Source: Marinobacter sp. (lineage in GTDB: Bacteria; Pseudomonadota; Gammaproteobacteria; Pseudomonadales; Oleiphilaceae). Taken from it: a DNA stretch of 32,000 nt. The position numbers and the translations under genes were made by a program. Location of the stretch: the NCBI RefSeq assembly GCF_965229515.1, contig NZ_OZ245884.1, one strand, 5' to 3'. Numbering within the stretch: position 1 is the stretch's first letter; each line of letters starts with the position of its first letter. Positions 1 to 32,000 of the stretch are shown in pieces. Under the pieces are notes generated by a model. The model made no database searches. It had not been told where the DNA came from and saw only the letters and a program-made list of their open reading frames with translations.

Positions 1-914
1 AGAGAGGCCGCGAAGTTACTGATGAACGGCGCGACGGTAAGTGCTGCAAAGAAGCCGTAGACCACCGTCGGGATACCCGCCAGCATCTCAAGCAAAGGCT
101 TGACCACACCGCGCACTTTCTTATTGGCGTATTCCGAGAGGTAAATCGCCGACAGCAATCCCACCGGCACGGCAACCAGCATGGCAATCGCCGAAATCAG
201 CAGCGTGCCGGTGAACAGCGGGATCATGCCAAAGGCGCCCTGGGCTGCCACCTGATCAGCGCGCAATGCGGTTTGCGGGCTCCACTGGGAACCGAAGATA
301 AACTCGGTGAACGGAATCTTCTGGAAGAACCGGAAGGTTTCAAACGCGACGGAGAAGATGATTCCAATGGTGGTCAGAATCGCCAGGGCAGCACAGGCGA
401 AGAACAACCACTTCAGGATCGACTCCACTTGCGTTCGGGCGTTCAGCGCCGGGCGAACACGCAACCATCCCAGGAACCCCGCCAGCACAGAGACGGACAC
501 CACCAGGGTGGTCATGAACATCCGGCTCTGTTCCCGGAGCGCCTTCAGTCGCTCCGCAGCTTCAACAATGGGTGCTTCCGCAAACCCCGGAGGCAGGCTC
601 CCGCTGGCCACGTTGCTGATCTTGCTCAACAGAAGACTCGCCTCGCCCTCGGACGCCGGCAACATTTCCTGTGGCAGGGAGCCGATAATCAGGGTCTGGA
701 TAACCTTTCCCTGAAACGCCGCCCAAAGCCCAAGCACGAGCAGCGCGGGAATGCCGCACCACAAAGCCGCTCGCGCTCCGTAATAAAAAGGCAAGGACTT
801 GAGATGACGAATGCCTCCCATCGGCATCGCGAGTGATCGCGATCGGGCATAACCCAAGCCGTAGGCAACCATCGACAGCACGATAGTCAGTAAAAGCAGA
901 TTGGCCGGTTGCAT
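1..914 (-). CDS. pstC: phosphate ABC transporter permease PstC (long form), 3' part off the left edge
   Basis: Absent from the ORF track because it has no stop in the window. Reverse complement from ATG at 914 reads MQPANLLLLTIVLSMVAYGLGYARS...FGMIPLFTGTLLISAIAMLVAVPVGLLSAIYLSEYANKKVRGVVKPLLEMLAGIPTVVYGFFAAL. It is multi-TM with a permease signature and lies directly downstream of pstS on the same strand. Confidence 0.8.
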   Translation of the reverse strand, partial: MQPANLLLLTIVLSMVAYGLGYARSRSLAMPMGGIRHLKSLPFYYGARAALWCGIPALLVLGLWAAFQGKVIQTLIIGSLPQEMLPASEGEASLLLSKISNVASGSLPPGFAEAPIVEAAERLKALREQSRMFMTTLVVSVSVLAGFLGWLRVRPALNARTQVESILKWLFFACAALAILTTIGIIFSVAFETFRFFQKIPFTEFIFGSQWSPQTALRADQVAAQGAFGMIPLFTGTLLISAIAMLVAVPVGLLSAIYLSEYANKKVRGVVKPLLEMLAGIPTVVYGFFAALTVAPFISNFAAS

Positions 915-1053
915 GAAAATTCCCGTAACAAACTAAAAAGGACCACAAGTGTAATCATTCGAAAAGCAGCACGCACCCGCCACCCTCCAGACGTGCAAAA
1001 GGGCGCGAGCCTTAAAGCCCGCACCCTCGTCAGTCAACACAGTGTCGACTGGC

Positions 1054-2106
1054 TTACATCAGCTCTTCCTTGGCCAGGTTAGGCATGTTGGATGCCTTGT
1101 CCTGCAGCTTCATCAGCGCGTCGCGTGGAGGAACGATCAGGCCAACGTCCTTCAGGTAGCCGTTTTTGCCCATGGCGCTCGGGCTCGCAAAGAACTCGGC
1201 GTATTCCGCGATACCCGGAACCACACCAACATGGGCTTTCTTCACGTAGAAGAACAGTGAACGGGCAACCGGGTACTCGTCTGCCGCAATGGCTTCAGCC
1301 GTCGGCACCATGCCGTTCAGAGTCGCAGCCTGCAGACGGTCAGCGTTCTCTTCCAGGAAGCTGTAACCGAACACACCGTAAAGGCCTTTGTCGTCGATCA
1401 GCTTCTGAACGATCAGGTTATCGTTCTCGCCAGCTTCGATGAACGCGCCGTCTTCACGAACGCTCTGACACACGCCTTCCATGTCGTCTTCGCTCATGTT
1501 GGCAACCGCCGGCAGGTCTTCACAACCACCCTGCAGGGCCAGCTCGTTGAAGGAATCACGAGTACCTGACGTCGGGGGCGGCCCCATGACACGGATGGCA
1601 ACGTTTGGCAGGCTGGAGTCGATATCGCTCCACTTCTTGTAAGGGTTATCAATCAGCTTGGTCTCATCGTCCGGTGAAGGAACCTGCTTACCCAGGGCCA
1701 GGAAAAGCTGCTCAAGGGTGATGTCCAGGTTATCGGCTTTCTGCGAGCTGGCAATCACGATGCCGTCTGAACCGATGCGGAATTCGGTGATGTCTTTAAC
1801 ACCGTTTTTCTGGCAAAGATCGTACTCGGAGGTCTTCATGCGACGAGACGCATTGGTGATGTCAGGGTGCTGGGTGCCGATACCGGCGCAGAACAGCTTC
1901 AGGCCGCCGCCAGAACCGGTGGACTCAAGCTTGGGAGTCGGGAAGTCAGTAGAAGAACCAAAACGCTCAGCCACAACCGTCGCGAAAGGATAAACGGTAG
2001 AGGAACCAACAATGCTGATGGTGTCGCGCGCCATGGCAGGAGTCGACACGGCGGCAATGCTGCCTGCCAGTGCAACTGTTGTAAGGGCTGCTTTAAGTTT
2101 GATCAC
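1054..2106 (-). CDS. pstS: phosphate ABC transporter periplasmic substrate-binding protein (PstS/PhoT family)
   Basis: 350 aa ORF with signal peptide MIKLKAALTTVALAGSIAAVSTPAMA. IVGSSTVYPFATVVAERFG and GTRDSF motifs are typical of PstS-family binding proteins. pstC follows it. Confidence 0.9.
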   Translation of the reverse strand: MIKLKAALTTVALAGSIAAVSTPAMARDTISIVGSSTVYPFATVVAERFGSSTDFPTPKLESTGSGGGLKLFCAGIGTQHPDITNASRRMKTSEYDLCQKNGVKDITEFRIGSDGIVIASSQKADNLDITLEQLFLALGKQVPSPDDETKLIDNPYKKWSDIDSSLPNVAIRVMGPPPTSGTRDSFNELALQGGCEDLPAVANMSEDDMEGVCQSVREDGAFIEAGENDNLIVQKLIDDKGLYGVFGYSFLEENADRLQAATLNGMVPTAEAIAADEYPVARSLFFYVKKAHVGVVPGIAEYAEFFASPSAMGKNGYLKDVGLIVPPRDALMKLQDKASNMPNLAKEELM

Positions 2107-2180
2107 GTTGAGTCTCCATTTGTCACGTTGACTTTATTTACGGGTTTGCTTCACCGATGTGTGAACAATAAAGGCACTCT

Positions 2181-2198
2181 ATGACAACTTTGTTACAG
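2181..2198 (-). promoter_or_regulatory. candidate Pho box (PhoB site) upstream of pstS
   Basis: On the minus strand CTGTAAC-AAAG-TTGTCAT gives two 7-nt direct repeats with 11-nt periodicity, close to consensus CTGTCAT-A(A/T)A(A/T)-CTGTCA(C/T). It lies about 75-90 nt upstream of the pstS ATG at 2106. Confidence 0.5.
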
Positions 2199-2301
2199 CC
2201 ACTGAAATATAGAACAGGACGTTCAATTTTTCTTGCAGACGCTGCGCAGGCCGCTAACATGCGGGGTACTAAAACAATTCCGGACTGATAAGGTTGAATC
2301 C

Positions 2302-2706
2302 ATGACTGCGCTTGATGACGACAAACCCACGCCCCGGGGCGAACTGGTAATCCAGGTAATCCCCCTTCCCTCAGACACCAATCCCAACGGCGATGTGTTC
2401 GCCGGCTGGCTGGTTAAACAGATGGACATCGCGGCGGCAACGCTCGCGGGCCGGATTTCCCAAGGCCGCAACGCCACTGTGGCCATGGACAGGATGGAGT
2501 TTCTTTCACCGTTGCGGGTGGGGTCCCAGGTTGGCTGTTACGGTGAGTTGGTGGAAGTGGGACGCAGCTCCATGAAAATCAACATTGAAGTCTGGACCCT
2601 GGATCGGACGGCCAAAGCCCCTCGCAAGGTGACCGAAGGGCTCTTCGTCTATGTCGCAATTGACGAACATGGCCGCATTCGCGAGGTGCCGGCACAAAAC
2701 AGGTAA
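2302..2706 (+). CDS. acyl-CoA thioesterase, hotdog fold (YciA-like)
   Basis: Part of ORF 2233..2706. I prefer the internal ATG at 2302 (MTALDDDKPTPRGELVIQVIPLPSDTNPNGDVFAGWLVKQMD...), which matches the YciA-type N-terminus. Confidence 0.75.
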   Translation: MTALDDDKPTPRGELVIQVIPLPSDTNPNGDVFAGWLVKQMDIAAATLAGRISQGRNATVAMDRMEFLSPLRVGSQVGCYGELVEVGRSSMKINIEVWTLDRTAKAPRKVTEGLFVYVAIDEHGRIREVPAQNR

Positions 2707-2724
2707 AAGGTTGGCACCGGTGGC

Positions 2725-3522
2725 TCAGCTGTTTCCCAACCGATCCAGCCGCAGGCGTTCGCGCTCATCAAATAGCCGGCGACCGCCCCAGGAGACCGCC
2801 ATCACCGCCCCGAAGCCGGTACCGACGGTGATAATCAGCATCACCAGAATCTGATATTTAACCGCCACCGCCGGCGGGCTGCCTGCAAGAATCTGGCCCG
2901 TCATCATGCCCGGCAGGCTGACAATGCCCGCAGCAGCCATGGCGTTGATAGACGGCATCATGCCACTACGCATGGCATCCTTGCGGATATCCTCCAGTGC
3001 CTGGCGACAGGTCTGCCCCAGCATCAGGCGGTTCTCGATAACCGCCCGCTGGCGCCAGACCGACTCATTCAACCGATCCAGCGCAAGACTGATGCCCGTC
3101 ATGGTGTTGCCCAGCATCATGCCCAACAAAGGAATGGCGTATTGCGGGGCATACCAGGGTTCAGGGCCAATCACCACCGTCAGTGCCAGGACCGTGACGG
3201 TAAAAGACGAGACAAACATCGCACCCGTGCCGATACCGAACGCCCACCAGCCCTGCAAACGCCTACCCTGGCGGGCCACCACTTCCCGGCCGGCGACCAG
3301 CAACATGACCAGAGCCAGCAGGGCAATCCAGTAGAACGCGGAGGACGCGAACAGGGCTTCCAGCACCAGCCCGATCAACGCCAGTTGAATGACCGTGCGC
3401 AGTGCGGCGATCAACAGGCTTCGGGTGATGCCGAGCCGGGCGAGATAACCTGTCCCGGCCAGGGCAAGAATCAACAGGGCTGCCAGCCCCAGCTTCCACC
3501 ACGCCAGATCAATCACTTCCAT
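2725..3522 (-). CDS. fetB: FetB/YbbM-family ABC exporter permease (UPF0014)
   Basis: 265 aa polytopic membrane protein. It overlaps the upstream ATPase gene by 14 nt. Sequence pattern (..LMLGQTCRQALEDIRKDAMRSGMMPSINAMAAAGIVSLPGMMTGQILAG..) is typical of YbbM/FetB. Confidence 0.75.
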   Translation of the reverse strand: MEVIDLAWWKLGLAALLILALAGTGYLARLGITRSLLIAALRTVIQLALIGLVLEALFASSAFYWIALLALVMLLVAGREVVARQGRRLQGWWAFGIGTGAMFVSSFTVTVLALTVVIGPEPWYAPQYAIPLLGMMLGNTMTGISLALDRLNESVWRQRAVIENRLMLGQTCRQALEDIRKDAMRSGMMPSINAMAAAGIVSLPGMMTGQILAGSPPAVAVKYQILVMLIITVGTGFGAVMAVSWGGRRLFDERERLRLDRLGNS

Positions 3523-4141
3523 GAACGCGCTCCAGCGTGGTTCCCCGAATCCGGTAGTGGGTATCCGCTACACGATGAATCTGGCCGGGATCGTGAGCGA
3601 CCCAGAGCACCGCGATCCGCCGGCGCCGGATTTCTTCAAGCAGCCAGCTTTCAATCGCTTCCGTGCTGTCGTTGTCCAGATTGGCGGTGGGTTCGTCCAG
3701 CAGCAGCGCCTCCGGCTCAAGGACCAGGGCGCGCCAGAGTGCAAGCCGCTGTCGTTCACCGGACGACAGCCGGTTCACCGACCAGCCCATTACTTCCGGC
3801 GGGAAACCCAGAGCTGAAGGCAGTCTCGAAGCGGCATCATCCGGAAAGTGCCCTCCCACTTCATCAAACCACCACTGACTGTCTGCTGGTACCATAACCA
3901 CCCGGCTCCGCCACTGATGGGCGGGAACATCCAACTGCACGGCATCACCCAGAGAAACCCCTCCGCCATGTGGTTCCAGGTCCGCCACGGCCCTCAGCAG
4001 ACGGCTCTTGCCACTGCCCGAGGGACCAGACAGGCAGACAACCTGTCCACCCGCCACCGTCAGTGACGCATCATCCAGAGTGCCAACGCTGAGATTTTCA
4101 AGCACAAGATCTGTCAAAATAGCATCACCAGGGCCAGCCAA
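3509..4141 (-). CDS. fetA: FetA/YbbL-family ABC transporter ATP-binding protein
   Basis: Walker A GPSGSGKS, ABC signature LSSGERQRLAL and Walker B LLLDEPT. 210 aa, translationally overlapped with the permease gene. Confidence 0.8.
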   Translation of the reverse strand: MAGPGDAILTDLVLENLSVGTLDDASLTVAGGQVVCLSGPSGSGKSRLLRAVADLEPHGGGVSLGDAVQLDVPAHQWRSRVVMVPADSQWWFDEVGGHFPDDAASRLPSALGFPPEVMGWSVNRLSSGERQRLALWRALVLEPEALLLDEPTANLDNDSTEAIESWLLEEIRRRRIAVLWVAHDPGQIHRVADTHYRIRGTTLERVHGSD

Positions 4142-4234
4142 AGTTCATAACGGCTATACCATTGCACAGTGTCCTGCCGACAACCAGCCACACAGCCCAC
4201 GGATGCATGAAGCTCCAATCTCTTTGAGGCCCGC

Positions 4235-5428
4235 TCAGGCTGCTACTGGCCGCCGCTCGGGCAACAACACCGACAGCAACGCTGCCATGGCCACCAGGCC
4301 CGACGATATCCACAAGCAGGCCTCCAGCCCCCAGGCCTGATAGACCCAGCCAGAGAGAATTGTGCCCAGTAACCGGCCGGCGGCATTGGACATATAATAG
4401 AAGCCCACATCCAGCGACACGCCATCGCCACGGGCATAGCTAACGATGAGATAGCTGTGGAGCGACGAGTTGACGGCAAACAGCACGCCAAACAACAGCA
4501 GACCACCGACAATCACGATCTGGGGTGACCAACCGACCGACAGACCAATGGCAATTGCTGCCGGAATCAGTGCCAGGGCTGCCGCCCAAAGTACAGCAGG
4601 CTGTTTTCTTTCCATGTTTCCGGTAATGCGCGGGGCAATGGTCTGGATAAAGCCATAGCCGATAATCCAGGTGGCCATGAATCCGCCCACTTTCCAGAAG
4701 TCCCAGCCAAAAACCGTATGCAGGTAGACCGGCAGCGCAACAACAAACCAGACATCCCGAGCCCCGAACAGGAACATTCTCGCCGCAGAAAGCACGTTGA
4801 TGGCCCGGCTCTTGGACAGGATTTCGCGAAACTTCGGCTTTGCCTTGCTCTTGCCCAGATCCTGCCCCAACAGGAAAAGGCTGGCCAGCCACACCACACT
4901 CAGGGCTACCGCCATGATAACGACCGCGCCTTGGAAACCAGCGGCCATCAGCAGGACACCACCGAGGAAAAAGCCCACACCCTTCAGGGTATTCTTGGAG
5001 CCAGTGAGTATGGCCACCCATTTGTACAGGGTCCCCTGCTGCTCATCCGGTACCAGCAGTTTGATGCCGCTCTTGGCGGACATCTTGTTCAGGTCCTTGG
5101 CAATACCGGACAGCGCCTGGGCTGCCATCACCCAGGGCACGGTCAGCATGGCCGCCGGCACCGCCAGCATGGCAAGGGCAGCAATTTGCAGGAACAGCCC
5201 GATGTTCATGGTGCGGTTCAGTCCCATGCGAGCGCCCAGATAGCCACCCACCAGGTTGGTCACCACCCCGAAAAACTCGTAGAAAATGAACAGCAGGGCG
5301 ATTTCCAGCGGCGAATAGCCAAGCTGATGGAAATGCAGCACCACCAGCATCCGCAGGGCTCCGTCCGTCAGGGTGAAGGCCCAGTAGTTGCCGGTGATGA
5401 CCAGGTACTGTCGGATGGCCGCGGACAT
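4235..5428 (-). CDS. arsJ: MFS transporter, ArsJ-type organoarsenical efflux permease
   Basis: 397 aa MFS protein (MSAAIRQYLVITGNYWAFTLTDGALRMLVVLHFHQLGYSPLEIALLFIFYEFFGVVTN...). Its ATG at 5428 sits one base after the stop of an ars-linked GAPDH gene, the gapdh-arsJ pairing known from ars islands. Confidence 0.8.
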   Translation of the reverse strand: MSAAIRQYLVITGNYWAFTLTDGALRMLVVLHFHQLGYSPLEIALLFIFYEFFGVVTNLVGGYLGARMGLNRTMNIGLFLQIAALAMLAVPAAMLTVPWVMAAQALSGIAKDLNKMSAKSGIKLLVPDEQQGTLYKWVAILTGSKNTLKGVGFFLGGVLLMAAGFQGAVVIMAVALSVVWLASLFLLGQDLGKSKAKPKFREILSKSRAINVLSAARMFLFGARDVWFVVALPVYLHTVFGWDFWKVGGFMATWIIGYGFIQTIAPRITGNMERKQPAVLWAAALALIPAAIAIGLSVGWSPQIVIVGGLLLFGVLFAVNSSLHSYLIVSYARGDGVSLDVGFYYMSNAAGRLLGTILSGWVYQAWGLEACLWISSGLVAMAALLSVLLPERRPVAA

Positions 5429-5429
5429 A

Positions 5430-6434
5430 TCAGGCAGAGCCTACCCGGCGCGCCAGTTCTGCGGTGCGGTTGGCGTAGCCCCATTCGTTGTCGTACCAGG
5501 CGTAGATTTTCACCTGGGTGCCATTCACCACCATGGTAGAGAGGGCGTCGACGATGGATGAGCGGGGGTCGGTCTGGTAATCGATGGACACCAGCGGGCG
5601 CTCTTCGTAGCCCAGAATGTTTTTCAGCTCGCCCTCAGCCGCCTCTTTCAGCAACCGGTTTACGGTATCGCGATCCGTGGGTGTTTCCACCTCGAATACG
5701 CAGTCGGTCAGCGAGGCATTCGTCAGTGGCACCCGAACGGCATGGCCATCCAGACGGCCCTTCAGCTCCGGAAATATTTCGATAATCGCGGTGGCGGAAC
5801 CGGTGCTGGTTGGAATCAGGGAGCTGCCACAGGCGCGGGCCCGCCGCAGATCCTTATGGGGCGCATCGATGATGGTTTGGGTGTTGGTCAGGCTATGGAT
5901 CGTCGTGATGGAACCATGCTTGATACCCAGCTTCTCATGGATAACCTTCACCACCGGCGCCAGGCAGTTGGTGGTGCAGGAAGCGGCAGTGACAATGCGG
6001 TCATTGGCCGGGTCAAAAATGCCGTCGTTCACGCCCACCACAATGTTTTTGGCCCCTGCTTCTTTCACAGGAGCGGTCACCACCACGCGCTTTACGCCCT
6101 GATCGAGATACGCCTGGAGCACATCCACTTTTTTCATCTTGCCGCTGGCTTCAATCACCAGATCACAGCCAGACCAGTCGGTCTCCTCAATGGTTTTGTT
6201 GCGGGTGACGCGAACCGACTTGCCCTCGATAACGATACCGTCGCCGTTTACACCCGCTTCGTGATCCCAACGGCCATGAATACTGTCGAAGTTCAGCAGA
6301 TGCGCCAGCGTCTCGGGATCGGCTCCCGGATCGTTGATCGCTACAAATTCCATCTCCGGCCACTGCCAGGCTGCTCTGAGAGCCAGACGACCGATTCGGC
6401 CGAATCCATTTATTCCGACTTTGATCTTGCTCAT
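5430..6434 (-). CDS. gap: type I glyceraldehyde-3-phosphate dehydrogenase (ars-associated)
   Basis: 334 aa. NAD-binding INGFGRIGR and catalytic [11 protein letters not shown]. Embedded between arsC-arsR and arsJ. Confidence 0.9.
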
Positions 6435-6459
6435 GATGTGCTCCAGAAAGCGTTATCCA

Positions 6460-7224
6460 TTAAATACACCGCACAACCGGTCTGTCGGGCATGGCTGAAA
6501 GCCGCTCGAGTTCCGAGGTGATCAGGGCGGGATTGCTATCGGCGGTTTCATTCAGGACCCGCGACAGCCACTGCGGCAGCCGGGGGTTCAGGGAATAGTA
6601 CATCCATTGCCCCTGACGCTCTGCCTCCAGCAGGCCTGCCTCCCGCAGGGTGGCCAGGTGTCGGCTGGCCTTGGGCTGGGAAATATCGAGGGCGGCGGTG
6701 AGTTCACACACACACAGTTTCGTTTCCTGCCGAACCAGCATCAGCGCAGCCAGGCGGAGCTCGTCACCCAACGCCTTGAATACTGTCACCGGGTCAAAGT
6801 TCACCGGCTTCATTCCGGTTTCTTTTCTGTGTACCAAAGTAAACAGGCCAATGCGCTCGCGGATTTCCTTGAGGGTCAGTGCAAAGGTGGCGTGACGCCC
6901 GCTTGGCACTGGGTCCGGGAAGTCCCAGGCGATCTGCTGGGCAGGCTGACAGACGTTGCCGCACTCGTTGGCGGCTTTTTCACAAAGGGTAATCACATAA
7001 TCCCAATGCTCACGTTCAACGCTTGCCAGCGATTTACTCTGCAAACCATCGACGGAAAAGCCCGACTCCGAGAGTACCTGAAGCGCCATTGGGTGGGGCT
7101 TGTCAGGCTCAGTGCCGGCACTCGCCACTTCAAACTGGTCACCAGCCATTTCCCGCAACAGGGCTTCCGCCATCAATGAGCGGGCACTGTTAGCGGTGCA
7201 AACGAACAAAACGCGACGCTTCAT
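6460..7224 (-). CDS. fusion protein: LMW-PTP-type arsenate reductase (ArsC) N-domain plus ArsR/SmtB HTH repressor C-domain
   Basis: N-terminal CX5R P-loop (C9-TANSA-R15), C81/C88 pair (TLCEKAANEC) and DFPDP motif as in thioredoxin-coupled ArsC. From about residue 138 (MKPVNFDPVTVFKALGDELRLAALMLV..KLCVCELTAALDISQPKASRHLATLREAGLL) it is a complete ArsR-type wHTH with the CVC As(III) site. Confidence 0.85.
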   Translation of the reverse strand: MKRRVLFVCTANSARSLMAEALLREMAGDQFEVASAGTEPDKPHPMALQVLSESGFSVDGLQSKSLASVEREHWDYVITLCEKAANECGNVCQPAQQIAWDFPDPVPSGRHATFALTLKEIRERIGLFTLVHRKETGMKPVNFDPVTVFKALGDELRLAALMLVRQETKLCVCELTAALDISQPKASRHLATLREAGLLEAERQGQWMYYSLNPRLPQWLSRVLNETADSNPALITSELERLSAMPDRPVVRCI

Positions 7225-7278
7225 ATGCAGATTCCCATATATTCGTTTTCATGCATATATATTTTGTTGCATAATATC
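7222..7278. promoter_or_regulatory. divergent ars promoter/operator region with TGCATA(T/A) repeats
   Basis: AT-rich 91-bp spacer between the divergent arsC-arsR (start 7224) and arsH (start 7316). ATATGCA at 7223-7229 is inverted relative to TGCATAT at 7252-7258, and a further TGCATAA lies at 7268-7274. Plausible ArsR operator; not proven. Confidence 0.35.
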
Positions 7279-7315
7279 CGGAAGATTTTAACGAGTAAAG
7301 GACCCTTTCATTACA

Positions 7316-8032
7316 ATGAGCGCCCATGACCTCCCCAATATCGACCGGGACCAGTTCCGCAAACCAACTGAAGAGCAAATTTTTGCAACACCCCCTTCTT
7401 CACATCCGCCAAGGATACTGTTGCTGTACGGCTCACTGCGGGAGCGCTCGTTCAGCCGGCTAGCCGTTGAGGAAGCCGCCCGTTTGCTGCAAGCCATGGG
7501 TTCGGAAACCCGCGTATTCGACCCCCGCGGCCTGCCCCTCGCCGATGCCGAAGACGCGTCCCACCCCAAGGTTCAGGAACTGCGGGAGCTGGCCCAGTGG
7601 TCGGAAGGCATGGTGTGGTGCTCGCCAGAGCGCCACGGTGCGATGACCGGCATCATGAAAACCCAGATCGACTGGATTCCCCTATCCATCGGCGGCATGC
7701 GCCCGACTCAGGGCAAAACCCTGGCGGTGATGCAGGTGTGTGGAGGGTCCCAGTCCTTCAACGCGGTGAACCAGTTGCGAGTGCTGGGGCGCTGGATGCG
7801 GATGGTGACGATCCCCAACCAGTCGTCGGTACCCAAGGCGTTTACGGAATTCGATGAAAACGACCGTATGATGCCCTCCCCCTATTACAACCGCATCGTG
7901 GACGTGATGGAGGAACTGGTGAAGTTCACCCTACTGATTCGGGACCGTAGCGATTACCTGACGGACCGCTATTCCGAGCGGGTGGAAAGCGCCGATGAAG
8001 TTTCAAAACGCGTCAATCAACGGTCCATGTAA
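7316..8032 (+). CDS. arsH: arsenical resistance protein ArsH (NADPH-dependent FMN reductase family)
   Basis: 238 aa. [17 protein letters not shown]..., [24 protein letters not shown] and [18 protein letters not shown] are typical ArsH blocks. Confidence 0.9.
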
Positions 8033-8042
8033 AAGGTAGATC

Positions 8043-9110
8043 ATGAGCGCCCATACGGAAGTGACTAACGAAGACACCAGCGGTGGCATGGATTTGTTCG
8101 GAAGGTTCCTGTCCATCTGGGTCGCCTTGGCCATCATCGCCGGCGTAACCCTCGGCCAACTGGCGCCCTCGGTACCGGAAACTCTGGCCCGCTTTGAATA
8201 TGCTCAGGTGTCGATCCCTATTGCCATTCTGATCTGGGCCATGATCTTCCCGATGATGGCCCAGATCGACTTCAGCGCGGTGGTGGGCGTGCGCAAGGAA
8301 CCAAAAGGCCTCGCCATCACCACCATCGTGAACTGGCTGATCAAACCGTTCACCATGTTCGCTATTGCCTGGTTTTTCCTGATGGTGGTTTTCGAGCCGC
8401 TGATCGCCCCCCAGTTAGCCAGTGAATATCTGGCCGGAGCAATCCTTCTGGGCGCGGCACCCTGCACCGCCATGGTGTTTGTCTGGAGCTATCTCACTAA
8501 AGGCGATGCCGCCTATACGCTGGTGCAGGTGTCCCTGAACGACATCATCATGCTCTTCGCCTTCGCGCCCGTCGTGGTGTTCCTGCTGGGCATTTCCAAC
8601 ATTCAGGTGCCCTGGGACACGGTGATCCTATCCGTGGTGCTGTACATTATCATCCCGCTGACCGCCGGCTATCTCACGCGCCGCGCCCTGATCTCAAGGC
8701 GGGGACAAGTCTGGTACGACGAGGTGTTCATGAAGCGCCTGGGACCGGTCACCCCGGCAGCATTGATCATCACTCTGGTGCTGCTGTTCGCGTTTCAGGG
8801 CGAAGTCATCCTGAACAATCCGCTGCATATCGTGCTGATTGCCGTGCCGCTGATCCTGCAGACCTTCCTGATCTTTTTCCTGGCTTACGGGTGGGCACGG
8901 CTCTGGAACGTCCGCCACTGCATCGCTGCGCCCGGGGCCATGATTGGTGCCAGTAACTTTTTCGAGCTGGCAGTCGCGGCGGCCATTGCGCTGTTCGGCC
9001 TGCAATCGGGGGCGGCGCTGGCGACCGTAGTGGGCGTTCTGGTAGAAGTGCCTTTGATGCTGGTACTGGTGCGGATTGCCAACAGGACTCGGGGGCGGTT
9101 TCCGGCCTAG
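8043..9110 (+). CDS. acr3: ACR3-family arsenite efflux permease
   Basis: 355 aa polytopic protein (..FGRFLSIWVALAIIAGVTLGQ.., ..LLGAAPCTAMVFVWSYLTKGD..) matching the Acr3/ArsB(BART) family. It lies 10 nt after arsH. Confidence 0.9.
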   Translation: MSAHTEVTNEDTSGGMDLFGRFLSIWVALAIIAGVTLGQLAPSVPETLARFEYAQVSIPIAILIWAMIFPMMAQIDFSAVVGVRKEPKGLAITTIVNWLIKPFTMFAIAWFFLMVVFEPLIAPQLASEYLAGAILLGAAPCTAMVFVWSYLTKGDAAYTLVQVSLNDIIMLFAFAPVVVFLLGISNIQVPWDTVILSVVLYIIIPLTAGYLTRRALISRRGQVWYDEVFMKRLGPVTPAALIITLVLLFAFQGEVILNNPLHIVLIAVPLILQTFLIFFLAYGWARLWNVRHCIAAPGAMIGASNFFELAVAAAIALFGLQSGAALATVVGVLVEVPLMLVLVRIANRTRGRFPA

Positions 9111-9135
9111 TTTGGGCCGCTTAATAGGTCCACTT

Positions 9136-9155
9136 TTAAACAAAAGCGAACATTC
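9136..9155 (+). repeat. left copy of imperfect direct repeat bracketing the AT-rich insert
   Basis: TTAAACAAAAGCGAACATTC at 9136-9155 versus TTAAACAAGAAGCGAACATTC at 15842-15862: identical except one inserted G. Weaker similarity continues about 10 nt further (cgcagcgcctca versus cacgcccctta). Confidence 0.55.
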
Positions 9156-9209
9156 GCAGCGCCTCATATTCTTGGTGTTTTCCGCCCCAGTTGAGCGTTT
9201 GGTTGTTTC

Positions 9210-9795
9210 TCAAGAACCCGGCAAACGATCAAATGGAATAACTGTTCCAGCTCGTCGATCGCCAATAATGTGGGTCTAGATTTCAGCCTTTAGATTATCG
9301 CTGTGGCCGAGGATGCCTGAAACGCTCGGCTATCACTTCCCGATCTAGGCAGCTCAGTGGTATAAGCGTGGCGGAAAAGGATGTCCCGCCACCTGTTTGA
9401 TAATTCCGCTCGCGTTCACGACCTGCCTCAATTGCAGCGCGTATGTTGAACGATGAAGGTGATATCGGCAAGCATAGCGTGTAATGGGGTAAATGCATCG
9501 TGTTTAAGATGGGAATAGATACTGTCAACCAAAGTCTTTCATGACCGGTCCGTACTTCTTATGCAGAGAAGTCTGAGCCGAAGTGAGCCCAAATCCATCG
9601 GCCAGGTCGGACTCATGTACTACTCGTGAATGGGCAATTTGCCGCTCCATGTCCGCTCTCAAGTTGCCTCGCATAAGTGTATGGTGATCTTTTCGGCCCT
9701 TACTTGGACTTGCCCCGGTCCACTAGCTCGATCGGGGCAAGTCTATGTCCGTGCCAGAGCACCGGAGAGCTTCGGCCTTAAGCAGGGTGGCTTCA
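9210..9795 (-). pseudogene. intI: integron integrase (IntI) relic: C-terminal ~195 codons, 5'-truncated, with 4 in-frame stops and 2 frameshifts
   Basis: Minus-strand conceptual translation, * = stop, / = frameshift: ..AEALRCSGTDIDLPRSS*WTGASPSKGRKDHHTLMRGNLRADMERQIAHSRVVHESDLADGFGLTSAQTSLHKKYGPVMKDFG*QYLFPS*TRCIYPITRYACRYHLHRSTYALQLRQVVNASGIIKQVAGHPF/RHAYTTELPRSGSDSRAFQ/GILGHSDNLKAEI*THIIGDRRAGTVIPFDRLPGS*. From memory this parallels IntI1/VchIntIA blocks: GKGxKDR, the IntI-specific insertion ..L.RKYP.A....WQYLFPS, RHHLHES..Q.A...A....GI.K...CHTLRHSFATHLL, G.DIRTVQE.LGHSDV.TT.IYTHVL. Confidence 0.75.
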
Positions 9796-9914
9796 GAATC
9801 TGATAATCATGACTTTAACAACAGTGCACTGTCCCAATATGTATAACTGTACTACCTTTTACAACCTAGAGTGGTACGAAAAACTGGTCAATCGCGGTGT
9901 ATTTGGAGGGAAAA

Positions 9915-10202
9915 ATGGGACGTGCAAAGCATCACCAAATGGAGCAGGAAGGAAAAGTCGACCATGCACTCGCCCTCTGTGTGCAAGTTGGTGCGGCAGA
10001 GGAGTGTGAGTTTCACCCGGGAACTTACTTAGATTCCATGGAGTTTTTTGACTACGAGGAACTGGCTGACAAGATCGTTAATGAGGTTCCCGATGCGATG
10101 GACGGGTTCAACAGTAGGGATGAACTTGTCGAATGTGTCGAAAGTGCTATGGGAATGGCTGGAGATGAATGCGGGTCTTGCGCCAGTTACAGAGACTCCT
10201 GA
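9915..10202 (+). CDS. small acidic hypothetical protein (first cassette ORF)
   Basis: Within ORF 9897..10202. ATG at 9915 is preceded by GGAGGG (9905-9910). 95 aa, MGRAKHHQMEQEGKVDHALALCVQVGAAEECEFHPGTY...GDECGSCASYRDS, very D/E-rich with a C-terminal CxxC. No family recognised. Confidence 0.5.
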   Translation: MGRAKHHQMEQEGKVDHALALCVQVGAAEECEFHPGTYLDSMEFFDYEELADKIVNEVPDAMDGFNSRDELVECVESAMGMAGDECGSCASYRDS

Positions 10203-10318
10203 CGGACAACAGATCTAAAAGCTTGGACATTCAGGTAAATCTTGAAGAAACCGTGAGTGTCTTGTTTGGATTGGAAGTTTGGGTCTTCGCTTCACTTCAA
10301 GTGATGAAGGGGATGCTT

Positions 10319-10489
10319 ATGGAAAATTCGTTCGTAACATCATGCGTTTGGTGCGGTGTGGCGTTTCTGTGCGGCCATGGTGGGACACTTCCAATCCAGC
10401 CGGGAGGTTATCAGTTGCGGAATATTTACCCTGCCAAGAGAAGCGCAGAAGGCTTCGAGTCCCCTCCCTCGCACCAACGTCTTTCGTGA
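10319..10489 (+). CDS. possible 56-aa Cys-rich micro-ORF in the otherwise empty second cassette
   Basis: ATG at 10319 preceded by GAAGGGGA. MENSFVTSCVWCGVAFLCGHGGTLPIQPGGYQLRNIYPAKRSAEGFESPPSHQRLS. It ends 10 nt before an attC-like GCTTAAC. Weak: short, with no recognisable motif. Confidence 0.2.
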   Translation: MENSFVTSCVWCGVAFLCGHGGTLPIQPGGYQLRNIYPAKRSAEGFESPPSHQRLS

Positions 10490-10498
10490 ACGAAGATT

Positions 10499-10598
10499 GC
10501 TTAACCATTGCAAGCACGGCGACAGCTTTTCAATTGCAGCGGCGCCTCCATTCCAAAACCGTGCATGCTGCGGGCGTGATCCTTCTTTGGAGTTCTGA
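10499..10598 (+). repeat. attC-like element (family with conserved core TTTTC..GGCGCC TCC..AAAAC)
   Basis: Starts GCTTAAC (fits RYYYAAC) and ends GTTCTGA, 9 nt before the next ATG. GC-rich relative to neighbouring ORFs. Its core resembles the elements at 12276 and 14090. Confidence 0.4.
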
Positions 10599-10606
10599 GC
10601 AAAATT

Positions 10607-11248
10607 ATGAATTATATTTTGATAGGATTGCAGGTCTTGATTTTGCTTGGAATAGGCAGCCTTTTTCTGTTTAGGAAATACCTATTTTCGTACTCTTCGG
10701 AAAAAGGAAAGAACCTTGCAACAAAGGAAGATATAGGTGACATCACTCGAAAAGTTGAAGACGTAAAAACTGGATACATTACCGAGATTGAGCGTATGAA
10801 AGTTGATCTTTCATTATTGTCGAGGAAAAACAACATCCTCCTTGATGAAAAAATACGTGTTTTCAAGCGGTTGCAAAAAAGACTGGTCGATTTTAAAAAA
10901 TACTGTGAAGCAGCCTTAGGGTCATATGATGATCAAGGAGAGTTACATCCAAATTTGAATGTGTTGGCAGAAGGCATCGACAAAGCAGCTTTACAGCATA
11001 TTACTGCTCTACATCAAATGGTGCAGGAGGACTTTATATTTCTCTCGAAGAAGTCGAGAAGCATTTTAGCTGAGTTGCATCATAATTGTTCCATGATGTG
11101 CAGTATGGAGCTTGCGGTGTTTGGTGAGGAGGCTGGTTCCAAAATGGCAAAAAGCACTATTCCAGTCTATGAATCAGCGATAAGAAATATAGACAGCTGC
11201 TTACAAAGCCTCTACGAGGAGCTGGAATTTCCGTCCAGCGGAGAATAG
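10607..11248 (+). CDS. hypothetical membrane-anchored coiled-coil protein
   Basis: 213 aa. N-terminal hydrophobic helix MNYILIGLQVLILLGIGSLFLF, then K/E/L-rich heptad-like sequence. AT-rich codon usage. Confidence 0.65.
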   Translation: MNYILIGLQVLILLGIGSLFLFRKYLFSYSSEKGKNLATKEDIGDITRKVEDVKTGYITEIERMKVDLSLLSRKNNILLDEKIRVFKRLQKRLVDFKKYCEAALGSYDDQGELHPNLNVLAEGIDKAALQHITALHQMVQEDFIFLSKKSRSILAELHHNCSMMCSMELAVFGEEAGSKMAKSTIPVYESAIRNIDSCLQSLYEELEFPSSGE

Positions 11249-11314
11249 AAACGAGGCGCTGCTCGGAACAAAGCTACGCTGCGCTTCGGTTCGCCCCAGA
11301 GCGCGGCGTTAAAA
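11246..11314 (+). repeat. attC-like recombination site candidate (best-formed example)
   Basis: TAGAAAC (stop codon plus AAC) at 11246-11252 ... GTTAAAA at 11308-11314. Between them GAGGCGCTGCTCGGAACAAAGC pairs imperfectly, with bulged bases, against GCTTCGGTTCGCCCCAGAGCGCGGC around an 8-nt loop TACGCTGC. Length 69 bp. Confidence 0.5.
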
Positions 11315-11327
11315 ATCAGGAAAAACT

Positions 11328-12281
11328 ATGGCAAGACCTTCAATTCCAGCAGAGATTAGGAGAGCCGTTTTGGTCGAAGCCGGCCACCGTTGTGCTATTC
11401 CTCGATGTGGTGAAACAGAGCTTGATGTGCACCACATCGTTCCCTGGGAAGCTTGCAAAAAGCATGAGTATTCAAACTTGATTGCGCTCTGTCCGATCTG
11501 CCATCGCAGAGCTCATAAAGGTGAGATTGATCGTAAGGCTTTGCTTCAATACAAAGCTGCACTCACCGCAGGTAGTGGGCCAGGAATGCAAGCGAATTTT
11601 GAGGCGCCAATTGTTGAGATTCGGCGGCGAATATTTGAAAGGAACACGGACGTGCCAGGTTTTACATTCCAGTTCGACTTTCCGGACTTTGAAGGTCTAG
11701 TACAACGCATTGTTTCTAAAAATGTAGAGGCGTGGGGATATGAGCTTTTGGCGGATTTCAGGCATCATCAGGAAACAGTCATGCCTGTTAAAGATGAAGG
11801 CAATCCAGATACCGAGAGTTTTTATAAAGTCCCTAGTAGTTTGCGTGGCAGTTACCAAATAATTCGTAATGATGATGTGGTTATCAGTCTGGAGTACACA
11901 CTAGATAGGTTTTTCACCGGCTCTGCGCACGGTGGCCGTAATACGCGCGTTCAGAATTTCTTGATCAGCCCTTTTCAACCTATAACCGCTAGGGATCTTC
12001 TCGCTGAAAACTCGTCGCTAGGTGACCTTTCAGAATTGGTTCGAAGCAGACTGCTATCGAATCGACAATATAGTGAAAATTGGGTTATCAAAGGCACTGA
12101 GCCAAAAGGCGATAATTTTTCCAACTTTGTTTTAGAAAAAAACGGTATCCAGTTTATTTTTGATGAGTATCAAATTGACTGCTACGCCGCTGGAAGGCAA
12201 AAGCTTTGGATAGGTTATGACCAGTTTGCAGGTATTGGGAATCACTCATTGTTCTCGAAGCTAGCGGGCAATGATTTTTAA
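11328..12281 (+). CDS. HNH endonuclease domain fused to a DUF3298/RsiV-like domain
   Basis: 317 aa, RBS AGGAAA. N-terminus CAIPRCGETELDVHHIVPWEACKKHEYSNLIALCPICHRRAH has the Cys4 HNH pattern. The C-terminal part has ISLEYTLDRFFTGSAHGGRNTRVQNFLISPFQPITARDLL and GIQFIFDEYQIDCYAAGRQKLWIGYDQF, which match my memory of the DUF3298 signature (y.ytGGAHg....n.d..tGk.l.l.dlf ... f.F..Yei.pYa.G). Confidence 0.8.
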   Translation: MARPSIPAEIRRAVLVEAGHRCAIPRCGETELDVHHIVPWEACKKHEYSNLIALCPICHRRAHKGEIDRKALLQYKAALTAGSGPGMQANFEAPIVEIRRRIFERNTDVPGFTFQFDFPDFEGLVQRIVSKNVEAWGYELLADFRHHQETVMPVKDEGNPDTESFYKVPSSLRGSYQIIRNDDVVISLEYTLDRFFTGSAHGGRNTRVQNFLISPFQPITARDLLAENSSLGDLSELVRSRLLSNRQYSENWVIKGTEPKGDNFSNFVLEKNGIQFIFDEYQIDCYAAGRQKLWIGYDQFAGIGNHSLFSKLAGNDF

Positions 12282-12373
12282 CTAGGTGGTGCAGCGGACC
12301 GCTTTTCGGCGCGGTGCGCCTCCAAAACGGCCGTCGATCCCAGGCGCTAGAAAACTACTGGACAGTGTTACAA
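12276..12373 (+). repeat. attC-like element (conserved-core family)
   Basis: TTTTAAC (contains stop TAA) at 12276-12282 ... GTTACAA at 12367-12373; the reverse complement of the first, GTTAAAA, matches it 6/7. The next ATG abuts at 12374. Core hairpin TTTT-C-GGCGC-GGT-GCGCC-TCC-AAAA. Confidence 0.4.
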
Positions 12374-13153
12374 ATGAAAAACCACCTAGAATCTCAAGGC
12401 ACCGGCCTGTTAATGGGGATAAACGCGTTCGAACCATACATCTATAAGATGCATCAAGATTTCGACGCTGGTGCATTTAAGGATTGGCCAACAGTGGTTC
12501 TCGCCACAACTTTGCAAGCATCCGCGGTTTCTTTATTCAAAGTATTGCCTCCTGTGGATAACCCATCGGAGATGTTAGATAAACGCTCTATTGCAAGTCT
12601 TGTGCGCAATCTCGTGGATACGCATGATGTGGTAGAGATGCTTGTCACATCAAACAGTGAAGAAGAGTGGACTCTTCACCGAGATATTCTTGGCCTATAT
12701 ATCAGCAGCAGAATCCATAAGGTACAAAATTTAATAACACCCGAAGAGGCTCAAAAATTATTTCCGCATACCAAAAGTTGGTACTGGAATCGAATTAGAT
12801 CATCTTCGTTGTTCAACAAAAAAATGTCGCGATTAAAAGACGGTGAACAAATTTTTTATAGAAGCCGCAGAGAGCGAGTTGAACTCGCTTGTGGCGGAAA
12901 TACCGATTTTGTTCTTGCTGTTCTTACTGATCTATCTTCTTTCGTGCACTCCCTACCTGTACAAATATGGTTTGGTGACGAGAAAAAACTCTATAACAAT
13001 ACCAAGAAAAACCAAGATATGGTTGCGGTCTGGCTGCGGGTTGCCAATTTCTACTTAGCCCGTAGCTTTGGAAAAATTATGGCGTGCGCGTCCTACAAAG
13101 TAAGCAAAGAAATGAATCAATTTACTAACCGTTTTCAGTCAGCCTTTGACTGA
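12374..13153 (+). CDS. hypothetical protein (probably all-alpha), no motif recognised
   Basis: The ORF track starts at GTG 12314, inside the GC-rich attC-like element. I prefer ATG 12374, giving 259 aa (MKNHLESQGTGLLMGINAFEPYIYKMHQDF...). AT-rich. Confidence 0.6.
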   Translation: MKNHLESQGTGLLMGINAFEPYIYKMHQDFDAGAFKDWPTVVLATTLQASAVSLFKVLPPVDNPSEMLDKRSIASLVRNLVDTHDVVEMLVTSNSEEEWTLHRDILGLYISSRIHKVQNLITPEEAQKLFPHTKSWYWNRIRSSSLFNKKMSRLKDGEQIFYRSRRERVELACGGNTDFVLAVLTDLSSFVHSLPVQIWFGDEKKLYNNTKKNQDMVAVWLRVANFYLARSFGKIMACASYKVSKEMNQFTNRFQSAFD

Positions 13154-13217
13154 ACGTGTTATAGCCGCGCGCAGGGAAGGTCGCTCCTATCTCGCCTTTC
13201 CGCTGAAAGTGTTAACT
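13149..13217 (+). repeat. attC-like recombination site candidate
   Basis: ACTGAAC (contains stop TGA) ... GTTAACT. Internal CAGGGAAGG pairs with CCTTtCCgCTG, leaving two bulged bases. Length 69 bp. The outer arms pair poorly (see finding on the local direct repeat). Confidence 0.4.
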
Positions 13218-13237
13218 TTTTTAAAACTAGGTGAGAG

Positions 13238-14095
13238 ATGGACTGGAAAGAATACGAAAAGGAGATTTTCGAGCATTTTAAGGGGCAGTACCCTGCTGCC
13301 GAAATCACGTTGGATGCTCGGAAAACAGGACTATATTCAAAGACTGAGCGCCAAATTGACATTTTGATTGAGCAGTATGTAGCGGGAAACCGAATCGTTA
13401 TCGCTATTGACGGGAAATACCTAAATAAGAAGGTCGATGTTAAAGCAGTCGAAAGTTATATAGGCATGCTGGAGGACATTGGAGCCCACAAAGGGTTGCT
13501 AGTTTCGAAAGAGGGTTTTTCGGAGACAGCATACAACAGAGCGCATTTCGGGCCTACCGAGATTGAATTAGACATCCTTAACTTCGAAGAACTTAAACGC
13601 TTCCAAGCGTATGGTGCGATCCCCTATGCTGGTGATTGCGGTGCTTTAATTCCTGCTCCATTAGGCTGGGTTGTCGACATTCAAACCACACCAGCTTGGC
13701 TGGCGACGCTCTATCAGCAAGGCCGCACGTTAGACGAAGCCATGAAAGATGCTGAATTCATGTACGTTCACTTTTGGAATCGACGAAAGGACGGCCATGA
13801 TCTAGAGGATTTGCTGAAGCTTCAAAAGGAAAATCTGCTGAAAGTCGATCAGGAATGCGTGATTGATTTTATACCAACGATCAAACGAAAAGACGCAGAA
13901 ACGAAGCTTCGGGTTGCTTATGTAAGTCAATATCCATCGCCAGAATACACGGGCTTTGTACAATTTACGGATTTTATTTTCTTCTGTGTCCTGTTCTCTC
14001 CAGAAAATAGGTTGAAAAGCAATATCCGGAAGTTAGAAAACATCATGGAAGCAGTGAAACCAATAAAAATTAAGCGTCATAAAGTTAACCAGTAA
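13238..14095 (+). CDS. restriction-endonuclease-like (Mrr_cat / PD-(D/E)xK) N-domain protein with unknown C-terminal domain
   Basis: 285 aa, RBS AGGTGAGAG. EKEIFEHFKGQYP...ERQIDILIEQYVAGNRIVIAIDGKYLNKKVDVKAVESYIGMLEDIGAHKGLLVSKEGFSETA follows the Mrr-type pattern: D...(D/E)xK core, then a ..G..(V/T)(S/T)..GF(S/T)..A tail. The remaining ~170 aa are unrecognised. Confidence 0.75.
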   Translation: MDWKEYEKEIFEHFKGQYPAAEITLDARKTGLYSKTERQIDILIEQYVAGNRIVIAIDGKYLNKKVDVKAVESYIGMLEDIGAHKGLLVSKEGFSETAYNRAHFGPTEIELDILNFEELKRFQAYGAIPYAGDCGALIPAPLGWVVDIQTTPAWLATLYQQGRTLDEAMKDAEFMYVHFWNRRKDGHDLEDLLKLQKENLLKVDQECVIDFIPTIKRKDAETKLRVAYVSQYPSPEYTGFVQFTDFIFFCVLFSPENRLKSNIRKLENIMEAVKPIKIKRHKVNQ

Positions 14096-14172
14096 CTACA
14101 GTCAGACTAGTTTTCCGGCGCATTTGTGCCTCCAAATTGGCCACTGCGCACAGCATTAAGCCCTTGTAATTT
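14090..14172 (+). repeat. attC-like element (conserved-core family), degenerate right core
   Basis: CAGTAAC (contains stop TAA) ... core TTTTCCGGCGCATTTGTGCCTCCAAATTGGCC ... ATTAAGC / GTAATTT instead of a clean GTT core. Confidence 0.35.
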
Positions 14173-14194
14173 AAGATAGAACGGAGACAACTAA

Positions 14195-15739
14195 TTGGGA
14201 TTTCCAAGGAAGATTAAAGATCAAATACTTGCGGATACTGCAAGGCATTGTTGCGTCTGCCACCGGTATAAGGGCGTTAAAGTAGAAGTTCATCACATTG
14301 AGCAGGAGGCCTTAGGCGGCTCAAACAAATATGAAAATGCCATAGCGCTTTGTTTCGATTGCCATGCTGATGCTGGTCATTACAACCCTAAACACCCTAG
14401 AGGAACCAAGTTCTCACCTGGAGAACTGAAAAAAGCAAAGGCGCAGTGGTTAGAGATCGTACGCACGAACAACATCAAAGTGCCATCTGAGCCCGATTCG
14501 TTTTTATGTCAATATTTTGTTTGCGAAAATTATGAAAATCTTGAAGAAATAGCAAAAGGTGACCTTTCTAAATTTCCTGTCAACAAGCCTCTTTTGATAA
14601 AAAATGAAATAATTCAATGTCTTGAAAAAGTCATTCAAAATCATCCGGAATCATACAGGCATGCTAATGCGTGGGGTGAGCGCTATAAAAGCAAAAAGGA
14701 CTATTTAGATCGGCATCCTGATGCTGTAGTGACAAAGGAAGGTCAGGATGAGTATTCATATTTTGAAGTTGTGAGAACCCCAACAATTGAGGAATTAAAA
14801 AAGTACTCTGAAAAAGATGGTTTGCTGAATCTAATGCTAAAAGCTGGGATGCCCATTGATAATGTATCAGCCATTATTGGATGCTATGAAAATGCATGCG
14901 GGGGAATCGAGTTTCAGGAAGAATACATATTTAGGAAGCTCTGGTGCTCTTTTGCAGCTATTACGAATATTTCTGACCAGCCCTTAGCGTTAGATTCTAT
15001 TGATGCACAGAATCAGGTTTATGATGGTTTTACTAAATTTGATCAGCCGGTCGATTCTCTTGAGAATATCCCCTTGCCAAAGATGCCTATACAGGCTGGA
15101 GCAACAGTCTTATTCCCAATGGCTTTGTTGCTTCCGCCTCTACACTCACTATCGAGACAAAAATGGTCATCATCTAGCAGCGGGGGTTGGGAAGAACAAG
15201 TGCAGATAGTTTCGCACGGAAATATAACAGAAAATAATGTGAGTGAAGTTTATACGTTCGGCGGAAAAAAGCTTCCGGAAAAACTGCATTTTATAAAGAA
15301 TGGAAATAGGGTTTCTCAGGAGTTCCATACATTTGATTTATCAAATATGTATTCTATAGATCGTCATTGGCAATGTGGATCTTGTCCTCATCTATTCTTT
15401 GTTAGCGACAAGGTCGTATATGTTAAAGAACTCTTATCGCACTGTGAAAACAAGAAAGGTGAAGAAAGGTTTTTTGTTCCTGAAGATGTGCGTGCCGTAA
15501 TAATTGCTGAGATAGAGGACGAGACTACAGAACTTCACTCCATTATAGTGGACAAGACTGTATATGCTTCCAACATAACTCTTGAAAAATCTCAGCACAT
15601 TGAAATACCGGTTAGTGGGGGATCTGAAATAACAGTAACTGGCAAGTACATCCCCTATGGAAAATCTAATAGATTCATCCCTCAAGGAATTAAAAGGAAT
15701 GACCTCGTTGGCGAGTTTTTATTCCTGACGAAAGAATAG
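14195..15739 (+). CDS. HNH endonuclease N-domain protein with ~430-aa unknown C-terminal region
   Basis: 514 aa. The start must be TTG at 14195: an in-frame TAA lies immediately upstream, GGAGA is 7 nt upstream, and the next Met is far past the HNH motif. CCVCHRYKGVKVEVHHIEQEALGGSNKYENAIALCFDCHADAGHY is paralogous to the HNH module of the 11328 gene. The remainder has no recognised motif. Confidence 0.75.
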   Translation: MGFPRKIKDQILADTARHCCVCHRYKGVKVEVHHIEQEALGGSNKYENAIALCFDCHADAGHYNPKHPRGTKFSPGELKKAKAQWLEIVRTNNIKVPSEPDSFLCQYFVCENYENLEEIAKGDLSKFPVNKPLLIKNEIIQCLEKVIQNHPESYRHANAWGERYKSKKDYLDRHPDAVVTKEGQDEYSYFEVVRTPTIEELKKYSEKDGLLNLMLKAGMPIDNVSAIIGCYENACGGIEFQEEYIFRKLWCSFAAITNISDQPLALDSIDAQNQVYDGFTKFDQPVDSLENIPLPKMPIQAGATVLFPMALLLPPLHSLSRQKWSSSSSGGWEEQVQIVSHGNITENNVSEVYTFGGKKLPEKLHFIKNGNRVSQEFHTFDLSNMYSIDRHWQCGSCPHLFFVSDKVVYVKELLSHCENKKGEERFFVPEDVRAVIIAEIEDETTELHSIIVDKTVYASNITLEKSQHIEIPVSGGSEITVTGKYIPYGKSNRFIPQGIKRNDLVGEFLFLTKE

Positions 15740-15820
15740 CCCAACAAGTCAAAGCACTCAGACGCAAACGCCGGCGGTGTTTGCGGCCTTTTCGTACCAT
15801 CTGAATGTCCGCTTTGCGAC
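15739..15820 (+). repeat. terminal attC-like element lacking a right GTT core
   Basis: Perfect RYYYAAC (GCCCAAC, 15739-15745) overlaps stop TAG. AAGTCAAAGCACTCAGA pairs with TCTGAaTGtccGCTTTGcGAC (15800-20). Central hairpin CGCAAACGCC-GGC-GGTGTTTGCG (15763-85). The expected GTTGGGC is replaced by CAATCCGG. Confidence 0.4.
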
Positions 15821-15841
15821 CAATCCGGCCACCATCTCCTC

Positions 15842-15862
15842 TTAAACAAGAAGCGAACATTC
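15842..15862 (+). repeat. right copy of imperfect direct repeat bracketing the AT-rich insert
   Basis: TTAAACAAGAAGCGAACATTC; see 9136-9155. Confidence 0.55.
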
Positions 15863-16181
15863 ACGCCCCTTAACCCGAGGGGCGGTTGCTGGTCGCCCAA
15901 GATCGATGAATTTTCCAAAATCCAAGTTTCGCCGTGGTTTCAAAGCAGACCTTTTTCAGTTGCACCGGTGAATCGTGGGGACGCTCATCCAGCCTGTGAA
16001 GGCTTTTAAATCATTGGTTAGAGCCTGCCGATCTCAGGTGCTCAGGGTGAGGAGAGGAACAGATTTATTTCGAGGTAGCACTTTAAGTTAGCTCAATAGC
16101 AGCTAAGCTGAATATTGAGTTGCCGGAAGCTCGGTCAACGTATCCATAATGCAGCAATCAACAACAATAGAGGACAGCATC

Positions 16182-16253
16182 ATGTGGACCAAACCAGCTT
16201 ATGAGGATCTTCGCATTGGCTTCGAAGTCACCATGTATTTTTCCAATCGTTAA
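16182..16253 (+). CDS. pqqA: PQQ precursor peptide PqqA
   Basis: Below the ORF-track size cut-off. ATG 16182: [23 protein letters not shown]. 23 aa with the conserved E-x3-Y (EVTMY) crosslink pair. RBS-like AGAGGA upstream. Confidence 0.9.
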
Positions 16254-16279
16254 GGCCTGAAACAAAACGGCCAGTTTGA

Positions 16280-16894
16280 ACACGCTGGCCGGCTCGGACC
16301 CTGCGGGATATCGGTATCAGTGCGGTGATGCTGTTTGACAGCCAAGTCGACCACACCACCGGCCTGCTGATGCTTCGCGAAGGCATGCCTCTGGAGGTAT
16401 GGTGTACGACTCAGGTGCACGAAGATCTGACCAGTGGTTTTCCCCTTTTTAGTATGCTGAAACATTGGAACGGTGGTCCACGTTGGCACGAGGTACCGGC
16501 CACAGACGAGACTGCATTTAGTATCCCATGCGCCACCGTACTCTCCCCGACGCAATAAGCCGCATCCTGGCGATAATATCGGCCTTTTCATCGAGGACAC
16601 CCGCAATGGTGCGACGGCACTCTATGCCCCCGGACTCGGCAAACCTGACGCGAACATCCTGGCCTGGATGGCCAGGGCCGATACTCTGCTGGTGGACGGC
16701 ACCGTGTGGCAGGATGACGAGATGCAGCGCTGTGAAGTGGGCACCCGTACCGGGCAGCAAATGGGGCACCTGGCGCAAAGTGGTCCCGGCGGCATGATTG
16801 AGGTGCTTGATGGCCTGACTGCGACGCGGAAAATTTTAATCCACATTAACAACACCAATCCGATCTTGGATGAGTCCTCAGAAGAGCGGGCTAT
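16280..16894 (+). pseudogene. pqqB: pqqB remnant: N-terminal ~60 codons missing, internal ~40-nt deletion, 3' end deleted
   Basis: Frame 1 opens after TGA at 16277: ..[67 protein letters not shown]. It switches frame at about 16529 directly into [23 protein letters not shown]...[60 protein letters not shown]. The start-proximal segment is absent; only about 26 nt separate the pqqA stop from this frame. Confidence 0.8.
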
Positions 16895-17125
16895 TCCTAT
16901 TTCAGAAAGCGGTTGTCCGAGGCCCGTCGAGATGTTGAGCATGGACTTACGATTACGTTGGGCTTCTTTCAGACTGCTGATCAGCAGGATCGGGCGCTGG
17001 AAATACTTCAATTCAAACTGGACATACTCTGGACAATCCTGGACGCACTGACCATGGCCTATCGTCACGGTACTCCGCCCTATCATACGGTCACCGACCA
17101 GCCTGTATGGCACCGAGGTTTGTAA
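16895..17125 (+). pseudogene. pqqC: pqqC remnant: only the C-terminal ~75 codons
   Basis: [67 protein letters not shown].. is a typical PqqC C-terminus. It is fused out of frame to the pqqB remnant at about 16892. The TAATG overlap with pqqD is retained. Confidence 0.8.
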
Positions 17126-17418
17126 TGAGCGACGTGGTCAAACCGCATCTTGTCCCCAAGTTCAGAGTTGGTTTCCGTTTTCAGTGGGAGCCGGCCCAAA
17201 ATGCATACGTGCTGCTTTATCCGGAGGGGATGGTCCGGCTGAATGGCAGTGCGGGAGCCATCTTGAGCGAGGTGGATGCTAAAAGGCCCGTCGCTGAGAT
17301 GATCGAACGCCTGGAAGAAAACTTCCCGGATGCCGGGTCGCTGTCCGATGACGTGATGGCCTTTCTTATGGAAGCCCGGGACAACGGCTGGATTTTGCCA
17401 ACACCCAAAAAGAGCTGA
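17125..17418 (+). CDS. pqqD: PQQ biosynthesis peptide chaperone PqqD (apparently intact)
   Basis: Within ORF 17107..17418; ATG 17125 overlaps the pqqC stop. [88 protein letters not shown] matches PqqD over full length. Confidence 0.85.
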
Positions 17419-17423
17419 GCACT

Positions 17424-17969
17424 CAGGAGTGGGTAAGGGTGCTGCATCTGGCCTCTGTCTGACCAAAGCTAAAGTAGATGGCTTTTTGAAAGCAGGATTG
17501 GATCATATCCAAGTCAGCTTTCAGGCGTCCGATCCCGAGCTGAATAACGCCGTGGCCGGTTCCCGCAAGGCGTTCGAGCAAAAGTTGGCTATGGCGCGGG
17601 CGGTGAAGGAAGCGGGTTACCCCATGGTGCTGAACTTCGTCATCCATCGCCATAATATTCATCAGATGAATGACATCATTGACCTCTGCTACCGCTTGGA
17701 TGCTGACTACGTCGAGTTGGCCACCTGTCAGTATTATGGCTCGGGTGGTCTGTTTCTGACGGTTGCTCCAGATGGCACGGCACTGCCGTGCCACAGCGCG
17801 CGGCTACTGCCGATTGATTTTCCCAATGTGCGTGAGTCCGGCCTGCAGTAAATCGTCGCACCACGATCGTATTCCGGCAGCCCGGCGTGCTGCAGATCAT
17901 GCAACGACACGGCTGGAGGAATTGACCTATCGCAACACGGAGAACTCACGGCTCTTCTTCCGCGGCTGA
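17424..17969 (+). pseudogene. pqqE: pqqE (radical SAM) remnant with at least four internal deletions; CX3CX2C region lost
   Basis: Fragments in three frames: [11 protein letters not shown] / [97 protein letters not shown]-[gap][29 protein letters not shown] / ..[10 protein letters not shown]...LTYRNTENSR. About 550 nt remain where PqqE normally needs about 1.1 kb. Confidence 0.8.
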
Positions 17970-18032
17970 TTTTCCGCATCTGACCGCCAAACAGGCCACT
18001 GCAGGGTTAGGCCAGCGCAGTAAACTCGCCGG

Positions 18033-18170
18033 ATGGCAGAGGCAATCGAAGCGAAAGGTCGTAAGCCCCTGGTAACAGGGTATCCAGAGTCGGGACATGG
18101 TTTCAGAGAGGCATCAAATCAGTCGGACATGTTAAATCAAATTGCCGTGTTTTACCGGCAATTTGTCTAA
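18033..18170 (+). pseudogene. possible C-terminal stub of an alpha/beta-hydrolase (S9 peptidase-like) gene
   Basis: A 45-codon frame, MAEAIEAKGRKPLVTGYPESGHGFREASNQSDMLNQIAVFYRQFV*, resembles the catalytic-His end (..Y.g.gHgf......d....i..F....) of prolyl-oligopeptidase/dienelactone-hydrolase folds. Some pqq clusters carry such a peptidase after pqqE. Confidence 0.35.
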
Positions 18171-18197
18171 TCTTGATCGCGTTTCTGCTGGACTATC

Positions 18198-18509
18198 TTA
18201 TTTAAAGTTCTCGGAAATATAGGCTGAGAGGTTTGCTATATCTTCATCGCTCAAATCTCGCGCATTCGGAATCATCAGGCCGGAGTTTGCTCCCACTCTT
18301 TCACCGGCGCGATAGGTTTCGAGACGTGATTGAATATAACTTGCTTCACGACCTGCAAGGGATGGAAAGCTGGCCATACCTTTGGCAGTCGGCCCGTGAC
18401 ATTGTGCACAGTTGCTCGAATATAGACTTTTACCGGCCTCCTGATCCGCCGCCTGTAGCTGAGTGGAAATCAGAGCGACGGTCATCGCACACGCCAAAAT
18501 ACGCACCAT
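18198..18509 (-). CDS. monohaem class I cytochrome c
   Basis: 103 aa with signal peptide, CAQCHG haem site and a distal Met region. Downstream of the sugar dehydrogenase on the same strand. Confidence 0.8.
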   Translation of the reverse strand: MVRILACAMTVALISTQLQAADQEAGKSLYSSNCAQCHGPTAKGMASFPSLAGREASYIQSRLETYRAGERVGANSGLMIPNARDLSDEDIANLSAYISENFK

Positions 18510-18532
18510 AGTTTGTCCTCAAATATCTGATA

Positions 18533-18564
18533 GCAACCGCACTGCCCTGCGGCAGTGCGGTTGC
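18533..18564 (-). promoter_or_regulatory. perfect 14-bp stem / 4-nt loop hairpin between dehydrogenase and cytochrome c genes
   Basis: GCAACCGCACTGCC-CTGC-GGCAGTGCGGTTGC. No clear U-tract on the minus strand, so this is an intercistronic stabiliser/attenuator or weak terminator rather than a classic terminator. Confidence 0.4.
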
Positions 18565-18568
18565 CTGT

Positions 18569-19858
18569 TTACTCTGCGGTAAATCGGTGAATCTGACCCT
18601 CATCAACAGCGGCATAGAGAGAACCGTCTGGTCCCATCACCAGGCCTCGGAAACGGGCGGGGCCAGCAGATAGCGGCATTTCGATATTATCCATGATGGT
18701 CGGGCCCCATGGATGCAAGTCAATGACATTAATGCGCTGACCCACCGGCGTATCCCCAAAGCCAATACCGAGGAAGCTGACAACCAGGCGGCCGTGCCAG
18801 TCACCCCACTGTTCACCCTCCAGAAAAGCCGCGCTGCTGATGCCCTGCGAATAATTGTTATTGGTCCACAGTGGCCTCATCGCGTCCGGATAGGTTTCAT
18901 AATCGGTCATAGGCATATATTTCCGTCTTTCATCAGGGTCCATGCCTTCGTTCTGGTTTGGCTCATAGCCGCAGTAATCGTCAGGGCAGTCGCCCCGTCC
19001 CGCCATATTGGGCCGAGGATCCCAGCCACTGTTTCCACCGGGCACAAGGGCATTGAGTTCATCGGTATGCCATGGGCCATGCTCGGTAATGATTGGTTGG
19101 TGCGTTTGTGGGTGAAATGCGACGCCCTGAACATTGCGGTGGCCGTAAGTGAAAATTCGAGCATCGAATCCATCCGGTGTCGCATCGGCGTTCACCGGAG
19201 CTGCGTTGCCGTCGCGGTCGATACGTAGAACCTTGGAGCCAAGGTTGTCTCCAAATTGCGGCAGACTACTGTTGTGGTTGTCGCCCGTGGGGACATAGAG
19301 GAAACCATCACCCGGATTGAAGCGAATTCGTCCACCATTATGAGCCCCGGCATCACCAAATGGGTGATCCGTAGGAGCCTGTTTATAGGGAATTTTCTCT
19401 ACAATGTCGTTTCGGTTCGACACGCTGGAGAGGTCGCCGCTGACCTTCAATCGAATCACCCGGTTTGTGGCTGGGCTGTCACCCATACGGGAGGCGGAAT
19501 AAACAAAAATTGTATTGTTAGTGTCGAAGTCCGGATCAAGAACAACACCATTCATGCCCGCTTGTCCATTACAGAACAAATCGGCGGCGGTCATCGAGTA
19601 GCCATCGGTACCGCTCATGCCGAGCAGGCTATTGACTGTTCCATCTGGAAGCCTGACAGAAAGGCCTTTGCATTTTTCCGTGAAGAACATAGTCCCATTA
19701 GGCAGGAATGCCATGTCCCAGGGACTTTCGAGTCCGTCCATAAACACGGCTTGGCTGACCTGAGGCGTTTGTGCCTGAAGGCTGAGCGGCAAACTTAGCA
19801 AAACGGCTGAGGCTGTCGCGACACTGAAAGAGCGAAGGTATGACGTCTTATTCATCAT
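18569..19858 (-). CDS. soluble PQQ-dependent sugar (aldose/sorbosone) dehydrogenase, GSDH/YliI family
   Basis: 429 aa with signal peptide. GHRNVQGVAFHP...ITEHGP..DELN....GGNSGWP-type blocks are characteristic of the beta-propeller glucose/sorbosone dehydrogenase family. Confidence 0.85.
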   Translation of the reverse strand: MMNKTSYLRSFSVATASAVLLSLPLSLQAQTPQVSQAVFMDGLESPWDMAFLPNGTMFFTEKCKGLSVRLPDGTVNSLLGMSGTDGYSMTAADLFCNGQAGMNGVVLDPDFDTNNTIFVYSASRMGDSPATNRVIRLKVSGDLSSVSNRNDIVEKIPYKQAPTDHPFGDAGAHNGGRIRFNPGDGFLYVPTGDNHNSSLPQFGDNLGSKVLRIDRDGNAAPVNADATPDGFDARIFTYGHRNVQGVAFHPQTHQPIITEHGPWHTDELNALVPGGNSGWDPRPNMAGRGDCPDDYCGYEPNQNEGMDPDERRKYMPMTDYETYPDAMRPLWTNNNYSQGISSAAFLEGEQWGDWHGRLVVSFLGIGFGDTPVGQRINVIDLHPWGPTIMDNIEMPLSAGPARFRGLVMGPDGSLYAAVDEGQIHRFTAE

Positions 19859-20176
19859 TGTTGACCCATCCGTATTTTTGTTGCGCTTATTGATAACTCC
19901 TCTTAAAGAGCGTAGGTCGACCTAAGAATTCGTCAAGTCTACAGGCAATCGAAAGAATGATGAGATGCGCACTTTTCAAACGCAATTACCACTCAATCTC
20001 ATCTTCAGAAAAAGGACGGTTGGATTCCTCCCAAGGAGCCATCAGCTGACAGGCTTCATGGGCTATTTAATGGCTCAGTTTGCTGGCATTTTTTGACCCC
20101 GACCCGGGTCGATAGCGGTTAAGCCTGAAGGGAGCAGGTCACTATCAGCTTTGGCAAACAACGCTGACTCCCGATC

Positions 20177-22342
20177 TCAGCAGGCCTCCAACGGCGCGTA
20201 GGCCAACACCAGCCACTTAGCCCCCTCATCAAAGTTCACCTGTACGCGGGTATGATGACCAGAACCCTCGGAGTTCATCACGATACCTTCACCAAACTTG
20301 GGATGGCGTACCCGCTGGCCCAGGCTGAAACCCGTGCCAACGTCCGGCTCCTGGCTGAACAGGCCCTCATTGGGCCGGGCCATCATGGCTGGCCGGCTGA
20401 CCGTGTTGCGCAGCCGCACTTCCTGGATGCAGTCACCGGGAATCTCGCGAACAAAGCGCGACAGCGCGTGGAATTTCTCCTGACCATACAAACGGCGGGA
20501 TTCGGCGTAAGTAAGCACCAGCTTTTGCATGGCCCGGGTGATGCCCACGTAAGCCAGGCGCCGCTCTTCTTCCATCCGCCCCGGCTCTTCCAGAGACATA
20601 CTGTGAGGGAACAGGCCTTCCTCCACGCCCGCCAGGAACACCAGCGGAAATTCCAGGCCCTTGGCAGAGTGCAGGGTCATCAGTTGGACGCAGTCTTCGT
20701 TGACCTCGGCCTGGGCCTCGCCGGCATCCAGAGCCGCTTGGGCGATAAATTCGGATAACGGATCAACGCCCTCCTCCGCTTCGAAGTCCGACAGCGCGTT
20801 CACCAGTTCGTCCAGGTTCTCTGCCCGCGCCTGACCTTTCTCACCCTTCTCGTTGGCGTGATAATCCCTGAGGCCGCTCAGCTCCAGGGTGCTCTTCATC
20901 AGCCCATGCAGGGACGCGTCGTCCACCATTTCCGTCAGGCGTTCGATGATGCCCATGAAGGATTGCAGACCGGTTTTGGCACGGCCCTTTACCTGCCCAG
21001 CCTCCAGCAAACGCTCGGCAGACTCCCACAATGAGATGCTGCGCTCAGTGGCGAACGCCCGCATGTCCGCCAGGCTCTTGGCACCAATTCCGCGGGCGGG
21101 AATGTTCACCACGCGCTCGAACGCTGCATCGTCCCGGCGATAGTGCACCAGACGCAGATAGGCGATGGCGTTGCGGATTTCCTGACGGTCATAGAATCGC
21201 AGGCCGCCATAAACCCGGTAAGGAATGCCCTGTCGGATCAGGGATTCTTCCAGCACCCTGGACTGGGCATTGGAACGATAGAGAATCGCCGACTCGCTGC
21301 GCAGGTTGCCCTCACTGACCCAACTGCTGATAGTGTCAGCGATGTAGTTGGCTTCATCCTGCTCGTTGAAAGCCGCATACAGGCTGATGGGCTCACCATC
21401 TTTTCCATCAGTCCACAGCTCCTTGCCCAAGCGCCCCTGATTGTTGGCGATGACCGCGTTGGCAGCTTTCAGAATCATCTGGGTAGAGCGGTAGTTCTGC
21501 TCCAGTCTCACCATACGGGCGTTGGGAAAGTCCCGCTGGTACTGCTGGATGTTCTCAATCTTTGCGCCCCGCCAGCCGTAGATGGACTGGTCGTCGTCCC
21601 CCACCACCGTCAGCGGCACCCGGTTTCCGGCCAGAATCTGAAGCCAGGCGTATTGAATGGTGTTGGTGTCCTGGAACTCGTCCACCAGGATCTGCTGGAA
21701 ACGGCTCTGATAATGGCTCAGCAGTTCCGGACGATACAGCCACAGCTCGTGGGAGCGCAGCAACAGCTCGCCAAAATCCACCAGTCCGCTCAGGTTGCAG
21801 AGCTTTTCGTACTGGCGGTAGACCGTCAGCATGGTGCTGGTGAAATGGTCGCCGGGGTTTTCCTGGATATGTTCCGCTCGCAGCCCCTCATCTTTCTGGC
21901 CGTTGATAAACCACTGGGCCTGCTTCGGCGGCCAGCGGCTTTCATCAATCTCAAGTTCACGCATCACGCGCTTGATCAGGCGCAACTGGTCATCGCTGTC
22001 CAACACCTGAAAGTTCTCTGGCAGTCCGGCGTCCTGGTAGTGGGCCCTGAGCAACCGGTGGGCAATGCCGTGAAAGGTGCCAAACCAGAGGCCTCGGGCC
22101 GGAATGTGCATCATCTGCTCGATGCGATAACGCATCTCCTTCGCCGCTTTGTTGGTGAAGGTCACCGCGAGGATTCCCGTTGGCGGCACCTTGTCCACCT
22201 GCATCAGCCAGGCGATCCGGTGTACCAGTACCCGGGTCTTGCCACTGCCAGCACCGGCCAGCACCAGCAAATGATCATTCTGGGCCGTCACCGCCTCACG
22301 TTGGGCGTCGTTCAGGGCGTCGATAATGTGGGAGACATCCAT
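20177..22342 (-). CDS. uvrD: DNA helicase II UvrD
   Basis: ORF 20177..22441. I prefer ATG 22342 (MDVSHIIDALNDAQREAVTA..LLVLAGAGSGKTRVLVHRIAWL). Helicase motifs I-VI are present, including ILVDEFQDTN and MTLHSAKGLEFP. Confidence 0.9.
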   Translation of the reverse strand: MDVSHIIDALNDAQREAVTAQNDHLLVLAGAGSGKTRVLVHRIAWLMQVDKVPPTGILAVTFTNKAAKEMRYRIEQMMHIPARGLWFGTFHGIAHRLLRAHYQDAGLPENFQVLDSDDQLRLIKRVMRELEIDESRWPPKQAQWFINGQKDEGLRAEHIQENPGDHFTSTMLTVYRQYEKLCNLSGLVDFGELLLRSHELWLYRPELLSHYQSRFQQILVDEFQDTNTIQYAWLQILAGNRVPLTVVGDDDQSIYGWRGAKIENIQQYQRDFPNARMVRLEQNYRSTQMILKAANAVIANNQGRLGKELWTDGKDGEPISLYAAFNEQDEANYIADTISSWVSEGNLRSESAILYRSNAQSRVLEESLIRQGIPYRVYGGLRFYDRQEIRNAIAYLRLVHYRRDDAAFERVVNIPARGIGAKSLADMRAFATERSISLWESAERLLEAGQVKGRAKTGLQSFMGIIERLTEMVDDASLHGLMKSTLELSGLRDYHANEKGEKGQARAENLDELVNALSDFEAEEGVDPLSEFIAQAALDAGEAQAEVNEDCVQLMTLHSAKGLEFPLVFLAGVEEGLFPHSMSLEEPGRMEEERRLAYVGITRAMQKLVLTYAESRRLYGQEKFHALSRFVREIPGDCIQEVRLRNTVSRPAMMARPNEGLFSQEPDVGTGFSLGQRVRHPKFGEGIVMNSEGSGHHTRVQVNFDEGAKWLVLAYAPLEAC

Positions 22343-22654
22343 AGAGATCCGGTCGCTACTGGTTAAATGAACAGGTGCGGAATTATAACAGGAGAAAGGA
22401 GGGTTTGCCGGGTGGGGGTGTATTGGGATTACCGCACACATGTAGGGTGCCGATACAGAAAATGTGAACGCTTTTTATGAAACTGTCGTCAACTTGGGTA
22501 TACTCGCCGCCGCGGGTTGCCCGGAAGAACCTTCAGTTCCTCCGCTGGCCACCGTTTTCCCGCACCAGACAATTTGCAGGGGCAAGACATAAGTCCCCTG
22601 AAGCCAGGAAGGCGCCCGCATCTTGCGACCAGACATCAAAGGAGATGATGTACG

Positions 22655-23839
22655 ATGTACTCCGTATACCGAAGCACTGCCCGCGTTACCTTTACGTCCC
22701 TTGCACTGACTGCCACCCTGTCGTTTCCCACCATGGCCGATGACAGCCAGCGAATTGACCAGTTGGAACAACGGCTGGATTCCATGCAGAAGCAGATGAC
22801 CGAATCGAGCCTGGAAAAGGTTCGCCTTAACGGTTTTTTCAGCACCGGCTATACCCGTTCCAATAATGACGCCGGCTACGACGAGGCAACGGAACAATCC
22901 GACCTTGAAACACTCAGCCTGTTTGGCCTGCAGACCACCTTTGCCCTGGGCCGCAACACCGACGCGGTCATGCAGCTGGTGTCCCGTGGCAACGAGGATT
23001 GGGACACCGAACTGGAATGGGGCTACCTGCGACACCAATTCGCCAATGGCTCCGAACTGAGAGCCGGTAAAATGCGCCTGCCGCTGTTTATGGAGTCCGA
23101 GACTCTGGAAATCGGCTATGGCCAGCCTTGGGCACGTCCACCGGAGGCGGTCTACGATCCGGTGCCGGTCCGCAGCTACCTGGGTGCCGATGCGGCCTAC
23201 ACGCTGAACCTTTCCAGTTCCTCTATCCAGGCCCGCGCTTTTGCCGGCCACCTGGACGACGATGCCGATTCCCTCGGCCGGAGCGTGAGCGTGGAACTGC
23301 GCAACATAACCGGCCTGACCGCCAACTGGACCAATTACCTGTGGACCTTCCGTGGCGTGTACGCCCATGCAGAAGCCACCATCGGCGGAACACCACCGTT
23401 GGGCGACGAAGAGAAAACCGAATTCATGGGAGTGGGCCTGTCCTATGACGATGGCAGCTGGCTGTTGATGTCGGAACTGACACGGGTTGAGGTGGACGGC
23501 TTTTACCAGGACACCGACTCCGCCTACATCACTCTCGGCTACCGGGTAAAGGAAGTCACGCCCTATATCACGGCCTCCTGGGTCGAAAGCCAGGACAACT
23601 ACGAGCGCGACGGCACACCGCTTGAGGTGCTGGACGTACGCCGCCAGGCCTACAGCCTGGGCTTCCGCTGGGACATGACCACTTCGGTTGCCATGAAGGT
23701 GGACTGGACCCACGCAAGGGGCTTTGGCAAAACCACCGGGGGCCTGATTGGCAACCAGCTGGATGCCCTGGCCGGCAATCCCGGTGGCCGATTCGACAGC
23801 ACCGACGTATACACCGTCCGGCTTGATGCCGCGTTTTGA
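22655..23839 (+). CDS. outer-membrane beta-barrel porin-like protein
   Basis: 394 aa. Signal peptide ending FPTMA-DD, N-terminal coiled segment IDQLEQRLDSMQKQM, alternating beta-strand pattern, C-terminal ..VYTVRLDAAF with terminal Phe. Confidence 0.7.
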   Translation: MYSVYRSTARVTFTSLALTATLSFPTMADDSQRIDQLEQRLDSMQKQMTESSLEKVRLNGFFSTGYTRSNNDAGYDEATEQSDLETLSLFGLQTTFALGRNTDAVMQLVSRGNEDWDTELEWGYLRHQFANGSELRAGKMRLPLFMESETLEIGYGQPWARPPEAVYDPVPVRSYLGADAAYTLNLSSSSIQARAFAGHLDDDADSLGRSVSVELRNITGLTANWTNYLWTFRGVYAHAEATIGGTPPLGDEEKTEFMGVGLSYDDGSWLLMSELTRVEVDGFYQDTDSAYITLGYRVKEVTPYITASWVESQDNYERDGTPLEVLDVRRQAYSLGFRWDMTTSVAMKVDWTHARGFGKTTGGLIGNQLDALAGNPGGRFDSTDVYTVRLDAAF

Positions 23840-23853
23840 TCAGGAGGGACACC

Positions 23854-24285
23854 ATGGCGATTCGACGCGTATCCATGCCCGCATTGCTCATCGCGTTATG
23901 CCTGTTGAGCAGCGTCTCCTGGGCGGAATTGGTGATCATCGGCCACCACGGTGGCCCGGATTCCATCACCGTGCAGCAGGTGAAGGACATTTACCTGAAC
24001 CGCAGCTCACGAATGCCTGACGGCCAGCGCGTGGTCGCGTTCCAGCTTCCAGCGGGCAACAGCATGCGGGATGAGTTCAATGACCTGATCACCGAGCGCA
24101 ACGATGCCTGGCTGAAGTCGTTCTGGTCGCGGCAGGTTCTGACCGGCAAGGGCCATCCGCCGAGGGAGGTATCCTCGGCGAACAGCATGAAGAGCGTGGT
24201 GTCATCCACCCTGGGCAGTATCGGTTACCTCGATTCCACCCTGGTGGATGACTCCGTTAAGGTCCTGTTGACGCCGGAACCCTAG
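23854..24285 (+). CDS. small periplasmic PBP-like (PstS-like type 2 fold) protein
   Basis: ATG 23854 preceded by AGGAGGG. Signal peptide, then ELVIIGHHGGPDSITVQQVKDIYLNR...WSRQVLTGKGHPPREVSSANSMKSVVSSTLGSIGYLD, the short PBP_like_2 pattern. Confidence 0.6.
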   Translation: MAIRRVSMPALLIALCLLSSVSWAELVIIGHHGGPDSITVQQVKDIYLNRSSRMPDGQRVVAFQLPAGNSMRDEFNDLITERNDAWLKSFWSRQVLTGKGHPPREVSSANSMKSVVSSTLGSIGYLDSTLVDDSVKVLLTPEP

Positions 24286-25736
24286 AAACCACGCGGGACG
24301 GTCTGGGCCTCGACGAACTCGAACAGGCCTTCCAGCCCCCCTTCGCGGCCGATGCCGGACGCCTTCATGCCACCGAACGGCGCTTCCGGCGTGGGGCCGG
24401 TACCGGTGTTCCAGCCGCAATGACCAAAGCGCAGCCCGGCGGCCACACGTTGGGCGCGTTCCGCATCCGCAGTAAACACGTAGGAAGCCAGACCGAATTC
24501 GGTGTCGTTACCGGCATCGATGACTTCTTCCTCCGTGCGGAAGATGGCCATGGGCACCAGCGGGCCGAAGGTTTCCTCACGGGAACAGCACATGTCCCGG
24601 GTCACGCCGGAAATGACCGTCGGCGGGAAGAACAGGTGGCCATCCCCCAGATCTGCCGGTTTTTTGCCGGCTACCAGCTCCCCGCCCCGTTCAAGGGCGT
24701 CTTCCACGTGGCGCTTCACCTTGTCGAACCCGGCTTTGTTGATCAGTGGGCCAAGGTCAACGTCTTCCGTCAAACCATTACCCACGGTCATGCGATTGAC
24801 CCGGTCGGCAAGTTTCTGACCGAATTCATCCACCACTTTCTCGTGAACGAAAATCCGGTTGGCGCAGACACAGGTCTGGCCGCCGCCCCGGAATTTGTTG
24901 GCGATCAGGTTATCGGCTGCGGCATCCAGGTCCGCATCGTCAAAGACAATAAACGGTGCGTTGCCACCCAACTCCAGGGCCAGCTTCTTCACCTGATCGG
25001 CCGTATCCAGTATCAACTTGCGGCCCACTTCGGTAGAGCCGGTGAAGCTGAGCATGGGCACGTCGGGGCTTTCGCACAGCACCTTGCCGATCACACTGGC
25101 TTTGCCCATGACCAGATTAACCATGCCATCGGGCAGGTCGACGTGTTTGTCCATCAGCGCGAACAGCGCAATCATGGTCAGCGGCGTTTCGCTGGCCGGC
25201 TTGATCACCGACGGGCAACCGGCCGCCAGGGCGGCGGACAGCTTCTTGGCGATCATGCCAATGGGAAAGTTCCAGGGCGTGATCAGGCCAGTAACACCAA
25301 TCGGGCGGTAGTGCACCGTCCAGGTACAGTCTTTCGGCTTTTCGGGAATGGTGTGGGCGTCCAGCGCCTGGATGTGTTTGGAGCAGTAATCGAAGAACCC
25401 GGCGGCGTAGTCCACTTCGCCCTGCGCTTCCTTCAACGGCTTGCCGTGCTCCATACACAGGATACGACCCACTTCCTCTTTATTGGCCTTGAGTGCATCA
25501 CGAATGTCTTCCAGCCACTTGCGACGGGTTTCGATGGAATAGGGACTGGTTAAACGAAGCACAGACTTTCCCGCTTCAACTGCCTTGTACACTTCGCTTT
25601 CGGACATCGATGCCACACTGGCAACCACCTCACCTGTGGCCGGGTTATAGACATCGAAGGTGTTACCGTCCGGCGATTCAGACCAGCGACCGCCGATGTA
25701 GCCAGTCAGCTTGGGAAGCAGTGGTGACTCGATCAT
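24282..25736 (-). CDS. NAD(P)-dependent aldehyde dehydrogenase (succinate-semialdehyde dehydrogenase-like)
   Basis: 484 aa with FTGSTEVGRKL, ELGGNAPFIVFDDADLD and catalytic GQTCVCANRIFV. Confidence 0.85.
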   Translation of the reverse strand: MIESPLLPKLTGYIGGRWSESPDGNTFDVYNPATGEVVASVASMSESEVYKAVEAGKSVLRLTSPYSIETRRKWLEDIRDALKANKEEVGRILCMEHGKPLKEAQGEVDYAAGFFDYCSKHIQALDAHTIPEKPKDCTWTVHYRPIGVTGLITPWNFPIGMIAKKLSAALAAGCPSVIKPASETPLTMIALFALMDKHVDLPDGMVNLVMGKASVIGKVLCESPDVPMLSFTGSTEVGRKLILDTADQVKKLALELGGNAPFIVFDDADLDAAADNLIANKFRGGGQTCVCANRIFVHEKVVDEFGQKLADRVNRMTVGNGLTEDVDLGPLINKAGFDKVKRHVEDALERGGELVAGKKPADLGDGHLFFPPTVISGVTRDMCCSREETFGPLVPMAIFRTEEEVIDAGNDTEFGLASYVFTADAERAQRVAAGLRFGHCGWNTGTGPTPEAPFGGMKASGIGREGGLEGLFEFVEAQTVPRGF

Positions 25737-25907
25737 ATCGGCTCCTTTTCAGAATGTTCTCAGAATGTGTAAATTGGGGTTTGCGTCAGTGTGATATGTC
25801 TCTCATAGTGGATGCAGAAACCGCCACTGTAAAGTCAGACTATGGTGTTTTGACCAGCGCCGGCGGGGGCCTATACTCGAACCATGTCATTATCAGGAGG
25901 CAGGAAC

Positions 25908-26921
25908 ATGAAGGCGTTTTTTCATCCCTCTCAGGATCAGCATCTTCCGAAAACCTACTTCACCCGCGGCCAGATGCGACAGCCCCAGGAAATTCCTGAT
26001 CGCACCGCACAAATGCTGGAAGGGCTGAAGGCCATGGGCATTCCGGTATTGCAGCCGGCAGACCAGGGTGCCGGAGCGATTTCCAAGGTCCACGACCTGG
26101 GCTATCTGCGCTTCCTGGAATCCGCACACCGGCGCTGGTCAAAGATGGAAGACTGGGGTGACGAAGTGATTTCCAACATCTTCGTTCGGTCACCGAATGC
26201 CCTCAAGGGCATCCTTGCCGAAGCTGCCCGCTACCAGGCCGATGGCAGTTGCCCTATCGGGGCAAACACCTGGGACGCCGCCTACTGGTCTGCCCAGACA
26301 GCGCTCGGCGCCGCTGACGCCCTGGTTGCCGGCGAGCGCCATGCCTATGCGGTGTGTCGCCCACCGGGCCACCATGCCCGAAAAGATGCCGCCGGCGGCT
26401 TCTGTTACCTCAACAATGCCGCTATTGCCGCAGAGCACCTGAAGCCCCGTTATCCCAGGATTGCCATACTTGACACCGACATGCACCACGGCCAGGGCAT
26501 CCAGGAGATCTTCTATGACCGCAGCGATGTTCTCTATGTCTCCATTCATGGTGATCCCACCAACTTCTACCCGGTGGTCAGCGGCTATGAAGACGAGCGT
26601 GGTGAAGGGGAGGGGTTTGGCTACAACATCAACCTGCCGATGCCCCACGGGTCGTCAGAGCAGGATTTTTTCGACAAACTGGATGAGGCACTGGCTGCCA
26701 TCCGTCTGTTCCAGCCAGACGTGCTGATACTTACCCTCGGGTTCGACATCTACCACAACGACCCCCAGGCCAAGGTATCGGTTTCCTCCGAAGGATTCTG
26801 CCGCCTGGGCTCTGACATCCGTCGCACCGGCCTGCCCACACTGGTTGTGCAGGAAGGCGGTTACGATTTGGAAGCCCTGAGCGCCAACGTGCAGCAGTTC
26901 TTCAAGGGACTGGAAGGGTAG
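25908..26921 (+). CDS. histone deacetylase-family amidohydrolase (acetylpolyamine/acetoin-utilisation type)
   Basis: ATG 25908 after AGGAGG. CRPPGHHA, DTDMHHGQGIQEIF and QEGGY motifs. Confidence 0.85.
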   Translation: MKAFFHPSQDQHLPKTYFTRGQMRQPQEIPDRTAQMLEGLKAMGIPVLQPADQGAGAISKVHDLGYLRFLESAHRRWSKMEDWGDEVISNIFVRSPNALKGILAEAARYQADGSCPIGANTWDAAYWSAQTALGAADALVAGERHAYAVCRPPGHHARKDAAGGFCYLNNAAIAAEHLKPRYPRIAILDTDMHHGQGIQEIFYDRSDVLYVSIHGDPTNFYPVVSGYEDERGEGEGFGYNINLPMPHGSSEQDFFDKLDEALAAIRLFQPDVLILTLGFDIYHNDPQAKVSVSSEGFCRLGSDIRRTGLPTLVVQEGGYDLEALSANVQQFFKGLEG

Positions 26922-26924
26922 GCA

Positions 26925-28379
26925 TCAACTTGCCGGGGCGTACACCTTGATATTGGTGTGCCCCTCGGCCTTCAGATGGCAGGCATGCATCCGGCTCATG
27001 GTGCCGCGGTCACAGTACAGCAGGTACTGCTTGTCGTCCGGCATAGACTGGATTCGCTCATTCAGCTCGTAGAACGGTATCTCCATCACCTGATTGCTGG
27101 TGAGCTGCAGCGGTGACTGCTCCCCCTCCGAAGGGTGGCGCACGTCAATAATCACATCATCCACAGCCGGTGTATGAACGAGTTCCACCTCTTCTGGCGT
27201 CCGGGTGGTTTCCAGAAGGCGGTTGACCGGTGTGTCCTGACGGCTGGCGATGGCCTGCTCCAATACCCGGGCGTCCATAGCCGCCTCATCTTCCTCTACC
27301 CGATGCAGCTTGGCACGGGTGGCCGGCTTACGGGAAATCACACCGCAGTACTCCGGCATAGTACGAGCAAACGGCTCGGTACCGATGTCCCGGGCGATGT
27401 TGATAATGGTTTCCTTGTCCATGGAAATCAGCGGCCGCAGTACCACCTCGTTACTGGCCCGGTCCACCACATTGAGGTTTGACAGAGTCTGGCTGGACAC
27501 CTGAGCCACGGCATCACCGGTCACCAGGCCAGCGGCGTTATTGGCGGCCGCAATGTCAGAGGCGGCCTTCAGCATCTGGCGTTTGAGTACCACCCCCCAG
27601 TGGCGCTGGTTGACTGAACGCATGATTTCAGCGACTACGCCTTCGAAGGGTACGGAAATGAACTTGGCGCCGTGGGAGGCGCCGTAACGATCCCACAGAT
27701 AATGCACCACCTGGCGCACGCCAATTTCATGGGCGGGGCCGCCAAGACTGAAAAACAGGAAATGGGAGCGAAGCCCCCGACGCATCATCAGGTAGGCCGC
27801 CACCGAGGAGTCATAACCACCGGACACCAATGTCATCACCGTTTCCACCGCGCCCAACGGGTAGCCGCCAGCACCACGGTGTTTGCGGTGGGCAATGTGG
27901 TAATGGTCCTCGTGGACCTCAAGGCGCACTTCAATATCCGGGTTGCGAAGGTTTACGCCCTTGGGCTCGGAGGCTTCAAAAAGGGCGGCCCCAACAAAAC
28001 GCTCCAGATCAATCGAGCGGAATTCTTGATTACCCTGTCGGCGGACCCGAACCGCAAATGTTTTGCCGCGGATACGGCCTGCATACGCTGCCACCGTCTG
28101 CTCCGCCACGTCGTCCATACTTATCCAGGGAAATACACCGATCTCCTGGATGGTCGAAATACCCGGAATGCGACACAACTCATCAATCACCGGGCCTGCC
28201 AGACCACGCCCGTCAGGGATCGCCACGTCAACCCGATCCCAGGAGCCCTCAACGTGGATATCGTCGTCCAGACGTGCCAGCAGTTTGCGGATATTTTGCC
28301 GCAGGTGCCGCATCTGTTGCCGGCGAACGGGTTTACTCTTGATGGCCACTTCAGCGGCGGGGCGTATAAGGAGTTTCAT
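26925..28379 (-). CDS. thiI: tRNA 4-thiouridine(8) synthase ThiI with C-terminal rhodanese domain
   Basis: 484 aa with THUMP-type N-terminus, PP-loop LVSGGYDSSVAAY and a rhodanese Cys in LLYCDRGTMS. Confidence 0.9.
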   Translation of the reverse strand: MKLLIRPAAEVAIKSKPVRRQQMRHLRQNIRKLLARLDDDIHVEGSWDRVDVAIPDGRGLAGPVIDELCRIPGISTIQEIGVFPWISMDDVAEQTVAAYAGRIRGKTFAVRVRRQGNQEFRSIDLERFVGAALFEASEPKGVNLRNPDIEVRLEVHEDHYHIAHRKHRGAGGYPLGAVETVMTLVSGGYDSSVAAYLMMRRGLRSHFLFFSLGGPAHEIGVRQVVHYLWDRYGASHGAKFISVPFEGVVAEIMRSVNQRHWGVVLKRQMLKAASDIAAANNAAGLVTGDAVAQVSSQTLSNLNVVDRASNEVVLRPLISMDKETIINIARDIGTEPFARTMPEYCGVISRKPATRAKLHRVEEDEAAMDARVLEQAIASRQDTPVNRLLETTRTPEEVELVHTPAVDDVIIDVRHPSEGEQSPLQLTSNQVMEIPFYELNERIQSMPDDKQYLLYCDRGTMSRMHACHLKAEGHTNIKVYAPAS

Positions 28380-28540
28380 AAATCGGACGTCTGTCGGGTA
28401 GCGTAATTACAGTAAAGCGCTTAGTGTAACGGTTTCACGGTTTGCCTCAAAATCGGGCATTCCCGAGACCCGCTATACTGAAACAAAAAGGAACGCCCTA
28501 TCGCCAAGGGCCCGCAGCACATTCAGGAGTTCTTCCGTTC

Positions 28541-29935
28541 ATGACCGAATCCACCATCAATGCCCTGGTATCTCCAGAAGGCAGCCTGGAAATCCTCTCC
28601 AACTTTGAAGTCAACCGGCTCAAAGACCGAAGCGAAGGAGGGCTTTATCGGCTGTTCCGGCAATGCGCCCTGGCCGTGCTCAACACCGGCGTTGAAACCG
28701 ATGACTGTAAAACCCTGATGGAAGCCCACGCGGATTTCGACGTTCGCCTGGTGCCGCAGCCTCGAGGCCTGAAACTGGAATTGGTCAACGCGCCCGCCCA
28801 CGCCTTCGTGGACGGTCAGATGTTGCGCGCTATCCGCGAGCATCTGTTTTCGGTATTGCGGGATATCATCTATTCCTACTCCATTCCCCAGTCCGCGGTC
28901 GGTCTTCGCCGGGACGACCCTGAGGGCATCACCAACCTGATTTTCCACATCCTCCGTAACGCCCGCGTACTGCAGGCAGGGCGTCATCCGGACCTGGTGG
29001 TATGTTGGGGTGGTCACTCCATCAACGAGCGCGAATATCAGTACAGCAAGGAAGTGGGCCACCAGCTTGGTTTGCGAGGATTGAGTATTTGCACCGGTTG
29101 CGGCCCTGGCGCCATGAAAGGTCCAATGAAAGGCGCCACCATTGGCCACGCCAAACAGCGGGTGAAAAACGGCCGCTACATTGGCCTGACGGAACCGGGC
29201 ATCATCGGTGCCGAAGCGCCAAACCCGATCGTTAACGAACTGGTGATCATGCCGGATATCGAGAAACGCCTCGAAGCCTTCGTTCGGACAGGCCACGGCG
29301 TCATTGTGTTCCCCGGTGGTGTCGGCACGGCAGAGGAAATTCTCTATCTGCTGGGCATCCTGCTGCACCCGGACAATGCCGACCTTCCCTTTCCGGTCGT
29401 CTTTACCGGCCAACAGGAAAATGCGGAATACTTCGAGATGATTGACCAGTTCATTCGCAATGCACTGGGTGACGAAGCTGCCAGCAAGTACGAGATCATC
29501 ATTGACGATCCGGACAAAGTTGCCCATACCATGAAACAGGGTATGAAGGACGTGGAAACCTTCCGCCGGGCCATGCAGGACGCTTATTACTTCAACTGGA
29601 TGCTGAGGATCGACCCGGTGTTCCAAATGCCTTTTGAGCCCACCCATAAAAGCATGCGGGCGCTGGAGCTACACCGTCACCAGCCAGTTCACCTGATTGC
29701 CGCCAATCTGCGCAAGGCGTTCAGTGGCATCGTCGCCGGCAACGTCAAGGAAAGCGGCATACGCCACGTGCAGGCCAAAGGGCCGTTTGAAATCTCCGGC
29801 GATCCGGAACTACTGGCCCCCCTGGAAGCGATGCTGAAAGAGTTCGTCGCCCAGGACCGTATGAAACTGCCCGGTTCGGGCGCTTACGAACCCAGTTACC
29901 GAATTGTCAGCGAAGCAACGCCCGCCACACCCTGA
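28541..29935 (+). CDS. ppnN: nucleotide 5'-monophosphate nucleosidase PpnN (YgdH, LOG family)
   Basis: Within ORF 28442..29935; ATG 28541 gives MTESTINALVSPEGSLEILSNFEVNRLKD.. as in YgdH. LOG-type GGGPGAMKGPMKGA and PGGVGTAEE motifs. Confidence 0.85.
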   Translation: MTESTINALVSPEGSLEILSNFEVNRLKDRSEGGLYRLFRQCALAVLNTGVETDDCKTLMEAHADFDVRLVPQPRGLKLELVNAPAHAFVDGQMLRAIREHLFSVLRDIIYSYSIPQSAVGLRRDDPEGITNLIFHILRNARVLQAGRHPDLVVCWGGHSINEREYQYSKEVGHQLGLRGLSICTGCGPGAMKGPMKGATIGHAKQRVKNGRYIGLTEPGIIGAEAPNPIVNELVIMPDIEKRLEAFVRTGHGVIVFPGGVGTAEEILYLLGILLHPDNADLPFPVVFTGQQENAEYFEMIDQFIRNALGDEAASKYEIIIDDPDKVAHTMKQGMKDVETFRRAMQDAYYFNWMLRIDPVFQMPFEPTHKSMRALELHRHQPVHLIAANLRKAFSGIVAGNVKESGIRHVQAKGPFEISGDPELLAPLEAMLKEFVAQDRMKLPGSGAYEPSYRIVSEATPATP

Positions 29936-29947
29936 CGATGGTGGGGA

Positions 29948-30286
29948 TTATTCCCCACCATCCGCCGGAAGGCTTGCGTAGTAGGCCGCCAGGTTGGCAA
30001 TGTCCTCATCACTGAGGCCCGCCGCCTGGCCCTGCATGATGGCGGCTTGGCCACCGTTACGTTGCTTGTTTTTGTACGCCTTGAGCGAAGACACCAGATA
30101 CTGCTCGTTCTGTCCCGCCAGGTTGGGGTAACCCGGGATGGCAGCGATGCCATTCTTGCCATGGCAGGCTGCACACACAGCGGCCTTGGTTTTACCGGCC
30201 TCAGCATCACCAGCGGCCATGGTAACGGCGGGAGCGGCAGCCCCCAACACAAACACGGCGGCCAGGGTGTGGTATTTCAGTCTCAT
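29948..30286 (-). CDS. monohaem class I cytochrome c
   Basis: 112 aa with signal peptide, CAACHG, and [13 protein letters not shown] typical of c4/c5-type domains. Confidence 0.8.
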
Positions 30287-30481
30287 TGGTTTTACCCTCT
30301 CATCGTTTTATAGCCCGACAGGACCCTGCCGGTGCGCAAGTTGCACGAATTTATAGCACAGCAGGAACAAAGCACAAATGTGATGGATCAATAAACCGTA
30401 CGTAGCCGGACATCATTTACGTCACTATTCCCATCACCTGTAGCCACCTTTTATCACCCCATTCGATGCGGAGAAGTCGAC

Positions 30482-31585
30482 ATGCCCATTCAGGTTCAGG
30501 AAATCGCGTGCAGGGAAGGCAACATCGGTCTGATCACCCTGGATTCCCCGACCACCCTGAACGCCCTGTCCGCGTCGATGATCCACGAAACCCAGGCCGT
30601 ACTGGATCAGTGGGCCGAAGCTGACCACATCAGCCTGGTTGTTTTCCGCGGCGCCGGTGAACGAGCGTTCTGCGCGGGTGGCAATATCCGCGAACTCTAT
30701 GGCGCCCTGTCCGGCGGCGAAAACCCGGACGCACCGGCCGAATTCTTTGCCAGTGAGTATCGCCTGGACTATACCATCCACTGTTTCCCCAAGCCGGTGA
30801 TCGCCGTTGGCCACGGCGTGGTGATGGGCGGTGGACTTGGCATTTTCTCCGCCTGCCGCTACCGCCTGGTAACGCCCGATGTCACATTGGCCATGCCGGA
30901 GATCACCATAGGCCTGTTTCCCGATGTCGGTGCAAGCTGGTTCCTCAATCGGCTGCCAGGCCGCATCGGTTTGTTCATGGGCCTGACCGGAGCACGGCTG
31001 AACGTCTCTGACGCGTTGAGGGTTGGCCTGGCTGACATGGCCATCCTCCCCGATCAGGTGGAATCATTGATCGAGCGGTTGAAGGAGGAGCGTTGGACCG
31101 GTGAATCAGCGGCGGATGACAACCGCCTGTTCCGGCTCGTCAAGCAACTTGAGCATCCCGACTACAGGGCACTGCCAACCAGTGAACTGGCGCGGCATGA
31201 ACAGGACATTGCCAGGCTCAGTGCAGGCGATGAGCTACCGGCCATTGTTGAAAATCTCCTGGCGGCTGAGATCGACAGCGACTGGTGGCAAGGCTGCGTG
31301 AATAACCTGCGCAGCGGCTGCCCGGTCACCGCCTGGCTGGTCTGGACCCAGCTAAAGAAGGCGCAGCAAATGTCACTGAAAGACGTCTTCCGGATGGAAT
31401 ACACCATGGCCGCCCGCTGTACCCAGCGACCAGATTTGCGGGAAGGTATCAGAGCCAGGCTGATCGACAAGGACCATAAGCCCGCCTGGTCATTCCCGAG
31501 CGTCAGTGACGTGCCTGACGCAGTCGTTGAAGAGCACTTCGAGCCGGAACTGGACGACAGCAGCGACCCCATGGCACTGCGCTGA
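30482..31585 (+). CDS. enoyl-CoA hydratase/isomerase family protein (3-hydroxyisobutyryl-CoA hydrolase-like)
   Basis: 367 aa with FCAGGNIRELY, VMGGGLGI and MPEITIGLFPDVGASWFLNRLPG. Confidence 0.85.
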   Translation: MPIQVQEIACREGNIGLITLDSPTTLNALSASMIHETQAVLDQWAEADHISLVVFRGAGERAFCAGGNIRELYGALSGGENPDAPAEFFASEYRLDYTIHCFPKPVIAVGHGVVMGGGLGIFSACRYRLVTPDVTLAMPEITIGLFPDVGASWFLNRLPGRIGLFMGLTGARLNVSDALRVGLADMAILPDQVESLIERLKEERWTGESAADDNRLFRLVKQLEHPDYRALPTSELARHEQDIARLSAGDELPAIVENLLAAEIDSDWWQGCVNNLRSGCPVTAWLVWTQLKKAQQMSLKDVFRMEYTMAARCTQRPDLREGIRARLIDKDHKPAWSFPSVSDVPDAVVEEHFEPELDDSSDPMALR

Positions 31586-31603
31586 ACGGGCCGCAAGACC
31601 GCA

Positions 31604-32000
31604 TCATAGCTGGGCGCCAGCCTGGATCAGCAACATCTCGATATCCCGGTTGTTGCTGGCCCGCGCCAGATCCAGCGCCGTTCGCCCATCGCTACCGCTA
31701 TAGTTAACGTCTGCACCCGCCGCCAGCAGCATCTCGGCGGTCAGCAAGTCCCCACCCTCAACAATGTGCATCAGCAGCGAATGACCGCCCTGATGCACAT
31801 TGACGTTCGCCCCGGCGGCCAACAGCACCTTCACCACGGAAAGATGACCGTTACGGGCGGCACGGATCACCGGCGTTGTACCCTCAGCGTCCGATGCATT
31901 TACGCGGGCGCCGGCCGATAACAACAGCTGCACGATCCGCCGGTGGCCATTCCCTGAGGCGATCATCAGGGGCGTGACGCCACTCACCGTGGCCAGGTCC
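31604..32000 (-). CDS. ankyrin-repeat protein, N-terminal part off the right edge
   Basis: Repeated G.TPL..A...GH...V..LL..GA.VN units. The frame stays open to the window edge upstream of the listed Met at 31987. Confidence 0.8.
   Translation of the reverse strand, partial: DLATVSGVTPLMIASGNGHRRIVQLLLSAGARVNASDAEGTTPVIRAARNGHLSVVKVLLAAGANVNVHQGGHSLLMHIVEGGDLLTAEMLLAAGADVNYSGSDGRTALDLARASNNRDIEMLLIQAGAQL

What the first reader, a model, noticed from the sequence alone, without database searches (positions are those of the whole stretch)
9210..15820. Decayed chromosomal integron: intI relic heading a same-strand array of AT-rich single-gene cassettes
Three independent observations converge. 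(1) The minus strand at 9210-9795 translates, despite stops and frameshifts, into the C-terminal half of an integron integrase. This includes the IntI-specific extra segment (..SLHKKYGPVMKDFG[W]QYLFPS..) that separates IntI from other tyrosine recombinases. (2) Every ORF to its right (9915-15739) is on the opposite strand and is much AT-richer than the flanks. (3) Each ORF is followed by a GC-richer 69-100 bp imperfect palindrome that begins ..AAC on its stop codon (TAGAAAC, TTTTAAC, ACTGAAC, CAGTAAC, GCCCAAC, GCTTAAC) and mostly ends GTT(A).. just before the next start (GTTAAAA, GTTACAA, GTTAACT, GTTCTGA). That is the layout of attC R''...R' cores. The integron sits between an arsenic-resistance cluster and a dying pqq operon.
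Basis: partly seen in the sequence, partly recalled or inferred. Interest (0 to 1): 0.7.

Follow-up and report, generated by a model that had tools for sequence, protein, structure and literature searches.

The report
Dead integron with fossil gene cassettes
This is the wreck of a bacterial gene-capture device (an integron) in a Marinobacter chromosome: its recombinase gene and all six recombination sites are mutated beyond use, but the six captured genes, three of them predicted nucleases, are still kept intact. This kind of decay is already known in other bacteria.

Summary
Minus strand 9213-9773 is the C-terminal 185 codons of an integron integrase. It matches TIGR02249 at E=1e-32, and its best solved relative is VchIntIA. 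It carries four in-frame stops, one replacing the catalytic Tyr, and a frameshifted stretch. The N-terminal 137 codons and attI are gone.

To its right lie six same-strand, AT-rich ORFs (39-51% GC). Each is followed by a GC-richer element (48-61%).

Five of these elements are shown to be attC relics: four by similarity to genuine Marinobacter attCs, and A1, A4 and A5 by orthologous cassettes elsewhere. The ORF2, ORF5 and ORF6 cassettes occur individually in Shewanella, M. adhaerens and a metagenome contig with intact attCs. Homology starts and stops at the G|TT crossover points.

None of the elements is still a working site. An attC covariance model built from relatives scores orthologous sites at 25-33 bits and finds nothing here. 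Four of six R' triplets are mutated (GTG, GCT, ATT, CTT).

The ORFs are under purifying selection (dN/dS 0.22).

The whole 6.69-kb module (9136-15821) is 98.8% identical to one in M. salarius. Flanking DNA is only 90-94% identical. The module's ends are copies of a genus-wide palindromic repeat.

It is a new member of a known kind.

The parts
9136..9155 (+). Left end of the shared 6.69-kb block. It is the 'R-half' (TTAAACA + arm AAAGCGAACATTC) of a Marinobacter-wide palindromic repeat. With the preceding TAGGTCCACTTT it forms a short hairpin site that is also present downstream of acr3 in relatives lacking the block.
   Evidence: Block homology to L011-L018 starts at 9136. Homology to the acr3 flank of M. 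salarius runs on to 9156-9162, so the junction lies inside this repeat. The same half-site lies about 56 nt downstream of intact intI in L001-L008.
9213..9773 (-). intI relic: the C-terminal 185 codons of an integron integrase. It has four in-frame stops (one replaces the catalytic Tyr, ..AEI*THI..) and a stretch of about 22 codons out of frame. The N-terminal 137 codons are absent.
   Evidence: The alignment to the M. salarius copy has no gaps, so the frameshifts are shared. The relic has 1.9 substitutions per 100 nt, close to dS.
9774..9914 (.). Unassigned 141 nt where the 5' half of intI, Pc and attI should be. No recognisable attI.
   Evidence: There is no significant local alignment to attI regions of L003, L010, L153 or L160. 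There is no sigma-70-like promoter on the + strand here.
9915..10202 (+). ORF1, 95 aa, lambda ea8.5-like domain. It belongs to cassette 1, together with a 296-nt stretch (10203-10498) that evolves neutrally.
   Evidence: PF20735 at E=1.3e-5. The exact protein is on record (WP_421911538.1). ORF1 has 0 substitutions against M. salarius, whereas 10203-10606 has 2.0 per 100 nt.
10499..10582 (+). A0: full-length attC relic of cassette 1. R'' is GCTTAAC at 10499-10505. R' is GTGATCC, with GTG in place of GTT at 10576-10578.
   Evidence: It aligns over its whole length to genuine attC b5 of L010 (z=27 against 300 shuffles). It is 82% identical to an attC in L003. The orthologous cassette start in Shewanella reads GGCGTTATCTCTCTTTGGAGTTCTGA, against GGCGTGATCCTTCTTTGGAGTTCTGA here.
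10607..11248 (+). ORF2, 213 aa: an N-terminal transmembrane helix plus a helical bundle. Function unknown. A widespread integron cassette gene.
   Evidence: Window 10573-11312 matches Shewanella indica L148 5967-6709 at 86.5%. A 69% homologue lies between attCs in the V. vulnificus array, with different neighbours in two strains. There are 175 homologues across Gamma-, Beta-, Delta- and Epsilonproteobacteria. The AF2 model has pLDDT 84.6 and no PDB match at E<=0.001.
11246..11314 (+). A1: attC relic of cassette 2. R'' has eroded from GATAAC to AGAAAC (a 3-nt deletion). R' is still GTTAAAA (GTT at 11308-11310).
   Evidence: The orthologous Shewanella attC scores 26.2 bits and folds as a canonical hairpin. 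The window copy scores at most 6.9 bits and does not. z=8.7 against family attC a2.
11328..12281 (+). ORF3, 317 aa: an N-terminal HNH nuclease domain plus PdaC-like/DUF3298 domains.
   Evidence: PF01844 at 4e-10 and PF11738 at 2.5e-9. A 53% homologue is a cassette between model-positive attCs in metagenome contig L166.
12276..12352 (+). A2: attC relic of cassette 3. R'' is TTTTAAC. R' is GCTAGAA, with GCT in place of GTT at 12346-12348. The window copy lacks 5 nt (AGCGG, after 12292) that the other copies have.
   Evidence: z=8.6 against family attC a8. It is 88% identical over 41 nt to the M. adhaerens attC at L160 6863-6905. The indel is shown.
12374..13153 (+). ORF4, 259 aa (279 aa from the GTG at 12314). 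No recognisable domain.
   Evidence: The exact protein is on record, and the gene is conserved in all block copies.
13149..13217 (+). A3: presumed attC remnant of cassette 4. Only the R' end is validated (GTT at 13211-13213). The body has no detectable similarity to known attCs.
   Evidence: The ORF5 cassette of M. adhaerens begins TTAGCTCTAAAAAATTAGG, against TTAACTTTTTTAAAACTAGG here, which places the crossover at 13211|13212. z=0.7 against family attCs.
13238..14095 (+). ORF5, 285 aa: an N-terminal Mrr/PD-(D/E)xK nuclease domain plus a C-terminal PsbP/DcrB-like domain.
   Evidence: PF04471 at 3e-7. The AF2 model has pLDDT 86.7. Foldseek matches PsbP (3e-6) and the type IV restriction enzymes MspJI (1.5e-4) and AspBHI. 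Window 13223-14158 matches M. adhaerens L160 5986-6920 at 88%.
14083..14161 (+). A4: attC relic of cassette 5. R'' is AGTTAAC at 14083-14089, inside the end of ORF5. R' is ATTAAGC, with ATT in place of GTT at 14155-14157.
   Evidence: The orthologous M. adhaerens attC (L160 6846-6923) scores 25.2 bits and ends GGCGTTATG, where the window has AGCATTAAG. z=5.7 against family attC b1. The ORF6 cassette homology starts at 14156.
14195..15739 (+). ORF6, 514 aa: an N-terminal HNH nuclease domain plus about 450 aa of unknown fold.
   Evidence: PF01844 at 8e-7. Window 14156-15790 matches L153 5962-7599 at 90.5%. There the gene stands alone as the first cassette at an attI-like site, beside a type ISP restriction enzyme gene.
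15739..15794 (+). A5: attC relic of cassette 6. R'' is GCCCAAC. There are three small deletions. R' is CTT in place of GTT at 15788-15790. The surviving central hairpin plus a T-run now looks like an intrinsic terminator (15763-15785).
   Evidence: The orthologous attC in L153 (7545-7603) scores 32.8 bits and folds at -16.1 kcal/mol with an 8-bp R box. The window copy folds at -7.1 kcal/mol with no R box.
15803..15862 (+). Palindromic repeat at the distal end of the array. The L-half GAATGTCCGCTTTGCGACC (15803-15821) is the right end of the shared block. It is followed by a 20-nt spacer and an R-like half, TTAAACAAGAAGCGAACATTC (15842-15862).
   Evidence: Block homology ends at 15821 in every copy, with at least four different sequences following. 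The same L-spacer-R element ends the arrays in L003 and L160.

Best explanation
Window 9136-15821 is a fossil integron.

Shown:
- It began as a Marinobacter-type chromosomal integron with intI, attI and at least six cassettes.
- A deletion removed the 5' 137 codons of intI along with Pc and attI. The remaining intI accumulated stops and frameshifts.
- Every attC site lost the features needed to fold and be cleaved. Four of the six have lost the invariant GTT of the R' box.

Inferred:
- The cassettes can no longer be excised, shuffled or added to. They now behave as ordinary fixed genes.
- Their products include two HNH-domain proteins and one Mrr-type nuclease, each fused to a sensor-like domain. 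They most likely act as stand-alone nucleases against foreign DNA (anti-phage or anti-plasmid defence).

Shown: the six ORFs are maintained by purifying selection.

Shown: the dead module is shared as one block with M. salarius at far higher identity than the surrounding chromosome. In this genome it sits in a different place, between acr3 and pqqA. Its two ends are copies of a dispersed palindromic repeat.

Inferred: it arrived here already dead, by lateral transfer and recombination at those repeats.
For: intI relic.

Closest intact relatives are 322-aa Marinobacter IntI proteins, whose loci carry shuffling cassette arrays with canonical attCs. The attC family structure has covariation support: 76% of positions paired against 31-41% in slid controls.

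The model built from 14 of those sites finds at least 22 attCs in relatives. It also finds sites outside the training set in Shewanella, M. adhaerens, L153 and L166 at 15-34 bits. It finds none in the window in either filter mode.

Sequence homology of four elements to genuine attCs gives z=5.7-27.

Orthologous single cassettes have intact attCs and homology boundaries at G|TT. This holds for ORF2, ORF5 and ORF6. The ORF3 family is a cassette in L166.

dN/dS is 0.22 over the six ORFs (26 synonymous, 21 non-synonymous). The relic and the 10203-10606 stretch change at 1.9-2.0 per 100 nt, close to the dS of 2.4%.

The block is 98.8% identical to M. salarius and to metagenome copies. Its ends are identical in all of them, and there are no gaps in the relic. 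Flanking DNA is 90-94% identical, and M. salarius has dctM...lysR between acr3 and uvrD instead.
Against: IntegronFinder's own attC model could not be run. My model is family-specific, and it missed three of its own 14 training sites in full-length form (compare).

A3 has no attC similarity beyond its GTT end. ORF4 was never seen as an independent cassette, so ORF4 could be part of a larger unit.

The defence role of the nucleases rests on domain content and weak PADLOC hits only (E about 1e-4).

No promoter for the array was found, so expression is not shown.

The direction and mechanism of the transfer are inferred from identity levels and junction sequences only.
Confidence: 0.92

Rival explanations
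1. The array is a still-mobilisable CALIN. intI is dead, but the elements remain usable attC sites, so another integrase in the cell could excise or shuffle the cassettes.
For: A1 and A3 keep the GTT triplet and all six keep AAC. A1 retains a plausible L-box stem with two bulged bases (read directly from the sequence).
Against: No element reaches even 10 bits with the family attC model, while orthologous intact sites score 25-33 bits. Bottom-strand folds lack the R box. Four R' triplets are mutated. The gene order is invariant in every copy found, in at least four right-hand contexts.
Confidence: 0.05
2. It is an ordinary low-GC defence island or prophage remnant. The recombinase fragment is then a phage or Xer-type integrase, and the inter-ORF elements are terminators or REPs, not attC.
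For: It has an ea8.5-like ORF, HNH and Mrr nucleases, and low GC. A5 looks like a terminator. Fold z-scores of the elements are about 0.
Against: The fragment matches integron integrase 24 orders of magnitude better than Xer recombinases, and the match includes the IntI-specific insertion. The elements are homologous to attCs of active integrons. The individual genes are found as attC-bounded cassettes elsewhere, with boundaries at G|TT.
Confidence: 0.02
3. The stops and frameshifts are sequencing or assembly errors in an otherwise intact integron.
For: The neighbouring pqq operon is also broken, which might suggest a poor assembly.
Against: The same relic, with a gap-free alignment, occurs in at least eight independent assemblies. 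137 codons are simply absent. The ars genes and all six cassette ORFs are intact.
Confidence: 0.01
4. This rival concerns how the block moved. Rather than general recombination at dispersed repeats, a dedicated small tyrosine recombinase (the 204-aa 'int204', found inside the palindrome next to the block in M. salarius) exchanges DNA modules between copies of the palindrome. This would resemble Xer-dependent pdif modules.
For: Junctions fall exactly at the inner edges of the repeat halves. The gene for int204 sits between the L and R halves in L011, L012 and L017. Copies 94-97% identical occur in 8 of 120 repeat-bearing loci from different Marinobacter species, where checked 70-88 nt after an L-half.
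Against: The window has no int204. An R-half follows int204 in only 1 of the 7 genome-scan int204 loci checked (L067), besides L011/L012/L017. L-halves also lie next to housekeeping genes such as tmcA and argS, so they behave as ordinary dispersed REP-like hairpins. No activity is known.
Confidence: 0.1

Closest known systems
Inactivated chromosomal integrons of Xanthomonas (Gillings et al. 2005, as summarised in bioRxiv 10.1101/2025.06.18.660453)
   Same: [quoted passage not shown] The cassette array is then frozen and inherited unchanged within a lineage.
   Different: Here the attC sites themselves have also decayed below detection. The module is not at the genus-typical locus. It is shared between species at much higher identity than the flanks.
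CALIN (cluster of attC sites lacking an integrase) next to an intI pseudogene: 15 of 279 CALINs in Cury et al. 2016 (PMC4889954)
   Same: A cassette array whose integrase has been lost or pseudogenised.
   Different: A CALIN is defined by attC sites that a model can detect. None is detectable here. M. adhaerens L160 is a true CALIN of the same family and shows the earlier stage of decay.
Active Marinobacter chromosomal integron (loci L001-L008, 322-aa IntI P0004)
   Same: It has the same IntI lineage (59% aa identity over the retained half). It has the same attC family, with TAAC..GGCGTTA ends and GCCTCCA-type loops. It has the same palindromic repeat just downstream of intI and at the array end.
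   Different: Those loci have an intact intI, an attI (..AATAAGCTG|TTA..), attCs scoring 28-41 bits, and cassette order that differs between samples.
Pseudo-attC next to a defence cassette homologue in Marinobacter sp. CuT6 (bioRxiv 10.1101/2024.07.02.601719)
   Same: A former integron cassette carrying a defence-type gene, outside a working integron, with a degenerate attC.
   Different: That case is a single cassette. Here a whole array survives together with the integrase relic.

Membership tests
Integron integrase (IntI; TIGR02249) | Tyrosine-recombinase catalytic domain carrying the IntI-specific extra segment (..KYP....W.W.FPS..) | tested here: met
   TIGR02249 at E=1.1e-32 over profile positions 134-315, against 1e-8 for XerD. 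The segment aligns to VchIntIA (2A3V) residues 136-320.
Integron integrase (IntI; TIGR02249) | Full-length open reading frame with the catalytic tyrosine | tested here: not met
   Only residues 138-322 are present. There are four in-frame stops, one at the catalytic Tyr codon, plus a frameshifted stretch. The score of 113.7 bits is below the curated cut-off of 265.
Complete (functional) integron | attI site and Pc promoter between intI and the first cassette | tested here: not met
   There is no similarity in 9760-9920 to four attI regions of relatives. There is no promoter-like site on the + strand there.
Complete (functional) integron | At least one attC site recognised by a structure-aware attC model | tested here: not met
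   Family covariance model R1 gives no hit at E<=10 with default filters. With filters off it gives only 6-8-bit noise. IntegronFinder's own model was not available.
CALIN | Two or more detectable attC sites without a nearby functional integrase | tested here: not met
   Same searches as above. For contrast, M. adhaerens L160 gives five hits at 23-27 bits.
Integron gene cassette | A unit made of an ORF plus attC, bounded at G|TT, and found in other arrays with other neighbours | tested here: met
   ORF2: 10573-11312 matches Shewanella L148, and a homologue lies in V. vulnificus arrays. ORF5: 13223-14158 matches M. adhaerens L160. ORF6: 14156-15790 matches L153. ORF3 is met at family level only. 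ORF1 and ORF4 were not shown.
attC site (functional) | Conserved 5'-AAC (R'') and GTT-3' (R') triplets | tested here: not met
   AAC is present in 6 of 6 elements. GTT is present in only 2 of 6 (A1, A3). The others read GTG, GCT, ATT and CTT.
attC site (functional) | The bottom strand folds into an R box, unpaired spacer and L box, with extrahelical bases | tested here: not met
   Relatives' sites fold at -14 to -26 kcal/mol with a paired R box. The window elements fold at -6 to -13 kcal/mol without one.
attC site (functional) | Recombination by IntI in vivo | not testable with these tools
   This needs a conjugation or excision assay.
Anti-phage defence system (PADLOC families) | A significant match to a described defence protein family | tested here: inconclusive
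   Only weak hits: mREase_IV at 1e-4 for ORF3 and PDC-S02 at 1.5e-4 for ORF5. The ORF5 model resembles the nuclease domains of MspJI and AspBHI.

The most novel reading that the evidence does not exclude
The dead integron is not merely decaying in place. It is one of several DNA modules exchanged between Marinobacter genomes at a genus-specific palindromic site (arm GAATGTYCGCTTT, with 6-nt inner flanks GCGACC and TAAACA). The exchange could be catalysed by the small 204-aa tyrosine recombinase that rides inside that palindrome. This would be a module-exchange system analogous to Xer/pdif modules, and it would give integron arrays an afterlife as transferable defence islets. A related, weaker idea is that the R' GTT triplets were knocked out selectively, to lock useful cassettes in place. 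Changes number 0/18 bases at AAC against 4/18 at GTT, but Fisher p=0.10, so this is not supported.
Probability: 0.1. Interest if true: 0.6.

Novelty: new member of a known kind. Interest (0 to 1): 0.3.

Why it matters
It is a cleanly documented end-stage of integron decay. The integrase and every attC site are dead, yet the captured genes are kept by selection, and the block still moves between species as a unit.

A locus like this may escape tools such as IntegronFinder, which need either an intact-enough intI or detectable attC sites. That would mean counts of integron-derived genes in genomes are underestimates.

The orthologous pairs of intact and decayed attC (A1, A4, A5) give a small natural data set on how attC sites erode.

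The cassette genes are nuclease plus sensor-domain fusions and a widespread membrane protein. They are candidates for single-gene defence functions.

None of this changes current understanding of integrons.

Tried and rejected
That led me to re-delimit them using relatives.
- Rfam found nothing in 8500-17000.
- A MAFFT alignment of full-length attCs failed to anchor the 5' ends. I therefore built the model from 46-nt 'mini-attCs' with the variable loop removed.
- Running the model with filters off turned out to be less sensitive than default. The Shewanella attCs were missed and found. I therefore searched the window in both modes.
- A search for an attI remnant in 9760-9920 gave nothing.
- The promoter scan gave fewer sites than shuffles did.
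- PADLOC and PHROGs gave only generic HNH or weak hits.
- The ORF2 structure model found no solved relative.
- I tested whether the 259-aa gene in M. adhaerens is ORF4. It is not.
- I tested whether ORF 10169-10489 (106 aa, called as a gene in some contigs) is under selection. With 3 synonymous and 4 non-synonymous changes, the result is uninformative.
- I considered that the L-half of the palindrome is the target or end of insertion sequences, because 85% of copies lack a nearby R arm. I rejected this because such copies lie beside housekeeping genes and form short hairpins of their own.
- I tested for selective loss of GTT versus AAC. The difference is not significant.
- An exact look-up of the Acr3 protein failed. 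The organism was identified through other proteins.

Full report
**What is at the coordinates**

The window comes from a Marinobacter sp. chromosome. The record is 4,469,058 bp, and proteins WP_421911534 to WP_421911545 match exactly. GC falls from 55-63% in the flanks to 36-50% between about 9500 and 16000.

On the minus strand, 9213-9773 translates into the C-terminal 185 residues of an integron integrase:
- It has four in-frame stops and one out-of-frame stretch.
- The stitched peptide matches TIGR02249 (integron integrase) over profile positions 134-315 of 315 at E=1.1e-32. XerC/XerD-type models reach only 1e-8 and cover only the last third.
- The best solved structure is VchIntIA (2A3V, residues 136-320, E=1.3e-19). 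Its IntI-specific segment aligns with SLHKKYGPVMKDFG*QYLFPS.
- The catalytic tyrosine codon is a stop (..AEI*THI..).
- Nothing corresponding to residues 1-137 exists.
- The 141 nt between the relic and the first ORF show no similarity to the attI regions of four relatives.

**What intact relatives look like**

The nearest full-length proteins are 322-aa Marinobacter IntI proteins, 66-67% identical to the stitched relic. Their loci (L001-L008) have these features:
- intI lies beside a MimR-like regulator and a PQQ alcohol dehydrogenase.
- A divergent array of small cassettes includes ccdAB and parE/relB pairs.
- Cassette order differs between samples.
- The attC sites run 5'-YTAAC-MAK ... GGCGTTA-3'.
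- Their bottom strands fold at -14 to -26 kcal/mol into the canonical shape: R box, unpaired spacer, then a stem with bulged bases.

On a 46-column alignment of 14 such sites, 76% of pair positions form pairs, against 31-41% when the partners are slid. Covariation is 0.42 against 0.19 in shuffles.

A covariance model built from that alignment (R1) recovers at least 22 full-length attCs in the relatives. It later found sites that were not in its training set, at 15-34 bits. These were in Shewanella indica, M. adhaerens, a metagenome contig carrying an ORF6 homologue, and a metagenome array carrying an ORF3 homologue.

**The window's inter-ORF elements**

R1 finds nothing in the window at E<=10 with default filters. 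With filters off it gives only 6-8-bit noise. Bottom-strand folds of the six elements are weak (-6 to -13 kcal/mol) and lack the R box.

They are nevertheless attC relics by homology. Local alignment to the 14 genuine sites, against 300 shuffles, gives:

| Element | z | Extent or partner |
|---|---|---|
| A0 | 27 | aligned end to end |
| A1 | 8.7 | family attC a2 |
| A2 | 8.6 | family attC a8 |
| A4 | 5.7 | family attC b1 |
| A3 | 0.7 | none |
| A5 | 0.8 | none |

**Orthologous cassettes settle the matter**

- ORF2: window 10573-11312 matches Shewanella indica L148 5967-6709 at 86.5%. The match starts at the preceding site's crossover (GGCG|TTATCTC.. there, GGCG|TGATCC.. here). It ends at the cassette's own GGCGTTA. 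The Shewanella attC scores 26.2 bits and folds canonically. A1 has lost 3 nt of R'' and several stem pairs. A 69% homologue of ORF2 sits between V. vulnificus-type attCs, with different neighbours in two strains.
- ORF5: window 13223-14158 matches M. adhaerens L160 5986-6920 at 88%. The orthologous attC scores 25.2 bits and ends GGCGTTATG, where the window has AGCATTAAG. The same comparison places the preceding crossover at 13211|13212.
- ORF6: window 14156-15790 matches L153 5962-7599 at 90.5%. There the gene is the first cassette at an attI-like AATAATAAGCTG|TTAGG. Its attC scores 32.8 bits and folds at -16.1 kcal/mol. A5 has three small deletions and CTT for GTT. The surviving hairpin plus a T-run now resembles a terminator.
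- ORF3: a 53% homologue is a cassette between model-positive attCs in contig L166.

The R' triplets are therefore GTG, GTT, GCT, GTT, ATT and CTT. All six R'' AAC triplets survive. The asymmetry is not significant (Fisher p=0.10).

**The genes**

- ORF1 is ea8.5-like.
- ORF3 is HNH plus PdaC/DUF3298.
- ORF5 has an Mrr-type nuclease domain.
- ORF6 is HNH plus about 450 aa of unknown fold.
- ORF2 and ORF4 have no family.

The ORF5 model (pLDDT 86.7) joins a nuclease domain resembling those of the modification-dependent enzymes MspJI and AspBHI to a PsbP/DcrB-like domain. ORF2 (pLDDT 84.6) is a membrane-anchored helical bundle with no solved relative. PADLOC gives only weak hits.

Against the M. 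salarius copy, the six ORFs show 26 synonymous and 21 non-synonymous changes (dN/dS 0.22). The intI relic and the 10203-10606 stretch change at 1.9-2.0 per 100 nt, close to the dS of 2.4%. So the genes are maintained and the integron machinery is not. The defence role is my inference. It rests on domain architecture, on the published finding that integron cassettes encode defence systems (bioRxiv 10.1101/2024.07.02.601719), and on ORF6's neighbours in L153.

**The module as a whole**

Window 9136-15821 is 98.8% identical to M. salarius GCA_053566135.1 and to at least seven metagenome contigs. There are 76-77 substitutions and one 5-nt indel. The end points are the same in every copy. Those other copies differ from each other by 0-1 substitutions. 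The relic aligns without gaps, so the decay predates the split.

In M. salarius the block sits at the genus-typical integron locus. In the window it lies between acr3 and pqqA. Other M. salarius genomes have dctM-NMT1-fumarase-lysR between acr3 and uvrD instead. The shared flanks are only 90-94% identical. I infer that the block arrived here by lateral transfer after it had died.

**The ends of the block**

Both ends are halves of a palindromic repeat: GAATGTYCGCTTT-GCGACC ... TAAACA-AAAGCGAACATTC.
- The same repeat lies downstream of intact intI and at the array end in relatives.
- It also lies downstream of acr3 in genomes without the block. There the left junction falls inside the shared 20-27 nt.
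- The L-half occurs in at least 120 stretches, mostly in Marinobacter.
- Only 20 of 135 copies have the R arm within 120 nt.
- Copies also lie next to housekeeping genes.

I therefore treat it as a dispersed REP-like hairpin at which recombination joined the block to its new neighbours. A 204-aa Xer-like recombinase gene sits inside this palindrome next to the block in M. salarius. It recurs at 94-97% identity in eight other loci. Whether it acts on the repeat is unknown.

**Comparison with what is known**

Inactivation of intI with frozen arrays is well described in Xanthomonas. CALINs next to intI pseudogenes were catalogued by Cury et al.. A pseudo-attC beside a cassette-derived defence gene has been noted in another Marinobacter.

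This locus is a further and more advanced example. It fails the tests for a functional integron, for a CALIN and for functional attC sites. It passes those for an IntI-derived pseudogene and for genuine cassettes.

**Verdict**

Its details on the 3' ends and on palindromic quality needed correction. The finding is a new member of a known kind, of modest interest.

Noticed in passing
window 9123-9155 and 15803-15862; also L003 2940-2981 and 11025-11082, L160 about 2836-2859 and about 8240-8290, L023 about 11815-11845: A Marinobacter-wide palindromic repeat: arm GAATGTYCGCTTT, inner 6-mers GCGACC and TAAACA, and a variable loop. It brackets integron platforms in several lineages and marks the exact ends of the shared 6.69-kb block. 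The L-half is present in at least 120 stretches of GTDB genomes. 85% of copies have no R arm nearby.
   Followed up: partly
L012 7098-7712 (also L011, L017, L150; L031, L067, L074, L087, L109, L113): A 204-aa Xer-like tyrosine recombinase gene with no N-terminal SAM-like domain. In M. salarius it lies between the L and R halves of the palindrome, right next to the dead integron. Copies 94-97% identical occur in different Marinobacter species, where checked 70-88 nt after an L-half. It may be a small mobile unit that targets the palindrome.
   Followed up: partly
window 16182-17851 and 18569-19858: The pqq operon is decaying: pqqA and pqqD are intact, pqqB is split and lacks its first 82 codons, pqqC is reduced to 63 codons, and pqqE is a fragment. 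A PQQ-dependent glucose/sorbosone dehydrogenase gene and a cytochrome c gene just downstream are intact. The GSDH protein has no 90%-identity relative in the protein collection.
   Followed up: partly
window 2691-4244: A 1.55-kb segment encodes a UPF0014 membrane protein and an ABC ATPase. M. salarius genomes have a 134-aa 4HBT thioesterase gene at roughly this position, between the phosphate-binding-protein gene and the ars cluster, and blastn homology is interrupted over only about 30 nt there. The window therefore appears to carry an insertion or replacement.
   Followed up: no
L160 2836-8290 (M. adhaerens CP159479.1): An integrase-less array with an attI-like junction (..TAATTGCTG|TTAGG) and five model-positive attCs, bounded by the same palindromic repeat. 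It is a true CALIN of the same family and represents an intermediate stage of decay.
   Followed up: partly
L153 5440-6000: An integron platform in which intI has been deleted outright. An R-half-like repeat (AAACAAAAGCGTACATTC) now lies about 400 nt from the attI-like site. That site carries the ORF6 cassette with an intact attC, and a type ISP restriction enzyme gene and a resolvase gene lie alongside.
   Followed up: no
window 12292 (element A2): The window lacks 5 nt (AGCGG, one unit of a short direct repeat) that are present in all other copies of the block. In those copies gene callers extend ORF4 upstream through the attC relic (289-290 aa instead of 259 aa).
   Followed up: no
L009 81-2094; L010 9536-10468: Other independent ways of killing intI occur in the genus. 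In M. nauticus an IS (rve transposase) truncates it to 189 aa. In Marinobacter sp. ANT_B65 it is split into 153-aa and 155-aa ORFs while a cassette array with good attCs remains.
   Followed up: partly
tool behaviour, vs 71: The covariance-model search with filters 'off' missed attC sites in L148 that the default filters found at 16-29 bits. This is probably because the long variable loop is handled through local ends. Negative results from 'off' mode alone should not be trusted for this kind of model.
   Followed up: yes
L023 13345-13423: A weak attC-model hit (17.7 bits, E=0.44) lies among small same-strand ORFs just downstream of acr3 in Marinobacter GCA_040223475.1. A cassette-like insertion may therefore also occur at the acr3-proximal palindrome in another strain.
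   Followed up: no

Follow-up and report, generated by a model that had tools for sequence, protein, structure and literature searches.

The gene block and its setting

Does a block of five genes in Marinobacter sp., several of them encoding putative nucleases, serve defence against phages, and do these genes act together or each alone? The block lies in a stretch of 32,000 nucleotides from contig NZ_OZ245884.1, here called the window. An earlier note, made from the letters alone, had proposed a candidate anti-phage or anti-MGE system, or several, carried as integron cassettes. Our analysis points to a fossil integron with five separate cassettes, and we consider it reasonably probable that three of their products, g2, g4 and g5, are stand-alone anti-phage or anti-MGE proteins.

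The five co-oriented, AT-rich genes are all present where the earlier note had placed them (10607-15739, plus strand; Table 1), inside an island of low GC content (0.36-0.50, compared to 0.53-0.63 in the flanks) and with spacers of 80-100 nt between them. Judging by sequence comparison they are real genes and not chance ORFs, because each has homologues elsewhere. The TTG start of g5 is supported by homologues starting with MGFP... at the same position. The ORF of g3 can be extended to a GTG at 12314; its ATG at 12374 is supported as the start because full-length homologues measure 252-278 aa and the cassette is bordered at about 12346. For sister contigs, the five ORFs are given as intact with 98-99% identity, and g5 is also given as lost by an IS66-associated truncation. 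The small ORF upstream of g1 reaches 26.1 bits against Pfam PF20735, slightly below the gathering score of 27, and is kept at 98-99% in the loci L066 and L071/72/77. The neighbouring pqq operon is pseudogenised too, with a frameshift in the adjacent pqqB.

Table 1. Features of the gene block and its surroundings (positions in the window)
Feature	Position	Strand	Description
intI pseudogene (integron integrase)	9264..9800	-	C-terminal half only, many stop codons
lambda ea8.5-like small ORF	9897..10202	+	101 aa; between intI remnant and g1; Pfam PF20735
attC S0, eroded	10499..10573	+	upstream of g1; R'' GCTTAAC; R' remnant GCTGCGG
g1	10607-11248	+	213 aa; one N-terminal TM helix (predicted); cassette, no Pfam family
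attC S1	11246..11314	+	after g1; R'' ends ...GAAAC; R' GTTAAAA (11308-11314), intact
g2	11328-12281	+	317 aa; N-terminal HNH + PdaC(DUF4163)/DUF3298 module; Pfam
attC S2, eroded	12276..12352	+	after g2; R'' TTTTAAC; R' GCTAGAA (12346-12352)
g3	12374-13153	+	259 aa; rare family; cassette
attC S3, remnant	13149..13217	+	after g3; R' GTTAACT (13211-13217)
g4	13238-14095	+	285 aa; N-terminal Mrr-type PD-(D/E)xK + C-terminal PsbP/Mog1/DcrB-like alpha/beta sandwich; Pfam, Foldseek
attC S4, eroded	14083..14161	+	after g4; R'' AGTTAAC within g4 end; R' ATTAAGC (14155-14161)
g5	14195-15739	+	514 aa; TTG start; N-terminal HNH + conserved ~420-aa module; Pfam, alignment
attC after g5, truncated	15739..15785	+	R'' GCCCAAC; L'' AAGTCAAAGCACTC; central palindrome 15763-15785

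A fossil integron

Upstream of g1-g5, and divergent from the co-oriented array, lies the remnant of an integron integrase gene, which was also found in sister contigs. Its minus-strand translation consists of IntI-type stretches interrupted by stops. It matches the 'integron integrase' model TIGR02249 with an E-value of 2.6e-21; the match covers model positions 154-301 of 315 and reaches 76 bits, where the cut-off is 265.

The attC-like spacers pointed out in the earlier note are real attC sites, but they are eroded, as seen from both their R' cores and their folding. The GTT core of R' is mutated in three of five sites (GCT, GCT and ATT), and the site at the end of the array is truncated. Folding z-scores range from -1.2 to +0.8 in the window, compared to -2.9 to -4.7 for intact control attCs. 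The R' remnant of S0 corresponds to GTTAGGC in a relative (L001), and the homology to this relative begins at 10570, exactly at its canonical R'; S0 itself does not fold significantly (z -0.9). S1 shares 84% identity with an intact attC in a Microbulbifer array (L069:3022-3084), where the same R' also precedes the g2 homologue; it folds weakly (z -0.7 to -1.2), and the Microbulbifer control copy reaches z -2.9. In place of the S2 R', Microbulbifer has GTTAATC, and the homology to L069 stops at the G of R'; z is -0.2 for S2, and -3.5 for the corresponding L069 site, an intact hairpin. Neither S3 (z +0.5 to +0.8) nor S4 (z -1.2) folds significantly. For the g4 cassette, homology to M. adhaerens starts immediately past the R' of S3, and a three-way alignment sets the R' of S4 against GTTAT in M. 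adhaerens. Direct reading of the site after g5 shows that L' and R' are missing, and its R''/L'' are common to the L001 homologue as far as 15763. The palindrome of this site scores as terminator-like as well.

As read from its sequence, a chromosomal integron, now a fossil, carries the block as its cargo in this Marinobacter species. The array is frozen by the decay of both its integrase gene, now a pseudogene, and its attC sites. With the integron dead, the cassettes are therefore no longer mobile here.

Five separate cassettes

For g1, g2, g4 and g5, the DNA homology to other genomes begins and ends at attC R' boxes, and therefore these genes are separate single-gene cassettes. The g4 cassette is bordered R' to R' at 13223-14158, with 88% identity to M. 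adhaerens and nothing beyond. The borders of the g2 cassette are 11299-12349, with 88% identity to Microbulbifer (L069), ending there at an intact attC. In L001, homologues of g1 and g5 (79% and 84%) stand side by side without g2-g4, and canonical attC sites are located between and upstream of them. The comparisons show g1-g5 as five separate single-gene cassettes, which were once independently mobile. The cassette nature proposed earlier is thus borne out by the upstream intI pseudogene and the homology-defined borders. Of the two readings offered then, a co-acting locus or independent single-gene cassettes, the borders and the own attC sites favour the latter.

The single predicted TM helix of g1 agrees with the earlier description as a TM protein, and its homologue in L001 is a separate cassette between canonical attC sites. 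No family was found for g1 in Pfam, and no conserved g1 counterpart upstream of g5 homologues. The g3 family has conserved motifs, yet only 29 cluster representatives among 1.84e9 proteins, and searches of Pfam, PADLOC, PHROG and PDB retrieved no relative. Nothing in the analysis points to a defence role of g1 and g3 or links them to the nuclease genes.

The nuclease fusions g2, g4 and g5

The domain calls previously made for g2, g4 and g5 were confirmed by Pfam. In g2, the HNH domain (E 4.3e-10, residues 21-64) is followed by DUF3298 (E 2.5e-9, residues 223-298), with a sub-threshold match to PdaC/DUF4163; no signal peptide or TM helix was evident. The C-terminal part matches a DUF3298 protein in the PDB (3s5t), and the HNH residues C22, C27, H35, H36, N50, C55, C58, H59 and H63 show conservation of at least 90%. 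The family counts at least 1054 matches. Homologues occur within a cassette-like array and adjoining an AAA_15/21-DUF3696 islet.

The nuclease of g4 matches Mrr_cat (E 3e-7, residues 1-104), with D41, D58 and K60 invariant or nearly so in the family alignment; the family counts at least 506 matches. In Foldseek searches of the PDB with the AF2 model (pLDDT 83), the nuclease matched MspJI (E 4e-4) and the C-terminal domain matched PsbP (E 1e-5 to 1e-4). Genes for type I HsdR, DUF4062, HEPN-like, NYN-LOTUS and recombinase proteins neighbour the g4 homologues.

In g5, the HNH domain (E 7.9e-7, residues 19-59) is joined to a large C-terminal region of a type that the earlier note could not recognise. 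Pfam, PDB and BFVD agree: there was no Pfam match beyond residue ~100, no PDB sequence match past the HNH, and no structural match in PDB or BFVD, with an AF2 model of pLDDT ~90 at residues 100-510. The family counts over 565 matches, and its alignment shows YRH, QEEY..R.LW, GSCPHLFF and IIAEIEDE motifs that are invariant or nearly so. Since Cys, His and acidic residues of the C-terminal module are invariant, it could have a catalytic role instead of acting as a sensor. Recurrent neighbours of the homologues are HsdS (four times), Mrr_cat and transposases (three times each), as well as AAA_15/21, OLD nuclease, PLD, helicases and RES.

The claim that such domain combinations are undescribed goes too far: these architectures are no oddities peculiar to the window, and HNH plus DUF3298 makes up one uniform family of over 1000 matches, which already carry the names 'HNH endonuclease' or 'DUF3298 protein'.

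Alone, together, or not in defence

A defence role of g2, g4 and g5 appears most likely, as suggested by gene context and domain logic. All three belong to large families with conserved catalytic residues and a patchy distribution across phyla that includes an archaeal MAG. The homologues are found in cassette arrays, in defence-type islands and in R-M loci, according to neighbourhood statistics that are semi-quantitative and scored without a matched control set. In phage and viral collections the full-length families are absent or nearly so. These collections and the gene neighbourhoods indicate that the homologues are neither housekeeping nor phage-structural genes. On proper alignment the nuclease motifs of all three are intact and not degenerate, and therefore this objection, which the earlier note had raised against its own reading, does not apply. 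As it had also stated, none was recognisable as a named defence family: in a PADLOC-DB 2.0 scan g1-g5 matched no defence model beyond weak domain-level matches.

Would these genes, with or without g1 and g3, rather act as one locus, with g4 for example serving several HNH/TIR-sensor proteins as a common partner? Around g5 homologues, no neighbour recurs more often than the g4 family (L005/6, L010, L024, L040 and the window). It appears as often as type I HsdS, although by an order-of-magnitude estimate it is far rarer in genomes. Conversely, the largest neighbour cluster around g4 homologues consists of g2-like (DUF3298-module) and g5-like genes, adjacent in about six independent lineages (L106, L117/118, L119, L121/122, L129, L147), some with operon-like spacers of 36-74 nt, and in L106/L117 all three families are adjacent. 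However, the genes are separate cassettes, each with its own attC, here and in L001, L010, L069 and M. adhaerens, and about 90% of the homologues in each family have neither of the other families nearby. Since order, orientation and spacing (99-1255 nt) of the co-occurring genes vary, and their divergences are incongruent (Spearman -0.08, p 0.70), an obligate multi-gene system is unlikely. Moreover, g4 has no homology to g5, no conserved g1 counterpart lies 5' of g5 homologues, and g3 is missing from every distant locus. Joint action of the block is, on balance, improbable.

Equally doubtful, in our view, is that the three are streamlined type IV or conventional restriction endonucleases, in which the C-terminal domains would read modified or foreign DNA with no abortive-infection logic. 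The HNH modules match McrA (PDB 6ghc; E 5e-4 to 1e-3) and, weakly, a PADLOC type IV REase model; g4 resembles MspJI and AspBHI in its nuclease and is named 'restriction endonuclease' in RefSeq. In chromosomal integrons, the prevalent known defences are reported to be restriction systems of small size, of types II and IV (Darracq et al., 10.1101/2024.07.02.601686). Yet the C-terminal domains (PsbP-like in g4, DUF3298 in g2, no match in g5) are unlike known modified-DNA readers, and relatives with TIR or TM helices in place of the HNH are hard to square with a DNA-reading restriction enzyme. A Pfam scan revealed no cognate methyltransferase in the five-gene block, which also counts against restriction. 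Still less credible is an absence of any defence role, the genes being selfish or addiction toxins, homing-type HNH genes, or decaying, functionless cargo of the dead integron. This would fit the fossil state of the integron, the frameshifted pqqB next to it, the IS66-associated truncation that already removed g5 from sister contigs, and the small prophage HNH genes with 53-73% identity to the HNH module of g2. Toxin-antitoxin cassettes are also frequent in chromosomal integrons (Darracq et al., 10.1101/2024.07.02.601686). On the other hand, the five ORFs are intact though intI and the attC sites are broken, the large families conserve their catalytic residues and their architecture over the full length, the homologues have no small partner gene (antitoxin) conserved beside them, and the full-length proteins are essentially missing from phages.

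Relation to known systems

Among the closest known systems are the Vibrio cholerae integron cassettes Epona, Divona, Sirona and Nemetona (Darracq et al., bioRxiv 10.1101/2024.07.02.601686; Science 2025), single-gene nuclease fusions experimentally shown to protect against phage. They share with g2, g4 and g5 the single-gene cassette, the nuclease fused to a second domain and the chromosomal integron. Their nuclease domains are Mrr_cat, Mrr-subfamily RecB-like or HNH-like, and the integron is sedentary. What differs is the partner domain: Epona has holin/TM and Divona DUF4365 + crr6, compared to PsbP-like in g4, PdaC/DUF3298 in g2 and the ~420-aa module in g5. The window genes are set apart from these cassettes by domain descriptions, and their integron is dead.

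Bacteriophage resistance integron cassettes (BRiCs) of mobile integrons (Kieffer et al., bioRxiv 10.1101/2024.07.02.601719; Science 2025) are likewise mostly small, cassette-borne defence genes, often unannotated before, and arrays may stack several. About one third have TM helices, comparable to g1 and the TM variants of g5. They differ in that their integrons, of classes 1 and 2, are plasmid-borne and have working attC sites, and the main text of that paper does not mention HNH, Mrr or DUF3298. McrA, Mrr and MspJI (type IV) have the same nuclease folds, McrA-type HNH and MspJI/Mrr-type PD-(D/E)xK. In g2, g4 and g5, however, the nuclease is N-terminal and its partner is not a known modified-DNA reader, and relatives exchange the nuclease for TIR or TM modules.

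Like the present families, single-protein defences with a sensor and a swappable effector combine a constant module with nuclease, TIR or TM effectors across relatives, and occur in defence islands. In contrast to these, g2, g4 and g5 have no NTPase or STAND domain, and Pfam and PADLOC revealed no homology to a named family of this kind.

Proposed mechanism and significance

The three proteins would be of an 'effector plus constant module' type, with an N-terminal nuclease and a family-defining C-terminal module. The module may hold the nuclease in check and release it on binding an infection-associated cue, possibly a phage protein or a nucleic-acid feature. DNA cleavage would then halt the phage, possibly costing the cell. 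We infer this mechanism because relatives swap N-terminal effectors on the same C-terminal module. Such swapping was seen twice: on the PdaC/DUF3298 module, TIR (TIR_2 in L147) takes the place of HNH, and on the g5 module two TM helices do. The module of g2 shares the two-domain DUF4163 + DUF3298 arrangement (DUF4163 being sub-threshold in g2) with the lysozyme receptor RsiV, where it is a protein-ligand (lysozyme) binding domain (PMC5014341). In RsiV a TM helix precedes this module, which lies outside the cytoplasm and regulates a sigma factor, whereas in g2 the module is fused to a nuclease, and in L147 to TIR. Not all DUF4163/DUF3298 proteins bind lysozyme (PMC5014341), and the RsiV-type module in g2 implies no particular ligand.

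Because the array is decaying and the pqq operon is pseudogenised, the genes may be without selection in this genome. Nuclease-fusion defence genes as integron cassettes are a concept published in 2025 (Darracq et al., 10.1101/2024.07.02.601686), and g2, g4 and g5 are candidate additions to the defences of this kind already described.

A fossil integron array

Five co-oriented ORFs (g1 to g5; see table), which the earlier note had described at 10607-15739, were confirmed at these coordinates, and a Pfam scan confirmed every one of its domain calls. RefSeq offers only the labels hypothetical protein, HNH endonuclease, hypothetical protein and restriction endonuclease for the block proteins. The genes lie in an island with a GC content of 0.36-0.50, compared with 0.53-0.63 in its flanks, which hold an ACR3 arsenite transporter gene on one side and the pqq operon on the other.

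Table. Genes of the block and the adjoining integrase remnant
Feature	Position	Strand	Description
intI pseudogene	~9264-9800	-	C-terminal half, many stop codons
g1	10607-11248	+	One predicted N-terminal TM helix; no Pfam family
g2	11328-12281	+	Pfam: HNH, then sub-threshold PdaC/DUF4163, then DUF3298
g3	12374-13153	+	No Pfam family
g4	13238-14095	+	Pfam: Mrr_cat at N-terminus
g5	14195-15739	+	TTG start; Pfam HNH at N-terminus, ~420 residues without assignment

The cassette reading of the earlier note is supported by the integrase remnant and by homology borders at attC boxes, and can be refined, since the integron proves to be a fossil. The intI remnant adjoins the array outside the block's own coordinates and is divergent from the cassettes. 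It matches TIGR02249 at positions 154-301 of the 315 in the model (E 2.6e-21), with 76 bits, far under the full-length cut-off of 265 bits. The N-terminal half is absent, and the 5' half of the gene and the expected attI region have been replaced or are missing. With regard to the intI/Pc region, a scan for the sigma-70 consensus found sites no more numerous than in shuffled sequence. The integrase of this array is dead.

Comparison with other genomes places the cassette borders at attC boxes. The g4 cassette is 88% identical to its counterpart in Marinobacter adhaerens, and this homology is limited to 13223-14158. Its left border is just 3' of GTTAACT between g3 and g4, and its right border, in the spacer after g4, is the R' box, which reads GTTAT in M. 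adhaerens versus ATTA(A/G)GC in the window and its sister contigs. Likewise, the g2 cassette is 88% identical to Microbulbifer sp. SH-1 over 11299-12349, bounded by a GTTAAAA box common to both and by the G of the following R'. The Microbulbifer site after the g2 homologue is an intact attC (TTTTAAC...GTTAATC), and the corresponding R' of the window is GCTAGAA. In a metagenomic contig (L001), homologues of g1 and g5 (79% and 84% identical) stand side by side with g2-g4 absent; one canonical attC lies upstream of the g1 homologue, another between the two genes. For g3, the border comparison had close homologues confined to the sister contigs, which carry the same array at 98-99% DNA identity. 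The Microbulbifer array with the g2 homologue (L069) also holds a group II intron reverse transcriptase/maturase (L069:3714-5258).

The attC spacers of the window are homologous to the intact attC of L001, L069 and M. adhaerens, and the 63-nt site between g1 and g2 is 84% identical to a second attC copy of the Microbulbifer array. The R' core is mutated in three of the five window sites, and the last site is truncated: after g5, the R'' box (GCCCAAC), L'' and the central palindrome are kept, whereas L' and R' are absent. Fold scores (z against shuffled sequence) range from -1.2 to +0.8 in the window sites, compared with -2.9 to -4.7 in three of the four intact controls from L001 and L069, the fourth reaching only -1.1. 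These sites are remnants, which are probably without recombination function. A repeat finder run within the window returned no attC family, and folding of the spacers, plain or AAC/GTT-constrained, did not separate them from shuffles or coding sequence; the same fold scan did work on the intact control sites. The R' of the site after g2 had at first been placed at GTTACAA (12367), and homology puts it at 12346-12352. The top match of an attC-style scan was an inverted repeat of ~155 nt (29913-30067; -42.7 kcal/mol; 7/7 end boxes complementary), far from the island and in GC-rich surroundings.

Because homology of g1, g2, g4 and g5 in other genomes is bounded by attC sites, the intI gene is dead, R' cores are mutated and the end of the array is truncated, we conclude that each of g1-g5 is a cassette of its own within a fossil array. 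In some sister contigs (L066:4858-5900, L067 and L068; 98% identical), g5 is reduced to its first 25 nt, followed by unrelated sequence and a fragment of an IS66-family transposase; an IS-associated rearrangement thus accounts for the loss of g5 there. Several g4 and g5 homologues end in a C-terminal "...(P/A)NKS..." tail, which is a translated attC R''/L'' box and is consistent with frequent cassette residence of these homologues.

The surroundings of the array offer some further observations. A 21-nt direct repeat, TTAAACAAnAAGCGAACATTC (81% identical; 9135-9155 and 15842-15862), brackets the low-GC island and could represent its insertion borders, or chance. Between the intI remnant and g1 lies a small ORF (9897-10202), kept in the sister contigs, that resembles the bacteriophage lambda ea8.5 domain with 26.1 bits, just below the Pfam gathering score of 27. 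To the right of the island, the pqq operon is decayed (16183-17418): pqqA appears intact, pqqB runs over two frames, both matching Lactamase_B_2, pqqC seems reduced to a tail ORF of ~70 aa with no Pfam match, and pqqD comes next after this remnant. Rfam and tRNA scans of the window gave no match, and a promoter and terminator scan of the window found sites no commoner than chance.

Protein families of the cassettes

The g2 family comprises more than 1000 relatives with a uniform architecture of ~315 aa and conserved HNH residues. DUF3298 is recognized in g2 with 38.4 bits (gathering score 24.1), and PdaC remains sub-threshold at 18.2 bits versus 29.1, although it is listed in the precomputed Pfam tables for several relatives. 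The C-terminal part resembles a solved DUF3298 protein (PDB 3s5t; E 1.7e-5). One relative, L147, carries a TIR domain instead of HNH on the PdaC/DUF3298 module (PdaC E 6.5e-5, likewise sub-threshold). Both domains, the PdaC/DUF4163 one sub-threshold in g2, are those of RsiV/PdaC-type proteins; these are extracytoplasmic, with a signal peptide or TM anchor, whereas no such hydrophobic leader is visible by eye in the sequence of g2, whose HNH starts at residue ~10. In RsiV, the DUF4163+DUF3298 module binds lysozyme, but not every protein with this fold does (PMC5014341), so the specific ligand of g2 is only a lead. The HNH module (residues 1-~80) is 53-73% identical to small HNH genes on viral or prophage contigs of ~35-40 kb in IMG/VR (L153-L176). 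The DUF3298 part is missing from all but one of these matches (L154, which covers residues 3-216), and these similarities suggest that the HNH module was recruited from, or is common to, phages.

In g4, which has more than 500 relatives, the nuclease residues D41 and D58-x-K60 are conserved. Its AlphaFold model (pLDDT 83) combines an MspJI-like nuclease with a PsbP/Mog1/DcrB-like sandwich (E ~1e-5), and some relatives have a TPR extension.

More than 565 full-length relatives of g5 were found, in a patchy distribution over Gammaproteobacteria, Bacteroidota, Nitrospirota, Chloroflexota, Acidobacteriota, Myxococcota and one Aenigmatarchaeota MAG. The archaeal homologue (contig L013, 5539-7083) is full-length and 40% identical, and reflects either inter-domain transfer or a binning artefact. 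The constant part of the family is the C-terminal ~420 residues, with the invariant or near-invariant motifs YRH, QEEY..R.LW, GSCPHLFF and IIAEIEDE. In a sub-clade that includes the Vibrio loci, two predicted TM helices take the place of the HNH. AlphaFold models the C-terminal region with a pLDDT of ~90; the model had no meaningful match among PDB and BFVD structures, and the g5 sequence had no PDB relative beyond McrA-type HNH.

A weak JetA match (E 0.0028) is the only PADLOC match of g1. A role of g1 as conserved g5 partner was rejected: it has no similarity to the genes upstream in the homologous locus L003, and there is no consistent small TM neighbour. The g3 family is rare (29 representatives among 1.84e9 proteins), occurs alongside other block families in the sister contigs only, and has no PADLOC match. 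A HEPN-like R-x5-H in g3 was dropped, as the His is not conserved, and the DUF3800 gene that separates a g2-like gene from a g4 homologue in L121 proved unrelated to g3.

A possible defence role for three of the genes

The earlier note recognized none of the five proteins as a named defence family, and this is borne out by the 2023 models of PADLOC-DB 2.0.0. At most, weak domain-level matches were found and no system-specific one, the best being to the HNH region of a type IV REase (E 1.1e-4), along with a 47-residue match of the Mrr core to PDC-S02. On alignment the nuclease motifs are not degenerate, since the catalytic residues of g2, g4 and g5 are conserved. PHROGs matched the block in its HNH domains only. 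In a phage genome collection and 2.9 million viral contigs g5 is absent, and g4 has two matches in the phage and viral collections.

Recurrent immediate neighbours of g5 homologues include type I HsdS (4 of 95), Mrr_cat (3) and transposases (3), and also AAA_15/21, PLD nucleases and helicases. The Vibrio homologues have OLD-family nucleases at their flanks, RES-domain proteins recur, and other g5 loci hold resolvase, cNMP-TIR, RadC and AlpA genes. On a Sulfuricurvum plasmid, a g4 homologue adjoins type I HsdR, DUF4062, a HEPN-like protein and a recombinase; elsewhere, g4 homologues adjoin NYN-LOTUS, trypsin-TPR, RES and integrase genes. A DUF1311/LprI gene beside the g4 homologue on the same plasmid was considered as a second lysozyme-related link and rejected, being a weak Pfam match (E 0.0085) unrelated to g2. 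In Microbulbifer, g2 homologues belong to an array of small co-oriented ORFs; in Pseudomonas, they adjoin an AAA_15/21-DUF3696 islet. Distribution and neighbours thus fit stand-alone defence or conflict genes. The proposed anti-phage or anti-MGE function is plausible for g2, g4 and g5, given their conserved catalytic residues, their neighbours and their near-absence from phages; for g1 and g3 the same reading is unsupported.

Independent modules or a joint system

The earlier note left a choice between independent cassettes and a co-acting locus. In favor of an association, of the neighbour clusters that recur beside g5 homologues, the g4 family makes up the largest (four independent loci of ~55, plus the window), and beside g4 homologues the largest consists of g2-like and g5-like genes (~6 independent lineages; 51 loci with usable flanks). 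An order-of-magnitude estimate from family sizes puts chance adjacency at well under one event, and the association between the g2-like, g4 and g5 families is a real signal. Related RES-domain proteins of ~330-370 aa also lie by g5 homologues in three unrelated loci (L012:11673-12737, L014:12491-13486, L106:2120-3223) and may be a fourth member of the co-localizing set.

An obligate multi-gene system does not seem to underlie this association, because ~90% of homologues have none of the other families nearby, the families occupy separate cassettes (in the window, L001, L010, L069 and M. adhaerens), and order, orientation and spacing (99-1255 nt) vary where they are co-resident. Furthermore, where g4 and g5 homologues share a locus, their pairwise divergences show no correlation (Spearman -0.08, p 0.70), no conserved equivalent of g1 occurs beside g5 homologues, and g3 is rare. 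A domain shared by g4 and g5 was also rejected (hhalign probability 0.3%). We therefore favor independent modules of one gene each, which have repeatedly come together at the same loci, as their own attC sites and incongruent divergence indicate, with a facultative partnership as a minority possibility. It seems rather improbable that g2-like (HNH or TIR), g4 and g5 (HNH/TM) proteins constitute a cooperating guild, conserved from Gammaproteobacteria to Bacteroidota and Chloroflexota, in which g4 would be a facultative potentiator and g2 would use its cytoplasmic RsiV-like module to sense a phage protein, for example an endolysin. If true, a lysozyme-receptor fold would have been put to new use in immunity.

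Relation to known systems and implications

Type IV modification-dependent restriction enzymes have, like g2, g4 and g5, an HNH or PD-(D/E)xK nuclease with intact residues. They differ in having a recognizable reader of modified DNA (SRA-like, winged helix or similar), which was not found in the three proteins: the C-terminal domain is PsbP-like in g4, DUF3298 in g2, and without PDB or BFVD match in g5. Type II toxin-antitoxin cassettes contain a conserved small antitoxin partner, whereas none recurs around g4 and g5 homologues, and the g2 homologues in L069 and L070 have no partner gene.

Closer parallels come from integrons. The chromosomal integron of V. cholerae encodes 16 phage-defence systems, including single-gene fusions of Mrr_cat or an HNH-like nuclease to other domains, with architectures such as Mrr_cat + holin, DUF4365 + Mrr-subfamily nuclease + crr6, and NinG-like HNH (bioRxiv 10.1101/2024.07.02.601686). 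In mobile integrons, phage-defence cassettes are known as BRiCs (bioRxiv 10.1101/2024.07.02.601719). Epona, Divona, Sirona and Nemetona are of the same kind as g2, g4 and g5 but have different partner domains, a distinction drawn from their descriptions only. A full-text literature search found no paper tying DUF3298 to phage defence. The partner domains differ from those of the described V. cholerae systems, whereas cassette defence by nuclease fusions was already known. Accordingly, g2, g4 and g5 are new candidates of an already known kind, cassette-borne nuclease fusions.

The general picture is unchanged, since the role of integrons as banks of defence genes was already established in 2025, with later cassette screens following. 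The locus itself is a clean example of chromosomal integron death, in which integrase and attC sites erode but the ORFs of the cargo survive intact. Among the leads, the two effector-swap families and the recurrent, as yet unexplained co-localization are the most useful. The HNH/TIR and HNH/TM swaps are natural controls for mechanism studies, and the co-localization offers a case in which synergy among defence genes can be tested. If validated, up to three widely spread protein families, g2, g4 and g5 (more than 1000, 500 and 500 database matches, respectively, from many phyla), would join the single-gene anti-phage systems, with C-terminal modules not currently tied to immunity: an RsiV-type DUF4163/DUF3298, a PsbP-like sandwich and a 420-aa module.
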